Of a DNA stretch of 64,000 bases, positions 1 through 64,000 are shown piece by piece. The position numbers were made by a program, and so were the translations under genes. The stretch is taken from positions 9,183 to 73,182 of IMG/VR virus record IMGVR_UViG_3300035659_001663. One strand, 5' to 3'. The DNA comes from a virus. The notes below the pieces were generated by a model. It saw only the letters and a list, made by a program, of their open reading frames with translations. It made no database searches and had not been told where the DNA came from. Every line of letters begins with the position of its first letter. Position 1 is the first letter of the stretch.

Positions 1-2
1 TC

Positions 3-314
3 AACCAATTCACAGAAGATCACATTCTTATAAAAGCATCTGTTATCATTGTTAGACTGAGAGCTTTACAACTAAGCAAGAATAAAGGGTTACCTATAAA
101 GATACATAGTAGGTATCTACCAATCTTCGATACTTATATTCAAATCGGCAATAAAGTTGCTACAGAATTACGAAAATGGTTGTTACAGAAGATCAAGCAG
201 GCGCAAACATCTGGTACTGACTATAATTTAACTGCCGGTGACCTTTTCTCATACTTTTCAATCGTGTCAGATAGACGATTGAAGACTAAGTCCCTCGAAT
301 TACTTCTCCGTTGA
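3..314 (+). CDS. 3' part of a hypothetical protein (starts before the window)
   Basis: Open frame from base 3 (NQFTEDHILIKAS...KSLELLLR) to TGA at 312-314; not in the ORF track because no start is in the window. Confidence 0.5.
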   Translation, partial: NQFTEDHILIKASVIIVRLRALQLSKNKGLPIKIHSRYLPIFDTYIQIGNKVATELRKWLLQKIKQAQTSGTDYNLTAGDLFSYFSIVSDRRLKTKSLELLLR

Positions 315-508
315 TTTATTTCTGAATTGTAAATCAATTGATAATTTTTGTTTATATAGATCTATAATTATCTAAGAGGAGGTCTAAGCGGTTAAAAGAT
401 CGATGAAATTGAAATGTGACTGAAGAAAAAGTCACAAAGTATTAACGTTACACTAATTCACAGTGTGACACGAACTGAACAAAGGTTCAACAAACAAGGA
501 GATTGAAA

Positions 509-1462
509 ATGAAGTTTACTAATCCTGCCATTTGTGCCCGCATTAAAGAAGCTGCTGCTGTTGTTAATCCCTACGTTAAAGACATTCCAGCTGAAGAAAT
601 TATTTATGACGTGCTAGATAAAGTCGGTGTCATTGATAAGTCTGAGTTAAGCATAAAACTGTTAGAAAGCCAAATAACGATTGCCGATTTTAATGAAGCA
701 TTTAGTCGTATACTAACTAAATGCTTCTATCCAGTGCCTGCTGCTAGAGTCAGAGTAATTTTGTCAATTTTGCAAGGAAAAGATCCATTCAAGCAGTCTG
801 AGTGGCAAATAACGAATGATTCACCGAATATTACTGCTTCACCAGACGCAATGACGTTCAAGTTACTGCTTGACACTATGCAGCAAAACAAACCAATAGG
901 TCAACTATCAGATCTTGAATTGATTTCTAAGTATGGTAAAGATTGTTCTTCTGAAGTTGAATGCGAACTTCTTAAGAGATCTAAAGGCCGACCATGCATC
1001 ATATTCAAAAATGATGATACTGTCGATACTGACAATTCTCTAATACTGCTACGAAAAGCAAGACACCAAGAGACTCCAAGTACTTATGCTGTTGATTCTG
1101 GTATCAAATCTGTTTACAAAGTTGGTGACTTTCCCATGAATGTGTTGTATGAATGTCCTATTCATTCACATATTTTGTTAGTTGATGGATACTGTGAAGA
1201 ATGCGGAATTAAATGGCTTGACTTTGAAGTCAATCGAAGCAAGCACATTTTCTTGCGAATGATGTCAGAATCTGCAAAAATTGATCCTATCAATTTGAGA
1301 GCTTATTTGCAACAGTCATTTGAACAATTGACGCAATTGTATCCAAAAGTGTATATGAAATTTGTTGAATTGTATGAAGAAGATAAGTTACCAACATTGA
1401 AGCGCAGATTATCTAAGGCAAAAAACGGCGATCCATTTAGAGTCATCCACACACAGTATTAG
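509..1462 (+). CDS. Hypothetical protein with CPxH...CxxC Zn-ribbon
   Basis: AAGGAG RBS before ATG 509; motif CPIHSHILLVDGYCEECGIKW. Confidence 0.75.
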   Translation: MKFTNPAICARIKEAAAVVNPYVKDIPAEEIIYDVLDKVGVIDKSELSIKLLESQITIADFNEAFSRILTKCFYPVPAARVRVILSILQGKDPFKQSEWQITNDSPNITASPDAMTFKLLLDTMQQNKPIGQLSDLELISKYGKDCSSEVECELLKRSKGRPCIIFKNDDTVDTDNSLILLRKARHQETPSTYAVDSGIKSVYKVGDFPMNVLYECPIHSHILLVDGYCEECGIKWLDFEVNRSKHIFLRMMSESAKIDPINLRAYLQQSFEQLTQLYPKVYMKFVELYEEDKLPTLKRRLSKAKNGDPFRVIHTQY

Positions 1463-1496
1463 AGCTATGCTCCCTCATTTATAGAAGGGAAATGTT

Positions 1497-2687
1497 ATGA
1501 TCTCGAGAAATGCAGTTGGTTTTTCTATGGCTCCTAATATGTGTCGTGTTATGGAGTCAGATGGATTTTTTGCATCAATTATGCGATCAGATAAGAAGAA
1601 AGACAGTGATGATTCATCATTGCCACCAGGTATACCTATTCCAGTGCTACCTGTAGATTATCTTAAGAGTCGACCAGATTTTTGGGTTGGTGGTCAGGGT
1701 TCATATGTTTGTCCTGTCGAATCAGATTGGGCTCTATGGTTCAACTGGGTTATGAACAATAATGATATATCAATTCTTACATCTGTAAAAGGCATGAACC
1801 CAATTACTGGGCAACGTACATCAGGTTTACAACTTGAACAGTATAAAGAAAAATGTCCAGTACATAATGTAAAATTTCTACATGGTCAATTGTGTCCTGA
1901 GTGTAATTTTAAGTGGCCTGAACAAAACTATATAGCTGACCCAATGCCATTTTATTGGGATGGATTTAGATCAGCTGATGGCACTGTTAGACAATTCTAT
2001 TTCACTGAAGACATGATGAAGTCAGTGCCAGAATTAGTTATTGGAAAAGATGATACTGTTCCAGCATTTGGATTTTGTTTTTATCAGTTGAAGAATCGAA
2101 AAACAAATTATGAAAATGGTAATCGATATAAGAACAAATTTCCAAAAGAGTTTCGTTATAGTGGATCTTCTGGATACTCGGGCGATGGTTCTTCAGGATT
2201 GTCTGGATACACAGGTGGTGGTTCTTCTATACGTATGAAGAGTTTAATTCATCCAGATGTGTTTTGTAGAACAATTTCAGATTTGAAAGCAGATAGTTCG
2301 TCAATATCAATTTATCATACTAGTTCTAGTGCTGATGCTAGTAGCACATTACTTAATTGTTGTAACACGAAATCTGATTCAATGTCTTTTACATCATCGC
2401 ATGATTCAATGTTAGGTTTAGGTTCAGCTGTGCCATGTGCTGCTGCAGTGACTGAACGATCAATGACAGCTGAAGTTGGTATTGGTGCAGGCGCTAAAAT
2501 CTCTCAAAATATAATGCGTGATAGACATTCTATAGATGAATGGCAAGAAAAGCCTGCAGGTATTATTCGATTATATTTTGTGTTTCGTGAACAGTTTGAA
2601 CGATATGTAGAAGATGGTTTAAGAGATTTATCGGGAATGAAAGAGGGATATTTGAATTCGATACCTGTAGGAGGAACAAATGAATAA
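1497..2687 (+). CDS. Conserved hypothetical protein with Zn-ribbon insert and Gly/Ser-rich linker
   Basis: CPVH...LCPECNFKW; motifs WDGFRSADGTVRQF and GIGAGAKISQNI; SGYSG-type low-complexity stretch. Confidence 0.75.
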   Translation: MISRNAVGFSMAPNMCRVMESDGFFASIMRSDKKKDSDDSSLPPGIPIPVLPVDYLKSRPDFWVGGQGSYVCPVESDWALWFNWVMNNNDISILTSVKGMNPITGQRTSGLQLEQYKEKCPVHNVKFLHGQLCPECNFKWPEQNYIADPMPFYWDGFRSADGTVRQFYFTEDMMKSVPELVIGKDDTVPAFGFCFYQLKNRKTNYENGNRYKNKFPKEFRYSGSSGYSGDGSSGLSGYTGGGSSIRMKSLIHPDVFCRTISDLKADSSSISIYHTSSSADASSTLLNCCNTKSDSMSFTSSHDSMLGLGSAVPCAAAVTERSMTAEVGIGAGAKISQNIMRDRHSIDEWQEKPAGIIRLYFVFREQFERYVEDGLRDLSGMKEGYLNSIPVGGTNE

Positions 2688-3396
2688 GGTTGACTTGTTA
2701 TTTATTGTTGATGTTACTGGGTCAATGAGTGGATTTATACAAGACGCAAAATGCAGAATGCAAAAGATATTGTCAAGTTTGACAACTGAATTTGAGATCG
2801 ATTTGAAAGTCGGTTTAAGTTTGTATCGTGATCATCCATCGCAAGACAAGTCATTTGTTACTGCAGTATTTGATTTAATGGATATTGACAAAATGAATGA
2901 AACTATTAGTGAAATAACAGTTAATGGCGGTGGTGACGCACCAGAAGCTGTTATTGATGGTATTGTTGATGGCGTATCTGGAATGAATTGGCGAGATAAT
3001 AGCAGAAGAATTGCCTTTTTGATTGGAGATGCACCGGCTCATGGAATGACAGAAAATGAGAGTTGTTGTCAATGCGGATTAACATGGGGAAATGCAGTAT
3101 CAGTAACGCAAAAGAACAAAGTTGTAATTTACGCAGTACTGTTGTCAAGCGATTCAATTGCTAGATTAAATTTCAGGACAATTGCTAATTTCACTGGTGG
3201 AATGTTGATTGAGAATGATAATGCGATGAATGTGATACTAGATACTTTGAAGACAGAGTTTGACAATGTCAATTTAGATGCTAAGGTGCTTGAAATGTTG
3301 TCTAAAAATAGTAATGTAGATGATATTTGTAAGATGTTGAATATTGATCGAGATGAATTTACATCGTCAACGTCAAGAATTGTTCAGTTCATCTAA
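2680..3396 (+). CDS. von Willebrand factor A (vWA) domain protein
   Basis: MIDAS motif DVTGSMS, GGGDAPEA, LIGDAPAHG; start overlaps the upstream ORF and has an AGGAGG RBS. Confidence 0.9.
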   Translation: MNKVDLLFIVDVTGSMSGFIQDAKCRMQKILSSLTTEFEIDLKVGLSLYRDHPSQDKSFVTAVFDLMDIDKMNETISEITVNGGGDAPEAVIDGIVDGVSGMNWRDNSRRIAFLIGDAPAHGMTENESCCQCGLTWGNAVSVTQKNKVVIYAVLLSSDSIARLNFRTIANFTGGMLIENDNAMNVILDTLKTEFDNVNLDAKVLEMLSKNSNVDDICKMLNIDRDEFTSSTSRIVQFI

Positions 3397-3420
3397 ACGC
3401 GCTTATTGACTGTTGTACTT

Positions 3421-3457
3421 AAAGCTTGATAGAAATGTCAAGCTTTAATTTTGTTTT
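3421..3457 (+). terminator. Rho-independent terminator
   Basis: AAAGCTTGA-loop-TCAAGCTTT followed by a T-rich tract after the vWA gene. Confidence 0.65.
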
Positions 3458-3516
3458 GATATTACGATTATCATTGATAGATGTGGTTGTTATCTGTCGT
3501 CAGTAAGGGAATAGTT

Positions 3517-4854
3517 ATGAATCATTTAGCATTAATTCAGGATGAGTTTTTGAAGATAGCAAAAGATAAAATTGCTATTGATCCTGATTGGTGGAAAAAA
3601 CTTACTCCTGAACAGCAACGTGAGTATATTAGTACTCATCGAAAGACTAAGTTACGACCATTATCAAGACCGACAATGTCAAATAAAGAGTTATTAAAGA
3701 AGCAGCATCCGGCAATTGACGAACAACAAATTCAGGATCGGACTACTCGTAGAATTTTAGCGCAGACGCCAAAGAATTGGAAACAAACATTACTATATAA
3801 CGGAATGGGTGAGGGATCAGAAACAGTTCAATTGTCAGATGCATTAAGACCGAGACAGATAAAAGAAGCATTTGAAGACACGACAGTAATAGCAGTTGTT
3901 GGTTTTGAAGGTGGTCGACCAATAACTGACATGAAACCTGCATTTTTCATGAAGCGGTCTGGATATAAAGATGATAGATTTAATTGCGAAGTTCCTGAAT
4001 TGCAAAATGGCAATGTCGTTAAGAATCAAAAAGGTGAAATAGCTGTCAAGACTATAGCTGAAGAGACTACAAAATGGCGCGGTGGTAGTAGATTTCGTCC
4101 AGCACATTCTTATGTCGATAGAAAATCTGACTTAAGAATGTCAAAGATTATAGAGATGATGCCTGACAAACCGTATACTATATTTGCAGTCAAGTTAGAT
4201 CCTAAACGTATAGAAGCAAAGCAGATGCGATCTGCTCTTAAAGATACAAGTAAAGTTCGTGAAGTTGAGAAGAAAATAGTTGCAAATGCAGCAAAACCAA
4301 TTTATGACTTTTATTCTGATGAATTACAATCTAACATAGCCGTGATACAAAAAGCTTCAATACCATCGTTTAATGATGTATTAGATGACAAAAGTAATTC
4401 TCGTCAAGAAAGAGACGCAATAGAATTAGCATTTCATAAAGTGCAAAATGCAAGATCAAAATTGTCATCATTATCGTCAGCTATTCATAGTATTTATTGG
4501 AATCATTTACCACGAGCTGGCGAGCAGTTAATTGACCCTAAACATTCTGATTCGAGCAAGCAAGAAGTTAAGAGATTTTTAGAGAAAGTGACTGAGTTAA
4601 AGAAACAGTTTGCGAATGAATATTATTCAATAATTCGTGATAGATGTTATGATGTGACTAGACAATTAACAAACAAACAATTTGATGATGCAGTTGATGT
4701 AGTTAAAGATCTCAATCTTAAGAAAGCAATACCGATGATTGATAATTTGAGAACAGTTAGTGATCCGACAACTTTCACTAATGGTGTTGTAGCTGTTAGA
4801 CAAAAAATGCTTGAAGAAGCAAAAAAGTATTTACCTGAAAGTCAACAACAGTAA
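3517..4854 (+). CDS. Probable virion/head-associated protein with N-terminal KxA leader
   Basis: Likely start MNHLAL at 3517; leader ends KIAKDKIA, followed by WWKKLTPEQQREY; function inferred only. Confidence 0.55.
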   Translation: MNHLALIQDEFLKIAKDKIAIDPDWWKKLTPEQQREYISTHRKTKLRPLSRPTMSNKELLKKQHPAIDEQQIQDRTTRRILAQTPKNWKQTLLYNGMGEGSETVQLSDALRPRQIKEAFEDTTVIAVVGFEGGRPITDMKPAFFMKRSGYKDDRFNCEVPELQNGNVVKNQKGEIAVKTIAEETTKWRGGSRFRPAHSYVDRKSDLRMSKIIEMMPDKPYTIFAVKLDPKRIEAKQMRSALKDTSKVREVEKKIVANAAKPIYDFYSDELQSNIAVIQKASIPSFNDVLDDKSNSRQERDAIELAFHKVQNARSKLSSLSSAIHSIYWNHLPRAGEQLIDPKHSDSSKQEVKRFLEKVTELKKQFANEYYSIIRDRCYDVTRQLTNKQFDDAVDVVKDLNLKKAIPMIDNLRTVSDPTTFTNGVVAVRQKMLEEAKKYLPESQQQ

Positions 4855-4868
4855 CTAAGGAGGTCAAT

Positions 4869-5090
4869 ATGGCAGCGTCAGGTCAAAAAGTCACCGTTTC
4901 TGCAGGCATTTCACGTAAAGTTCAAGCTCCTGATTTTAATGACAAAAAATTTGCAAATGTTGAACCGACTACAGGAACAGTTGTATCGAGCGAGTATTCG
5001 ACAACTGCTGGCGTTTCATCTACTATGTCAAATCGTTCTAAAGAGGGTCTTAGCACGGGTGGATATGACAGACATTTTAATGTGTATTGA
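4869..5090 (+). CDS. Small putative virion protein, paralog of the termini of the next gene
   Basis: AAGGAGG RBS; shares N-terminal (P.F.D.KFA) and C-terminal (NR.KEGL...YDR.FNVY) segments with 5120..5842. Confidence 0.7.
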   Translation: MAASGQKVTVSAGISRKVQAPDFNDKKFANVEPTTGTVVSSEYSTTAGVSSTMSNRSKEGLSTGGYDRHFNVY

Positions 5091-5119
5091 ATAAACTTCA
5101 AAACTTTTAGGAGGACAAT

Positions 5120-5842
5120 ATGGTAACAGGGCCAACATTAGTTTCAGTCGGTGGTACATCAGCAAAAGTTGACACGCCTAATTATGGTGATCCTAAGTTT
5201 GCAACTGGTGATATTGTAATTGGATCAGCTGTCAAGAGTATGGTGGCACCTGTATCGACTGTTTCAGTGATAGCTGACAATGCTGGAACATACACAGTAG
5301 GCGCAGTGACGTTGAAGATCAATGGTCATGCTGCAACTGCTGCATACAATGCGACAAAGAATCAGACATTGACAGATTTAGCAGCTGCTATTGCTGCTGC
5401 TGACGTTGTAAATGTTGCGACTGCAGTGTATTCGAGTGTGACGCACACAATAACTATTACTGCAAATACGAACAAACTCGTAGTCGTTTCAGATTTAGTT
5501 TTGACAGCTATCACTGGAACAATGACGATGGTTGTGAATCAGTCTGGTGCAAATGGTGATTGTTATATAGCACCTGCTACTGCAAATGGTTGGACAATTA
5601 ATCGTAAATATACATGGGAAGCAGCAGCATGGGTTGAATCATTACCAGTAACTGGTGAAGTTGTATGGGTGAGCAATCAAAGTAGAGATTATAAGTGGAG
5701 TGGTACTGCATGGGTAGCTAGTGTAATGGCTAATGTCGCTTGTCAGTTGACTACAAGTGCAGTGGGGGTCTCTTCACCCATGTACAATCGTACTAAAGAG
5801 GGTTTGACAAGCAGTTATGATAGACAGTTCAATGTGTATTAA
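5120..5842 (+). CDS. Putative virion structural protein with DUF2793-like segment
   Basis: Thr/Val/Ala-rich beta composition; GDCYI...W...P..GEVVWV...WSGTAW resembles DUF2793; AGGAGG RBS. Confidence 0.6.
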   Translation: MVTGPTLVSVGGTSAKVDTPNYGDPKFATGDIVIGSAVKSMVAPVSTVSVIADNAGTYTVGAVTLKINGHAATAAYNATKNQTLTDLAAAIAAADVVNVATAVYSSVTHTITITANTNKLVVVSDLVLTAITGTMTMVVNQSGANGDCYIAPATANGWTINRKYTWEAAAWVESLPVTGEVVWVSNQSRDYKWSGTAWVASVMANVACQLTTSAVGVSSPMYNRTKEGLTSSYDRQFNVY

Positions 5843-5845
5843 GTT

Positions 5846-7756
5846 ATGAATCTGCAACCATTAAGAGAGCGAGCTGACTATGGAGTTGATGGTGATCAAC
5901 TTGAACGTCAGTTCGCTCTTTTGTCACGTGAAAACAAGAATCTAATCAAAGATCAATTTGCTGGTCGGTTAAAAGGAGTCAATATGGACTCGATAGTTGA
6001 TAAAATTGCAAGTGAAATTCTTGCAAGTGAAAAAGAGGCAGTCTCGCCTCCAGGGTGGTCTGGAACTGTACGTGCCATGAAACACCATAAGGACATTACT
6101 AATCCTTGGGCATTGTGCTTCACAGCAGATACTAAAGTTTTATTGTTTGATGGTAGAAGCTTGACCATGAAAGAGTTAGTTGATGAATTTGGAATTGAAA
6201 AAAGTACTTATGTATTTTCTTATGATATTCAAAATGACAAGATTGTAGCAGGCGTTGCTCATGATTTTAGACGAACAGCTGAAGGTGCTAAATTAGTAGA
6301 AGTTACATTAGATAATGGTAAAAAAATTCGTTGTACATTGTCTCATATGTTTTTGATGAATGACGGTTCATATAAAGAAGCTCAAGATTTACAATCTGGT
6401 GAATCTTTGATGCCGATTTATTTTGATGTTCATGAAGGATCATTTTGTGATGGTTATAAACGTGCATGGTCAAAGGATAATAAAAAGCATTTTGTTCATA
6501 GAATAGCAGCTAAATATAAGTTTGGAAAAGAGTGGTCGAAAGGTTTTATCATTCATCACAATAATTTTGATAAGAATAATAATAGTCCAGATAATTTGAA
6601 ATTGATGACATGTGCTGAACACTCTACTTTTCATAGAACTGCTGATAAAGCACAACATTTAGTTGATTATAATAAATCAGACGCGGGTCGTGCATTGGCA
6701 GCAGTTACAGGTAAGAGAAACATGAAGAAGTTGTGGAGTGAGCGTCGTGAAGAAATGATTGTAAATTGTAAGAAAAATGGTTCAAAAGGCGGTGATTGTG
6801 GTAAGTATGCATTACTTAAATATAATAAATCGCAAGCTGCTATTGATTCAATGAGTCGTAGAAATCTAGATGGATCAATAATAACAGCTAAAATGATAAA
6901 AATAGCTAAAAAAATATTAGATTTTGGATTAGGAATAAATGAAGCTACATGGAACGAGCATAAAGGATATAAAAGCAACCCATCGTTTAATAAATTATTA
7001 GAAATGTTTGGGTCAGTAAGTAATTTTCTTGAAAAATTTAACGTTAATATTGTTTACAGTACGCGAGTTAAATATAATTGTCTAAAGATTACAAAAAGAA
7101 TTTTAGAGAAGAACCTGCCTATTAATGATACTACTTGGGATAAATACAAGCGATCGTTTAAAAATCCTCATTTGTTAATAGCCATTGAACTGTTTGGTTC
7201 AATAGATAATTTAATATTTGAGACTGAAAAAAAATATGATCTAATTACAAATCACAAAGTTGTCAGTGTCAATCGGCTTGAATGCGTAGAAGATGTATAC
7301 GATTTTATAGTCAACAATTATCATAATTTTGCACTCGATGCCGGAGTGTTTGTACATAATAGTCATTGGATGGCTAAGCAGAAGCCGGGCGCAAAATGGG
7401 GACCTGGCGGAAAACTGAAAAAGTCTCCAGAACCGCATTATAAACCAGAGAAGAAAAAGAAGAAGTCTGATAATGAGAATATTGATAAGGTTGCTGAAAT
7501 TGCAGATGAAGTAATTGCAGAAGTCATGACCGGACCTGCGATACCGGTTACTCCCATAACAGAGTCTACACGCAAATTTTCAACAGTTGATTCAATTAAG
7601 ACTGATGACGGCTACATTACAATCAAAGCTAATTATGATGAAAAAGATGGCGAAGTTATTCTTGAAGAATATGTTGTGGACAAAGATGGCGATGTTCAGA
7701 CATATAATAATGTAGATGATTTTACTGACAGATTGGTAAGTGAAGGACTGCTCTAA
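5846..7756 (+). CDS. Intein-containing putative head protein (alternative in-frame start 5984)
   Basis: Extein VSPPGWSGTVRAMKHHKDITNPWAL|SHWMAKQ; AAGGAG before ATG 5984; KIA/KEA/KVA motifs. Confidence 0.75.
   Translation: MNLQPLRERADYGVDGDQLERQFALLSRENKNLIKDQFAGRLKGVNMDSIVDKIASEILASEKEAVSPPGWSGTVRAMKHHKDITNPWALCFTADTKVLLFDGRSLTMKELVDEFGIEKSTYVFSYDIQNDKIVAGVAHDFRRTAEGAKLVEVTLDNGKKIRCTLSHMFLMNDGSYKEAQDLQSGESLMPIYFDVHEGSFCDGYKRAWSKDNKKHFVHRIAAKYKFGKEWSKGFIIHHNNFDKNNNSPDNLKLMTCAEHSTFHRTADKAQHLVDYNKSDAGRALAAVTGKRNMKKLWSERREEMIVNCKKNGSKGGDCGKYALLKYNKSQAAIDSMSRRNLDGSIITAKMIKIAKKILDFGLGINEATWNEHKGYKSNPSFNKLLEMFGSVSNFLEKFNVNIVYSTRVKYNCLKITKRILEKNLPINDTTWDKYKRSFKNPHLLIAIELFGSIDNLIFETEKKYDLITNHKVVSVNRLECVEDVYDFIVNNYHNFALDAGVFVHNSHWMAKQKPGAKWGPGGKLKKSPEPHYKPEKKKKKSDNENIDKVAEIADEVIAEVMTGPAIPVTPITESTRKFSTVDSIKTDDGYITIKANYDEKDGEVILEEYVVDKDGDVQTYNNVDDFTDRLVSEGLL
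6116..7360 (+). mobile_element. Intein (415 aa) with HNH homing endonuclease domain
   Basis: Block A CFTADTKV, block B IRCTLSHMF, blocks F/G DVYDFIV..HNFAL..GVFVHN followed by Ser; internal HNH VHRIAA...IHH.NFDKNNNSPDNL. Confidence 0.93.
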
Positions 7757-7761
7757 CTATT

Positions 7762-7797
7762 ATGTTGTCGGTCAATTATAATATTGACTGACAACAT
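7762..7797 (+). terminator. Long hairpin after the intein gene (terminator or processing site)
   Basis: ATGTTGTCGGTCAAT-TATAAT-ATTGACTGACAACAT; 15-bp stem with one G-U pair. Confidence 0.55.
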
Positions 7798-7894
7798 CTT
7801 CATCAATTGCTGCAATAATTTCTTCATCTAGTACTTCTTTTGATAAATTCGCACTATTATATTGATATGGTCGAAATCTGTAAAGAGGGTCAAC

Positions 7895-8782
7895 ATGCTT
7901 TACATTACACAACGTACGAATAGACATATAGTAAAGAAATTAAGCACTACTTCATTACCAGCAGTCTATGTAAGTCATTTTGGTACGTTTGAAGTTAAAG
8001 GCAGTGGTCTTACTACGTTTGATAATCCTTGGGGCGTTACACATGATACTTCAAATAACATTTATGTTTGTGACTTTGAGAATCAACGTATAACAAAATT
8101 TGATTCGTCTTTAGCATACATAACTAGTTATGATACTCGAACTGCAGGTGATTCTGCGATTGGAAATCCCTGTGCAATATTATTTGACATTACTACTGGT
8201 AACTTATATGTTGCAGGCGTTTTTGATGATGCTTATGTTAGAATCCAAAGATTCACAACATCATTAACTAGTGTTAGAATTAGTGGTAACTTAAATACTG
8301 CTGGTCAAATGTGGTTTAGACCTACTGGAATATGCCGCGGATTTATTTCAGGCAGACTTCTAGTTGCAGGTTGTAATCTTGGACTGTTTCAAACCATAGA
8401 AACTTCATCGTTTTCTTCATTTACTACAGAGAATATTGTAGGTGAGACGACATCATGGCCTCAGTTGTTTACGACTACAACATATAATTCAGTGATAAAG
8501 CATTCAAATGGCAATGTATATGTTAATAATGGTCGTCAAATCTTACGCGTGTCCAATACTTCACCGACAATGACTAATATTGGAGACTCAAATGTGATTA
8601 GCAATAGTTTAATTAGTGGATTGAAAGAAGGTACTGGTGGATCAATTTTGACATATTTGAATGATAAGCAAAAGATAATTAGATTTAATGAGAACATGAA
8701 TTTCTTAGGAGATGTTTATTGGACAACAGGAGTAACTGTAGATTCAGACGCATATGATGTAGTTGATTTTACAGAAATTTAA
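7895..8782 (+). CDS. NHL-repeat/beta-propeller protein, paralog 1
   Basis: Likely start MLYITQRTNRH at 7895; FDNPWGVTHD..NNIYVCDFENQRITKFD is an NHL repeat. Confidence 0.8.
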   Translation: MLYITQRTNRHIVKKLSTTSLPAVYVSHFGTFEVKGSGLTTFDNPWGVTHDTSNNIYVCDFENQRITKFDSSLAYITSYDTRTAGDSAIGNPCAILFDITTGNLYVAGVFDDAYVRIQRFTTSLTSVRISGNLNTAGQMWFRPTGICRGFISGRLLVAGCNLGLFQTIETSSFSSFTTENIVGETTSWPQLFTTTTYNSVIKHSNGNVYVNNGRQILRVSNTSPTMTNIGDSNVISNSLISGLKEGTGGSILTYLNDKQKIIRFNENMNFLGDVYWTTGVTVDSDAYDVVDFTEI

Positions 8783-8796
8783 CGAGAGGTATTGCT

Positions 8797-9732
8797 ATGG
8801 CTAATAAAATTTATCTAACACAGCGTACTAATAGGCATGTAGTAAAGAGATTAGATTCAACAGCTACGCCTGCAACATATGATTCAGCTATTTTTGGTAC
8901 GTGGGGAATACCGGGATCAACAAGTAGTACATTGAATTTTCCATGGGGCGTGACTAGAGATTCAAGTGGTAGTATTTATGTATGTGACACAGAGAATAAG
9001 CGGATTGTCAAATTGGATTCTAGTTTAGCGTATTTGACATCTTATGATACATCAGCAACAGTTGGCGTACCATATTCAATATTCTATGAACTTGCAACTA
9101 ACAATATTTATGTTGTTGGTGTAGAATTGATTTATGGCGCAGCAGTTAGAATTGAGCGATTGACGACATCATTCGTACAGACATTACTTAGTAGTAATTT
9201 GGGTGTGATTAAAGACTTGTCATTTAAGCCTGTTGGCATTTGTAGAGGTGAAGCTGGAAAGATTTGGGTAGTTGGCGCTGATCTTGATATTTTTGAGACA
9301 ATAGAAAGTGGATCTTTTTCACCGTTTATCACAAGATCAATTTATCGTGAGATTACAACATATCCTGAACTGTTTACTACTACTCGATATAATGGTATAG
9401 TTCATCATTCAAATGGTAGTCTTTATGTTACTAATGGCAGGAAGATAATTCGGGCATTGATATCTATTTCACCGGCGCCATTTGTAAACGTTGGAGATTC
9501 TGATTTCGTGTCAAAGACTATTTATGGGCTTAAAGAGGGTGTTGGCGGATCATTGTTAGTGTATTGTGCTGATTCTAGTACAATTTATAATCCAGTTCGA
9601 GGCAAGCATAATCAGAAGATTATGCGATTTGATGATGACCTGAATTTTGTTGATGATGTTTATATCGATAGTGGCAGTGCTATAACGACAGATGCTTATG
9701 AAATAATGGATTTTGTTGAAGCTACTGTTTAA
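8797..9732 (+). CDS. NHL-repeat/beta-propeller protein, paralog 2
   Basis: LNFPWGVTRDSSGSIYVCDTENKRIVKLD; colinear with paralog 1. Confidence 0.8.
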   Translation: MANKIYLTQRTNRHVVKRLDSTATPATYDSAIFGTWGIPGSTSSTLNFPWGVTRDSSGSIYVCDTENKRIVKLDSSLAYLTSYDTSATVGVPYSIFYELATNNIYVVGVELIYGAAVRIERLTTSFVQTLLSSNLGVIKDLSFKPVGICRGEAGKIWVVGADLDIFETIESGSFSPFITRSIYREITTYPELFTTTRYNGIVHHSNGSLYVTNGRKIIRALISISPAPFVNVGDSDFVSKTIYGLKEGVGGSLLVYCADSSTIYNPVRGKHNQKIMRFDDDLNFVDDVYIDSGSAITTDAYEIMDFVEATV

Positions 9733-9863
9733 TTTGAACAACTCATGAAAATTATTGATTGCTTGTTCAGTCAACAATTGCAATATTATAGCATCATTAT
9801 GCACATGAATATTGTATTCAACATTCAGAATGATTTAGCTTAGATTTATCTAAGTTTGAAAGA

Positions 9864-10463
9864 ATGGTAAATATGAAATTACATATTCTAATGATCGATG
9901 CTCATGTAAAAGCGTATCCCGATCCTGCAAGAAGTAAAAGGATGGAGTGTATAGCTCAGGCGTATAAGATAGCTACTGAAGAGGGGCATGAGTTTGAGCT
10001 GATGCAAAACACTGAGCTACAGCAGTATTTTGATGAGCCTATCTGGGATATGGATTATGGTCCGGTTCTTACCTTCGCGAGGATATGTGATCCGTTGAGA
10101 TGGAGGAAAGCATCATATATTCCTAATCTACTGTACTTGGATACGGATGTGTATTTGAACTACATACCTGAAATGTTGCCAGGAAAACCATATCTTGCTG
10201 GTAACTTTATAATAGGGACAAATGACTGCTGTGATGCGATAAAGAAAATAGTGAGAGCGGGTTATTTACCGGATGCTCACTGCATGTTTACAGATGATTG
10301 TTATATTCATTACCGATTGAGTGCTGAAAGGATAAAGCCAATTGCTCCAGAAACTTTGATGAAATACTATACAGATCCTGTCATGGTTGAAAAGAATCGT
10401 AAACCGTGGATGACTTGGATTGAAGGAGAAGATGTGCAGATTGGGTGTGATTCATGGCGTTAA
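9864..10463 (+). CDS. Putative DxD glycosyltransferase (GT-A-like, small)
   Basis: DPLRW...LLYLDTDVYL resembles the DxD core of GT32-like enzymes. Confidence 0.5.
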   Translation: MVNMKLHILMIDAHVKAYPDPARSKRMECIAQAYKIATEEGHEFELMQNTELQQYFDEPIWDMDYGPVLTFARICDPLRWRKASYIPNLLYLDTDVYLNYIPEMLPGKPYLAGNFIIGTNDCCDAIKKIVRAGYLPDAHCMFTDDCYIHYRLSAERIKPIAPETLMKYYTDPVMVEKNRKPWMTWIEGEDVQIGCDSWR

Positions 10464-12199
10464 CAAAACTATTTGATTCTGTTCTATACCCACCGGGAGA
10501 TATTGTAGTAGACAATTCTGGGTATGTTATTATAGATGATCCCTCTACTGGTATGTATGCTTATCAATGGACAGGTTCGACCCTATCTTTAATAACGAGT
10601 TATTTGGTACCCGCAGTTTCAATTTATGGAAACAGATCAATATACTACAACGGTACATATATCTTTAGGATAGTTGGATCTAACCTAAAAGCATACACGT
10701 TCAATGGATCTGTATTCGCAGAAGTAGGATCAATAGCTATTCCCTATAGCAGTAGCATATCTGCTATGGTAGTGCAATGGGGAGGGACACAGATTGTAAT
10801 AAATTCTGCCAGTCCTTACCCATACGGTCATATGATGCTATTTACGTTTAGCGGTAGTTTTACGTACTATGGGACCTTTACTCCAAGTCCATTTGGATTA
10901 TTCGTTCCTTACACACCTCATCAAATGATGTATGGTTCCTTTACAGGAGGCACATATCAAGTTTCGGATGCTGGATATTTAGGATATGCTTCTGTATACC
11001 CAGGACCTACACCTGGTAGTATAAGTATGTTTGGAGGCGGAGGTGGAACGAAGCTCTTTAGTAAGAGAAGTGTAAAATTCTATACCTCTGGCTCTTCGGC
11101 CTTCTACGTGAATGGAAATGTTACTAATAGATATATGGACTATGGCGGAGTAAATCTTGATTATGATGGATCATATTTATATCTTGTTTCCAATGTAAGT
11201 GGAACTCCTAAAGTTGAAAAGATAGACATAACAACTAACCCTTGTACAGTCATTGATTCCATTACTTATACTGGCACTTACTATAATGCATGTGTAGCTG
11301 GAAGAAATGACTTAATCTTTGTCAACGAATCATCTGGTCCATACCTGTCGGTATGGGGTGCACTCGTCTACTCAAAAATGTATTTAGTCCAACGAACTAA
11401 TAGACATGTAGTTAAAGAATTGAATGTTAGTAGTTTGCCAGCAATATATACTGGTAAAGAATTTGGATTATATGGTGAATCAGGGTCAAACAGTTTGATG
11501 ATGAAGTTTCCAAATGGTATTGTATCTACCATTGATGGCATATTTGTTTGTGACACGTTGAACAAAAGAATATTGAAGTTAGATGATAATTTAACATATG
11601 TAGCTGAATACAGTACAGTTAACACTATTGGTGAACCATATAAAATAATGCTTAATAGTTATTTGTATGTCGTTGGAGTGTATAATAATTTTACTAGAAT
11701 TCAGAAACTAGATACTGATTTTAGTAATCTTGGTGTAAGTGGCAATTTACATGCAATAGGACAACGTATTGATAATCCAACTGCTGTTTGTAGAGGATTT
11801 GGTAGTGACTTTATCTTAGTGACAGGTTCAATGTTAGATATTTGCGAGACTACAGAGTCATCAGGTTTTGCACCATTTGTTGTTAGACATATTGTGGGAG
11901 AAGAATCGAAAGAATATTATGGTATGATTTATCACTCTAATGAAAATGTGTATGTTAATGATGGTCAAAAAATACTAAAGGTAAACTCTAACTATGAAAA
12001 TATCGGTGATTCAAATAGGATTGCTAAGACGATTAGAGGATTGAAAGAAGATCGTGATGGTAATTTGTTAATTTATAATGTCGATCGACAAAAGATAATG
12101 AAATATGATGAAGATTTGAATTTTGTTGAGGACGTTTTTATTGGTTCTGGTAGTGGAATTGCAAATGATGCTTATGATATTGTTGATTTTTTTGGTTGA
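10454..12199 (+). CDS. Two-domain beta-rich protein with C-terminal NHL-like domain (paralog 3)
   Basis: C-terminal domain begins YLVQRTNRHVVKEL (~11380) and ends NDAYDIVDF. Confidence 0.8.
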   Translation: MALTKLFDSVLYPPGDIVVDNSGYVIIDDPSTGMYAYQWTGSTLSLITSYLVPAVSIYGNRSIYYNGTYIFRIVGSNLKAYTFNGSVFAEVGSIAIPYSSSISAMVVQWGGTQIVINSASPYPYGHMMLFTFSGSFTYYGTFTPSPFGLFVPYTPHQMMYGSFTGGTYQVSDAGYLGYASVYPGPTPGSISMFGGGGGTKLFSKRSVKFYTSGSSAFYVNGNVTNRYMDYGGVNLDYDGSYLYLVSNVSGTPKVEKIDITTNPCTVIDSITYTGTYYNACVAGRNDLIFVNESSGPYLSVWGALVYSKMYLVQRTNRHVVKELNVSSLPAIYTGKEFGLYGESGSNSLMMKFPNGIVSTIDGIFVCDTLNKRILKLDDNLTYVAEYSTVNTIGEPYKIMLNSYLYVVGVYNNFTRIQKLDTDFSNLGVSGNLHAIGQRIDNPTAVCRGFGSDFILVTGSMLDICETTESSGFAPFVVRHIVGEESKEYYGMIYHSNENVYVNDGQKILKVNSNYENIGDSNRIAKTIRGLKEDRDGNLLIYNVDRQKIMKYDEDLNFVEDVFIGSGSGIANDAYDIVDFFG

Positions 12200-12244
12200 A
12201 CAGAACAGTATTCTATTGTTTTTATCTGTCATCTAATTGTAAGT

Positions 12245-13579
12245 ATGGAAAAACTAACAACTAAACTCACTGTCGAGACTGATAATGGAAGGCCTGCAAG
12301 CTCTCCGTCTTTGATTGTTAAGCCGACAGGTCAAAAATTTGTTTTTTATACAAAACAGTTCACGTCTGGAAGAACAAGTGATTCTAATGTGACTTTTACA
12401 TTGCCAAATATTGTTAATATAGAAGCGGGCAGTGGAACACTTAATAGTATTGTAATTTCATGGAGTGCAGTTTCTCCGACAGTAAGTTATAATTCATTTG
12501 ATATTGTTTATGTCGATTCTTCTGGCAATGTGATTGTTTCAGATACTTGGGACATGACAACTATAGCTTCATCTATAGTTCTTGCATACGTTTATGTAGG
12601 CGGATCTGCAATTACGTCTCTTGAACAAGTGGAAAAGATGGGTCTTTATGTTTATTCTCAGAAGCAAGTATTAGTAGGTTCTGTGTGGCAGTGGATTGAT
12701 CAGGAATACCTTGTAAATACAGGAGAACAACCAAGAGCTTTTTATGATCAGGCAAGTGACAAGATTTATTTACAGTATAAAAAGGATAGTTCAGTTTACT
12801 TACGGATATTTGATCCTTCTGATGAATTGTCTTGGAGATACATACCGAATACATTTATTCAGGCTCCAAACATAGTTCATTTGAATCGTGACCCTCAAGC
12901 ATCTATACAGTTTATTGCTGGCGCTGGTGATTTTGCAGACCAGACTGTACTTGATGCTGAGTTATTTCCATTGAGCGCAACAGGTCTTAGTTTTCAGTTA
13001 GTTAGCACTGTTTTTGAATCATTTATTTACATTCCGTATCTTACAGGTAGTTATCTTCAGTATCTTCATTATCCCTATACCATAGAGATAGGTCATTTAA
13101 GTGGGGGTAATTTTGTAGTTGAAGATTCTGTTGTTATGAGTGACAATGACACTTATGATAGATGGCATAAATGGACAGGAACTCTTGGTCTAAAGTATCT
13201 CAGGGTAAGATGTTTCTCGTCTTTGATGGGTGGAGAATACTTTACCCCGCCTGCCAATTACAAACAGGTTTTGATATTTGATCCTTTTGAGTACCAAGAG
13301 ACTATCGGGAATACTGAGAATATACAGATACTTACTGAGCCAGTTAATTTTGAGGCTTCAAGTGCGAAGTTAGGGCAAATAATCAAGACCTTCGAGTACG
13401 AAGAGTCCAGGGATTTTGAACAAGATGCTGTTTTATTTGAAGTAGGGACAGGATCTTTTGGACAGATAACAAAAACTTTTGAATACGAAGAGTCCAGGGA
13501 TTTTGAGCAAGATACTATTCCTGCATTTCAGGTAGGCGCTGGATATAGTGCTATTATGACTACTGTAAATATATCGTAA
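12245..13579 (+). CDS. Putative virion structural protein
   Basis: Beta-rich; C-terminal tandem repeat KTFEYEESRDFEQD x2. Confidence 0.65.
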   Translation: MEKLTTKLTVETDNGRPASSPSLIVKPTGQKFVFYTKQFTSGRTSDSNVTFTLPNIVNIEAGSGTLNSIVISWSAVSPTVSYNSFDIVYVDSSGNVIVSDTWDMTTIASSIVLAYVYVGGSAITSLEQVEKMGLYVYSQKQVLVGSVWQWIDQEYLVNTGEQPRAFYDQASDKIYLQYKKDSSVYLRIFDPSDELSWRYIPNTFIQAPNIVHLNRDPQASIQFIAGAGDFADQTVLDAELFPLSATGLSFQLVSTVFESFIYIPYLTGSYLQYLHYPYTIEIGHLSGGNFVVEDSVVMSDNDTYDRWHKWTGTLGLKYLRVRCFSSLMGGEYFTPPANYKQVLIFDPFEYQETIGNTENIQILTEPVNFEASSAKLGQIIKTFEYEESRDFEQDAVLFEVGTGSFGQITKTFEYEESRDFEQDTIPAFQVGAGYSAIMTTVNIS

Positions 13580-13589
13580 GGAGCTTGTC

Positions 13590-16500
13590 ATGTTCAAGAA
13601 CAAAGGTTTGTACGAGTGGAAGCTAATTGAAAGCGACAAAGTTGTGGCTGAGGGGTCACAGTGGAATACTTCTACGGATCAGATGCCATTGGTGTTTGGA
13701 TGTTGGGAAGGTAACGCCCTGTTCGGTAACAATCCCAGAGAGATAACGCTGTCAGGCTCTACAGTTCCAGCAGAAGACTTTCGCCAAAGATACTCCCCTT
13801 GGCAGCGCATCACTACTCTATCAAGTGGAAGATCCACATCTCTAAGTCTAGTGACCGATCCTATCTTGAATAGTGCTTATGTGCAATATCTATTTGCCCC
13901 TCCGGGTGCTCCTCGCACTATCAGAGTTATAGGATCAAACTTTAATGTTGGTTCATCTTATCCATACGACTATGCATCTTTTATTGAGTTGTCCGTACCT
14001 ATCACGCAGCAGATCAATCAATATCTCTTTGTTAAGTACACGATTTTCCACAGTTTTACCGCAGGAGGTTACAATTCACCTAACAATCACTATATCCAGC
14101 GCAAGATTACACAGAACTTGATGTATTATGCGTGCCGAGTTTTTGGATTGAGTAATAGCGTTCAAGGGATAAGCCCGTTTAATCCACCAACCACGCTGAA
14201 TAATGTGATGAGGCATATTTGGCGATTGGATGAGGCAGCCAGCATTCAGTGGTCCGGTCCTTGTTACGGCCATAAATGGGCAAGGGACTATGCCACTACC
14301 GAGTTGGTTGGTCCAATGGGTGTTTTTGTTTTTGGCCGTCCAAGTAGAGGGTCTGATCCTACGGATATAGCTGTTACTATTGGATATTCTACCCCTTCTG
14401 ATTTTGGACCCGCTATATCTCGTGTTTTCACACATCCTTCTGGTTATATGGACCAGATTTTTAGTGATCCCGGTCACACACCGTCGTCTCAAGGGACGAT
14501 TGCTTTGTCTGGAACACCTACCAATAAACATCCTATTATTGGACGTGTACGAATTACAAAGACAGGGGATGCTTCAGATATTATTGATGATACATTCACT
14601 GTATCTGGTCCTCCTACGGATACTATTGTTACAAATAGTAGTCAAGGGCATTTAGTGGATGAACTTGTTCGGTTCACTTCCACAACTACTCTTCCTGATC
14701 CATTGCTTCCTGATACTAGCTATCATATTGTTTATAAGAGCGGAACAAGCATGAAAGTATCGTCTGTTCAAGGCGGTACTCCAATTACACTTAATGATGT
14801 TGGTACTGGTATACATACAGTTATTAGATGGAACACGGGTCGATTCTCTCTTGAACTTGAGCCGTGGTCTTACATATATAGTGCAGGTTCATGGAGAGGT
14901 TATCCGGTATGGCAGTTGTCTATGGGCGTTGATGTCGATGGCAAGATGCAAGCCCATGATAATCAGGAGAGCATAGCGGAGTATCAAGCGACGGCGAGAA
15001 CAGACAACATGATAGAGGATCAAGTTCAGGTAGGGGACTTTATCTATTCTATTCAGAAGAGCCGATCCACGGAATTGCAGAACGTGTGCCGTTGGCGTTT
15101 CTGGACCATTGAGACTTCTGAGTCGTTGTGTAAGTTTGGTACTACTGGAACAAAAGCATATCGGATGGTCAAGGTTGGTACTAATGTCTACATAGCGACA
15201 TCAGATGGGTTGTACCTGTATAGCACTCTCACCCCCACTGTTGCACCGTCACTCTTGACAATTACTAATATCTTATCTAATCCAATTTATGATTTAGCGT
15301 ATGACCCAATCTCAGGGTATCTATGGTCTGGTCATACGGCAGGTCTTAGCAAGATTGATCTTGGCGCGTCTACGGCAACTCAGTATATTACGGGTATGGG
15401 CGAGAAACTTGAAGGGATGTCTGCTGGAAGAGCACATATTGCTACAGGACAATTGGAAGCGTACAATGGCCGTGTTATACGTGGAGGTCGTCAAAGGCTT
15501 GTCGGGGATCAATATTTTACGGATGGCGAGAAGGCTTGGGTGCTACAAGATGAAGTTCACGACGGGAACAGTATAGGATGGTGCTCTTTTGGGGGAGCCT
15601 ACGATGATTCAGCAAGAGGAACGTGTCTGCGAAAAGGTACAAATGAGATTATTGATGTTTCGGGTGGTAATCTTATGAGATACACTGTTGTAGTTACCGG
15701 AGTTGGTACTGGAACTATAACTATAGAGGACACTTGGGTTTTGGAAGGTGTTGGTGCTTATTATGAAGGATATGTGGCACAAATATCTGATAAAACATTT
15801 CAATTTTCTTTTCAGAGTAGTAGTGGTAGGTTTTATGGACAAACTTACGTCATAGGAGGATCACATGGATCGTTAATAATAGACACATCTTTTGCTAGTT
15901 GGTCCCAGGCATATCAATACATGGGTTGGCCTTATGCAGGTACAACTAACTGGTACGCCCATGCATTCCGCAACACTGTAGACCTTGGAAACGGAGTTAT
16001 CGTCCCTATTGCTCATTTCAACTCGATGCACTATAATGCAGAACTCGGTTATCCAACACCATTTGGGTGGAGCGGTTCTGCTTGGATTAAGGACAATACT
16101 GGCGACCGTCCGATTCCAAAGACAGGTACGACTGCACTTCTTCAGGGTGTAAGTGTTGCATTCAACAACGCAACGGGCAAGCCGTGGGACCAGCAGTTTG
16201 TTTTGGGCGATAGATTTACATGGGTTCATGGCCCCAATAAGATCAAAGACAACCTCCAGACGATGAGTGTTGCAGCTAAGAATTACCATGTTCCTGTAGA
16301 TGTTGCAAATGCTATTGCATTTCAGATTCCTGCCGCAACTCCTTACGTTAAGCACGTAACGGAAACTACTGATCCTGATTTCCGAGCTACTGACCCTGAC
16401 CCGATGGTTGTGAAAGTTATGGAGGGTGTGACGGCGTATACTTCTTATGTCCCTACAATCATATCAACGTGGTCCGTGTCTGATCTACCTAATGACACGA

Positions 16501-16850
16501 TAGCGTGTGGTTTGAATATCGCAGACGGCACGCCTGTGAAGTTGTATCATTCAGAAACTAATCAATCGAATTTCATGTTTCCTACTCCGTTAGTCGATGG
16601 CGGTATTTATTATGCAATCAATGTAGATACTACACATATTAAGTTAGCCGCGACTTATGCAGACGCAATGGCACATACCCCAATAGATTTCAAGAACGGA
16701 GGATACGCTTTTGGACCCGTATGGCGTATTGCCGTTATTACACCGGGAACAGGGGAGTATTCCTTCGGTTCCAACGGAGTATTTATCTTTGCAGCAGCAG
16801 ACGCAAACAAGAACTTGACCTTAACTTATACTTATTCACTTTTTGCTTAG
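13590..16850 (+). CDS. Large putative tail/baseplate or adhesion protein
   Basis: 1086 aa, beta-rich, propeller-like centre; two related modules (LPDPLLPDTSYHIV..MKVS / PTPLVDGGIYYAI..IKLA). Confidence 0.6.
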   Translation: MFKNKGLYEWKLIESDKVVAEGSQWNTSTDQMPLVFGCWEGNALFGNNPREITLSGSTVPAEDFRQRYSPWQRITTLSSGRSTSLSLVTDPILNSAYVQYLFAPPGAPRTIRVIGSNFNVGSSYPYDYASFIELSVPITQQINQYLFVKYTIFHSFTAGGYNSPNNHYIQRKITQNLMYYACRVFGLSNSVQGISPFNPPTTLNNVMRHIWRLDEAASIQWSGPCYGHKWARDYATTELVGPMGVFVFGRPSRGSDPTDIAVTIGYSTPSDFGPAISRVFTHPSGYMDQIFSDPGHTPSSQGTIALSGTPTNKHPIIGRVRITKTGDASDIIDDTFTVSGPPTDTIVTNSSQGHLVDELVRFTSTTTLPDPLLPDTSYHIVYKSGTSMKVSSVQGGTPITLNDVGTGIHTVIRWNTGRFSLELEPWSYIYSAGSWRGYPVWQLSMGVDVDGKMQAHDNQESIAEYQATARTDNMIEDQVQVGDFIYSIQKSRSTELQNVCRWRFWTIETSESLCKFGTTGTKAYRMVKVGTNVYIATSDGLYLYSTLTPTVAPSLLTITNILSNPIYDLAYDPISGYLWSGHTAGLSKIDLGASTATQYITGMGEKLEGMSAGRAHIATGQLEAYNGRVIRGGRQRLVGDQYFTDGEKAWVLQDEVHDGNSIGWCSFGGAYDDSARGTCLRKGTNEIIDVSGGNLMRYTVVVTGVGTGTITIEDTWVLEGVGAYYEGYVAQISDKTFQFSFQSSSGRFYGQTYVIGGSHGSLIIDTSFASWSQAYQYMGWPYAGTTNWYAHAFRNTVDLGNGVIVPIAHFNSMHYNAELGYPTPFGWSGSAWIKDNTGDRPIPKTGTTALLQGVSVAFNNATGKPWDQQFVLGDRFTWVHGPNKIKDNLQTMSVAAKNYHVPVDVANAIAFQIPAATPYVKHVTETTDPDFRATDPDPMVVKVMEGVTAYTSYVPTIISTWSVSDLPNDTIACGLNIADGTPVKLYHSETNQSNFMFPTPLVDGGIYYAINVDTTHIKLAATYADAMAHTPIDFKNGGYAFGPVWRIAVITPGTGEYSFGSNGVFIFAAADANKNLTLTYTYSLFA

Positions 16851-16858
16851 GAGATACT

Positions 16859-17068
16859 ATGACCACGGAAGACATTGTTGCTTTGATCGCCCGTCAAGAG
16901 TATCTGACTGCACAGCTTAAAGTTCAGGTATTGAAAGATCCTATTGTGAAGGAGGATACATTTACTGCACTGACCAATCTTCTCAAGGTATCAGAGGCTT
17001 TGGATGATGGTATATGTGAAAATCTTGGTATTGAGTATGTTGTAAAACTCAGGATGGGTCAGTTCTGA
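16859..17068 (+). CDS. Small hypothetical protein
   Basis: AGGAG RBS then ATG 16859 (MTTEDIVAL...); the longer ORF-track start overlaps the upstream gene. Confidence 0.6.
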   Translation: MTTEDIVALIARQEYLTAQLKVQVLKDPIVKEDTFTALTNLLKVSEALDDGICENLGIEYVVKLRMGQF

Positions 17069-17070
17069 AT

Positions 17071-20000
17071 ATGTCGCTACCTGTAACTGATAAGCAAGAA
17101 CTTTTTGTAAATGGGTATGGTACTGAGTCCATACCTCAAGGGATTTCTGTTAAGGGATCTCTGTGGACTGTCATGCAGTCTTATGGGAAGTTGTTGATAA
17201 AGGAGTATTATAGTGATAGTGTTTTTTCTATAAAATTGTTTTTATACAATTTTACAACATCTTCAGCTCTTCAAAGTAATGGGTCTTTTTATACAGATCG
17301 TTTTTGGGTTTGGTACATTAATACTAGTAAAGTTCTTACTTTACTTGAAATCGAACCAAATATTGGAATAGATCCAATACTTCATTTTTCTCGTATATTA
17401 CATTCTGATGTTAGTTCAGTCTCGGTTTATGTTAATGAATTTGATGTAGTTAGACTTTCAATTCTATCAAATTCTCTACCCAAGTCACTTAAGAGTTTGA
17501 CATATTTAGATGTAAAAACATCAACGCCTACAGAAACAAACTTATCATGGGACGCAACTCGACAAGATATTTTCACACAATTTGTTAATACTAACAAATC
17601 TAATTTATCTGTAGCTTATTCAAATGCGGCTTCACCATATTCAATCTACACTGAAGACTATTCTGTTCCAACTCCACTAAATTTGACAGCAGCACAAGTC
17701 GGTTCTAGTGCTAGTGTTCAAGTAGACTGGAATGCTTCAGTTGGATCAGATCAATACGTTTTAGAACGAGATACTAATGCTAGCTTTCCGTCACCGTCAG
17801 TGAGATATACTGGACCATTAATTACATTTTTAGATAGTGTAACAACTATCGGAATATATTATTATAGAGTAAAAGCCAGAGTGACATCGATCTATCTAGA
17901 ATCATCGTGGTCACTCACTGCTTCAGCTATAGTTTCTCTTCCAGTAGCTCCAACAGGATTGGCAGCTGTTAATGGTATATTATTGGGCGAAGTTGATACG
18001 TCGTGGAACATTGTATCTGGAGTTGACACTTACACATTGCAAAGAGCAAAAGACGCTTTATTCACAGTCAATTTGACAACTGTTTATACTGGTGCAACTG
18101 CTTTATTTGATGAATTTGTTACGCAGGCAGCTACATATTACTATCGTGTCAGATCACATAATATTCTTGGAAATTCGAGTTGGTCAACATATGCGTCTGT
18201 AATAGTTACTGGTCCGGCAATACCGACAAATTTAGTTGTAGTTGCTGGCAGTTTCCTTGGTCAAATTAATGCTTCTTGGAATGCAGTTCCTGAAGCGACT
18301 GATTATGTTTTACAACGAGACAAAGATATAATATTTGATGGTCCAATTGATGTCTATACGGGTTCAATCACGTCATTTACTGACACAGTATCTGAGACTG
18401 CAACATATTATTATCGTGTCAAAGCTAGAAATTTATTAGGTGACTCTGATTGGTCAATCGTTGCATTTATTTCTGTCAGTATGATTAGTATTACTTATAG
18501 AAAAGTGTTTGCGTCATTAAGAACTAATAGACATGTTATAAAACAACTTGATGCGATGGTCGAACCGTTTGTTTATGATGACAAGTATTTTGGATCGTTT
18601 GGAATTGCAGGCGGCGGGACGACAGGTTTGAATTTTCCAAACGGAATGACTGTTGATTTTGATAACAACATATATATATGTGATCACAATAATAGTCGTA
18701 TTGTTAAGTTAAACAAAAACTTATCATATATTGGATATCTTAACACAAAATTCACTATTGGTCAGCCTTGCGCAATAATGTTTAATACAGACGATCGTTA
18801 TCTATATATCACTGGAATTAGATATCATGACATCGCTGATGAAAATATCTATATGTATGTTGGTATTGAGAAATGTACAACATCTTTTACTGATGTCAAA
18901 TATTCAAACGATATCTTAGGATTTTATAGACGACTGAATCAACGATCGTTAATGTATAAGCCCAATAGTATCTGTCGTGGATTTATTACATTCGTTAATG
19001 AGTATTTGATTACAGGAGTTAACAAAACTATTTATAGAGTCATCGAGACACTTACAGGCTTCTCGACAGCTATTGAAGAATCAGTAGTCGGTGAGACAGC
19101 AGAGACATATGTTGGTATGGTCAGACATTCAAATGGTTATTTATATCTGAATACAGGTTCGCAAATAATAAAGACAGATGGTGTATTTATTAATATGGGC
19201 GATTCTGACATTTTAGCAAAAACATTATATGGTCTTAAACAAGGATTTGACGGTAATCTATTAACATATAATGTAGATAGACGGTCATTAATAGCAGTCG
19301 ATGCAGATTTGAATTATGTTGATGAATTTTATATAGATTCTGGTGACACACCTGCGACGAGCTTCTATGACACGTTTGATATTGCCGTTAATTATGTAGG
19401 CATTCCTCGCGATGTGTATAGTATCTTAAATACTCATGCTATACGATTATGGGCATCATTTTCTGAAGCTGGTCATTCGACAGGATATTCACCAAATACT
19501 GCTAGTCAAATAGATAGTTCTATTACTAGATTACAATTGATTAATTTCTTAGGCAGTGATCAAGTAAGCGATGGATTTTTGACATTAGACGCAGTCGCTG
19601 GCACTGGAACTGTTACAACAAACTTAACTGATAATTCTGTTAGAATTACAAGTGACTTGACGATAATCATTTGGCACAAATGGGACGATGTTGCTAGTTC
19701 AAGTGGCTGGATGCTAGACTGTTCAGGACCGTATGGTAGTCTAGCACAAGCAGATAACATGTTATATGGTATCTGGGTTACTAGTACTGGAAGCATAAAA
19801 TTATATCATAAAAACAATATAATCACAGTTCAAACTTTCTTTGCGACAATATTTCCACGAGATGGTCAGCAGCATATGTTAATGGTTCGTAGGAATGCAA
19901 CTGCAAAAACATATGATGTAAGTATAGATAATGGCGTAATTGAACAACAGCCATATCCTAGTAATCCAAATGGTGGAGGTAATGCAGTAGTTTCTATCGG

Positions 20001-20187
20001 TGGCAAAGATGTTGGCAGTAATAGAGTACGAGGTACTTACTCAGACGCTTACATATTTTCAGATTTATTGAATGATACTGAAATTGGCACTATGTATCAT
20101 TATGGTCCGTCAGAACCACCATGGTTCGATTACTCGAACTGGAATAATGGCACTGGTCTTGGTCATGTAATTTGGAAAGTAGCATGA
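17071..20187 (+). CDS. Multidomain virion protein: 3x fibronectin type III + NHL-like domain (paralog 4) + LamG/ConA-like C-terminus
   Basis: Three P.NL...W....YVLQR...YYYRVKA...S.WS repeats; RTNRHVIKQL...DTFDIA domain; C-terminal LTIIIWHK...IDNG...IGG...IFSDLLNDTEI. Confidence 0.8.
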   Translation: MSLPVTDKQELFVNGYGTESIPQGISVKGSLWTVMQSYGKLLIKEYYSDSVFSIKLFLYNFTTSSALQSNGSFYTDRFWVWYINTSKVLTLLEIEPNIGIDPILHFSRILHSDVSSVSVYVNEFDVVRLSILSNSLPKSLKSLTYLDVKTSTPTETNLSWDATRQDIFTQFVNTNKSNLSVAYSNAASPYSIYTEDYSVPTPLNLTAAQVGSSASVQVDWNASVGSDQYVLERDTNASFPSPSVRYTGPLITFLDSVTTIGIYYYRVKARVTSIYLESSWSLTASAIVSLPVAPTGLAAVNGILLGEVDTSWNIVSGVDTYTLQRAKDALFTVNLTTVYTGATALFDEFVTQAATYYYRVRSHNILGNSSWSTYASVIVTGPAIPTNLVVVAGSFLGQINASWNAVPEATDYVLQRDKDIIFDGPIDVYTGSITSFTDTVSETATYYYRVKARNLLGDSDWSIVAFISVSMISITYRKVFASLRTNRHVIKQLDAMVEPFVYDDKYFGSFGIAGGGTTGLNFPNGMTVDFDNNIYICDHNNSRIVKLNKNLSYIGYLNTKFTIGQPCAIMFNTDDRYLYITGIRYHDIADENIYMYVGIEKCTTSFTDVKYSNDILGFYRRLNQRSLMYKPNSICRGFITFVNEYLITGVNKTIYRVIETLTGFSTAIEESVVGETAETYVGMVRHSNGYLYLNTGSQIIKTDGVFINMGDSDILAKTLYGLKQGFDGNLLTYNVDRRSLIAVDADLNYVDEFYIDSGDTPATSFYDTFDIAVNYVGIPRDVYSILNTHAIRLWASFSEAGHSTGYSPNTASQIDSSITRLQLINFLGSDQVSDGFLTLDAVAGTGTVTTNLTDNSVRITSDLTIIIWHKWDDVASSSGWMLDCSGPYGSLAQADNMLYGIWVTSTGSIKLYHKNNIITVQTFFATIFPRDGQQHMLMVRRNATAKTYDVSIDNGVIEQQPYPSNPNGGGNAVVSIGGKDVGSNRVRGTYSDAYIFSDLLNDTEIGTMYHYGPSEPPWFDYSNWNNGTGLGHVIWKVA

Positions 20188-20188
20188 A

Positions 20189-21844
20189 ATGTCATATTAT
20201 GTGAACTTCGAAGTTGATCATCTACCATATTTGCCTAATGATCTAAGTAATCCTATGGGTTGGCTTGATTTTGTAAACGGTCCAGCAGGGACTTATTATT
20301 GTCGAGGAATGAAGGACGATCCAACTAGAATTCTATACTTAGCTGATAAGATATTGCTGCCATGGAGTTTAAGCGCTTTTGGATCATGGAGAATGAATGT
20401 CTTAACAATTACTGGTACGACTGCACAATATTCAAATTCTTGGTCAATGACTGGCGGAATAGTATCAGTTAATGGTATAGTAATTCAGGGTGCAGGAGCT
20501 GTTAGAAATTACAGTTTTTATGATACACATTTTATCGTTAGTAATCAAATAATAATAAGCAGCACACTTGGTAATGCTGTTAATACTTATTTCAAAGGCT
20601 GCATTGTTAGATGTGATTCAATTGATGTCGATTTGTCTACTCCGTCAACTGTTTTGAACGGTCTCAATTTAAGAGACAGTATATTGATAGTAGACTCGAA
20701 TATTAATAGAGGTAACGAATTTAGGAACTCAGTACTCAATAGACCAATGTCAGCATGGAGTTCTGTAAGTAGTATAGTAAGTTGTCAGTTTAATTGGATT
20801 CCACCAACGTGGCCCTTATGGAATGCAGTAAAAGATTCATGGAAATATTCAATATTAAGTCAAGGCACATCATCACCAATAGTCATATCTGCAACAGGCA
20901 GCTTTTCAGGTTATGAATATGATTTATTTGGAAATTTAAGATCAACAGCTGCTGGAATTGGTGCATTCTTTTTTGATGTTAGTAATTATCGATTGTATTT
21001 AGTACAGGGAATTAACAGACATATTATCAAGAGATTAGATTCAAATGTGGCGCCTGCAGTCTTTGACGGTGAATTTTATGGTATTTACGGTGAAGCAGGC
21101 AGATTGAATTTTCCATCAAGTGTTACGACAGATGGAAGTAATATATTTCTTTGTGATTACAAAAATAGTAGAGTCATTAGATTCGACAAGACATTAAACT
21201 TTATCTATGAATATAACACTTCACTGACAATGAATGATCAACCATTTTTGATTTATTATGATAGTATTACTACGGATTTATATGTCTTGAGAGTGACAGA
21301 GTCTCTCTGGAATATGAAGCTTGAACGGCTTGGATTTGACAATAATGGTTTCACTAGTAAGAAAATTAGTGGATTTTTAGGTAAGATGACTGATGGTCTA
21401 ATGCCGACTGCTATGTGTAGAGGTTTTGCAAGTGGTGAATTTCTCGTATGCGGATTAGGTAACGATATTTACAAGACTGTAGAATCGCCAATAACATTTT
21501 CATCATTCGTTAATCAGTCAATCACTGGTCAAGAACCTAATAGATATATGGGTATGATTAAGCATTCTAATGGATATCTTTATTTGAATTCAGGATTACA
21601 ATTAGTAAAAGCAAATTCGTCATTTGAGAGTCTTGGTGTGTCTAATCTTATTGCAACAGTTACGACATGTTTGAAAGAATCGCTTAATGCTAAGATACTA
21701 TTGTATAGTAATCATGATCAATCAATTTTACGATATGATACTAATTTGAATTTTGTTGAAGAAGTGTTCAAAGATAATGGTACTGGTATTGCGACTGATT
21801 CTTTTGATGTTGTTGATTTAATGGAAATTGATTTAGTAGCGTAG
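20189..21844 (+). CDS. Beta-helix-like N-terminus plus NHL-like domain (paralog 5)
   Basis: YLVQGINRHIIKRL...LNFPSSVTTDGSNIFLCD...DSFDVVDL. Confidence 0.8.
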   Translation: MSYYVNFEVDHLPYLPNDLSNPMGWLDFVNGPAGTYYCRGMKDDPTRILYLADKILLPWSLSAFGSWRMNVLTITGTTAQYSNSWSMTGGIVSVNGIVIQGAGAVRNYSFYDTHFIVSNQIIISSTLGNAVNTYFKGCIVRCDSIDVDLSTPSTVLNGLNLRDSILIVDSNINRGNEFRNSVLNRPMSAWSSVSSIVSCQFNWIPPTWPLWNAVKDSWKYSILSQGTSSPIVISATGSFSGYEYDLFGNLRSTAAGIGAFFFDVSNYRLYLVQGINRHIIKRLDSNVAPAVFDGEFYGIYGEAGRLNFPSSVTTDGSNIFLCDYKNSRVIRFDKTLNFIYEYNTSLTMNDQPFLIYYDSITTDLYVLRVTESLWNMKLERLGFDNNGFTSKKISGFLGKMTDGLMPTAMCRGFASGEFLVCGLGNDIYKTVESPITFSSFVNQSITGQEPNRYMGMIKHSNGYLYLNSGLQLVKANSSFESLGVSNLIATVTTCLKESLNAKILLYSNHDQSILRYDTNLNFVEEVFKDNGTGIATDSFDVVDLMEIDLVA

Positions 21845-21850
21845 CCTATT

Positions 21851-21881
21851 AAAGCCGTGACATTGTTCATGGCCTTTTTTT
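21851..21881 (+). terminator. Rho-independent terminator
   Basis: GCCGTGA-loop-TCATGGC then a T run. Confidence 0.65.
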
Positions 21882-21889
21882 GTGAACAT

Positions 21890-22217
21890 GATGATATTTT
21901 CAGCAAACAAGGACTCTTGAATCACCTGCTGCATTTACAGTATTTGACAATCAAGCTATAGTTGGTCAAAATCTTCGTAGATATATGGGTGATTAATGAC
22001 GGTTTACAATTAATCAAAGTGAATTCATTATTTGAGAATGTTGGTGATTCTAATGAAATCGTAACTACAATCATGCGCCTAAAAGAATCTGTGCATGCAA
22101 AATTATTGACATACAACAATAAAAATCAATCTGTTTTGCAATATGATGCAGATCTAAACTTTGCAACTGATGCCTTTGATATTGTAGATTTTCATAGAGA
22201 TTGATTTAGTAGCGTAG
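21890..22217 (+). pseudogene. Decayed 3' remnant of a sixth NHL-like paralog
   Basis: Aligns to the last third of 20189..21844 (ESP..F..F.NQ.I.GQ...RYMG; LQL.K.NS.FE) with deletions and a frameshift; both end ATTGATTTAGTAGCGTAG. Confidence 0.85.
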
Positions 22218-22277
22218 ACATAAATGTTCTTAATTATTAAAGGTAAATGTTTGATTTAATAAGTATAAGATTAAAAA

Positions 22278-22964
22278 ATGAATGTTTTCATTTATGCACT
22301 ATGTGACCCTTCAACTTTTGAAGTACGTTATATTGGAAAAACAATAAATCCTTATAAACGGTATTATTCGCATTTATCTGCTAGAAGTCTTAATAGACGA
22401 ATACAAACACATAAAACTCATTGGTTAAAGTCATTATTGAGACAGTCGTTATTACCAATACAACAAATTTTAGAAATATGTGATGAACGTAATTGGGAAC
22501 AAAAAGAAAGTGAATGGATAGCTTTTTATAAAAGTATTGGTTGTAATTTAACAAATGGAACACCTGGTGGGTATGGTTGGTTTAAATGTTCAGGTAAATC
22601 TAGAAAAGGTAGAAAGCTTTCTGAAGAATGGAGAGCAAAAATAAGTAAAACTTTAAAAGGAAGAAAGCTGCCAGATGAACATCGAAAAAATATAAGCAAA
22701 AATCATGCTAGAAAAGGTAAATTTGGAAAAGATTGTCCAATATTTGGTAGTCATCACTCTGACGAAACTAAAAGAAAAATGAGTGAATCGCAAAAGCTTC
22801 GAGACCCAAAAACGCGAGCAACATGGACTAGTGGCGGTCATCACACGGAAGAAGCAAAATTAAGAATAGGTAGAACAGAAAAAATTACTAAAGCAAATAA
22901 AAAATTAGAAAAATTTATTAAAGACAATCATTTGCATCTAACTAAATATTCACATCTAAACTAA
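22278..22964 (+). mobile_element. Free-standing GIY-YIG homing endonuclease with NUMOD3 repeats
   Basis: FIYAL...RYIGKT...KRY..H; conserved E and N; repeats SEEWRAKISK, HSDETKRKMSES, HTEEAK. Confidence 0.9.
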
Positions 22965-22980
22965 ATAAAGAGATGTAAAA

Positions 22981-23517
22981 GTGTTCTTGATAATCGAGGG
23001 AATTCACAACACTGGTAAGACTACGTTAGTTGAATCATTGAGAAGTCAATTCAAAGTATTTTCATGTAGACGGTTATTTCCCGAATTAGTCAATTCAAGA
23101 AACACACAGATCTCAGATTTTTCATTTGGTGTAAATTGTTCGATTACGTGGTTTGCAAAAGAGATGTCACATGATGATGTATTGTTTGATAGACTGCATG
23201 TGTCTGAGTACGCTTATAGTACTAGTATTCGTCATACAAATGAGATAGAGGCGTTCAGAAATTTTAGAATGATTGATACTGCATTATCTAAATGTAATGT
23301 TAAGATGATACTCTTGACATGTGATTATGATACTATGTGTAAGAGATTGCAAGAAAAAAATAGTATCTATAGTAAAGACGATTATGATGTGTTAACAGTA
23401 ATGTTTAGTAAGGCACTTTACGCTACATTAATTCCGTCAATTGTGATTGATACAAGTAAATTCAATAAATCACAGGTAGTAAGTAAATCATTAGATTTCA
23501 TAAAAGGATTATCATGA
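22981..23517 (+). CDS. dNMP (thymidylate-kinase-like) P-loop kinase
   Basis: IIEGIHNTGKTT Walker A; FDRLHVSEYAY motif. Confidence 0.8.
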   Translation: MFLIIEGIHNTGKTTLVESLRSQFKVFSCRRLFPELVNSRNTQISDFSFGVNCSITWFAKEMSHDDVLFDRLHVSEYAYSTSIRHTNEIEAFRNFRMIDTALSKCNVKMILLTCDYDTMCKRLQEKNSIYSKDDYDVLTVMFSKALYATLIPSIVIDTSKFNKSQVVSKSLDFIKGLS

Positions 23518-24605
23518 GTTTGTCTGTTGAAGAAAAATTAAGAAAGCACGCTGATAGAATTACACAGTCTACTAACTCATGTTTATTAACATTGCAACTT
23601 GATCTTACTGACTTTTGTGTTTGTAAGTGTAAAGGTTGTGAACACTGGAAATGGCCAGTTAAAACAAAACTTAGTCGTGAAATATTGGATAAGAACGTTC
23701 TACCGTACTTGGAAGAATTCGATTCATTACAATCAATAGTTCTTTCAGGTGGTGAACCCTTACTTCATCCTGAAGTTGAACAAATAGTTCATCATATAAA
23801 GCAAGAGTATGGATTAAACATTGGCATAATAACATCAGGATTGGGACATGCTAATTTAGATTGGGCATCATTGTCTAGAGATTGTAGTTGGATAAGATTT
23901 TCAACTGACGGGTTTACATCAGAAAACTACACTGAAACTCGCGGTGTAGACATGTTTGATCAATGGAAAAAAAATCTATTGACATTGTTGAAAGAGAATG
24001 AGCAAACAAAATGTAAAACAAGACTTAATGTTACCATTCACGATTACAATAAGCACAACTTTGTAGACGGATTAGTAGATTTTTTAGATAACAATGATGT
24101 TGATGTTGAAATATTTTTTTGGTTATCAAGGGAAATAATTGCTAGACTTAGAAAGCTTGAAAGTAGTGAACAACGACGACAGTCAGATGACTGTCAAACA
24201 ATTTTCAAACAAGTTAGTAAGTTGCATCATAGATCAAAAGCATATTACGTTTATAATTATGATAATATCTTTTCTCACATCGGTGATACAGAAGTTAGTG
24301 ATTATCATTCTTGTTTCATTCCTAAAATATTTGCATTAATCGCTTCTGACGGTAATGTGTTTCCGTGCTGCTATGCGTATGAACCAGTGTTTTCAATGGA
24401 CAAACAACAAACAAAGTTCGTGATTGGCAATGTTAATGAAAACACTTTAGCTGAAATTTACTCTAGTGATCGATATAAAACAGTTGTTGATCAATTTCTT
24501 AACTGTGATAAGAAATATGAAATGTGTCAATATTGTGACAGATTTGATCATATCAATGTTCATCTAAACAATTATAGACCTATTAGTGATCCAATATTTC
24601 TATGA
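23514..24605 (+). CDS. Radical SAM protein with SPASM/twitch domain
   Basis: CxxxCxxC (CVCKCKGC), LSGGEPLLHP, RFSTDG; C-terminal CFIP...DGNVFPCC...IGNV...CQYC. Confidence 0.92.
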   Translation: MSLSVEEKLRKHADRITQSTNSCLLTLQLDLTDFCVCKCKGCEHWKWPVKTKLSREILDKNVLPYLEEFDSLQSIVLSGGEPLLHPEVEQIVHHIKQEYGLNIGIITSGLGHANLDWASLSRDCSWIRFSTDGFTSENYTETRGVDMFDQWKKNLLTLLKENEQTKCKTRLNVTIHDYNKHNFVDGLVDFLDNNDVDVEIFFWLSREIIARLRKLESSEQRRQSDDCQTIFKQVSKLHHRSKAYYVYNYDNIFSHIGDTEVSDYHSCFIPKIFALIASDGNVFPCCYAYEPVFSMDKQQTKFVIGNVNENTLAEIYSSDRYKTVVDQFLNCDKKYEMCQYCDRFDHINVHLNNYRPISDPIFL

Positions 24606-25216
24606 AATTTTCTTTACTGCAACAAAAAGTTAATGACGTTGAACAACAAATATTCAATTGCAGTAAGTGTCCAGAACTATTTGAACTAAGACAAAACAAA
24701 GTTCATAACTGTCCTGTTCTTGGATTTAATGTCGTACACTACGCTAATGCTAGAGTTTGTTCTATATGTGAAGCACCGGGAGTATACAAACCTCACAAGG
24801 GCGAACAACTAATTGACAAACTTGAAGATTTTCACAAGATATACGACGACAGAATACAAAATGTTTCTTTAATTGGCTCTAGACTATTTGAAATTTATAG
24901 TAAAGCAAACTTGACTTGGCAAGATATACAACATTTCAATGTAGTATGTTGTAGTCCACCGAATTATCGTAAACCGCAAGTTGATGAAGTTGTTAGTTGT
25001 TTACCGTTTCTATTGATGCGCATTAATCTAGTGCAAAGGATGAAAGTAATTATTACTTTTGGAACTGTTGCTAAAAATGCTGTAAAAAGATTCAAGTTAA
25101 ACGTGCCTATAGTTTATTCACATCATCCAAGTTATATTTACTCATATATGCCAGAATCTGAAAGACAAGATTACATAAATCGTGTTGCAAATAGCATTAA
25201 AAAATGTCTCACGTAA
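24602..25216 (+). CDS. Uracil-DNA glycosylase family 4-like (Fe-S) protein
   Basis: CSKCPEL, EAPG, NVVCCSPPNYRKP..DEV..CLPFL, IITFG, HHPSY. Confidence 0.85.
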   Translation: MKFSLLQQKVNDVEQQIFNCSKCPELFELRQNKVHNCPVLGFNVVHYANARVCSICEAPGVYKPHKGEQLIDKLEDFHKIYDDRIQNVSLIGSRLFEIYSKANLTWQDIQHFNVVCCSPPNYRKPQVDEVVSCLPFLLMRINLVQRMKVIITFGTVAKNAVKRFKLNVPIVYSHHPSYIYSYMPESERQDYINRVANSIKKCLT

Positions 25217-25440
25217 TTCAATTGATTAATGGGTTTGCAATAATTGTTGACGACAAACAGTTCAGTCGTTGCAAATGGCAATTCACTAGCACATTTCATT
25301 TTAGCAAGTTCATTACAGTGACTGACATTCATGGGCATAAAATAACTGTACCAAAAAAGTATATATTACTATTTGAGTTGTATAATGAAGAAATCAAGAC
25401 GCAAAAAAATCAAGACAATTCCATTGCCAGCATCATTTGA
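25204..25440 (+). CDS. Hypothetical protein
   Basis: ORF coupled to its neighbours; no motif recognised. Confidence 0.45.
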   Translation: MSHVIQLINGFAIIVDDKQFSRCKWQFTSTFHFSKFITVTDIHGHKITVPKKYILLFELYNEEIKTQKNQDNSIASII

Positions 25441-25762
25441 TGAGACAAATCAAATGTTAAAGGCTAAGTTTTCAGTTAAATACATTAACTATGTCACTAA
25501 TAATGGTATAATCAGGTTCGGTTGGCTAATATCTAATGAGCAATCGATTGATGAAGCAATTAAGTTATTGAAAGTTCAAGCAGCACCTATTTACATACTA
25601 GGTCGATTTGCAAGTGCTGTTGTTTCATGGAATGCAATTAAGATAAACATGATGGGTAGTCTGTATAAAAGCGGTGAAGAATCTGATAAGTTTAGAACAG
25701 ATGATTTTGACATTACTAAAAGTAAACTAACTGAGTGGTATAAGATCTGCAATAATGAATGA
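25373..25762 (+). CDS. Hypothetical protein
   Basis: ORF in an operon-like array. Confidence 0.55.
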   Translation: MSCIMKKSRRKKIKTIPLPASFDETNQMLKAKFSVKYINYVTNNGIIRFGWLISNEQSIDEAIKLLKVQAAPIYILGRFASAVVSWNAIKINMMGSLYKSGEESDKFRTDDFDITKSKLTEWYKICNNE

Positions 25763-25897
25763 TTACTCTTGGACGTATGCGCATGAATTTGATGAAGAGG
25801 ATAGTGAAGTGCCATCATTACTTAGAGATAGATTTTGGTCAAAAATTAGATCTGATCTATACAAAAAGATTTGTAAGGGTAAGGGCGGCGGATCACA

Positions 25898-26176
25898 ATG
25901 GTTATTTATACTCGGAAAAAATCTACTTGTAATGGTGAAAAAATACAATTGACAAAAAAGAGTTTTCAGGCACTTGAAAGAATAGTTGAGTATCTTAATA
26001 CAAGTGAAGGAATAGATAGTTTGATTAATATTGGAGAGACTCAAGCACCAGAATCAGTAGATGATTTGATTGATGTTTTACAGGCTTCAAAAACTAGTAA
26101 TGAAGTTAGACAAACAGAATTCAAAATCTTTTTGAAGAATAGAGAAAGACTGCTGAGAACTATTTCAAATTATTAA
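25898..26176 (+). CDS. Hypothetical protein
   Basis: ORF in an operon-like array. Confidence 0.55.
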   Translation: MVIYTRKKSTCNGEKIQLTKKSFQALERIVEYLNTSEGIDSLINIGETQAPESVDDLIDVLQASKTSNEVRQTEFKIFLKNRERLLRTISNY

Positions 26177-26185
26177 AGGAGGAAC

Positions 26186-26446
26186 ATGATTTACGACTAT
26201 CGATGCGAATGTGGGAATATACAAGAAGAAATGCATGGGATGAATGAAAATCCTGTAATAGTTTGTAAGAAGTGCACAAAGACGATGCAACGAATTATTA
26301 CTGGCGGCGCAGGCGTAGTATTTAAGGGTGGCGGGTGGCCATCAGCTGACGCAAGATTCAAAGACTCAATGACAAAAAAGAGTGCTCGAAAAGCTCAAAA
26401 AGCCAAAGATCACAACAAACCTGTTACATCATTAGGTGATCTCTAA
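26186..26446 (+). CDS. FmdB-family zinc-ribbon protein
   Basis: MIYDYRCECG...CKKC...RIITGGAGVVFKGGGW; AGGAGG RBS. Confidence 0.85.
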   Translation: MIYDYRCECGNIQEEMHGMNENPVIVCKKCTKTMQRIITGGAGVVFKGGGWPSADARFKDSMTKKSARKAQKAKDHNKPVTSLGDL

Positions 26447-26602
26447 TTGTCAAAGTAAAAATTGTCTACAGCTATTGCTTTGTCGTTTGATATAAATTCT
26501 AGGATTGTAATGGTAAATGATAAGATCTATTGGTTATTTGAATACTAAGACTGAGGATAGGTTTTTGATGTTTTCTATGTTAGTCTGCCTGATTATGGTA
26601 TC

Positions 26603-26815
26603 ATGAAGTTTGTCGTTGTCTATACGAATTGCGACTGTGCAAGTGGAAAGACAATTCGTAGAGATCGTATTTGGAACTTGGGTCCTCGATGTCCTCATTG
26701 TTACAAAATACTGGGACCGATGCAATACACAATTCATGAAGAAATAACTGCTAAGAATTTAGACGAAGCTTATAGGAAATGGAGAGAAATCAAAGATGGC
26801 CAAAGAAAAAGATAA
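26603..26815 (+). CDS. Small Zn-finger protein
   Basis: CDC...CPHC; overlaps the gyrB start. Confidence 0.55.
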   Translation: MKFVVVYTNCDCASGKTIRRDRIWNLGPRCPHCYKILGPMQYTIHEEITAKNLDEAYRKWREIKDGQRKR

Positions 26816-28730
26816 GTACGACGAACATTCAATTCAACAACTAGATGATAGGTCACACGTAAGACTACGACCATCAATGTATGTGGGTGATACTGGCTTA
26901 TTTGGTTTACATCATCTAGTATATGAAGTCGTAGACAATAGCATCGATGAAATCACTAATGGTTATGGAGATACTATTACCTGTATTATCCATAAAGATG
27001 GATTCGTTACCGAAAGTGACAATGGTCGTGGCATTCCGGTGGGCATCAAAAAAGAGACAGGCAAGTCAGCAGCTGAAATGGTGATGACATCTCTACGCTC
27101 TGGCGGCAAATTCAATAGTACTTCTTACAAAACATCTTCAGGTCTACATGGTATTGGAGTTTCTGCTGTCAATTTTCTATCTGATCATCTAGACTTGACT
27201 ATCTGTCGTGAAGGTTTCTCTTGGCAACAATCTTACAAAAAGGGATTGGCTGTTTCTCCCTTTGGCAAAGGCGCTGCTACTGACAAAACAGGCACTACAG
27301 TCAAGTTCAAACCTGATCACACAATTTTCCAAACAATAGACTTTCAATACAAGATCTTACATGATCGGTTAAAAGAATTAGCCTATTTGAATAAAGGTGT
27401 GAAAATCGAAGTTGTTGATGAACGAACAGAAGAAAGAGCTGAATTCTATTCTGACGGCGGAATAGTGGCTTTTATTGAAGATTTGAATAAAGGTAAAGAA
27501 TCTCTTGGACCAATTATTCATCTTGATGAAAGTGTCAAGGTCAAGAATGAGACAGTAGGTAATTATGATGTCAGGATAGAAATTGCATTTCAATACAATA
27601 ATGGTTACTCTGACATCATCTATTCTTTTGCTAATAATGTAAATACTAGGGATGGTGGATCACATCTATCTGGGTTCAAATCAGCTTTGCTTGAAGCCAT
27701 CGTCAAGTATTCTGAGAAGAAGAAGTTGTTCAAGGGACTAGATATTCGACCGACTCCTCGTGATGTATTGGAAGGTTTGGCTTCGATAATCTCAGTTAAG
27801 TTACCAAATCCTGAGTTTGAAGGTCAGACAAAATCTACATTGGGTAATCCTGAAATCAAGGAAATTGTTTATAATCAGGTACTTGACGCAATTACATCGT
27901 ATTTTTCAAGCAATGATGATATCGCGATGCTAATTGCCAGTAAGGTTTCGCAAGCTTGTATAGCAAGGGAAGAAGCTAGGAAAGCTCGTGATGCAGTTCG
28001 GAGAAAGAATGTTTTGTCATCATCAATCTTGCCTGGCAAGTTGGCCGATTGCTCAAGCAAGAATGTCGATATTTGCGAAGTCTTCGTGGTAGAAGGTGAT
28101 TCTGCAGCCGGTTCTGCTAAGATGGGACGTAACAGAATTTTTCAAGCAGTTTTACCATTAAAGGGTAAAATTTTGAACGTCGAAAAGAGCGAGTTGTCTG
28201 AGATACTCGAGAATAAAGAAGTAAAAGCACTGATTGCAGCAATTGGTATAAATATCCAAACGGGCGACATTTCAAAGCTTCGATATGGTAAGATTATCAT
28301 TAATTGCGACGCTGATGTCGATGGCGCTCACATTTCGTCATTATTGTTGACAGTGTTTTTCAGGTTTATGAAACCATTGTTAACAGAAGGTCATGTCTAT
28401 ATAGCTCAACCTCCATTGTATAAAGTCAAGTATGGTATGAATGATTTTTACTTGGCAGATGACGAAGCGTTAGCTGCTTGGAAAAAGTCAGTGAAGAATC
28501 CTGATAAGGCAGTGATTACTCGATTCAAAGGTTTGGGAGAAATGAATCCTGAACAGCTTGGTGAAACCACAATGAATCCTGCAACACGAAGGTTGGCTAA
28601 GGTCATAGTTACAGATGAAGCCGAAACAGATCGAATATTCACTATATTGATGGGCAATGATGTTGATAGTCGAAGAGAGTACATTGTACAGAACGCATTG
28701 ATGATAGATGAAGATGCAATTGACGCATAA
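26796..28730 (+). CDS. gyrB: Type IIA topoisomerase subunit B (DNA gyrase B-like)
   Basis: EVVDNSIDE, DNGRGIP, GLHGIGVSAVN, VEGDSAAGSAK, PLKGKILNV, DADVDGAHI, RFKGLGEMN. Confidence 0.96.
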   Translation: MAKEKDKYDEHSIQQLDDRSHVRLRPSMYVGDTGLFGLHHLVYEVVDNSIDEITNGYGDTITCIIHKDGFVTESDNGRGIPVGIKKETGKSAAEMVMTSLRSGGKFNSTSYKTSSGLHGIGVSAVNFLSDHLDLTICREGFSWQQSYKKGLAVSPFGKGAATDKTGTTVKFKPDHTIFQTIDFQYKILHDRLKELAYLNKGVKIEVVDERTEERAEFYSDGGIVAFIEDLNKGKESLGPIIHLDESVKVKNETVGNYDVRIEIAFQYNNGYSDIIYSFANNVNTRDGGSHLSGFKSALLEAIVKYSEKKKLFKGLDIRPTPRDVLEGLASIISVKLPNPEFEGQTKSTLGNPEIKEIVYNQVLDAITSYFSSNDDIAMLIASKVSQACIAREEARKARDAVRRKNVLSSSILPGKLADCSSKNVDICEVFVVEGDSAAGSAKMGRNRIFQAVLPLKGKILNVEKSELSEILENKEVKALIAAIGINIQTGDISKLRYGKIIINCDADVDGAHISSLLLTVFFRFMKPLLTEGHVYIAQPPLYKVKYGMNDFYLADDEALAAWKKSVKNPDKAVITRFKGLGEMNPEQLGETTMNPATRRLAKVIVTDEAETDRIFTILMGNDVDSRREYIVQNALMIDEDAIDA

Positions 28731-28740
28731 GGAGTGAAAG

Positions 28741-31398
28741 ATGGCTGATGAGATTGAAGATCGAGAAGAAGATCAAGAAGAGCAAGTGAATATTGATCAA
28801 GAAATTGGTCAGTTTGATGTGAAGTCACATGAAGTATTGCCTAAGATGTATTTGGCTTATGCTTTGAGTGTCATCAAAGATCGATCATTGCCAGATATTC
28901 GTGACGGGCTAAAGCCTGTTGCACGACGTATACTATTCAGCATGAATGAAATGGGTCTTATGCATAACAAGCCGACAAGGAAATCTGCAAGAGTTGTTGG
29001 CGACGTTATGGGCAGACTTCATCCTCATGGCGACGGGGCAATATATGGCACTGCCGTCCGAATCGCGCAACCGTTTACAACTAGATATCCGTTAATAATT
29101 GGTCAAGGTAATTTTGGATCATTAGAAGATCCGCCAGCTGCAATGCGATATACAGAAATGAAGATGGCTGAAATTACGCAAGAGGTTGTAGCTGATCTTG
29201 ACAAAGAGACTGTTGACTTCAAACCTAATTTTGATGGCACATTACAAGAGCCCAAAGTATTGCCTACGAGACTTCCATTGTTTTTGCTGAATGGTTCTAT
29301 TGGCATTGCTGTTGGTATGGCTACTTCTGCACCACCGCACAATTTGACAGAAGTAGTCAATGCATTACTTGCTTTTATTGATAATGAAGACATTACTGTT
29401 GCTGAATTGACAAAGTTTATTAAAGGACCTGATTTTCCGTCAGCAGCATATATGTTCGATTCAAATGTCAAAACTATATATGAAACTGGTCGTGGATCAG
29501 TAATTCTTCGAGCAAAAGCAGAAATCGAAGAGACTAACAAGAGACAACGAATCATAGTTACAGAATTACCATATCATGTAGATAGGTCGAAGTTGATTGC
29601 TCGAATTGCTGAGTTGTATCAAGATAAGGAGAAAAAGCTTGAAGGTATTGAAGGTATTACAGACATTCGAGATGAATCTGATAAGACTGGAACGAGGATA
29701 GTTATTGAGTTGCGTAAGGGTGTCAAAGCCAAGATGGTTTTGAACACACTATATCGTAGAACTGAAATGCAGTCAAAACACTCTATATTGATGAGAGCAT
29801 TGATTAACAATAGTCCTAAGTTAGTCGGGCTGAAGGAAGTGTTTTGGCATTTTGTGGATCATCGTAAGAGTGTTGTTATTAGACGAGCAGAATTTGATCT
29901 TAGGAGTGCAGAAAAACGAGATCATATACTACAAGGATTTTTGATTGCATTTGATAATCTCGACACGGTGATTCAAGATGTCAAGACTTCAAAATCAAAT
30001 GAAGAAACTTACAAGCGACTTCGTAAGTACAAACTGACTGATGAACAAATCAAGGCTATTCTTGAATTGAGAGTTCAACGTCTTGCTCAATTTGAACGTG
30101 ATCAGATTACTACTGAACGTAATGAGTTGGTTGCAAAGATCAATCAATTGCGACAACTATTAGATTCTGAAGACCTTGTGTTACAGACGATAAAGAATGA
30201 ACTCATTGACATTAGAACTAAATATGGTGATGAACGTCGCACAAAGATTATCAAGACGAGGCCTGAAGATGGCGGTGATGGAAATGTTGAGATTAAGGAG
30301 ATTGAAGAGGTTCAAGACGATGAAGTGATAGTGACAGTTACCCATAATGGTTTCGTAAAACGTACTCCGATTACTGAGTATAGGACTCAAAACATCAAAG
30401 GTAAAGGACTAATAGGTTGCGATGTTAAAGACGGAGATTATGTTGAAAGCATGTTCCAACTATCGACTAGAGATGCTACGTTAGTCTTTACAAACAATGG
30501 CAATTGTTACAAGATGAATGTCTATGACATACCGTCATTGGGTCGGACAGCTTCGGGTAGTTCAATTCTAAATGTGATTGGAATGAATGAGGGTGAGAAA
30601 GTTGTAAGAGTGATACCTATTACTAATCTTGATGGTAAAGCGTTTTTGATGGTTAGTAAAAAGGGTCAGATTAAGAAGTTGAAGTCTGAGAAATTGCGTC
30701 GACCAAGATCATCAGGTACTAGAGTGATGGGACTCGATGAAGGTGATTTGTTGGTTGATGTTGCATTCATTGATAAGCAAGACATGAATGTTTTGATGGT
30801 TACAAGGGATGGTATATCAATACGGTTTGAAGAAAAAGCTATTCGTACATCTGGAAAGAGTAGTTCAGGTGTTCGGTCAATAAGACTGCAAGAGAACAAC
30901 TACATCATTTCAATGAATGTGTTTGAGAGTGCTAAGCATGAAGAACAGTTCATAATGATAGTGACTGAAAAGGGTTATTCAAAGAAGACAATATTGAGGA
31001 AATTTCGTATCCAGAAGAGAGGTGGACGTGGAGTTATTTGTATGGACATCAGTAGTACTACTGGCAAAATAGTATCTGCTGGAATTGCAAAGGATGAGAA
31101 GGAACAGTTCATTATTATAACGGCCAAGGGAATTTTGATTCGGTTACGGTCAAAGCAGATTAGAAAACTTGGTCGTAATACTCAAGGTAGTCGCATTCAG
31201 AATGTGCAAAGTAATGACTGTGTAGCAGCTGTTGCATTTCTTGGAATTGTAGATGAAGATGTCAAGTTTGATAAAGTACAAGATGCTGAAACTGATGCGA
31301 ATGAAGTTATTGAGGATAAGGATGATGATAGTGAGTTTGCAAATGATGATGGTGAAGAAGATAATTCAAAAGAAGTAGATGATGACGAAAAAGAGTAA
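28741..31398 (+). CDS. gyrA: Type IIA topoisomerase subunit A (DNA gyrase A-like) with beta-pinwheel CTD and acidic tail
   Basis: LPDIRDGLKPVARRIL, HPHGD, AAMRYTE (catalytic Tyr), GIAVGMATS.PPHNL, CTD blade repeats. Confidence 0.95.
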   Translation: MADEIEDREEDQEEQVNIDQEIGQFDVKSHEVLPKMYLAYALSVIKDRSLPDIRDGLKPVARRILFSMNEMGLMHNKPTRKSARVVGDVMGRLHPHGDGAIYGTAVRIAQPFTTRYPLIIGQGNFGSLEDPPAAMRYTEMKMAEITQEVVADLDKETVDFKPNFDGTLQEPKVLPTRLPLFLLNGSIGIAVGMATSAPPHNLTEVVNALLAFIDNEDITVAELTKFIKGPDFPSAAYMFDSNVKTIYETGRGSVILRAKAEIEETNKRQRIIVTELPYHVDRSKLIARIAELYQDKEKKLEGIEGITDIRDESDKTGTRIVIELRKGVKAKMVLNTLYRRTEMQSKHSILMRALINNSPKLVGLKEVFWHFVDHRKSVVIRRAEFDLRSAEKRDHILQGFLIAFDNLDTVIQDVKTSKSNEETYKRLRKYKLTDEQIKAILELRVQRLAQFERDQITTERNELVAKINQLRQLLDSEDLVLQTIKNELIDIRTKYGDERRTKIIKTRPEDGGDGNVEIKEIEEVQDDEVIVTVTHNGFVKRTPITEYRTQNIKGKGLIGCDVKDGDYVESMFQLSTRDATLVFTNNGNCYKMNVYDIPSLGRTASGSSILNVIGMNEGEKVVRVIPITNLDGKAFLMVSKKGQIKKLKSEKLRRPRSSGTRVMGLDEGDLLVDVAFIDKQDMNVLMVTRDGISIRFEEKAIRTSGKSSSGVRSIRLQENNYIISMNVFESAKHEEQFIMIVTEKGYSKKTILRKFRIQKRGGRGVICMDISSTTGKIVSAGIAKDEKEQFIIITAKGILIRLRSKQIRKLGRNTQGSRIQNVQSNDCVAAVAFLGIVDEDVKFDKVQDAETDANEVIEDKDDDSEFANDDGEEDNSKEVDDDEKE

Positions 31399-31612
31399 AG
31401 ATCATATATCAGTGTGGCCATTTAGGCAAGCGCCGTCTGATATCAAAGAATTGACGTCTCAGGGTGATGATGAAGATTGGGTTGTATTTATTCCAAAAGC
31501 GCTTGCAGTTTCAGATAATCCGAAACCTTTTTGGATAGAAGCAACTGATAGTATGCGAGAACCAGTTCAGATTGAAGTTGAAGATGGCACATTTTTTGTT
31601 GGATGTCATTAG
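31379..31612 (+). CDS. Small hypothetical protein between gyrA and topA
   Basis: Fills the intergenic gap with a plausible globular sequence. Confidence 0.55.
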   Translation: MMTKKSKDHISVWPFRQAPSDIKELTSQGDDEDWVVFIPKALAVSDNPKPFWIEATDSMREPVQIEVEDGTFFVGCH

Positions 31613-31620
31613 GAGAAATA

Positions 31621-33675
31621 ATGAAGACATTAATTATTGTAGAGTCACCTGGTAAAATCAAGACTATTCAAGGTATATTGGGTGCGAATTATTTGATAAA
31701 AGCTACGATTGGGCATCTGTACCACATTGATCCCAAAGATGATGCCATTGACATTGAAAACAATTTCGAACCAAGATATGTGGCTATTACAAAGAAGAAA
31801 GATGTAATTAAAGATCTCAAAACAGCTGCGGCAACTTGTGACGACGTCATTATTTGTAGTGATGAAGACCGTGAAGGAGAAAATATTGCATTTTCTGTAG
31901 CAAAATTTGTTCTTAAAGATTTGAATGTGAAAAGAGCGGCATTTCAGGAGATAACAAAGACTGCAATATTGAATGCTGTAAGAAATCCTCGAAGAATTAA
32001 CATGGACTTAGTGAATGCACAGAAAGCGCGGTCTGTGCTAGATATGCTTGTAGGATTCAAAGTGTCACCGATATTGTGGAGAAAAGTTTGTAATGGTACA
32101 TCAGCTGGTCGAGTACAATCTATTGGTCTCATGCTTATTGTAGAGCGCCAAAAAGAAATCGATGCATTCAAACCCGAAGAGTATTGGGATATTACTGGAT
32201 TGTTTTCTACGAGTAAAAACGAAGAATTCAAATCTACGTATAAGAGTGACGAGAAGTTAATCTCAGAAGGTCAAGTTTCAAGTATACTGGATTCTATAGG
32301 CAAGATCAAGACTTGGTCTGTGAAGTCAATCTCCAAATCTAGAAAGAACAGATCGCCACAACCAGTATTCAATACTTCATCATTACAGCAATTCTGTTCT
32401 TCGACCTTCAGTTGGGACGGTAAAAAGACGATGAAAGTCGCTCAGTCACTTTACGAAGGGTTTGCGATTGGCAATCATGAACGAATGGGATTGATAACAT
32501 ATCATAGAACAGATACTGTCGTAGTTAGTACTGAAGCTATGACAGGTCTAAGAGACTTCATCAAGACTTCTTTTGGTAGCAAGTATTTGCCTGATCAACC
32601 AATCATCTACAAGTCAAAGAACAAAAATGCACAAGAAGCACACGAAGGCATACGACCAACTCATTTGGAAATCTCTCTGAGTGAAGCAAAGAAAAGTCTT
32701 GAAGAAGATGAATATAGATTGTATGAAGCAATCTACTACAAATTTGTCTCTTGCCAAATGACAGACGCAATATTTGATGTCACTAAGATTGAGATTACTT
32801 CAAGTGATAACAAACACATGTTTGTTGCAAATGGACAAGTCTTAGTATTTGATGGATTTTTGAAGTGTTGGCCATATTCGACTGCTAAAGAGGAATCATT
32901 ACCAAGTTTAGTTGAAAATGAGAATGTAGTATTGAAAGATTCGAAGGGTGAACAGCATTTTACAAAGCCACCAGCAATGTATAATACAGCGTCTGTAGTT
33001 AAGAAGCTTGAAGAAGAGGGTATTGGTCGGCCGTCAACGTATGCGACTATTATTGACACTTTGCTGAAGAGACAATATGTGGAGAAAAAGGGCAAAGCAT
33101 TTGTGCCGACTGAATTGGGAAAGAAAGTTGGTGAGTATTTAGTGAGTGCGTTTCCTGAATTGATGAACATGAATTTTACAGCACGTATTGAAGATCAGCT
33201 TGATGACGTTGCCGATGCTACAAAGGTTTGGTATAATGTAGTTGATGGATTTTATACAGAACTTAAGAAGCGGTTAGATGTGGCTAAAGAATCTAAGGGT
33301 GTGAAAAATCAAGGTACAACTGATATTACATGTCCTACGTGTAACAAGTTTAAGTTGGTGAAAAGATTTAGTAGGTTTGGATCATTTTATGGTTGCGATG
33401 GATTTCGTGACAAAGAAAATCAATGCACAGCGACATTCAAGATCGGGCCTGAAGGCGAGCCAATCGTCAAAGAAGTAAAAGAGAAGCGATATCTTGAGGG
33501 TGTAAAGTGTGACAAGTGTGGATCGCCAATCATAATTAGGACTGGGCACAAGTCAGGCAAAGAATTCGGTGGGTGTTCGAAATTTCCTAAGTGTCATAGA
33601 ATGTTCTCTATGGATGGCTCGCCAATTGAATATAAGAGCAAACATCATAAAAAGTCTAAAAAAGATGAAGACTGA
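31621..33675 (+). CDS. topA: DNA topoisomerase I (type IA) with C-terminal Zn-ribbons
   Basis: AGGAG RBS before ATG 31621; IVESPGK, DEDREGE, SAGRVQS, ITYHRTD, AQEAHEGIRPT, GIGRPSTY; two C4 ribbons. Confidence 0.96.
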   Translation: MKTLIIVESPGKIKTIQGILGANYLIKATIGHLYHIDPKDDAIDIENNFEPRYVAITKKKDVIKDLKTAAATCDDVIICSDEDREGENIAFSVAKFVLKDLNVKRAAFQEITKTAILNAVRNPRRINMDLVNAQKARSVLDMLVGFKVSPILWRKVCNGTSAGRVQSIGLMLIVERQKEIDAFKPEEYWDITGLFSTSKNEEFKSTYKSDEKLISEGQVSSILDSIGKIKTWSVKSISKSRKNRSPQPVFNTSSLQQFCSSTFSWDGKKTMKVAQSLYEGFAIGNHERMGLITYHRTDTVVVSTEAMTGLRDFIKTSFGSKYLPDQPIIYKSKNKNAQEAHEGIRPTHLEISLSEAKKSLEEDEYRLYEAIYYKFVSCQMTDAIFDVTKIEITSSDNKHMFVANGQVLVFDGFLKCWPYSTAKEESLPSLVENENVVLKDSKGEQHFTKPPAMYNTASVVKKLEEEGIGRPSTYATIIDTLLKRQYVEKKGKAFVPTELGKKVGEYLVSAFPELMNMNFTARIEDQLDDVADATKVWYNVVDGFYTELKKRLDVAKESKGVKNQGTTDITCPTCNKFKLVKRFSRFGSFYGCDGFRDKENQCTATFKIGPEGEPIVKEVKEKRYLEGVKCDKCGSPIIIRTGHKSGKEFGGCSKFPKCHRMFSMDGSPIEYKSKHHKKSKKDED

Positions 33676-33842
33676 TGTAGGGTTTGTTTCAGATACTCTG
33701 CTACCAGAAGAACTTCGCCGGACTGCTACAAAACAATTACTTCTCTTCGTTTTAACAACATTACCGTAATCTGATTGCCGTTCACATCTTTTGATATTTT
33801 GTGCATATTTAATATGCGCTATATTAAAGGAGATGAAGTCTT

Positions 33843-34031
33843 ATGTATTCAAAGACGGGTCTCAGATGTCCGGACTGCAATGAGATTAAAGATGCCATGA
33901 TTCGTATTGTAATAGAGTTAGTTGACAAGAAATCAAAAGAAATAATTGAAGTCACGTACGGTGAGATAGTTTGCACTGATTGCTTTCAGGTTAGATACAA
34001 GGGTCGCACGAAGTTGAGAATTTATGTTTAA
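33843..34031 (+). CDS. Small Zn-ribbon protein
   Basis: CPDC...CTDC; AAGGAG RBS. Confidence 0.65.
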   Translation: MYSKTGLRCPDCNEIKDAMIRIVIELVDKKSKEIIEVTYGEIVCTDCFQVRYKGRTKLRIYV

Positions 34032-34042
34032 GGAGGTAAACG

Positions 34043-34849
34043 ATGGACACTACAGTTACTAATATAACAACAATGTGGGGATTTTTTGCTCATCTTGGAC
34101 CGATACAAGTTACAGCTATGGTGTTAGTTATTGCTATTGTATTGATGATAATTATACTTGTGACTAAGCCGACAATCAAAATAGGGTCGAATAGTATTTC
34201 ATTTAGGAAAAGATTAGACGATGAAGATGATGAAAAGTTACCTGCACATGCTACATGTATACATAATGTTGATTTTTGTCATATAGTTTCAAAGACGACA
34301 GAGATTGTGACAAAGTTGTGCTATATTGACCACATTGATCGTGTAGAGAAACAAATGTCATATGTTGAAGAGAAGATGACGACAGTCAAGTCGATGTTGT
34401 TAGATAATTATTCGATGTTACTTAGAAGTAAGATTAAAGATTCGACATCAATTACAGCACATGAAGATTATATTACTTACCATAGGTTGGTCGAATCAAT
34501 GTTGCGAGAGGATGTAAAGAGTTTTATAAAACGATCTATTTATGAAGAGAATTTTGAAGATTTAACTGATACTGAATTTAAAGTGTTTGTTAATGAAAAA
34601 TTTGATTATATGTATCAGATAGCGAGTGAGTTTATGGACATCTGGTACATTAGTAATAAGATGCTAATTACTAGAGATGAAATAAAAATGTCTGCTTTAC
34701 AGTTAAGGCCTAAATTTCTAGACCTGTGTTTTGATGTTTATTCACGTGCAATTCGGTGGTTTCAAGAACAACAAAAAGAGAAAGATTCATTGCGCAAAGA
34801 GCTGGATGATTTTTATTATAAAATCGTCGGCATCAAGCGTACAAATTAA
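34043..34849 (+). CDS. Membrane protein with a single N-terminal TM helix (holin-like candidate)
   Basis: Hydrophobic stretch VTAMVLVIAIVLMIIILV followed by a helical soluble domain. Confidence 0.55.
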   Translation: MDTTVTNITTMWGFFAHLGPIQVTAMVLVIAIVLMIIILVTKPTIKIGSNSISFRKRLDDEDDEKLPAHATCIHNVDFCHIVSKTTEIVTKLCYIDHIDRVEKQMSYVEEKMTTVKSMLLDNYSMLLRSKIKDSTSITAHEDYITYHRLVESMLREDVKSFIKRSIYEENFEDLTDTEFKVFVNEKFDYMYQIASEFMDIWYISNKMLITRDEIKMSALQLRPKFLDLCFDVYSRAIRWFQEQQKEKDSLRKELDDFYYKIVGIKRTN

Positions 34850-34870
34850 ACCAAATGAAGGAGATGCATC

Positions 34871-35269
34871 ATGCCAATCTATGAATTCGTGTGTAAGAGC
34901 TGTGGTCTTGAATTTGATGACATGAGAAAAGTTGATGATGTTAAAGCTAACTGTCCAGTATGTGGATCTGAGTCTGAGAAGTTAATGTCTGCAGCAGCTG
35001 TCGTTGTAAAAGGAAGTACTAATGCTTCTATAGATACTATAATTGGTGCAGATGCAGAAAAACGGTGGACAGCAATTGAAGAACGTAAGAACAAGCGTAA
35101 TAAAGAACAATTTGGATCAATTTCACAACAAGAATTGAATCAGAAAAACCAGCAACGAATCTCAGGGTTACTAAATAGACAGAATGAAGCTTATAGCGCA
35201 ATTAGTAAAGCAAAAGCTGAAGCGGGAGTGACAAGGAAACAAGAGCTAGATCATGTTCTGAAAGGATAA
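34871..35269 (+). CDS. FmdB-family zinc-ribbon protein
   Basis: MPIYEFVCKSCGLEFD...CPVCGS..EKLMS. Confidence 0.85.
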   Translation: MPIYEFVCKSCGLEFDDMRKVDDVKANCPVCGSESEKLMSAAAVVVKGSTNASIDTIIGADAEKRWTAIEERKNKRNKEQFGSISQQELNQKNQQRISGLLNRQNEAYSAISKAKAEAGVTRKQELDHVLKG

Positions 35270-35272
35270 AAT

Positions 35273-36619
35273 ATGTTCAAAGTTGTGATTTCATCTAAGC
35301 TTGAAAGTATCTTACGAAGTAGAATGGTCAAGTGCGCGACTGATTGGCGTGACCAATATGTGATACATACTACTCCAGGTGGTAAGCAGACTCGTGTTAA
35401 GATTAGATCATTGCCGCCTGAAGAGCAAGCAAGATATGCACCTAAGAAAACTACAACAGGTTTTGAATTGTCACCAGTGCAAATTCAGTCTGAAGTGAAA
35501 GATTTTCAGACATCAGCTAATACGGCTAAGACATTGACTAACAAGTCGACATTGACGGCAGCTGAACAAGCACAGTTAAAAGATGCAAATAGAAAAAATC
35601 GACAGGCATTTGAACGATTATACAGCAATTTCTTGCCAATGATATCAAAAACAATGAAAACAGTTATTGGTGAACGATGGCACAATACTACAACAGCAGA
35701 TAGAGAAGACATTAAGCAGCAGGCTGCACAAATATTTGTAAAATTGCTTAACATTGCTGACGCTAATAATCCAGGACTAATTAGTTATTTCAAAACTTCA
35801 ATAGAGAATCAGTTAAGAGGAAAAGTACGTGAGATTTTTAGAACGCCTGTTTCAATGGATCCAAAAGAACGACAAAAACTCAGAGCCATACAAAGATATT
35901 TGCACGAATATCAACAGAAGTATGGTGAAATGCCGTATGATTATGATGAAATGGCTAGAGACATAAACAGAGATAAGAAAAATATAGAGAAACAAATCAC
36001 TACAGATGCAACTGAAATTGGTGCATTACTACAAAGCGGTGTTGTAAGCCTAGAAGAACGAGTTGATGAAGGCGGTAGTAGCAGAGACATTCATGAAGTA
36101 TTAGGTCCATCAAAAGTTAGACCTGGTGCCGGAGATACTTTATTGACTCCTGAAGAAGAGCAAACAGAAAAAGAAATGAAAAGTGTTGTCTTACATAGTA
36201 TAGAATCTATGGGCGATGCTACAAAAGAAAAAGTTTTGAAGTTAAAGTTTGGTCTTATGCCACAGAATGAATTGCCTGAAGGGTATTTTGAGGGTGAAGA
36301 ATTGAATCCTAGACAAATTTCTGAAATAATGGGCATGCCGCGATCAACAGTCAGTAGAGAAATAGACAGAGCAGAAGCTAGATTGCGGCAAAATAAAGAT
36401 ATACAACGATTGCGACAGTCTTCATCAATTTTTAGAATTATCAAGTCATATAACAAACACATAAAAATTGCATATGTGCCAGATAAAATAGTGAAAATAT
36501 CAAAAGATTCAGTACTATTTGATGATAAATTTTTAGTGAAAAAGTTTGCGAGTCAGATTGTTTGCAATTGTGGTAAAGATTGCTTACATAGAGATGCAGC
36601 AAAACAGTATTTGAACTAA
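35273..36619 (+). CDS. Phage sigma-70-family RNA polymerase sigma factor with N- and C-terminal extensions
   Basis: Region 2 AFERLYSNFLPMI...EDIKQQA...LISYFKTSIENQL; region 3 VSLEERV; region 4 EKVLKLKFGL...LNPRQISEIMGMPRSTVSREIDRAEARLR; C-terminal CNC...CLH. Confidence 0.85.
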   Translation: MFKVVISSKLESILRSRMVKCATDWRDQYVIHTTPGGKQTRVKIRSLPPEEQARYAPKKTTTGFELSPVQIQSEVKDFQTSANTAKTLTNKSTLTAAEQAQLKDANRKNRQAFERLYSNFLPMISKTMKTVIGERWHNTTTADREDIKQQAAQIFVKLLNIADANNPGLISYFKTSIENQLRGKVREIFRTPVSMDPKERQKLRAIQRYLHEYQQKYGEMPYDYDEMARDINRDKKNIEKQITTDATEIGALLQSGVVSLEERVDEGGSSRDIHEVLGPSKVRPGAGDTLLTPEEEQTEKEMKSVVLHSIESMGDATKEKVLKLKFGLMPQNELPEGYFEGEELNPRQISEIMGMPRSTVSREIDRAEARLRQNKDIQRLRQSSSIFRIIKSYNKHIKIAYVPDKIVKISKDSVLFDDKFLVKKFASQIVCNCGKDCLHRDAAKQYLN

Positions 36620-36620
36620 C

Positions 36621-38537
36621 ATGGCGACAATAAAATCAAAATTAACGCAAATTGAATCTAAAGAATCGAATACTGCTTCGTCATTTGAAAACATCTTTAA
36701 TGATTTCATCACGACGATGATCAAGGAAGATGAATTAGTTGATATTCTAACATTTGTTAAGTCACCATATTACTTAAATATTAAAACGCTACAACCGCCA
36801 CAACAGTTCATATTGAAAGTATTTTATGGACTTCAATTAGATGATCAAGATAAATGTATAAGACTAAAATCATTTCCACAGACTAGCAATGTTAAGTTTT
36901 TGACTGAAAAAGAATATGTATTATACTTGATGAATCAAAGAAGATGCAATCTAACATCAATTGATGATATATTAGCTTGTGCTGCCGGAGAATTAGTTTT
37001 AGCTTGCGGTCGAAGAGGTGGCAAAACATTTCTAGCATCAATTATTTCTGCATATGAGTCTTACAAATTGATTATTAAGGACAATCCACAAGCTTATTAT
37101 TCGATGGCTGAAGATGAAGTTATCAAAATCGTAAATATAGCTTCTAGTGGTGATCAAGCTCTTGAACTTGCCACGCAGATTCAGAATAGGATATTCAATT
37201 CTGAATGGTTCTTACCGTATATAGCAAGTTTTAATGATTCAGAAATAAATTTGAGGACTAAGCATGATATCAAGAAGATGAATGATGAAGAGAAACGATA
37301 TGGTAAACCGTTAAAGAAACGGTCTACAATACGAGTTGAATCATTACTTTGCTCTGCAAGAGGATCACGCGGTGGTTCTGTCATTGTGGCATTATTTGAT
37401 GAGTTAGCACACTTTGTTGACAATGAAGGTAACCGTGGTGGTAAGAAGATTTATGAAAGCTTAACACCGTCTGGAGCTACTTTTGGAAAAGATAGCAAAA
37501 TAATTTGCATATCTAGTCCATATACTAAGAGTGGTGTATTTTACGATTTATACTGTACATCATTTGAAGATAAAAACACGAGAATGTTACAGTTGCCGAC
37601 TTGGGAAATGAATCCCAAGATCGATGATGACTTTCTCAAGAATAGATATAAAAAAGACACTGAATCATTCTGGACTGAATATGGTGCACAATTCTCAACT
37701 ACTATTACTGGCTTCTTTAAGTTCCCTGAAAAGATTCAAGAATGTGTCAGTGTTTTAGGTTATACAGATTATGTTGATGAGAACAATGAAGCTAAGAAAG
37801 CACCAATTTATAGACAAGAAACAGAAAGTGCTATAGGAAGACAGCGGTATTATATAGCTCTCGACCCAGCTGTTCAAGCAAATGGTTATTCGTTAGCCAT
37901 GGTTCATTGTGAACGTGATGAGCATAATAGATTAATAGTAGTAGTAGATAAGTGGAGAAAATGGTCGATTAATGATCCTGAATTTTCTGAATATGACTTT
38001 ATAGATATTGAATTGATTGACAACTATGTAATGGATTTGACTAAGAGGTTTAGAGTTGACAAGATAGTGTATGACCAATTTGAATCTGCTGCATCAATAC
38101 AGAAGTTCATAAAGGCAGGTATTGATGCCATTAAGACGCACTTTTCGCGTCAATATAATATGAAAATCTATAAGAATTTGCGGTCTATAATATATGATAA
38201 GCGACTGGCTCTTTTGCATAATGAAGACGGTATAAGAGAATTGGTGTATTTACAAGAGAAAAGTGTTGGTAAGAAGCAATTCACTGTAGAAGCGCCCAAA
38301 ACTGGTGATGTTACAACTGACGACTTAGCAGACGTATTGGCCAACGCAGTATCTATAGCTTTAGAAAATGAGATGGAAAAATCGTCTGCTAGTATCTCAT
38401 CTATTTCTGTTTCTGCTGCTAGTCATGCTCAAGCAGCCGGTGTGAATTTGAGTGGTAGACGGTCATATTCATCTATTGCTGCAATGTCGTCTATGGATAG
38501 ATTGATGCTTGCTAGACGAATGGGAATACATAGATAA
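36621..38537 (+). CDS. terL: Terminase large subunit
   Basis: Walker A CGRRGGKT, Walker B LFDELAH, ISSP coupling motif, RNase H-like ALDPA...YDQF...DDLAD. Confidence 0.92.
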   Translation: MATIKSKLTQIESKESNTASSFENIFNDFITTMIKEDELVDILTFVKSPYYLNIKTLQPPQQFILKVFYGLQLDDQDKCIRLKSFPQTSNVKFLTEKEYVLYLMNQRRCNLTSIDDILACAAGELVLACGRRGGKTFLASIISAYESYKLIIKDNPQAYYSMAEDEVIKIVNIASSGDQALELATQIQNRIFNSEWFLPYIASFNDSEINLRTKHDIKKMNDEEKRYGKPLKKRSTIRVESLLCSARGSRGGSVIVALFDELAHFVDNEGNRGGKKIYESLTPSGATFGKDSKIICISSPYTKSGVFYDLYCTSFEDKNTRMLQLPTWEMNPKIDDDFLKNRYKKDTESFWTEYGAQFSTTITGFFKFPEKIQECVSVLGYTDYVDENNEAKKAPIYRQETESAIGRQRYYIALDPAVQANGYSLAMVHCERDEHNRLIVVVDKWRKWSINDPEFSEYDFIDIELIDNYVMDLTKRFRVDKIVYDQFESAASIQKFIKAGIDAIKTHFSRQYNMKIYKNLRSIIYDKRLALLHNEDGIRELVYLQEKSVGKKQFTVEAPKTGDVTTDDLADVLANAVSIALENEMEKSSASISSISVSAASHAQAAGVNLSGRRSYSSIAAMSSMDRLMLARRMGIHR

Positions 38538-38902
38538 TGAATTATTATGAGAAAATTAAAGACTATCAAGAACGCAGGCGTAAGGCAAGTGAATTAGCAA
38601 GTAAAGTGCCTATAACAGCAGAATCGTTTTTGCAGCAATTGTTGAGCATGAGTAAATTTGCAAATGAATTACCAGTTGAGATAACATATCGTAAGAATAG
38701 ATTGCAAAACAATATTTCAAGCTTAGTACAATGCGTTGATGAATTGAAGTATGAACTACAATCACTGATTAATGATTGTGGTATACAAATACATGGATTG
38801 ATAGTACAACAAAATCTTGAAAAACTAGTAGAGGAGAAGAAAAATGCGTCAAAATCAAACGCCAGATTGGCTCGACGAATTAATCACAAAAGAGAGTCAT
38901 GA
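38537..38902 (+). CDS. Hypothetical helical protein in the head module
   Basis: Start overlaps the terL stop (TAATG). Confidence 0.6.
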   Translation: MNYYEKIKDYQERRRKASELASKVPITAESFLQQLLSMSKFANELPVEITYRKNRLQNNISSLVQCVDELKYELQSLINDCGIQIHGLIVQQNLEKLVEEKKNASKSNARLARRINHKRES

Positions 38903-39353
38903 AATTGCTAAGACAGCGCAAGATGACAAGTTGAAAGATTTGGAAAAGCGTATTGAAAATGCTAAAACTCCAGAAGAGTTAAGTGCTATTGAGAAAGAAC
39001 TCAATGCACTTGAAAGTAGTGCTGCACCTAAAGATGATAGCAAAAAAGATGCAGCTGATGAAGGTACTGATGATAAGGGCACTCCTGCTAAAGATGAAGA
39101 TAAAGGAGCTGATGAAGATGCTGCTAAACCTGAAGCTGGTGCCGATAAAGATGAAGAAGGCGCTGATAAAGGTGAAGAAGCAGATGATGAAGGTGGTAAT
39201 GATGTCATGAAGGAATTGAAAGAAATAAAGAAAGATGTTAGTAGCAAAAAAGATGAAATGCAACAAAAGTTACTGAATGAAATGCAAAAGCTCAATGACC
39301 AACTTGGTCTTAACAAAATAGTTGATCTAAATGGCACTGTCGACACAATGTAA
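38844..39353 (+). CDS. Acidic coiled-coil head-assembly protein
   Basis: D/E-rich centre; EIAKTAQ motif; GAGGAG RBS. Confidence 0.6.
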   Translation: MRQNQTPDWLDELITKESHEIAKTAQDDKLKDLEKRIENAKTPEELSAIEKELNALESSAAPKDDSKKDAADEGTDDKGTPAKDEDKGADEDAAKPEAGADKDEEGADKGEEADDEGGNDVMKELKEIKKDVSSKKDEMQQKLLNEMQKLNDQLGLNKIVDLNGTVDTM

Positions 39354-39362
39354 GGACGTCAG

Positions 39363-41936
39363 ATGAATAAAATTCCAAGAATAAAACTTGTACGAGCTAC
39401 AAGGACTGCGAGTGATTCAAAACCTACACTCAGTCGGCCTGCTCGTATTGTCAAAAATAGTGCCATCAAAGAGTCGCAACCATCTTTACAATCTGAAACA
39501 TATCAAGGACCATTAAGAAAACACAATACTAAGGCAATGAAGATTGTAAATCACTTTGCTAAGACAGCTGCTGCTGATGTCAAGCAAGGCGTGCCATTAT
39601 TTTATCATCCTGATTTTGAACCATCATCGTTAATACTACCAAAAGATAGGATGGAAATAAACAGCTGGTGCAATTACTTCTACAAATATGATGCATTAGT
39701 TGCAACAGCAGTTGACATGCATGCTGAATTGCCGCTTTCAAAAATTCGGCTTGACTTGCCGAAAATGATTAATAAGAAGCAAGCTAATAGAATTCTTGAA
39801 CATTATGTAGACATGATTGGAAATACGGGAATTGACTTATTCAATAAACTACTAATGATAGGTGTTGAATACTACAAATTAGGTAATGTATTTCCATGGG
39901 CGCAAATGAATGGTGACGGTACTAGATGGGCAAGATTGACATGTCTTAATCCTGATTACACACATATTGAGAAATTGTCATTGACAAATGCGATAAAAGT
40001 ATATCTAGTTCCTGATGATAGACTTCGACATATAGTTCATGCCGGACCAGACGACAAAAAAACAGGTGAACTCTTTCAAACGTTATCAGACGAAGTAGTT
40101 GAATATGTAACTAGTGGTAAAGAAATTCCACTATCTACTGATCCTAATGAAGGTTCACATGTAGCTCATTTGGCAAGAAAAATTGCAGACTATGCCGACT
40201 GGGGAACATCAATTATTGAGCGCAATTTCAAGACATTAGTTTATAAAGATAGATTACGACAATCGCAAGATGCTATTGCCACAAGACATTTGACGCCGAA
40301 ACATCTAATTCATGCAGAATATGCAAGTAGAGCAGATGTAAATGAAATACGAGAACAAGTTGAAGATGCGATGATGAATCCTGATTCTGCAATCATAACT
40401 AACTATGAACTACATTGGGAACTTGTTGGTACTAGCAGTGGGTTAATGCAATTAGCGACTGAACGAGAATGGGTAACTGAAGATCTTCTTGTTGGATTGA
40501 TGATTAACAAAAATGTTCTACTTGGTGAAGGCAATTTTGCTGCTGGACAAACTGTACTAGAAATTCTAAATCAACGGTATGCAATTTTTAGAGAACAACT
40601 TGAATCATATATTGAGAAAAGTTTATTCTTACCAATTGCGCGAAATTGCGGTTATGTTGAATATGAACCAGGAACAGTCAAGAAAGAAAAGAGAGAGATC
40701 TACTTATATCCTAAGGTCAGATGGAATAGACTGAATTTGACTGACGACACACAGCACAAGCAGATGCTTGGTCAAGCAGTTACTGAAGGAAAAGTCGATA
40801 TTGGCACATGGTTAGAGTATTTTGGTTTGAATTCTGATTCTATTGCTGAAAGACTAAAGCAAAATGAAGATACTGTAATGGACCCTGTTTACAATGAATT
40901 GAGACGTTCGATAATGATGGAAGTCGGACGATCATTAGGGCCTGCAGTAGCAAAAGTATATGCTGAAGCTTATGGACTTGAACTTGAAGATCAAGGCGGC
41001 GGCGGAATGGGAATGTTTGCATCTAGTAAATTACCAATTACTAAGTTTGGAAAAGATTTTGACATTGAATATACTAATGATGGCGGATTAAGTATTAAGC
41101 CAAAAATGATAATTGAAGAACATGATATTCCAAAAGTTGCTGAAACTAGAGAAGAACGTCAACATGATCGTGACGTGAACAAATCTAACAGTGATATTGA
41201 AACAGCAAAAGATAATTTGGAAGTAACAAACATTGATAGCGAGCAATTGAAACCACCAAGAGAAGATTTGAAACGCAAGAAGATGCCAAACATCTTAAAA
41301 GCGACGCAAATTTTGAATCGAAGATTTGGAACAATAGAAAAAGAAGAAGCCGAAGAACAATCAGTTGACATTCCAATTACTAGCGTCAGTGAATTAGGTT
41401 ACACTTACGATGAAAACACACCGTTGCAATCACAAGAAAAACTTGCGCTAATGAAAGAGAAAAATAGTGCTGTTAATGATGGTCAAGGTCAGATGTCACA
41501 ACTTTTGTCTAAACAAGGTGTTGATGAATATACAAGAAAGCTGGTCAAAACAGCTGAAAATGATATAGCTGGAAATTACTACAAGCTAATAAACAAGACA
41601 AAGGACAATGGTTTACAACAGTTAGCTACAAAAGTAGTAAACAGAATTTATGCAGGAATGTATCATTCATTAGTAAATCCTAAGGAATCAATATTCAAGT
41701 CATCACAAGCAATAAAAGAGGTATTTAGTGATGATGTCAATAAGAGAGCATCAAAACTAGTTCAAAAGATTGAGATCATATCTTCTGCTAATAGGAAAAT
41801 TGCTCAAAATACATCTAGTGATAATGTTGCTGGCAAATCGAGAGAAGTATTCGCACAAAACGAACACGGTGTACGAAAAGCTTTTAGAGAAATTGTCAAT
41901 GAGATCTTTGAAGACATCAAAGGTACAATGACATGA
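39363..41936 (+). CDS. Portal protein with long extensions
   Basis: Position between terminase and protease; YKYDALVATAVDMHAELP, EYYKLGNVF, LNPDY, WGTSIIER motifs typical of large-phage portals. Confidence 0.85.
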   Translation: MNKIPRIKLVRATRTASDSKPTLSRPARIVKNSAIKESQPSLQSETYQGPLRKHNTKAMKIVNHFAKTAAADVKQGVPLFYHPDFEPSSLILPKDRMEINSWCNYFYKYDALVATAVDMHAELPLSKIRLDLPKMINKKQANRILEHYVDMIGNTGIDLFNKLLMIGVEYYKLGNVFPWAQMNGDGTRWARLTCLNPDYTHIEKLSLTNAIKVYLVPDDRLRHIVHAGPDDKKTGELFQTLSDEVVEYVTSGKEIPLSTDPNEGSHVAHLARKIADYADWGTSIIERNFKTLVYKDRLRQSQDAIATRHLTPKHLIHAEYASRADVNEIREQVEDAMMNPDSAIITNYELHWELVGTSSGLMQLATEREWVTEDLLVGLMINKNVLLGEGNFAAGQTVLEILNQRYAIFREQLESYIEKSLFLPIARNCGYVEYEPGTVKKEKREIYLYPKVRWNRLNLTDDTQHKQMLGQAVTEGKVDIGTWLEYFGLNSDSIAERLKQNEDTVMDPVYNELRRSIMMEVGRSLGPAVAKVYAEAYGLELEDQGGGGMGMFASSKLPITKFGKDFDIEYTNDGGLSIKPKMIIEEHDIPKVAETREERQHDRDVNKSNSDIETAKDNLEVTNIDSEQLKPPREDLKRKKMPNILKATQILNRRFGTIEKEEAEEQSVDIPITSVSELGYTYDENTPLQSQEKLALMKEKNSAVNDGQGQMSQLLSKQGVDEYTRKLVKTAENDIAGNYYKLINKTKDNGLQQLATKVVNRIYAGMYHSLVNPKESIFKSSQAIKEVFSDDVNKRASKLVQKIEIISSANRKIAQNTSSDNVAGKSREVFAQNEHGVRKAFREIVNEIFEDIKGTMT

Positions 41937-42361
41937 TAAAACAGGCAATGACTATACGTGAACTAATAAGTCGTGCGCCTGCTGAAGTTAAAAGCAGAGC
42001 TAAAGAGTATAGACCTTTGTTTGTTAGATCTAGCAATAATACATGGGTTTATAATGTCGGCGATTACACAGTAAGGATTAAGTTCAAAAAGATACAACCA
42101 AGACTTCGTCAGCAGTTGACGCAAGTACAGTATGATAAATTAAGAAAGATTAAAGATAGAGACACATTTGTCAGTTGCACATGTAGATTCTGGAAATGGA
42201 ACGGACCAGATTTCAATGCTGCTCTTCATGGCTATAGTGAAAGACAGTTTTCAGATTTAAGTGACCCTGCTATAAGGGATCCAGAGCTTAAATACTTAAT
42301 TTGCAAGCATGTATATGCAGCGCTGTTGAAATTTAAGCACGATGTCGGCGAAGCCGAATAA
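41933..42361 (+). CDS. SWIM zinc-finger protein
   Basis: VSCTCRFW...ICKHVYAAL (CxC...CxH). Confidence 0.8.
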   Translation: MIKQAMTIRELISRAPAEVKSRAKEYRPLFVRSSNNTWVYNVGDYTVRIKFKKIQPRLRQQLTQVQYDKLRKIKDRDTFVSCTCRFWKWNGPDFNAALHGYSERQFSDLSDPAIRDPELKYLICKHVYAALLKFKHDVGEAE

Positions 42362-42418
42362 TGGCTTTATCTTCTAAATACATAATATAGCTCGAAAATT
42401 TAACCAGGAGTCAAGCAC

Positions 42419-44161
42419 ATGTTCACAAAACATGGAGCAGTTTTTGCTATAACTGGATCCGATAGAATTAAGACTGCTAGCGACTGGTCTGATGTTGTAA
42501 ATAAGACATCAACAGCCGAAGGCATTGTCATAAACAAAAATATGGAACCCGGTAATGCACAAAAAATAGTATGCCAAATAGATATCAATAAATACATCTA
42601 TATACATACTACAATTATGGCATCCGTTGATCTGGAACCAGAATCAGACTATTATATTACAAGAGCTACTGAAAAATATATCAACACTAACGGTGATGCT
42701 TGGCCTCGTGACATACTACTTAAAGACTACCGAACGTTTGTCGATAATGGCATCGTCTATGTTGAACACGATCAAAGTCCTGAGCATGCAAAAGGTAAAG
42801 TGCTTGACGCAATTGCTCGTGACATGGGTGACACAATTCTTGTAGATCTGTTATTCTGTGTCGATAAACGACATTCTGATTTAGTACATAACATTGAGAC
42901 AGGATTAGCGAATGCAGTTTCAATGGGATGCACGACAAAATACACTATATGTTCTATTTGTGGAAACGTTGCACATGATGAAAAAGAATATTGCAATCAT
43001 GTAAAGAATCAAAAGAATCAAATGGTCAAATGTGCTGACGGTCAGTATAGAAAAGCATGTGAAGTTTGCTTTGAAAATACATTCTATGACTGCTCAATCG
43101 TTGCAAATCCTGCATTTGCAGGGGCTGTTTTTAGGAAATTAGTCGCAGCTGATAAAGTTTCAATGCAGATGCTATCTAACATGCTATGTAGGAAAATTAG
43201 CTCTTCAGAATTCCAAAATGAAGTATCGAAATTTGATATTATGTCAAAATTTGCTTCTGTAGATACAGATAAGAACCATCCAATGGAAAGAGCAGCAGAT
43301 GAACAAAATTCAAAAGACTATGCACCTGATGAAGAAGGTCGGTATAGTGATATTCCTTATAATGATCCTCATAACACTTTACCAGCTTTTGATGAACAGC
43401 AGGCTGAGAGTGTGGTGGATGCTGGAAAGAGCAAAAAGAAAACTGCAAACGTTGCAAAGTGCAGCGACTATGGCTCGTTAGTCATATTGAATGACCAATA
43501 CAATGTGCCGCCACGTGATAGAGTCGCTAAGACTATTTTTAACTTCATAAGTAAAAACACTGTCGGTCGTCTTGTCGGTCGTGAAGCAAACACTTGCGCG
43601 ATATATTTTAACAAATTCGGTATGATTAGAAACATTCCTTCAGAAATGGTCGCACAATATGTAATGAGTGCTCCAGAAATTACTAAGAAAGCTAAAAAAG
43701 TTAGTGATGAAGAATTGTCAATACAAAGAAAAGGTACTTATTTACCTACTAATACTAGATTTCAAATCTTAAAAGTAACTGACGATGATGTCGAAGTTAG
43801 ATGGCTTGACGGCGAAAAGATGGGACAAAAAGAAATTCTACCAAAGAAAGATTGCAAGAGCGATGCAATCAAATGGGCCAGTGCTGATAAAATTGCTTCA
43901 TTTGATGCGACATGGAATGGCAAACATTACCAAGTTAAAAAAGCTGAATGGAATGAGAAAGTCGCAAATGTACTTGATCAATTCGAGACTCATATTGACA
44001 ATGTACAACATGACATAACTTGCATATCACCGCTTGCTAATGGTAAGAAGTATGCAAAGTCATTTAAGATTAGAACTAAAATTGCTAGCACTAATTTCAA
44101 ATTTGATGCTGTTGTGAATAATGATGATCTGCACATCGATGTAAATGCCACAAATTGGTGA
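42419..44161 (+). CDS. Prohead (capsid maturation) protease with Zn-finger insert
   Basis: YVEHD..KGKVLDA, AVSMGC (catalytic Ser), CSICGN..CNH, FYDCSIVANPAF; HK97/assemblin-type pattern and synteny. Confidence 0.8.
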   Translation: MFTKHGAVFAITGSDRIKTASDWSDVVNKTSTAEGIVINKNMEPGNAQKIVCQIDINKYIYIHTTIMASVDLEPESDYYITRATEKYINTNGDAWPRDILLKDYRTFVDNGIVYVEHDQSPEHAKGKVLDAIARDMGDTILVDLLFCVDKRHSDLVHNIETGLANAVSMGCTTKYTICSICGNVAHDEKEYCNHVKNQKNQMVKCADGQYRKACEVCFENTFYDCSIVANPAFAGAVFRKLVAADKVSMQMLSNMLCRKISSSEFQNEVSKFDIMSKFASVDTDKNHPMERAADEQNSKDYAPDEEGRYSDIPYNDPHNTLPAFDEQQAESVVDAGKSKKKTANVAKCSDYGSLVILNDQYNVPPRDRVAKTIFNFISKNTVGRLVGREANTCAIYFNKFGMIRNIPSEMVAQYVMSAPEITKKAKKVSDEELSIQRKGTYLPTNTRFQILKVTDDDVEVRWLDGEKMGQKEILPKKDCKSDAIKWASADKIASFDATWNGKHYQVKKAEWNEKVANVLDQFETHIDNVQHDITCISPLANGKKYAKSFKIRTKIASTNFKFDAVVNNDDLHIDVNATNW

Positions 44162-44370
44162 TGGTCCCTATAAGCTAGTCTGCTACATTAGATTCAATCA
44201 ATTAAGACATATTCAATGATTGTTGGTGATCACGACATACAGCTATTTATGTGTGTCATTGACAATTTCAGATGTCTTAATTTTAGATTAGATATTGTTG
44301 CTAGAAGGTAAAAGTAACTTTGCTTGACACCAAAGATGCCGATATACATGATCAACTAAGGAGGATTGCG

Positions 44371-46221
44371 ATGGACAAGTGGACTGCAAAGGTACATGTT
44401 TCAGGAACTCGCATTCAGCTTCTCAAGAACGGTAGTGTAACTAAGGTCATCAAAGCTAGCACTGAAACTTTCAAGCCGATCGAAGCTAAGGCATTTGCTG
44501 AGAACTTGGTTAATACTATCAATGCAAAACAAGCGAAGCAGATGACAGATCCTGATGCAGCACCTGCTATTGATACAAAGGGAGAAGAACAGGCGAAGGC
44601 TTTGAAGGCTCTTGGTCAAGATGCAAAAGGCATCTCTGTCAAAGAAGCTTCGGCTATTACTGAAGAAAATAAGTCATTGAAGAAGAAGGTTGCACGGCTC
44701 GAAAAGGAAGCAACAATTGAGAGAAAAGCACGTCGTGGACTTGCAATTGCTAAGACGATGGTCCAACAGAAGAAGATTGCAAACGATGAATCTGCTATTA
44801 AAGCAGAAGTCATGAAGATCGTTGCGATGTCGAATGATGAAATCGGCCTGCTCGAAAAGAAAGTTGCAGGAGCTCCTCTTTACAACTCTGCTGATGAAGC
44901 TGCTACTGCTGGACGACGTTATGCTCGTATGGCAAGACTGCACAGACAAGCTGCTGAAGATGCTGAGCTCGCAGAGAATACAGATCTTGCTGATGATGAA
45001 GATAAACAGGCTGCTAAGTACGAGACTCTGTCTAAAGAAGCTGCTTGCGAAGCTGAAAAGTGCTACGCACAGATGGATGCTGCGAAGGTCGATTCTACGA
45101 AGCCTGACGATGCAGTGAATCAGGTCAAAGACGAGGCTAAGGGCGTCGACGCGCAGGGTAAGAAGACAGCTTCTGATGATAAGGATGCTGATGATGTTGA
45201 TGGTGACAAAGATGAAGAAGAAGAATTCATAGACGATGAAAAGGTAGCATCTGATGATGACGACGAAGATGATGTTGAGGAAGAAGAAGACGAAGACTTT
45301 GAGATTGAAGCAGCTGCAGCTATTTACCGGAAGATAGCTTCTGATCATACTGCTAAGTCTGAAGAATTCAAGAAGGCAGGAAAAGAAACTGAAGCTGCGA
45401 CAGAACTCGAAGTTGCGAAAGAAGCTGCTGAACTTGCTGACGACATTGAGAGTGATGAAGATGAGGATGAAGAAGATCTAAGCAAGGAAGCTGCTGCAAT
45501 CTATCGCAAGATCGCAGCTGAACATCGTAAGAAGGCAGACGAACTTGAAGCTGAAGGCAAGACACCAGAAGCTGATGTAGAAGATGAAATTGCTGACGAA
45601 TCTGAACAACTCGCTGCAAGTGTTGAATCTTCATTGGCGAAGAAAGCTGATGACGATGACTCTGACAGTTCAGACGATGATGCGAAAGCTCTTAAGGGCG
45701 ACCCGATGAAAATGGAAACAGAAGGCAAGGTCGCAGAAGATGAAGGCTGCAAGAAAGTATCAGATGATGATGCGAAGAAACCCGCTCCTGAAGTTATGCC
45801 TGAAGACACTGCTGCTGTTGCAGACACTACTGATGAAGTAACAGACAAAGAAGCCAAGAAGACACCAGCTACTACTGATGAAGATGACCCCTTGGCAGCA
45901 CTGTTAACAGACGACGAAGCTAAAGCTGCAAGCGCTGATGAAGATGAATCAACTGAAGGCGATGATGCTACAATGCCTTCTGATGATGAAATTGATGCAG
46001 CTGTTGCAGGAGATTCAGATGAAGATGAAGTGGCGCCAACTGAAGAAGAGGTCGATGCAGGAGATTCTAAAGAAGCTACAACTTCAAAGGGATCCAAAAA
46101 GATCGCCAATGAAGGCCATAGCAAACAGGCATCTTATGACAGAATCGAACAGAATCAGTATGCATCAGATCCTCAAGTACGCGAGCTCGAAAGTCTCTGG
46201 CGCCCAGAAGAAAATGCATAA
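44371..46221 (+). CDS. Capsid scaffold protein (highly acidic, repetitive)
   Basis: AAGGAGG RBS before ATG 44371; coiled coil then D/E-rich; AAAIYRKIA repeat x2; lies before the capsid genes. Confidence 0.75.
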   Translation: MDKWTAKVHVSGTRIQLLKNGSVTKVIKASTETFKPIEAKAFAENLVNTINAKQAKQMTDPDAAPAIDTKGEEQAKALKALGQDAKGISVKEASAITEENKSLKKKVARLEKEATIERKARRGLAIAKTMVQQKKIANDESAIKAEVMKIVAMSNDEIGLLEKKVAGAPLYNSADEAATAGRRYARMARLHRQAAEDAELAENTDLADDEDKQAAKYETLSKEAACEAEKCYAQMDAAKVDSTKPDDAVNQVKDEAKGVDAQGKKTASDDKDADDVDGDKDEEEEFIDDEKVASDDDDEDDVEEEEDEDFEIEAAAAIYRKIASDHTAKSEEFKKAGKETEAATELEVAKEAAELADDIESDEDEDEEDLSKEAAAIYRKIAAEHRKKADELEAEGKTPEADVEDEIADESEQLAASVESSLAKKADDDDSDSSDDDAKALKGDPMKMETEGKVAEDEGCKKVSDDDAKKPAPEVMPEDTAAVADTTDEVTDKEAKKTPATTDEDDPLAALLTDDEAKAASADEDESTEGDDATMPSDDEIDAAVAGDSDEDEVAPTEEEVDAGDSKEATTSKGSKKIANEGHSKQASYDRIEQNQYASDPQVRELESLWRPEENA

Positions 46222-46254
46222 ACGTAACTCAACAATCACTCGGAGGTTCTTCAC

Positions 46255-46752
46255 ATGCTTATTATCAAATACCCTGGCAACAGGAACACGCTCTACAGCT
46301 TGAATGCGACGGGTTTCACCCGCCCCAATACAGCTGCTGAAGCAGGACGCACTCTCGGTCGCATCCCGGCCAATGCACCTGCAGGCGCTCTCGGCGGAAT
46401 GGCAGCGATGATGAGTGGCAGCTATGAAGCCAACATCTGCGTGAACGACAAACCGGTCGGATTCTTCTTGAATGATGCAGCAGGCTCGGCATATGAAAAT
46501 ACGCCAACTGTTGCTTCTGGCAAGCTCACGGTCATGACCGGTCAAGGCTCATACGAGACTGACATCTATGAGACAGTCAAGGAAGCCGGCGGCGCGCTTG
46601 ACACTGCATGGACAGCTTCTCTCGGTCTCCCGCTGTATGTTTCAAACTTCGGCCTCCTCACGACCGAAAGCACTGGTTCGATCATCGTCGGCTATGTGAC
46701 AAAGGCACCGGCAACTGACAACCCGATGCTTGGTTTCAATACGACAATCTAA
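46255..46752 (+). CDS. Capsid decoration/cement protein
   Basis: 165 aa directly before the major capsid gene; PVGFFLNDA, ASGKLTV..GQG.YETD.YE, LYVS..GLLT; strongly biased codons. Confidence 0.75.
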   Translation: MLIIKYPGNRNTLYSLNATGFTRPNTAAEAGRTLGRIPANAPAGALGGMAAMMSGSYEANICVNDKPVGFFLNDAAGSAYENTPTVASGKLTVMTGQGSYETDIYETVKEAGGALDTAWTASLGLPLYVSNFGLLTTESTGSIIVGYVTKAPATDNPMLGFNTTI

Positions 46753-46819
46753 GTAGCTAGCTGCAATTGCTAATGCAAAAAGAAATTGAACGATCAACAA
46801 TCTTTAAGGAGTCGAAAAA

Positions 46820-47692
46820 ATGAAACTTACACCGGCCCAAAGAGAAGCAGTTGTTAACAAGCTTCTCCAGACTGCTGAAGGCAAGATGAAGCTTGCTGCT
46901 TCGATGCAGAACCCGTTGCGCGAAAGGCTTGACTACGAAGGCGTATTTCGCCGGGCTATCGTGGTGGATCCGCTCCCTCAGGGCGCACTTCCCTACTACG
47001 ATAAGGACATCAACGTCCCTGCTATCGTAATCTCTGAAGAAGGCAAGACACCGGAAACGATCGTCAAGGGAAAGCGTATCCTGATTCCCCTGTTCGAACT
47101 CGGATCGAACCCGAAGATTCCGTTCACACAGGTCAAGGAACGCCGTTACAATCTCATTGACCGTGCACAAGACAAGGCCAAACAGGAAATCCAGGCTGCT
47201 GAAGACGAGCTCGGATTCTCTGCTTTCGACGTTGCAATTGCACAGGTTGACCCGATCACTGGCGTCCCCTTCAATGCTACAATCGGTGCAGCTGGCTCGC
47301 TCGACCGTGACGCACTTGCTGACGGCTTTGCCGAAATTGAGAAACATGACCTTCGTGTTGCACGCATGTTCATGAATGCACGTGACTACAGCGACATCCG
47401 TAAGTGGGGCCGGGACCAACTGGACCCGATCACACAGGAGAGCTTGCTGAACACGGGCCTCATGGGAATGATCTGGGGAGCAGAAATCATCGTTAGCCGT
47501 ATCGTTCCGATCGGCACGGTCTATGTCTGCACGGAAGAGAAACACCTCGGAATCATGCCGCAGCGTATCGACATCACGGTACTTCCTGCTGACGACCCCG
47601 ATAGCAGATTGGTCGGCTGGTCAATTTTCGAACAAATTGGAATAGGTGTCTGGAACCCGCGCGGAGTGGGCTCGATCTTGATAACCAGGTAA
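46820..47692 (+). CDS. Major capsid protein (HK97 fold)
   Basis: KLAASMQNPLRERLDYEGV.R..IVVD.LPQGALPYYDKD, FMNARDYSDIR, GMIWGAEIIVS; synteny, optimised codons and strong terminator. Confidence 0.92.
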   Translation: MKLTPAQREAVVNKLLQTAEGKMKLAASMQNPLRERLDYEGVFRRAIVVDPLPQGALPYYDKDINVPAIVISEEGKTPETIVKGKRILIPLFELGSNPKIPFTQVKERRYNLIDRAQDKAKQEIQAAEDELGFSAFDVAIAQVDPITGVPFNATIGAAGSLDRDALADGFAEIEKHDLRVARMFMNARDYSDIRKWGRDQLDPITQESLLNTGLMGMIWGAEIIVSRIVPIGTVYVCTEEKHLGIMPQRIDITVLPADDPDSRLVGWSIFEQIGIGVWNPRGVGSILITR

Positions 47693-47730
47693 GTAAGTAG
47701 TCGAGCAAATTAAACTGTCAGTCAGTTTAG

Positions 47731-47763
47731 ATAGCAGCCTTTCAAAAAGGCTGCTATTTTTTT
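47731..47763 (+). terminator. Rho-independent terminator after the major capsid gene
   Basis: ATAGCAGCCTTT-loop-AAAGGCTGCTAT then T run. Confidence 0.9.
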
Positions 47764-47839
47764 GTCTAAGTGCTCTTCTTCTTAATTTAATCGTGATTAG
47801 ATACCTCTCTCTCATAAACTCTTTGCTGTTTTCATTACC

Positions 47840-47878
47840 AATGATCCTGATACTCGCTTGGTTGGTTGGACTATTTTT
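47840..47878 (+). repeat. Diverged copy of a major-capsid-gene segment (47591..47629)
   Basis: Translates NDPDTRLVGWTIF versus capsid DDPDSRLVGWSIF. Confidence 0.85.
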
Positions 47879-47966
47879 GTCATATAATCATAATTATTTT
47901 ATTTTTATTGTAAATCATCGTAAAAAGATTATATATTATAATCATAAGATTAAAAAAGGAGGAAAC

Positions 47967-49436
47967 ATGCAATGTCCTGTATGCAATTCTAATGTCAATG
48001 ATATGGCTAGACATTTTGTATCAAAGTTTAGACTTGTAAATGACGAAGATGGGATTAAGCATTTACAATACATTAAGGAAGAGAAAAAACAAATAACTGA
48101 TTATGTTAATTCATTTTTTGAGACAAATTTGACATTGAGACAAGCTAGAGATAAAGTTAATGAAAAGTATATTAATCTAACATTCAAATCATTAAGAATA
48201 ATTTCAAAAATTTGGATTAGAACGTTTGGCAAAGAAGAGTATGATAAAAGAGTAAAGCGATTAAACAGTGGAAAATCTAAAAAAATGTGGCTCACTAGAG
48301 ATAAAAGTGCTATTAAACATTTGTATGAGTTTAGAATTCAAAGTGCAAAGGATAGAACTGCTTTAGCTATAGAAAATACGAATAAAATATTAAGCAATAG
48401 AGTCAATGCTATAAAATTTGTAGATAATGTTAATGAAAACATTGAAATTAAAGATCATTTATCTAGTGCTATTCAATGTCGATTATGTGGTAATTTTTTT
48501 AGAGCATTAGGTTTTCATTGTATGAATGTTCATAGTATTACAAGCATGGGATACAAAATATTATTTCCTAACGAACCATTAGTATGTCAAGAATCGATTG
48601 ATAGTCGGTCTAAAAAATTGATTTCTCAAGGATTAATGCGAAAAATTAGATTTTTTGATGAATCTATTAATATAGAGAAAGAAGTCGAAATAGCTCAATA
48701 TAGAAAAAAAATGTTTAGATTAGTTAGAGGTAGAGACATTTGTTGCCAAGAATGTGATAAAATAGATAGTAATGTTGATATTCATCATATAGTACCACAT
48801 CGATTATTTTCTAGATATGACTTTGAAATGCATGATCCTGATAATTTAATATTATTGTGTGATCAATGTCATGCTATTTATGGTCAAGAGCTTGATCAAA
48901 TTATTATTGAAATATTTGCACGAATTATTCAAGTCATGCATCCTTTTACTTATAAGTATGTTATTGCCAAGTTGAAATTTGAAGAAAAGTTAATATTCAA
49001 AAGAAAAGTCGGTGCTCCTAAGTTGTATAACGTGACAGCTAATGATGTCGATAAGGCAAAAGTTGATGGAAAAGTTATGATTTCAAAAGCTATAGAGTTG
49101 ATGCCAAATGTGCCAAAACGGCATATAGTTAAAGCTTGTAGAGATAATAATATGACGTTCATAAATCCTGAATGTTTGACTAAGAATTTGAAAACAAAGA
49201 TATGTCCTGTGTGTGGTTGGAGTGGGTCATTTAAGTTTTCAAAGCATGTGAAAACAAATGACGATAAGCATCAATCATTTTTGAGAGAGTTAGAAAGATT
49301 GTATATTAATGAGAAGTTAGGTTGTGATAAAATAGCTGAAGTTTATAGTGAATATAATTTTACACGTGAGATTGTTGAAGCGATTTTGAAAGATGCAGGT
49401 ATATATTATAAAATATTACAAGAGGAGGTTGCATGA
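47967..49436 (+). CDS. HNH endonuclease with multiple Zn fingers (putative homing endonuclease)
   Basis: AAGGAGG RBS before ATG 47967; CQEC...DIHHIVP...DNLILLCDQCH HNH core; CPVC, CRLC..H...H and CPVC..H fingers. Confidence 0.85.
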   Translation: MQCPVCNSNVNDMARHFVSKFRLVNDEDGIKHLQYIKEEKKQITDYVNSFFETNLTLRQARDKVNEKYINLTFKSLRIISKIWIRTFGKEEYDKRVKRLNSGKSKKMWLTRDKSAIKHLYEFRIQSAKDRTALAIENTNKILSNRVNAIKFVDNVNENIEIKDHLSSAIQCRLCGNFFRALGFHCMNVHSITSMGYKILFPNEPLVCQESIDSRSKKLISQGLMRKIRFFDESINIEKEVEIAQYRKKMFRLVRGRDICCQECDKIDSNVDIHHIVPHRLFSRYDFEMHDPDNLILLCDQCHAIYGQELDQIIIEIFARIIQVMHPFTYKYVIAKLKFEEKLIFKRKVGAPKLYNVTANDVDKAKVDGKVMISKAIELMPNVPKRHIVKACRDNNMTFINPECLTKNLKTKICPVCGWSGSFKFSKHVKTNDDKHQSFLRELERLYINEKLGCDKIAEVYSEYNFTREIVEAILKDAGIYYKILQEEVA

Positions 49437-49993
49437 GTGAGTTGATTCGGTGCCAAATTGAAGGCTGTACGCATGAAGCAAAAGCATTAAGAGGTCATGT
49501 GGTTAGTGTTCACGGAATGACAACAGATGAGTATAAGCAAAAGTATGGTAAGTATAGTCTTGTGTCAGAGGATTATTTGTTAAAATTGCGAGCGTCAGGT
49601 AATAAAGCGTCAGAGACAGTTGATAATAGAGTGTATAGGCATAAGTGTAGAAATGATGATTGTGATGTGATTATTGATGGAAAGGCATTAGTTTGTGATG
49701 TTTGTAAAGCTAAGCAGCAGATAAGATTATTAGAGTTGCAAAAGTTGAAGTTTAAAGATATGGTTGAGAATCAAGATTTTGTTGTTTGCAAAATTTGCGG
49801 GTGGTGTGATACTAGAATATCTGGTCATGTATTGAGTGTTCACAATATGGATAAACGACAGTATAGAAGTTTGTATGGTGATTCACTGTTAGTATGTAGT
49901 GACATTGCAAATAGAACAGCATTTAGAGGGATTCATTCTATTGATACTCGTAGGCAAATGGCAATAAGTCACATGAAACGTCAGTCTATATAG
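49433..49993 (+). CDS. Multi-Zn-finger DNA-binding protein with NUMOD3-like tail, no nuclease motif seen
   Basis: CQIEGC..H...H.MT..EY, CKICG..H...H.M...Y, HSIDTRRQM. Confidence 0.75.
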   Translation: MSELIRCQIEGCTHEAKALRGHVVSVHGMTTDEYKQKYGKYSLVSEDYLLKLRASGNKASETVDNRVYRHKCRNDDCDVIIDGKALVCDVCKAKQQIRLLELQKLKFKDMVENQDFVVCKICGWCDTRISGHVLSVHNMDKRQYRSLYGDSLLVCSDIANRTAFRGIHSIDTRRQMAISHMKRQSI

Positions 49994-50005
49994 GGAGTAG
50001 ATCAA

Positions 50006-50518
50006 ATGATTGTTGAAGCAGATACTAGAATATATAATTTTGCAAAGTTAATGGGAAATGAAGATTATGAGATTAATTTTGTCGAGCTTGATAATGGTGC
50101 GTTCGGGATACAATATCCTTATAAGAAATTGATAGAGATTAATTTATGCCTGTTAGATGACGATATTGAAGATAGAATACTAGCTGTACTGTCTCATGAA
50201 ATTGGTCACTGTAAAACGTATGCTAGAAGTCAGTATTTACGTGAATTTCATGCGTCTATGTGGGCTATAAGACGAAATGAAGAAGTAAGAAAAGATAATG
50301 ATGAATATGATTTTCGATCGATTAGGAATAGGTTGATTTTGACATTTTTGTTATGGGAGAATGATTCACCTGCAAGATATAGAAAATCTGCTTATTTTGC
50401 AAGACAATGCGGTGTTTTAAGTTATTTAGAGTATTGTTTGGTATCTAATACAGAATGTAATATTGATGAATTAAGTAGAATATATGAACACCATGTGAAC
50501 ATTAAAGTTTCTGTATAA
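50006..50518 (+). CDS. Zincin-like metallopeptidase (HExxH)
   Basis: VLSHEIGH followed by REFHA. Confidence 0.7.
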   Translation: MIVEADTRIYNFAKLMGNEDYEINFVELDNGAFGIQYPYKKLIEINLCLLDDDIEDRILAVLSHEIGHCKTYARSQYLREFHASMWAIRRNEEVRKDNDEYDFRSIRNRLILTFLLWENDSPARYRKSAYFARQCGVLSYLEYCLVSNTECNIDELSRIYEHHVNIKVSV

Positions 50519-50535
50519 AAATAAGGAGTGATATT

Positions 50536-50892
50536 ATGTCTTGTAGAGTCGAGTTGATGCAAGGTAGGACAGATCGTTTTGTTATTGTAGACAAGAATGG
50601 TAGGGTTGTTAATGATGCTCAGGGTTATGGTTATACAACAAAGCAAAAGGCTATTAGGGCTATGTGGTATCATTGTGGAGGAGGTAAACAGAAGATTGAT
50701 GCAATTAAGAATGAGGCTAAGAAGTTTTGGGATGATCATAAAGATGCTGGTAAGTATTTGCAAGAGTTGTATGAGATGAATGTTAAAGAAATATGTACGG
50801 GAGAAGTTACTGATAACGATATTATTAGAGATGTTTGCGAGAAGTATTTGATTGATAGTATTCCAAGGGCATATATTGAGTATTTGCCGTAG
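50536..50892 (+). CDS. Hypothetical protein
   Basis: AAGGAG RBS; clear ORF. Confidence 0.7.
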   Translation: MSCRVELMQGRTDRFVIVDKNGRVVNDAQGYGYTTKQKAIRAMWYHCGGGKQKIDAIKNEAKKFWDDHKDAGKYLQELYEMNVKEICTGEVTDNDIIRDVCEKYLIDSIPRAYIEYLP

Positions 50893-50910
50893 ATGACGAT
50901 TTTGTATGAA

Positions 50911-50940
50911 AGCAGCTATCAAAAGGCTGCTATTTTTCTG
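50911..50940 (+). terminator. Rho-independent terminator, near-duplicate of 47733..47764
   Basis: AGCAGC-TATCAAAAG-GCTGCT-ATTTTT. Confidence 0.8.
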
Positions 50941-50982
50941 TGAATTAGAGGATGTAAGTGGTTAATGATACTAAATGAATAG

Positions 50983-51708
50983 TTGCTTTATATTGAGGTA
51001 AAATACATGGAGAAAAGAAGTCATTCATTGACGAATCGTGAGATAGATGTAGATGGTTTAGTGGATAAGTATGAGGAGTTCGATAATAGTGATTTTGGAA
51101 ATGAGTTTGTTCCGTTAGAGAAATCAGATTATGAGATAAGGGCATCACAAAACAACACTCGTGAGGAGGAAAGTATGAAGGATACGCGTAAGGCAAGTTA
51201 TGTGGGTGAATTGACATCTGGTTATGATGCAAAGGTTCAGAATGATTATGAGGCTGGTAAGGGTGATAAGGGTCAGATTGGTAAGGGGCATGAGGAGGAA
51301 GTTGCTGCTAAGAATAATTGGGAGGCTGATAAGAGAGATGCTGTTGGTCGTGCAGCTGCTTCGAGTTTGTTACGTAAGGCAGCGTTGAAGTTGACTAAGA
51401 TGGCAGATGCTATGGAGGAAGAGAAGTTTGATGATGATGACGATGTTGAAGAGAGTGTTAAGGATTTGGAGAATGTAGATAGTGATGATGAGGGTGGAGA
51501 TATGGAGGAGATCGCTACAGCAGTTCTTGATGAGACTAAAGTAGCGGCCAAGAAGGTTGCAGTGCATCCGTTAGATCATGATCCTAAGGGAGATGATCCG
51601 GCAGCTGATATGTCACCGCAGACAGGTGATGAGGAGTGGATTGATATAGGTCCTGGTGAGTTTGATGATCCGCGTGATGAAGTTGGAAGAGCTGCTGAGG
51701 GAAAGTAA
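50983..51708 (+). CDS. Acidic putative head internal protein (start uncertain; strong RBS at 51175)
   Basis: D.RD.VGRAA repeated twice; RKA, KMA, KVA motifs. Confidence 0.6.
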   Translation: MLYIEVKYMEKRSHSLTNREIDVDGLVDKYEEFDNSDFGNEFVPLEKSDYEIRASQNNTREEESMKDTRKASYVGELTSGYDAKVQNDYEAGKGDKGQIGKGHEEEVAAKNNWEADKRDAVGRAAASSLLRKAALKLTKMADAMEEEKFDDDDDVEESVKDLENVDSDDEGGDMEEIATAVLDETKVAAKKVAVHPLDHDPKGDDPAADMSPQTGDEEWIDIGPGEFDDPRDEVGRAAEGK

Positions 51709-51736
51709 GGGTAGTTGTAGATTAAACTAAATTTAT

Positions 51737-52267
51737 ATGGATGGAGGTAGGTGTATGAAGTATTTGACGCAGGTTAAGTTTCGGTTAGTGGATAATGGTA
51801 AGTATTTGAATGAGGGTGATGTTTATGATCCTATGGATAGTGCGTATGAGAGTAGTTCGAGGTCATTAGCAGCAGCATTGAAGGCTGGATGGTTGAAGAT
51901 GATAAGTGATGAAGATGCTGCTAAGATTCAGGCAGAGAAAGTTAAGAAGTTGATGGCTGTTGAGCCTGTTGAGATTAAGAAGGTTCATGTAGATCCGAAT
52001 CAGACGAAGGCAATAAGTAGGAAGATAAATAGTGATGTTGAGGTTGCCACGCCGAATGTGGGTTTGGGTGAGGTGACTGATGAAGATATGGCTGATGAGG
52101 TGATACATCAGGAGCCGATAATAGCTGCAATGGAGAGCAGGAGACAGGCTAAGAGGCAGTCACAGGTACAGCAGCCGAGAGAAGTTGAGGTTACGGCTGA
52201 GAGTATAAAGAGTGAGATAAAGCGTAAGGTTAGGAAAAGTTTGAGGATCGATAAACGAAAGAAGTGA
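51737..52267 (+). CDS. Hypothetical protein (late region)
   Basis: GGAGG RBS before MKYLTQ; clear ORF. Confidence 0.65.
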   Translation: MDGGRCMKYLTQVKFRLVDNGKYLNEGDVYDPMDSAYESSSRSLAAALKAGWLKMISDEDAAKIQAEKVKKLMAVEPVEIKKVHVDPNQTKAISRKINSDVEVATPNVGLGEVTDEDMADEVIHQEPIIAAMESRRQAKRQSQVQQPREVEVTAESIKSEIKRKVRKSLRIDKRKK

Positions 52268-52271
52268 ATAA

Positions 52272-52739
52272 ATGATTAGCAATAAGATCCAAGTCGTTTA
52301 TAGATTGCCTAGCCGTGTAACATTGATGTGGCCGTCGAGGCCAAATGCAGGCAATGCAACGTTGCCGACAAGTTATAATATTTATTGGGATACGTCGACG
52401 ATTGGATTGTTTGCATCATTGTTGGGGTCAGTAGAGAATCAGGGATCACCCGGGTATAATGGTAATAGATCGTATTTTGGTAAGGTTGTGTTTCATATAG
52501 TGCCTGAGATGATACCCGGGTGGAATAATGATATTATGAATTATGTGAGGTTGAGGGCAGTGATTGGTGGTGTGTTGCAGCCTGCAGAAGATATCGTGCA
52601 GATACCGCAGTATACTACTGGTGGAATGAGGTTGACGTATCCTGAGTTGAGTACGACAGCAATGGTTGGGTATGACGCAGCCGAGAATAGGTTTATTCCG
52701 GTTGCTGTTGATACAAATGGTAAAGTTAAAGTTGTTTAA
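52272..52739 (+). CDS. Putative virion structural protein (FN3-like)
   Basis: VTLMW...SYNIYW...YVRLRAV pattern. Confidence 0.55.
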   Translation: MISNKIQVVYRLPSRVTLMWPSRPNAGNATLPTSYNIYWDTSTIGLFASLLGSVENQGSPGYNGNRSYFGKVVFHIVPEMIPGWNNDIMNYVRLRAVIGGVLQPAEDIVQIPQYTTGGMRLTYPELSTTAMVGYDAAENRFIPVAVDTNGKVKVV

Positions 52740-52767
52740 TCAATCAACCGTATAAGGAGGAAGGGTT

Positions 52768-53184
52768 ATGAAGATTACGAATTTGACCGCCAATGTGTTG
52801 GAGTTCAATGACCTTGGTAGTTATATCAAGGGTGTGTCGCCGATTGCTCGTAGTATTCGGTTGGATCCTGCAGGATCAACTGGTGCGTCGATGTATTTGG
52901 TTGAGACTGGTGAAGTATTGCTTAGCGCACAGTCTGGCGATATTCATCGTTTTGCTGCTGCGACAAAGATCACAGTGAATGATGTGACTGGTGTTGTTGG
53001 AGCTGGTGGTAGCGTGACATTGACACATAATTTCAGATTTCAGCCGAATGTTAATGTTGTTATTACTGCTTCTGGTGTTCAAGCAGCTGCTTCTGATTTG
53101 ACAATCACTCACAATGCAAGTTTCACAGCAGTGACGATCTTGTCGGCTGCTGGAGCTGCATCATTCACAATTCGTTTGAGCTAA
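52768..53184 (+). CDS. Putative virion structural protein
   Basis: AAGGAGG RBS; small-residue beta-rich, VTLTHN motif. Confidence 0.6.
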   Translation: MKITNLTANVLEFNDLGSYIKGVSPIARSIRLDPAGSTGASMYLVETGEVLLSAQSGDIHRFAAATKITVNDVTGVVGAGGSVTLTHNFRFQPNVNVVITASGVQAAASDLTITHNASFTAVTILSAAGAASFTIRLS

Positions 53185-53196
53185 GTGTTGAATAGG

Positions 53197-53230
53197 AAGA
53201 GAGTTCCTGTAAAAGGGAACTCTCTTTTTT
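53197..53230 (+). terminator. Rho-independent terminator
   Basis: AAGAGAGTTCC-loop-GGAACTCTCTT then T run. Confidence 0.85.
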
Positions 53231-53260
53231 GTTCGATTAAAACAGATTAAAGGAGAGAAT

Positions 53261-53842
53261 ATGTTGAATATAATAATGAGATTTATTCAAAAGATGATAT
53301 TGAGTGATAATACTATTAAAGAGTACATCATTAGTATTTGTTTGAATAAAGATCAAGAATTACGAGATGAATTTACTGCTAAGATTTCATTTTTGGCTGA
53401 TGATAATGAGATTTATCAGAAAATTGAATCACTTGAAAATGATTTACTTGAAAAGTGCAATATTTTAGTTGATAGTGTTTATTCAGATGAAGAATTCAAA
53501 TCGTTGAAAGCATCAATAGTAGAATTTAAGTTAGCTCTTGACAATTGTTATAGTGCATTAGATTCTAAGGCCGATCAAGAGTTAACATTACAATTGACAG
53601 CTAATAATATCAAGTTATCGAAAGCAGTACTTGACATAAAGCGTCAAGTTGAAAATACACAGCCTGTACAAATTCAAGATTCAACAGCGATTGAAAGTTT
53701 AGTTAAGAAAACTAGAGTAGACACAGCAACAGTTATTACAAAAGTAAAAGAGAGTGTGTCTGAGTTAGATATTAAGTTGGATGCGTTTATAGATACTGTC
53801 AGTGAGAAGATTGCAGAGATAAAGCAGAAGAATAGAAGATAG
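53261..53842 (+). CDS. Coiled-coil hypothetical protein
   Basis: AAGGAG RBS; heptad-rich. Confidence 0.65.
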   Translation: MLNIIMRFIQKMILSDNTIKEYIISICLNKDQELRDEFTAKISFLADDNEIYQKIESLENDLLEKCNILVDSVYSDEEFKSLKASIVEFKLALDNCYSALDSKADQELTLQLTANNIKLSKAVLDIKRQVENTQPVQIQDSTAIESLVKKTRVDTATVITKVKESVSELDIKLDAFIDTVSEKIAEIKQKNRR

Positions 53843-53854
53843 AAATTAAGATAG

Positions 53855-54382
53855 ATGGAGAAAAACATGTCTGAGAATATGACTATTGTTACTCCTGATT
53901 TGTATTTTGCTGCATATTTGAAAGCTAAGAGCTGTCAGATTGTTAATATACAAAAAGAAGGTACGAAAACTATATTTACGTTTGATGTTAATGATTCTCA
54001 TTTGACAGTGCCAGAGTTGAAGCATGGATATTTCAATAATGATGATGATTTTAAGTACACTGTTTGTGCGATAGATTTTGCTGATGCTATTCGAGCATTG
54101 AAGACATTATGTCATGTTGAAGATAGTGATAAGATAACTACTCCAGATTTGTATTTTGCTGCATATTTGAAGACGAAGAGGTGTTCAGTAGAGACTGTTA
54201 GACAACGAGATTCAAAGACAGTGTTTTTATTTGAAGTTGGTCCGTCAGGATTGTCTGCATTAGAGTTGAAATTGGGATATTTTAATAGTATACAGGACAA
54301 GAGATGCACAGTGAACGCATCAGCATATACTGATGCAGTGCGATCATTGAAAACGATGTGTCATATAACAGGTGATCTGTAG
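53855..54382 (+). CDS. Protein with two tandem TPDLYFAAYLK domains (DUF5659-like)
   Basis: Internal duplication of about 85 aa, also visible in the DNA. Confidence 0.7.
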   Translation: MEKNMSENMTIVTPDLYFAAYLKAKSCQIVNIQKEGTKTIFTFDVNDSHLTVPELKHGYFNNDDDFKYTVCAIDFADAIRALKTLCHVEDSDKITTPDLYFAAYLKTKRCSVETVRQRDSKTVFLFEVGPSGLSALELKLGYFNSIQDKRCTVNASAYTDAVRSLKTMCHITGDL

Positions 54383-54560
54383 AATATAGGAATTGTGATC
54401 AATATTACAAAGCAAAGTCATTTTATAAGAAATTGACGTGTGATGATATTGATTCAACTCCAACTAACATCGACGGGCAAACGATTGATTATTTAGTAGG
54501 GGATATTAACAACTATCTTGAGGACCCTGAAGTTCTTGTTCAAGCTATAAAAGATATACC

Positions 54561-56870
54561 ATGAACCGAACATACTTTGCAGGAAACTACTATGTAGGGA
54601 ATAATGGTGTAGGCAGAACTAATCTGATTACTTCACCTGTAGCAATACCTGGAAGTTGGGCTAATTATTTCACATCGGCCAAAATTGCCTACAAGGACTG
54701 GTTTTTAATTGATACAACGGGCAAAGTATTTTTCCTTGGGTATGATGCTACAGTATTAGGTGTAGGGGGAACAAATCAGTGTATTTCTTGTACTGTTCCA
54801 ACTTCAATTGCTCGACCTGGTAGCTATTCTAATGTTGCGTTTGCGGCCAGCAATACTGCTGCTTTTTTGGACGGCTCAAATGGTAGCATTTGGACAACAG
54901 GCATAGCGTCGTCGGGGCAACTTGGTAATAACACAACAACTCCAGTTTCATCACCTGTCAGTATTTCTAGATCAAGTAGTTACTCAAAATTAGCTAGTAG
55001 TAGAGGTCCTAGTACTTTTTGGGCTATCGATGGAGCTACGGGTACTGTATTTGGTTGGGGATCAAACACTCTAGGTCAACTTGGTGATAATACAAAAGCA
55101 AATAAATCATCGCCAGTGAGTGTTGCTCGACCAGGAAGTTATACAGATGTTGCAGGTTATTCACATGTGTTGATGATCGACGCAGCTACTGGGAGAATTT
55201 GGGCGTCGGGTTATAATGTTTCAGGACAGCTAGGCAACAACACGATAAATACTGTTTCTTCTCCTGTTTCAATTGCTCGACCAGGCAGTTACACAGCTAT
55301 TGCTGCAGGCTGTGTAGGTGGCTTTTGTTCATTCGCTATTGATGCTTCCACAGGTAATATCTGGGCGTGGGGTGACAACGTATATGGCTTATTAGGTAAC
55401 AACACTATGACTGGCACCTCCTCACCAGTTTCAATAGCGCGACAAGCAAGTTACGCTAGCGTGTCTTGCTGTGGCTTTTCAGTTATAGCAATAGACGCAA
55501 GTGATGGTAGCCTCTGGGCATGGGGAGCAAACTGGTATGGTCAACTTGGTGATGGTACAACAACTAGTCGATCATCCCCAGTATCTGTACTTGGCAATCG
55601 TAGTTATGTCTCAGCTAAAGCAGGTGGAGATAGTATTTATGCAATGACTGCTGATGGTACAGTTTATGTTTGGGGATATGATTTTGCTAATCAATTGGGA
55701 CGACAAGCGATTGTGTACACCAGTACAATTATTCCACTTCTTAACTCTGCTACATTCACAAAGATTGTTAACAATATATTTCTAGATTCTGCTGGCAATG
55801 TTTGGTGCACAGGTAGTGACGGAGTTGGTAGTCTTGGAGACAATGCTGCAGCTGATCAAAGTTCACTTGTGAGTATAGCTCGTTCCGGTTCTTACAAAAA
55901 TATTGCTGCTATTTATCTTCCAAATTCAGATCCTTATGTTGCGTGCGCAGCAATTGATGGCGCAACAGGTAATATCTGGACATGGGGGCAAAATCTTGGT
56001 GGTGCATTGGGCAACAACACATTAACAAATACATCATCTCCTGTTTCAATTGCTCGGTCAGGCAGTTACAGTTCAATAATCAGTGGTGGGTATGGTGGAA
56101 ATTTTATAGCTATTGAAGCTTCCACTGGCAATGTGTATAGTTGGGGTATAAATGGTTATGGTCAATTGGGCAACAACACATTAACAAATACATCATCTCC
56201 GGTTAGTATAGCACGCTCAACCAGTTATTCAGCCGTTGCCGCAGGTGGTATGGGTACTGTTGCATATATTGATGGCGCAACTGGGAATATTTGGATGACA
56301 GGTCGTAACTCAGCAGGTCAGCTTGGTGATAACACAAAAGCTGGAAAGTCATCACCAGTATCAATCAAACGTGCAGCTAGTTATAAGGCAGTGGCTATAG
56401 CTGATGAAACAACTTACGCAATAGACGCAAGTGATGGTAGCCTCTGGGCATGGGGATTTAATAATATTGGCCAACTGGGTGACGGTACAGTTACCGATAA
56501 AAGCTCCCCAGTCTCTGTATTAGGTGGTCGAAGTTATATTAATGTGATAGCTCTACCATATAATGGTATATTGAAAGCAACTGGATATTCTGCAAGTACT
56601 GTTTTTATGCTTGACGCAAATGGTATAGTTTATGCATTAGGTGACAATACTTACGGTCAATTCGGCAATGGCACAACAACTGGATGCTCCAGTCCAATTT
56701 CTTTACCATTTGTGAGCGTTCAATCTATACAACCAACATTTACTGCTGGTATTTTCCTTACAATAAATGCAGTGGCCCCTGTAGTAGACACTCAGCCTAG
56801 CAACACAGAGAAGACTCAAGGACAGACAGCAACGTTTACAGTGACAGCACACGGGAATCCTGCTCTATAG
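54561..56870 (+). CDS. RCC1/BLIP-II repeat beta-propeller protein ending in a truncated Ig domain
   Basis: Many WAWG.N..GQLG..T....SSPV repeats; ends P..DTQP......GQTATFTVTA.GNP.L just before the expected YQW. Confidence 0.9.
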   Translation: MNRTYFAGNYYVGNNGVGRTNLITSPVAIPGSWANYFTSAKIAYKDWFLIDTTGKVFFLGYDATVLGVGGTNQCISCTVPTSIARPGSYSNVAFAASNTAAFLDGSNGSIWTTGIASSGQLGNNTTTPVSSPVSISRSSSYSKLASSRGPSTFWAIDGATGTVFGWGSNTLGQLGDNTKANKSSPVSVARPGSYTDVAGYSHVLMIDAATGRIWASGYNVSGQLGNNTINTVSSPVSIARPGSYTAIAAGCVGGFCSFAIDASTGNIWAWGDNVYGLLGNNTMTGTSSPVSIARQASYASVSCCGFSVIAIDASDGSLWAWGANWYGQLGDGTTTSRSSPVSVLGNRSYVSAKAGGDSIYAMTADGTVYVWGYDFANQLGRQAIVYTSTIIPLLNSATFTKIVNNIFLDSAGNVWCTGSDGVGSLGDNAAADQSSLVSIARSGSYKNIAAIYLPNSDPYVACAAIDGATGNIWTWGQNLGGALGNNTLTNTSSPVSIARSGSYSSIISGGYGGNFIAIEASTGNVYSWGINGYGQLGNNTLTNTSSPVSIARSTSYSAVAAGGMGTVAYIDGATGNIWMTGRNSAGQLGDNTKAGKSSPVSIKRAASYKAVAIADETTYAIDASDGSLWAWGFNNIGQLGDGTVTDKSSPVSVLGGRSYINVIALPYNGILKATGYSASTVFMLDANGIVYALGDNTYGQFGNGTTTGCSSPISLPFVSVQSIQPTFTAGIFLTINAVAPVVDTQPSNTEKTQGQTATFTVTAHGNPAL

Positions 56871-57208
56871 AGAGAACTTTATGTCAAGTACAATGGCTTA
56901 GTTTCAAGTACAATTGCGATTGATCAATATATTACTAGTAGCATCATTGGCAAAAGTTTAGCATCTTCAGGTACTGAAATAGACCAGTATATTACTGGTA
57001 CTATCCAAGGCAAAGCAACACTATCTTCCACAACTAATTTCGATTTTGTAATTGATGGTAACATCCAAAGTAAAGGTTTAATATCTTCAGATGTTGGAAT
57101 TGGCCGAAGCTTTACTGGATTGATCCAAACTAAATCATTAGTGTTCTCTGCAATTGGCATCGGCCAATTAGCGGCAACATCATAGGTAAAGGCATAATTT
57201 CTTCAGAT
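56871..57208 (+). pseudogene. Interrupted repeat-coding segment linking the RCC1 gene to 57209..57805
   Basis: Frame stays open after TAG 56868 with ~20-aa repeats (IDQYIT..I.GK...SS); the repeat continues in the frame of the next ORF after ~57170. Confidence 0.7.
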
Positions 57209-57805
57209 GTGTTCAAAGGTCGGTCATGCATTGTTATTGGTGGAGGAATTGTTTCTGGCATAATTGAGCCAACCGTAAGCGGCACAGCTTTGTACGCGCC
57301 AGATGGAGATTTTGTTGCAATCGAAATGGTGGCATTGCAAGTTAATCCTGATGTGCTACCAACTATGCAAGTAGGTCATGCCAGTTTGTATTACCGTCAC
57401 CCCTTCCCCAGCAACAAAGTGATTTTCTTGCAGACAGCCACTTTCGATCGAACTAACGTCAACCCCGACACCAACACAGTTAAGCTTATATTTAATCATC
57501 CTTTGTACTCTACGAACTTATATGCCTCCTTATCCGCATATGTTGACAATGTTCTTGTTATTTTTGGTATAGATGTATTATTGGACACTGGCTATTCAAC
57601 TGAAGCTGTTAAGTCCGGCGTTGAATTTGCCGACAACACTATACCGGAGTTAGAACGCTTGCTGCCTCAAGACGCACCACGACAGGATATTACTTTAGCG
57701 CCTGAAATGCAAGATGTCTTGGTCAATCAAGACTTCGAATCAATTCCCGACACACAGATTGGTACAGAGGATATTCAATATCTGAGTGGCGGTTATAAAG
57801 ATTGA
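57209..57805 (+). CDS. C-terminal part of a putative virion protein
   Basis: GTG start without a clear RBS; probably the tail of the interrupted gene. Confidence 0.5.
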   Translation: MFKGRSCIVIGGGIVSGIIEPTVSGTALYAPDGDFVAIEMVALQVNPDVLPTMQVGHASLYYRHPFPSNKVIFLQTATFDRTNVNPDTNTVKLIFNHPLYSTNLYASLSAYVDNVLVIFGIDVLLDTGYSTEAVKSGVEFADNTIPELERLLPQDAPRQDITLAPEMQDVLVNQDFESIPDTQIGTEDIQYLSGGYKD

Positions 57806-57817
57806 AATTTGTAAATG

Positions 57818-57850
57818 AAAACCACATAGTATTGACTGTGTGGTTTTTTT
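57818..57850 (+). terminator. Rho-independent terminator
   Basis: AAAACCACATAGT-ATTG-ACTGTGTGGTTTT then T run. Confidence 0.85.
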
Positions 57851-57864
57851 ATGTGAGATGAAAG

Positions 57865-58656
57865 ATGTCAAAATTTGAATTCATAGTGAGTGAACATGGT
57901 GATTCAAAGATTATTGCATATAGTCCGAATAGTTTAACTAGGAAATTTGATGTAATTGCTGGAAATGATTTTCATGAAAATGAACTAGTTCCGTTTGACA
58001 CGTCGACAACCATTAGACAGTTAAAAGAAACTGACATAAATAGTATACCTAGACGACTGTTAGCTAAATTGGCGTCACAATCAAGTAGATATTATGGTTA
58101 TTCAATGTCAGCAATATGCGCAGATGGACTAATTGTTGACGCAAATGGTATCCCTGATTATATTCTTAGGACTGCCAATGATGACGGAGAATTACTTGTA
58201 GAAAATCTTGGCATTGTTCATGTAGCAGCGATCATGAATCGTTGTGATATTGTAGAACATACTTTAAGATTACTTACAGATAAAATATGTCTATATGAAA
58301 ATCAATTGTTTGTTAAATTACTGAGTTACCAACGACCGCATCAATTGATTTTTGATGATTACTTTTCAATGTCGTCGTTTATGCGATTAATTGACTCAAG
58401 TACAACAATACTTTGTCATCCGCATATGTATAGTAAAATTAATCATTTGCGAGTACCAGTAGAAATTAGTCTTTTGCTTGATAGAAATGAGTGCTATATA
58501 ATGCCTCAAATTATGGGTTGCATGTTTTTGTTTGATGGCAATTTGCAATATTCAGTTAGTTCAAATGATTCAAATATAGCACGAATACGCTTGAATCAAA
58601 ATTTTAATATGAGTATTTCTAACATTTTTTCAAAATACAGGTTTCAAAATGGCTAG
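57865..58656 (+). CDS. Diverged major-capsid-protein paralog (putative HK97 fold)
   Basis: Colinear motif matches to 46820..47692 (see findings). Confidence 0.6.
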
Positions 58657-59689
58657 AGCAAAACGTGATTATTATGAAGTGTTAGGTGTTACTAAAGCTG
58701 CAACAGATGAAGAGATAAAAGCTGCATATCGAAAACTTGCAGTTAAACATCATCCAGATAAGACAAACGGCAATAAAGAGTCTGAGGAGAAGTTTAAAGA
58801 AGCAACAGAAGCATACGAGACATTAACAGATTCTCAAAAGAGATCGCAGTATGATAGTCCATTTCAAGGTAGCTCAATTAATATTGGTGATATTTTTGGG
58901 TTTTCAACTAATGCTTTTTCAGGCATGTATACTCATCAAAGTGCAACAAATGTTAGAGGTACACGAGGTCAGGATATTATCATATTGTTAGAGTTGACAT
59001 TGAATGAAGTATTGACAGGAGTACAGAAGACTATAAGGTATAAGAGATATGAAAAATGTGAACCGTGTTCTGGTCGTGGAAGTATGAATGATAGAGTTAA
59101 TCCATGTTCGAAGTGTGGTGGTAGAGGACAGATTAATGAGGTTAGGACGATAGGCAATATAATAATGCAGAATGTTACAATTTGTGATAGATGTAAGGGT
59201 CGTGGGTCAACACTAGATTTCAATTGTAAAGATTGTCTTGGTACTGGTAGAGTTATGAAAGATACTATATTACCGTTAAGCATATTACCGGGAATATCTG
59301 AGCGTGAAGAGATTACTATGAGAAATAATGGTCATTGTGGTGAACATAATGGTGTGCCTGGAAATTTAGTTGTTCGATTTAAGATAAAACAGCATGAGTT
59401 TTTGATAAGAAACATGAACAATGTTTGTTGTGATACTCATTTATCAATTTCGCAAGCAGTGTTAGGATGTAAAGTCACTGTTAGAACATTACAAAAAGAC
59501 AATGAATTGACAATTAATGCTGGAACAAAACATGGAGACAAATATGTTATTGCAAAGCATGGATTACCGATGTTTAACAACAAAGATGTTATTGGTGATC
59601 AGATTGTTAATATTGTGATTGATGTACCAAATAGTTTGACAGATAAACAAAGACAGTTGTTTGAACAGTTGAAAAAGGAGGGTTTGTGA
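58649..59689 (+). CDS. dnaJ: Class A DnaJ co-chaperone
   Basis: J-domain DYYEVLGV...HHPDK; four CxxCxGxG repeats; C-terminal substrate-binding domain. Confidence 0.95.
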
Positions 59690-59871
59690 ACTATATAGGT
59701 GACAATCATAAATCTGAATATGAGTATCAGCAGGCACTTAAAGACAGAAAGAAAGATGCAAAGTTGAGGATGCAGCAGACAGCTAAAATTATAAATGGAG
59801 AGATTAGAGCTGGTATATTTGATGGTGTCGTTGGTGTAGCAAAACCCGTTGTCAAGAAGACTAATGACTGA
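59686..59871 (+). CDS. Small hypothetical protein
   Basis: Overlaps the dnaJ stop (GTGA); AAGGAGG upstream. Confidence 0.5.
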
Positions 59872-60559
59872 TTCAATATTAGTGGTTGGTGACAAGTTTA
59901 CTAGTGTACACTTTGTGAATTTGCTACTTAAAATATCATCAAACGATAGAATTTTCGTTGTAGATGACTGCAAGTATGATAATGAAGTTGTGTGCGAAAA
60001 TAATCATGACTTTAAGAGATTGTTTGAATTGTATAATTTCAATAAAGTGATTAATTTTACTGACATTGATTTGTCTGAATATAATGTGGATAGATTTTTA
60101 CAGGTCACAAATAGTGATATTATTACAAATGTGAATGTTTGTAAGTCATATTGTTATGGACCCGGGCAATCTATTAGAGAGTTTTTACCGTATGCAATTG
60201 TAAACGCGATGAAAGAAGAACCAATAATAGTTAGTAATGAGTTTGCAAAATATGATATGTTGTATGTTGATGATTTTTGTGATGCGCTCTATAAGATTAT
60301 GCATTTTGGTGATGATGGGTCATATAATGTTAGTAGTGGGTTTATGATAAAAGAAGTTGATATTGCTAAGATGTTGTTGAAGAAGTTTGAATTGCCGTTA
60401 TCATTTTTTGAGTATAGTAATTGCGATGTGCAAATTGCTGAAGTAAAAGATAATAGAAAAGTAGTTAATTTGGGTTGGCGACCGAAGATAGAGTTTGAGG
60501 ATGGATTAGATTTGACAATAAATTGGTACAAGAAAAATATTAAATCTCTGCTAGAATAA
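59849..60559 (+). CDS. Degenerate NAD-dependent epimerase/dehydratase (RmlB-like)
   Basis: YGPGQ, LYVDDFCDAL, YNVSSG and LGWRPKIEFEDGL..TI.WY present; GxxGxxG and YxxxK absent. Confidence 0.75.
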   Translation: MSRRLMTDSILVVGDKFTSVHFVNLLLKISSNDRIFVVDDCKYDNEVVCENNHDFKRLFELYNFNKVINFTDIDLSEYNVDRFLQVTNSDIITNVNVCKSYCYGPGQSIREFLPYAIVNAMKEEPIIVSNEFAKYDMLYVDDFCDALYKIMHFGDDGSYNVSSGFMIKEVDIAKMLLKKFELPLSFFEYSNCDVQIAEVKDNRKVVNLGWRPKIEFEDGLDLTINWYKKNIKSLLE

Positions 60560-60753
60560 TCTTCATAGCACTGCCTGCATGCTTTAGTCTGCATAATTTT
60601 TCTGCATAGCTTTTACATACTGCTTCACATGCATTACCAGTGTAAGTCAGTGTTTTGTTTTGAAAAGTGAAAATCCTTTGATAAGACAGGCAATTTAAGG
60701 CTGTGATAGTCTTTGTTATTTGATTTAACATTCTAAAAGGACAGACGTTAAAG

Positions 60754-63700
60754 ATGCCTACCGGTGACATTGGTGTACAGATTGGACTTACCGGAGTACA
60801 AGGTTTAACGGGCGTCCAAGGCGAAACTGGTGTACAGGGAGTAACTGGTTTGCTTGGAGCTACAGGTTTGCAGGGTGGTCAAGGAGTTATTGGTAATCCT
60901 GGACTGCGAGGTGTAACTGGTGCAAGAGGTGAGATGGGTGACCAGGGAATGACTGGCACTCAAGGTTTGACGGGAATTGATGGACTTCGAGGAATGACTG
61001 GTGGTCAAGGAGCTACTGGTCTTCAGGGCGGTCAAGGTTTGACGGGAGTTGATGGAGCTACAGGAGTACGAGGTTTTACTGGACTTGCAGGTATTCAGGG
61101 AATTACTGGAGTTCAGGGACTAACGGGAGTACAAGGCGCAAGTGGTATTCAAGGACCGATAGGGTCTACGGGACTAAAAGGTGATAAAGGTTTAACGGGC
61201 GTTCAGGGATCTACAGGAATTCAAGGATTTGTTGGACAACAGGGTATTACCGGTTTAAGAGGGCAGCAAGGAGCAACTGGTTTTGTTGGTGCTAAAGGAG
61301 ATACTGGATCGCAAGGTTTGACGGGTTTACAAGGTAGTACTGGAACGCAAGGACCTTTAGGTTCTACAGGAATAAGAGGAACTACTGGTTTTCAAGGACC
61401 CATGGGTGCGCAAGGTAACACCGGGTTACAAGGTTCGCAAGGTTTGACGGGAATAAATGGTGCAGTTGGATCGCAAGGCGTGACTGGTATACAGGGAGAT
61501 CAGGGAGTTCAAGGCACTACTGGTCTTAATGGTGTTACTGGTGCTCAAGGTCGAATTGGAGCTACAGGAACACAGGGCGAGACAGGATTGCTGGGATCGC
61601 AAGGTAATACTGGATTACAAGGCTCAATTGGACCGAGAGGATTGACTGGTTTACAAGGTGGGACTGGTTTACAAGGTAGTCAAGGTAGTACTGGAATACA
61701 AGGAATACAGGGTAGTTCGGGTGTACGAGGAACTACTGGGTTACAAGGCACAGTTGGTAATCTAGGAACTACCGGTGTGCAAGGAAATCAGGGTATTACG
61801 GGTCTTAGAGGAATAACAGGCGCTTTAGGATCGACGGGATCTCAGGGTGAAACTGGTTTACAAGGATTGCAAGGTAGTACAGGATTACAGGGATCTACTG
61901 GATTGCAAGGTCAAACAGGATTCATTGGAGTTACTGGTATACAAGGTTTGCAAGGTAATGATGGAGCACAGGGTATTACAGGATTAAGAGGAGCACAAGG
62001 ATCAACGGGTATTCAAGGTTTGACTGGTGTGCAAGGTAATATTGGTGATCAAGGAACGACTGGATTACGAGGAGCAGCAGGTAGTACTGGTATACAAGGT
62101 AATACTGGTGTACAAGGTATTGTTGGTGATCAAGGAACAACTGGATTGCGAGGTGCTGCTGGCAATACAGGAGTTCAAGGTGTTACTGGATTGCAAGGAT
62201 TACAAGGTAGTACTGGATTAGGTGTTACAGGACCTGCAGGTGCACCGCAAGGAGAAACAGGAGTTCAAGGTACTACAGGTATTCGTGGTGAACGAGGTAG
62301 TACTGGATTGCAAGGGACAGGATCTACTGGTTTGCAAGGTGCGACAGGATTGATAGGTCCAAGAGGCTTTACAGGTGTTCAAGGTTTGCAAGGAACAACT
62401 GGTGCAGGTATACAAGGAACAACTGGATTACAGGGTGTTCAAGGGTCAACTGGTATTCAAGGGCAACAAGGTTCAACTGGTGCGGGTATACAAGGTGCTA
62501 CTGGATTGCAAGGTTCTCAAGGATTGACTGGAATTCAAGGTTTGGGTCTTACGGGATTACCAGGCGTTACAGGTGAACGTGGTGATCGAGGTTTTACAGG
62601 TGTTCAAGGAATGCAAGGAACTACTGGTGCTGGTATTCAGGGAGTGACAGGTGAACGAGGTGATAGAGGTTCTACTGGATTAAATGGCGCTATTGGATTA
62701 CAAGGCGCGACAGGTATAGGCGCGATTGGTGTTACTGGTTTAGTTGGATTAACAGGAAGTCAGGGTAATACTGGTGCTCAAGGAGTGACGGGTCTTAGTG
62801 TTCCTGGTTCAACAGGTTTGTTAGGTCATACAGGTATACAAGGCTTGACAGGTGCTCAAGGTTTGACAGGAGCAAGTGGTAATACTGGACTTCAAGGTGT
62901 GACTGGATTAGGTCCTACTGGACTTCAAGGTACAACTGGTGTTAAGGGTAATCCTGGAGAACAAGGTCCAACAGGATCAATTGGATTGACCGGAGCTTTG
63001 GGTAATACTGGTGCTCAAGGAAATACTGGTTTACAAGGCACACAAGGAGTAACTGGAGTTGGAGATACTGGTTTACAAGGTATCACTGGTGCTGTTGGTG
63101 TTACTGGCGCATTTGGAGGCCCTGCGGGTGAAACAGGTACGCAAGGTTTGACAGGAATTCAAGGTAATACTGGCCCGCAAGGTATAACTGGTATTCGTGG
63201 TGTTACTGGAATTCAAGGTGCAACAGGATTACAAGGATTGACAGGCTTTGGTGTAACTGGTGCACAAGGGTTGACTGGGTATGGCGTTACAGGTTTGGGA
63301 GTAACTGGATTACGGGGCGCAACTGGTCAGCAAGGATTTACTGGGCTTCAAGGATATGGTGTGACAGGTTTGAGTGGTGTTACTGGAGTGCAAGGAGTAA
63401 CAGGAGTTCAGGGATTAGGATTGACAGGACTTAACGGTGATACTGGTGTGCAAGGTGATACTGGTGCTCAAGGCGAAACTGGTATTCAAGGCGATATAGG
63501 TGTTGGTGCACAAGGAGATACTGGATTACAAGGCTTAGGTGAAACTGGTCTTCAGGGTATTACTGGTGTTCAGGGTGACACCGGTGTTCAAGGTGAAACA
63601 GGTGTTCAGGGAGATGTTGGTTTTCCAGGACCACAAGGAGTGACGGGATCGATAGGAATTCAGGGATTAACTGGAGTTCAAGGTTTGACAGGAGTCGAAG

Positions 63701-64000
63701 GACTTATTGGGCAAACTGGTATTATAGGCATTCAAGGTGATACTGGTATACAAGGTGACACCGGTGCACAGGGCAATACCGGTGTTCAAGGCATGCAAGG
63801 CGATACTGGTGTACAAGGTGTACAAGGTGATACTGGAATACAAGGCGATCAAGGCGTGACAGGTCTTGGAATGACTGGGCCAGTAGGATTGGGTGAGACC
63901 GGATTACAAGGCGTTACTGGAGTAGTTGGTGTTACAGGAGCTTTTGGTGGTCCTCCGGGAGAAACCGGTATTCAAGGTGACACTGGTATTCAAGGTGACA
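60754..64000 (+). CDS. Giant collagen-like (Gly-X-Y) protein, 3' end beyond the window
   Basis: ATG 60754 (MPTGDIGVQIGLTGVQGLTGVQGETG...); G-x-T/G-x-Q repeats in the same frame to the window end (>1080 aa). Confidence 0.92.
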   Translation, partial: MPTGDIGVQIGLTGVQGLTGVQGETGVQGVTGLLGATGLQGGQGVIGNPGLRGVTGARGEMGDQGMTGTQGLTGIDGLRGMTGGQGATGLQGGQGLTGVDGATGVRGFTGLAGIQGITGVQGLTGVQGASGIQGPIGSTGLKGDKGLTGVQGSTGIQGFVGQQGITGLRGQQGATGFVGAKGDTGSQGLTGLQGSTGTQGPLGSTGIRGTTGFQGPMGAQGNTGLQGSQGLTGINGAVGSQGVTGIQGDQGVQGTTGLNGVTGAQGRIGATGTQGETGLLGSQGNTGLQGSIGPRGLTGLQGGTGLQGSQGSTGIQGIQGSSGVRGTTGLQGTVGNLGTTGVQGNQGITGLRGITGALGSTGSQGETGLQGLQGSTGLQGSTGLQGQTGFIGVTGIQGLQGNDGAQGITGLRGAQGSTGIQGLTGVQGNIGDQGTTGLRGAAGSTGIQGNTGVQGIVGDQGTTGLRGAAGNTGVQGVTGLQGLQGSTGLGVTGPAGAPQGETGVQGTTGIRGERGSTGLQGTGSTGLQGATGLIGPRGFTGVQGLQGTTGAGIQGTTGLQGVQGSTGIQGQQGSTGAGIQGATGLQGSQGLTGIQGLGLTGLPGVTGERGDRGFTGVQGMQGTTGAGIQGVTGERGDRGSTGLNGAIGLQGATGIGAIGVTGLVGLTGSQGNTGAQGVTGLSVPGSTGLLGHTGIQGLTGAQGLTGASGNTGLQGVTGLGPTGLQGTTGVKGNPGEQGPTGSIGLTGALGNTGAQGNTGLQGTQGVTGVGDTGLQGITGAVGVTGAFGGPAGETGTQGLTGIQGNTGPQGITGIRGVTGIQGATGLQGLTGFGVTGAQGLTGYGVTGLGVTGLRGATGQQGFTGLQGYGVTGLSGVTGVQGVTGVQGLGLTGLNGDTGVQGDTGAQGETGIQGDIGVGAQGDTGLQGLGETGLQGITGVQGDTGVQGETGVQGDVGFPGPQGVTGSIGIQGLTGVQGLTGVEGLIGQTGIIGIQGDTGIQGDTGAQGNTGVQGMQGDTGVQGVQGDTGIQGDQGVTGLGMTGPVGLGETGLQGVTGVVGVTGAFGGPPGETGIQGDTGIQGD

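Follow-up and report, generated by a model that had tools for sequence, protein, structure and literature searches.

A diverged, non-coding copy of a short capsid gene segment lies between the major capsid protein gene and an endonuclease gene in the window, a 64,000-nucleotide stretch of a huge-phage genome. The chances appear about even that this capsid-like snippet is a selected mimic of the capsid target of the endonuclease, bound by the zinc-finger proteins of the same cassette in a manner similar to the operator of I-TevI. What is seen directly is the copy itself, the way it is conserved, its association with cassettes and the hot spot around it. An earlier note on this DNA had suggested, among other explanations, that the snippet is an operator or decoy, and that suggestion agrees with this evenly balanced reading. 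The coordinates of the features are shown in Table 1.

The capsid protein is 46.7% identical to gp27, the 'major head protein' of Bacillus phage G, and 50.5% identical to its homologue in an uncultured 485-kb phage (both by tblastn). The match to Pfam Phage_capsid is weak (19.3 bits, cut-off of 24.2 not reached). Capsid homologues at 80-99% identity came from 17 viral loci and about 50 loci of metagenomes, and the capsid ORF of the window is complete and collinear with those of its relatives. The AT-rich cassette that separates the capsid gene from the next conserved one is 3.3 kb long and contains the snippet, the HNH gene, a Ros/MucR-type gene, a SprT-like ORF (50006-50518) and one further ORF (50536-50892). 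In L006/L041 and in L032, whose capsid is 94% identical, the capsid gene is followed directly by the homologue of p50983. The cassette is absent from the same site in close relatives and is an optional element between conserved genes, as is expected of a free-standing homing endonuclease. The G+C content of the HNH gene is 0.26-0.31, compared with 0.46-0.56 in the capsid gene and a genome value of about 0.35. A composition unlike that of the neighbors, together with a decayed copy in L031, corresponds to the life cycle of such endonucleases. Homing has left clear scars at this locus, which is a hot spot for it. The capsid 3' ends of the host pairs L073/L090 and L081/L087 are 94% and 93% identical, respectively, yet the cassettes and snippets differ, and pairwise homology ends at the terminator or at the capsid stop. 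Replacement of cassettes appears to be frequent, because closely related hosts carry different ones.

Table 1. Coordinates of the capsid gene, the snippet and the cassette features in the window
Feature	Position	Strand	Remarks
Major capsid protein gene, 290 aa	46820..47692	+	tblastn matches
Capsid 3' tract, divergence raised, codon usage shifted	47508..47692	+	possible co-conversion tract
Capsid codons 254-270, VLPADDPDSRLVGWSIF	47579..47629	+	source of copy; presumed endonuclease recognition region
Whole optional cassette	47695..50978	+	homology to empty-site relative L032 ends at 47694 and restarts at 50979
Capsid intrinsic-terminator-like hairpin and T-run	47729..47766	+	14-bp stem, 3-nt loop; hairpin 47729-47759
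Capsid-like snippet (pseudo-target), VFITNDPDTRLVGWTIF	47828..47878	+	core of the earlier note 47840-47878
Promoter-like site before the HNH gene, TTGTAA-N18-TATATT	47908..47937	+	9/12 consensus matches
Free-standing HNH endonuclease gene, 489 aa, Cys/His zinc-finger modules	47967..49436	+	Pfam HNH
Ros/MucR-type zinc-finger protein, 186 aa	49433..49993	+	Pfam ROS_MUCR; start overlaps HNH stop

Over the core, 26 of 39 nucleotides are identical between the snippet and capsid positions 47591-47629. The translations, NDPDTRLVGWTIF for the snippet and DDPDSRLVGWSIF for the capsid, share 10 of 13 amino acids, the other three being conservative replacements. Nine of the 13 codons differ, six of these in the third base alone; the notable non-wobble change is Ser to Thr in GWSIF. 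The likeness reaches four codons further upstream, to a total of 17 codons. For a test against chance, the intergenic region 47693-47966 was compared in six frames with the whole capsid protein (ungapped, BLOSUM62), as were 300 dinucleotide-preserving shuffles. The best intergenic score was 63; the shuffles gave a mean of 26.6, a standard deviation of 3.2 and a maximum of 37, which bears out the diverged capsid copy described in the earlier note. Its reported site, 3' of the capsid stop (47692) and the terminator-like hairpin and 88 nt before the HNH ATG, was found as well, with the ATG at 47967 and not at 47968. The snippet is a direct-orientation copy and, in the window, shares the reading frame of the capsid ORF; this frame contains no ATG, GTG or TTG start and no SD sequence.

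L001 has an identical terminator-like hairpin, and in L002 its stem differs by compensatory changes. The promoter-like block upstream of the HNH gene is kept in L001 and recognizable in L002. Between the end of the snippet and the conserved -35 (47908) lie 30 nt, and only the weaker hexamers TGGACT and TTGTCA overlap the snippet. By eye, the snippet lies upstream of the promoter-like sequences in L015 and L087 and inside the presumed 5' UTR in L081. The fold of 47693-47990 has a z of -3.3 and is dominated by the terminator hairpin. A search of 44000-54000 against Rfam (E up to 1) returned no family match; three sub-threshold snoRNA-like matches lie inside the scaffold gene. A group I intron was rejected for this part of the window, as the search of 44000-54000 gave no Intron_gpI match and the same search finds two in L080. 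A group I intron with an embedded endonuclease was also rejected, the capsid ORF being uninterrupted.

The motif of capsid codons 254-270 is almost invariant across all capsid relatives. These codons are the presumed target of the endonuclease, as suggested by the intron site of L080 and the junction in L074. Two group I introns were found in L080, and the capsid gene there carries group I introns; the intron site is at codon 275/276, five codons downstream of the copied segment. In L074 a complete capsid gene is followed by an 802-aa zinc-finger/HNH ORF and, directly after the stop of this ORF, by decaying capsid codons about 272-290 with an indel. In the window itself, the capsid 3' end appears to have a separate history that fits a co-conversion tract. 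Compared with L001, 38 differences fall within the first 689 nt of the gene and 29 within the last 184 nt; the best break is at 47508, with a divergence of 5.5% before and 15.8% after it. A shift to the codons AGA/AGG/ATA/TTG had been reported for the 3' end and was confirmed: among Arg/Ile/Leu codons they account for 6 of 10 over the last 33 codons and 4 of 63 over the first 257, while GC3 is alike in both parts (0.64 and 0.60). The divergence break and the codon shift fit site-specific cleavage and gene conversion, the predicted activity of the HNH protein. The earlier note had proposed that homing replaced the capsid 3' end and left the snippet as a scar of the old target; the first half of this proposal agrees with the break and the codon shift, and the second half is not supported.

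Pfam PF01844 (HNH) matches residues 260-306 of the endonuclease with 26.6 bits (cut-off 21.4), and precomputed Pfam assignments give the same family for the window protein and for P0002, a 63%-identical homologue. It had been stated that an HNH gene follows the snippet, and this gene proved to be of the free-standing homing-endonuclease type, within an optional AT-rich cassette. The motif in the translation reads CQEC...DIHHIVP...PDNLILLCDQCH, and the L002 homologue, which is 58% identical and located at the same place, has every one of these residues. We take the motif to be the catalytic His...Asn...His of the HNH family with flanking Cys pairs. The L031 copy is broken, being split and with the nuclease domain deleted. 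A search of 5.8 billion proteins gave a family of three, including the protein of the window; among viral contigs, a single-protein scan gave no further HNH relative and an alignment-based scan only the contig of L002. Two stretches of the protein encoded from 49433 match Pfam ROS_MUCR (40.1 bits, cut-off 25.4). In L031 this protein is 90% identical, and the SprT-like ORF is kept as coding sequence.

Among 52 non-redundant relatives in which at least 250 nt follow the capsid gene, 12 carry a capsid-like snippet. The snippet scores are 40-71, and a reversed-sequence null never exceeded 35. Nine of the snippets are inverted and three direct; all but one of the 12 are located 66-272 nt past the capsid stop. 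In all 12 loci the snippet follows the capsid terminator and is itself followed by a zinc-finger endonuclease gene, which encodes Ros/MucR zinc fingers and NUMOD3 along with differing nuclease domains (HNH or Phage_endo_I-like); the L001 contig ends before this gene, which was seen only in the near-identical twin L031. Loci without the zinc-finger motif carry no snippet (0 of 33), and at least seven loci with the motif have no detectable one. Orthologues of the window snippet are present in L001/L030/L031 and in L002. The copies in L053 (W>C in the core) and L090 (W>stop in the core) are degenerate; together with the at least seven zinc-finger loci without a snippet, they indicate that the element is dispensable or decaying. 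In a MAFFT alignment of inverted-class intergenic regions (n=8) the snippet is the sole conserved block besides RBS/ATG, with the consensus nCnGAnAnnnGnnTnATnGGnTGGnnnATnnTn. Four sediment runs yielded only L001-type contigs, which skip 47763-47898 at the 80% likeness threshold, and no new snippet allele. No RNA run was listed as containing 47300-48500.

The snippet is part of the cassette and not of the host genome. Its core matches the capsid allele of the window at 26 of 39 positions and those of 16 relatives at 25-31 of 39; over a 33-nt core the own allele gives 23 matches, and 56 other alleles give a mean of 22.9 and a maximum of 27. No exact match was found among the sampled alleles. The snippet is no closer to the alleles of others than to its own, and this speaks against a scar of the old target allele of the window. 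Nor does its position suit a displaced gene end, as it lies upstream of the endonuclease gene and the true displaced 3' end in L074 lies downstream. A scar in the host genome is likewise at odds with a cassette-borne sequence that evolves under codon-periodic constraint. No capsid allele coding for the snippet peptide was detected: a degenerate pattern scan of viral contigs gave eight stretches, of which two are the L001 and L002 snippets and six are unrelated; the one inspected, in L021, falls within a different ORF of a phage with 51-60% GC.

Window and L001, an orthologous pair with shared spacer and junction, differ at 15 of 51 nt of the snippet. These differences are distributed over codon positions 1, 2 and 3 as 3, 1 and 11 (Fisher p = 1.9e-4), a statistic that comes mainly from this one pair and from a frame chosen after the data were seen. 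In 9 of 12 loci, third positions match the own capsid at background level (3-4/11). Second positions are kept at 10-11/11 in 9 of 12 loci, cross-lineage detection being biased to copies that are still capsid-like. Window and L002 are identical at 23 of 30 core positions, and their flanks align at 0.60, compared with 0.54±0.03 in shuffles. In the L036 snippet 9 of 11 third positions equal those of its own capsid, and thus new copies or gene conversion occur. The snippets share Thr or Cys in place of the capsid Ser, a replacement found in no capsid allele. On these comparisons, the snippet is old yet constrained.

The following mechanism is proposed. The HNH enzyme would recognize the conserved capsid codons about 254-277 in relatives without the cassette, mainly via non-wobble bases, and would cut the capsid gene of HNH-free genomes at these codons. 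Repair from the HNH-carrying genome would then copy the capsid 3' end together with the cassette. The cassette would carry a second copy of this recognition sequence, downstream of the capsid terminator and ahead of the endonuclease start codon, changed at a few non-wobble bases, notably by replacement of Ser with Thr in GWSIF. Either the endonuclease or the MucR-like protein may bind this copy without productive cleavage, and the snippet is probably such a look-alike of the target, bound but not cut. Binding would throttle endonuclease expression, either by promoter interference or by a block to read-through from the very strong capsid promoter. We infer target, binding and regulation from the sequence comparisons. 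Changes at all wobble positions are described as tolerated by homing endonucleases (PMC3159444). Tentatively, and with some doubt, the reading may be extended to the whole family, in which mobile zinc-finger cassettes would carry a selected homing-site mimic, with non-wobble bases kept and Ser/Arg codons altered so that the site is bound and left uncut. Several observations count against a bound mimic. The snippet lies outside the best-conserved promoter-like site and its placement varies among relatives; it is kept in L031 despite the broken HNH gene, which would require continued binding by the MucR-like protein or by what is left of the zinc fingers. The zinc-finger loci without a snippet, the degenerate L053 and L090 copies and the recent copy in L036 count against it as well.

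The main rival is a neutral scar, that is, a capsid fragment captured by illegitimate recombination or break repair as the ancestral cassette moved, and since then a functionless hitch-hiker. We consider this unlikely, if still worth weighing. The scars of the hot spot (displaced codons in L074, capsid introns in L080), the exchanged look of the window capsid 3' end, the absence or degeneration of the snippet at other zinc-finger loci and the capsid-like third positions in L036 would all suit such a relic. It does not account for codon-periodic change between window and L001 in DNA without an ORF, for second positions kept while third positions are randomized, for an island of identity amid unalignable intergenic DNA, or for the Thr/Cys shared among snippets and absent from capsid alleles. 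Furthermore, the inverted copy recurs at the same place in nine lineages, and no simple repair route yields that. A non-essential copy of the target could also serve as landing pad for insertion of the cassette, or be cut by rivals to displace the resident. The end points of direct snippets, at capsid codons 270-277, are near the L080 intron (275/276) and the L074 junction (about 272), and the different cassettes of closely related hosts indicate frequent replacement. This explanation is nevertheless improbable. Inverted snippets in L015 and L053 cover both sides of the intron/junction site, so that the endonuclease gene was not inserted within the snippet, and no matching right half is present downstream of the window cassette; the snippet itself gave the only score of at least 36 within 6 kb. 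Loci without the endonuclease lack the snippet, and a site that attracts rivals would be expected to be selected against rather than conserved.

Two explanations involve an expressed product. The earlier note had raised the idea of a guide or antisense RNA that pairs with capsid mRNA or DNA of the own or of competing phages. The best promoter-like match in 47500-48100 is on the minus strand (47914-47887, TTTACA-N16-TATGAT, 10/12) and would read leftward through the snippet; in the inverted class the plus-strand RNA would be antisense to capsid mRNA, in L081 within the presumed 5' UTR. Such an RNA is very improbable all the same. The window snippet is a direct copy with 13 of 39 mismatches to its own capsid, of which one could be G·U and eight would be C·A. 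As only non-wobble bases are conserved, every third base would be mismatched with most alleles, and thus no stable helix would be expected with them. The minus-strand -10 is altered in L001, Rfam gave no match in 44000-54000, and the orientation varies between lineages. A translated micro-ORF, whose short peptide would imitate part of the capsid protein, is hardly credible, even though synonymous changes outnumber non-synonymous ones most strongly in the capsid-like frame (10 to 3 between window and L001) and an ATG occurs in some copies (L002, L015, L036 and L069). The frame has no ATG, GTG or TTG and no SD sequence in the window or L001, and the frames are unalignable upstream of the 17 codons. 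The peptide ends differ (VI*, GHIVITI*, GNVA*), the core is interrupted by a stop in L090 and altered in L053, and orientation again varies.

To our knowledge, autoregulation through a homing-site look-alike has so far been shown only for I-TevI in T4. The operator of I-TevI is described as a homing-site-like sequence upstream of the endonuclease ORF that is bound as well as the homing site, is cut about 100-fold less and limits expression of the enzyme (PMC2988022). The window likewise has, just upstream of an endonuclease gene, a sequence that resembles the presumed target and carries few non-wobble changes. The I-TevI operator overlaps a late promoter, whereas the window snippet ends before the conserved -35 and varies in place among relatives; it may work like this operator and is not a member of the same class, because promoter overlap was not found. 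I-TevI is an intron-encoded GIY-YIG enzyme, whereas that of the window is a free-standing HNH protein with Ros/MucR-type zinc fingers. The putative mimic is also longer (about 33-51 nt), coding-derived, codon-periodic and present in both orientations among relatives.

Free-standing homing endonuclease genes beside their target gene are described for seg and mob of T4, and for F-CphI beside psbA of cyanophage S-PM2, whose target is an intron insertion site (PMC6083498, PMC2988022). As in these systems, the window has an optional nuclease gene between conserved genes, of a kind thought to cut the neighboring gene in genomes lacking it, with co-conversion. The group I intron of L080, five codons from the copied segment, adds to the likeness with F-CphI. 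The capsid gene of the window has no intron, and self-protection must therefore come from sequence or regulation. Excerpts of the accounts of F-CphI and of seg/mob (PMC6083498, PMC2988022) contain no second diverged target copy by the endonuclease gene. A non-exhaustive literature search, supplementary files aside, returned no account of an endonuclease gene accompanied by a target copy derived from a capsid gene.

In the mitochondrial atp6 gene of Allomyces, an endonuclease-linked replacement of the 3' end reportedly left the displaced end as a pseudogene. The arrangement in L074 fits this case, and the window capsid 3' end also looks exchanged; in contrast, the window snippet corresponds to the sequence on the left of the putative site, precedes the endonuclease gene and does not appear to decay neutrally. 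The snippet also recalls diversity-generating retroelements, in which the 3' end of a structural gene has a diverged direct repeat in nearby non-coding DNA. This candidate was rejected, as only 2 of 13 differences are at adenines of the non-coding copy and the repeat is 39-51 nt long. No reverse transcriptase match was obtained among the 10 ORFs scanned in 42419-52267.

If the snippet is a bound mimic, it would be a built-in brake or self-protection device, the recognition code of the endonuclease could be read directly from sequence comparisons, and look-alike autoregulation would be recurrent among free-standing endonucleases of large environmental phages. Targets might then be predicted cheaply by seeking a codon-periodic non-coding copy of a neighboring conserved gene. 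If it is merely a scar, it would be an ordinary homing footprint. The most conserved stretch of the capsid gene is contested by selfish elements, namely domain-swapped free-standing nucleases, group I introns and displaced gene ends, which bears on phage-phage competition and on the mosaic evolution of structural genes.

Three further candidates were rejected. The HNH ORF is open from 47793, with an ATG at 47842 in the snippet, but this N-terminal extension is not kept in L001 or L002. Capsid read-through into the snippet would meet intervening stops, and the two reading frames, which agree in the window, do not agree in L001 or L002. Repeat D16 (47624-47647 and 50310-50333, 20/24) would extend the capsid likeness past the end of the snippet; it was judged to be due to chance, since it is out of frame in the SprT-like ORF, which is coding in L031, and the likeness stops after 24 nt.

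The phage is large, and the window covers part of a 73-kb fragment of its genome. The product of the capsid ORF shares 46.7% identity with the major head protein of Bacillus phage G (497-kb genome) and 50.5% with a homologue in an uncultured 485-kb phage. The G+C content is about 35% genome-wide, rises to 44-56% in the scaffold and capsid genes and falls to 26-31% at 47800-49150. Structural-gene blocks at 44350-47700, 51100-53050 and 61000-64000 have 42-56% G+C against the genome's ~35%, and GC3 of the capsid gene is 0.60, compared with 0.30-0.42 in most relatives.

Features of the region 3' of the capsid gene (window coordinates)
Feature	Position	Strand	Remarks
Major capsid gene	46820-47692	+	Similarity to phage G major head protein
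Terminator-like hairpin plus T-run	Hairpin 47729-47759		3' of capsid gene
Non-coding stretch, 200 nt	Between hairpin and HNH ORF		
Conserved promoter-like site	47908-47937		
HNH ORF, 489 aa	Starts 47967		HNH domain over Pfam cut-off; several Cys/His fingers
Ros/MucR zinc-finger ORF, 186 aa	Immediately 3' of HNH ORF		Overlaps HNH ORF
SprT-like ORF (weak), then small ORF	3' of Ros/MucR ORF		

An earlier note, made from the sequence alone, had pointed to a capsid-like 39-mer upstream of the HNH gene. This resemblance was confirmed, with 26/39 nt and 10/13 residues identical, and spans 17 codons (47828-47878 vs capsid 47579-47629). The snippet scores 63, and 300 dinucleotide shuffles of the intergenic region give 26.6±3.2 (maximum 37); the similarity is therefore not due to chance. 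The best sigma-70-like match of the region (minus strand 47914-47887, TTTACA-N16-TATGAT, 10/12) points leftward into the snippet; its -35 element is the reverse complement of plus-strand TTGTAA. A direct repeat of 24 nt (20/24; 47624-47647 and 50310-50333) prolongs the capsid sequence where the snippet similarity stops. It was judged a chance match, and its second copy lies out of frame within the SprT-like ORF.

Capsid relatives are encoded at 19 viral-contig loci and 64 metagenome loci (L numbers below). At L032 (94% capsid identity), L006 and L041 a homologue of the window's gene at 50983 directly follows the capsid gene, and homology between the window and L032 ends at 47694 and restarts at 50979. 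The AT-rich cassette in between, from the snippet to the small ORF, is optional. L031 (99% capsid protein identity) has the architecture of the window; in its HNH gene, now two separate ORFs, the 498 nt that encode the nuclease domain are missing. These ORFs encode 160 and 167 aa (L031:1128-2094), the second zinc finger and HNH domain (window 48436-48933) are absent, and the snippet is still kept beside this decaying endonuclease gene. L002 has an HNH gene 58% identical in the same place. The HNH family is rare, with three proteins in a large protein search.

Snippets lie between the terminator and the HNH start in L001, L030 and L031 (...VFTTNDPDTRLMGWTIL...) and in L002 (...DSRLVGWTIF...). 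A scan of the 6 kb 3' of each capsid gene, using the capsid C-terminus of the same genome as query, found snippets at 12 of 52 non-redundant loci with scores of 40-71; reversed-sequence controls scored 35 at most. Nine snippets lie on the minus strand, the three on the plus strand being the window's clade, and 11 of the 12 lie 66-272 nt behind the capsid stop. A zinc-finger nuclease-type gene follows each snippet; the L001 contig ends too early to show it, and there the gene is seen only in the twin L031. Eight of these 12 genes match the finger pattern, and those of the window, L002 and L087 were shown by Pfam or alignment. The 33 loci that lack the finger pattern, which misses some finger genes (e.g., L051), have no snippets, and seven loci with the pattern have none either. 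The capsid 3' ends of L073 and L090 are 94% identical and those of L081 and L087 93%; in both pairs homology stops at the terminator or stop codon, and each locus has a different nuclease gene and a different snippet. The snippet belongs to the cassette.

The snippets of the window and L001 are orthologous, because the spacer and the junction are common to both. They differ at 15/51 nt: three of the differences are at first, one at second and 11 at third codon positions (Fisher p = 1.9e-4; binomial 0.0018 for one phase). This codon-periodicity test depends mainly on the one pair. The adjoining spacer is 63% identical with gaps, compared with 54±3% for unrelated AT-rich sequence under the same scoring. 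The window and L002 share 23/30 positions of the core, with their downstream flank at shuffle level (0.60 vs 0.54). Second codon positions match the capsid at 10-11/11 in 9 of the 12 loci, and the 12-copy consensus retains the non-wobble bases: nCnGAnAnnnGnnTnATnGGnTGGnnnATnnTn. When eight inverted-class intergenic regions are aligned, the snippet is the sole conserved block besides the ribosome-binding site. These patterns indicate that the snippet is constrained.

A translated ORF was rejected: the frames of the window and L001 contain no ATG, GTG or TTG and no Shine-Dalgarno sequence, they are unalignable 5' of the 17 codons and their peptide ends differ, Trp is changed to Cys or stop in two copies, and the orientation varies. 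The HNH frame of the window is open for 58 codons 5' of its ATG (47793-47966, very AT-rich), with an in-frame ATG at 47842 within the snippet; neither L001 nor L002 conserves this.

Third codon positions match the own capsid gene at background level (3-4/11) in 9 of the 12 loci, with L036 (9/11) as the exception, and the snippets are not recent copies of the resident gene. The earlier note had explained the snippet as a scar of an old target allele. By its own test of closeness this proposal fails, since the snippet resembles none of the sampled alleles more closely than the window's own (own 26/39, 16 relatives 25-31/39; core, own 23/33, 56 alleles mean 22.9, maximum 27). In GWSIF, Ser is invariant among the capsid alleles seen, and its codon is the least conserved one across the snippets (Thr in five copies, Cys in three, Leu in one); no capsid gene with Thr at this position was seen among the alleles examined.

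The snippet is best read as a cassette-borne target mimic, a putative binding site of a protein evolved to read the coding target, because it is non-coding, keeps non-wobble bases, occurs in either orientation and adjoins genes for sequence-specific DNA-binding nucleases, and because homing endonucleases are documented to tolerate wobble changes (PMC3159444). Since every snippet is placed between the terminator of the capsid gene and the start codon of the nuclease gene, such a mimic could act by disturbing the nuclease promoter or by stopping read-through that starts at the capsid promoter. Three points count against a mimic: the snippet is missing or degenerate in many cassettes, L036 shows that fresh copies or gene conversion occur, and the evidence of codon periodicity comes mainly from the window and L001. 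That the snippet is a neutral relic is given about a quarter of the weight. An antisense RNA, also raised in the note, is unlikely. The copy runs in the same direction as the capsid gene, C·A mismatches would arise at 8 of the 13 differing positions, and a mismatch at every third base would make the helix unstable. The nearest precedents in the literature, as far as surveyed, are the I-TevI operator and the free-standing F-CphI/psbA arrangement; the window snippet is not a strict member of the I-TevI type, because the conserved promoter-like site lies outside it. The works surveyed describe no target copy that derives from coding sequence, is conserved codon-periodically and travels with endonuclease cassettes.

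The remark that codon usage shifts at the capsid 3' end was correct. AGA, AGG, ATA and TTG account for 6/10 Arg, Ile and Leu codons in the last 33 codons, compared with 4/63 earlier, despite unchanged GC3; these codons or TTA are used there in both the window and L001. The two capsid genes differ at 38 positions within the first 689 nt and at 29 within the last 184, and the break is best placed at 47508. Divergence and codon usage fit the proposal that the capsid 3' end was co-converted along with the cassette; relaxed codon selection near the gene end may be an alternative.

Other relatives carry different genes at the same spot, combining Ros/MucR fingers and NUMOD3 motifs with HNH or endonuclease-I-like domains. 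Those at L036:6074-7144 and L003:7020-8087 have a Phage_endo_I-like nuclease domain, and those at L081:748-3150 and L074:6147-8552 an HNH domain plus a C-terminal N6_N4 methylase-like part, which amounts to domain shuffling among endonucleases at one site. Two group I introns lie within the L080 capsid gene, one at codons 177/178 and one at 275/276 (Rfam Intron_gpI, 88 and 105 bits). Both are ORF-less (L080:713-951 and L080:1277-1564), and the second lies five codons 3' of the segment copied in the window snippet. The stop of the 802-aa finger/HNH ORF of L074 is followed directly by capsid codons ~272-290 in a decaying copy, which resembles an old 3' end of the capsid gene that has been displaced. 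It is a plus-strand copy of the last ~19 codons (L074:8554-8640, IGIGV...GVATITVSR, with an indel); an inverted SRLIGWSI copy follows ~230 nt beyond, at about L074:8792-8815. The introns, the displaced end and the varied nuclease genes mark the conserved 3' region of the capsid gene, along with the gap that follows it, as a hot spot for homing elements.

At L083:5553-6797 (contig shared with L019) a 1.25-kb insertion splits the capsid gene at about codon 190. An intein was ruled out because read-through of the split gene (L083:5001-7103) meets 66 in-frame stops, nearly all of them within the insertion; Rfam gave no family at E up to 0.1. L085 contains a second, short capsid-like ORF (L085:8838-9465) 3 kb 3' of the real capsid gene, and its C-terminal piece (DPEKDLVGWSIFENIGVAV) is nearer to window-type capsids than to the capsid of its own genome.
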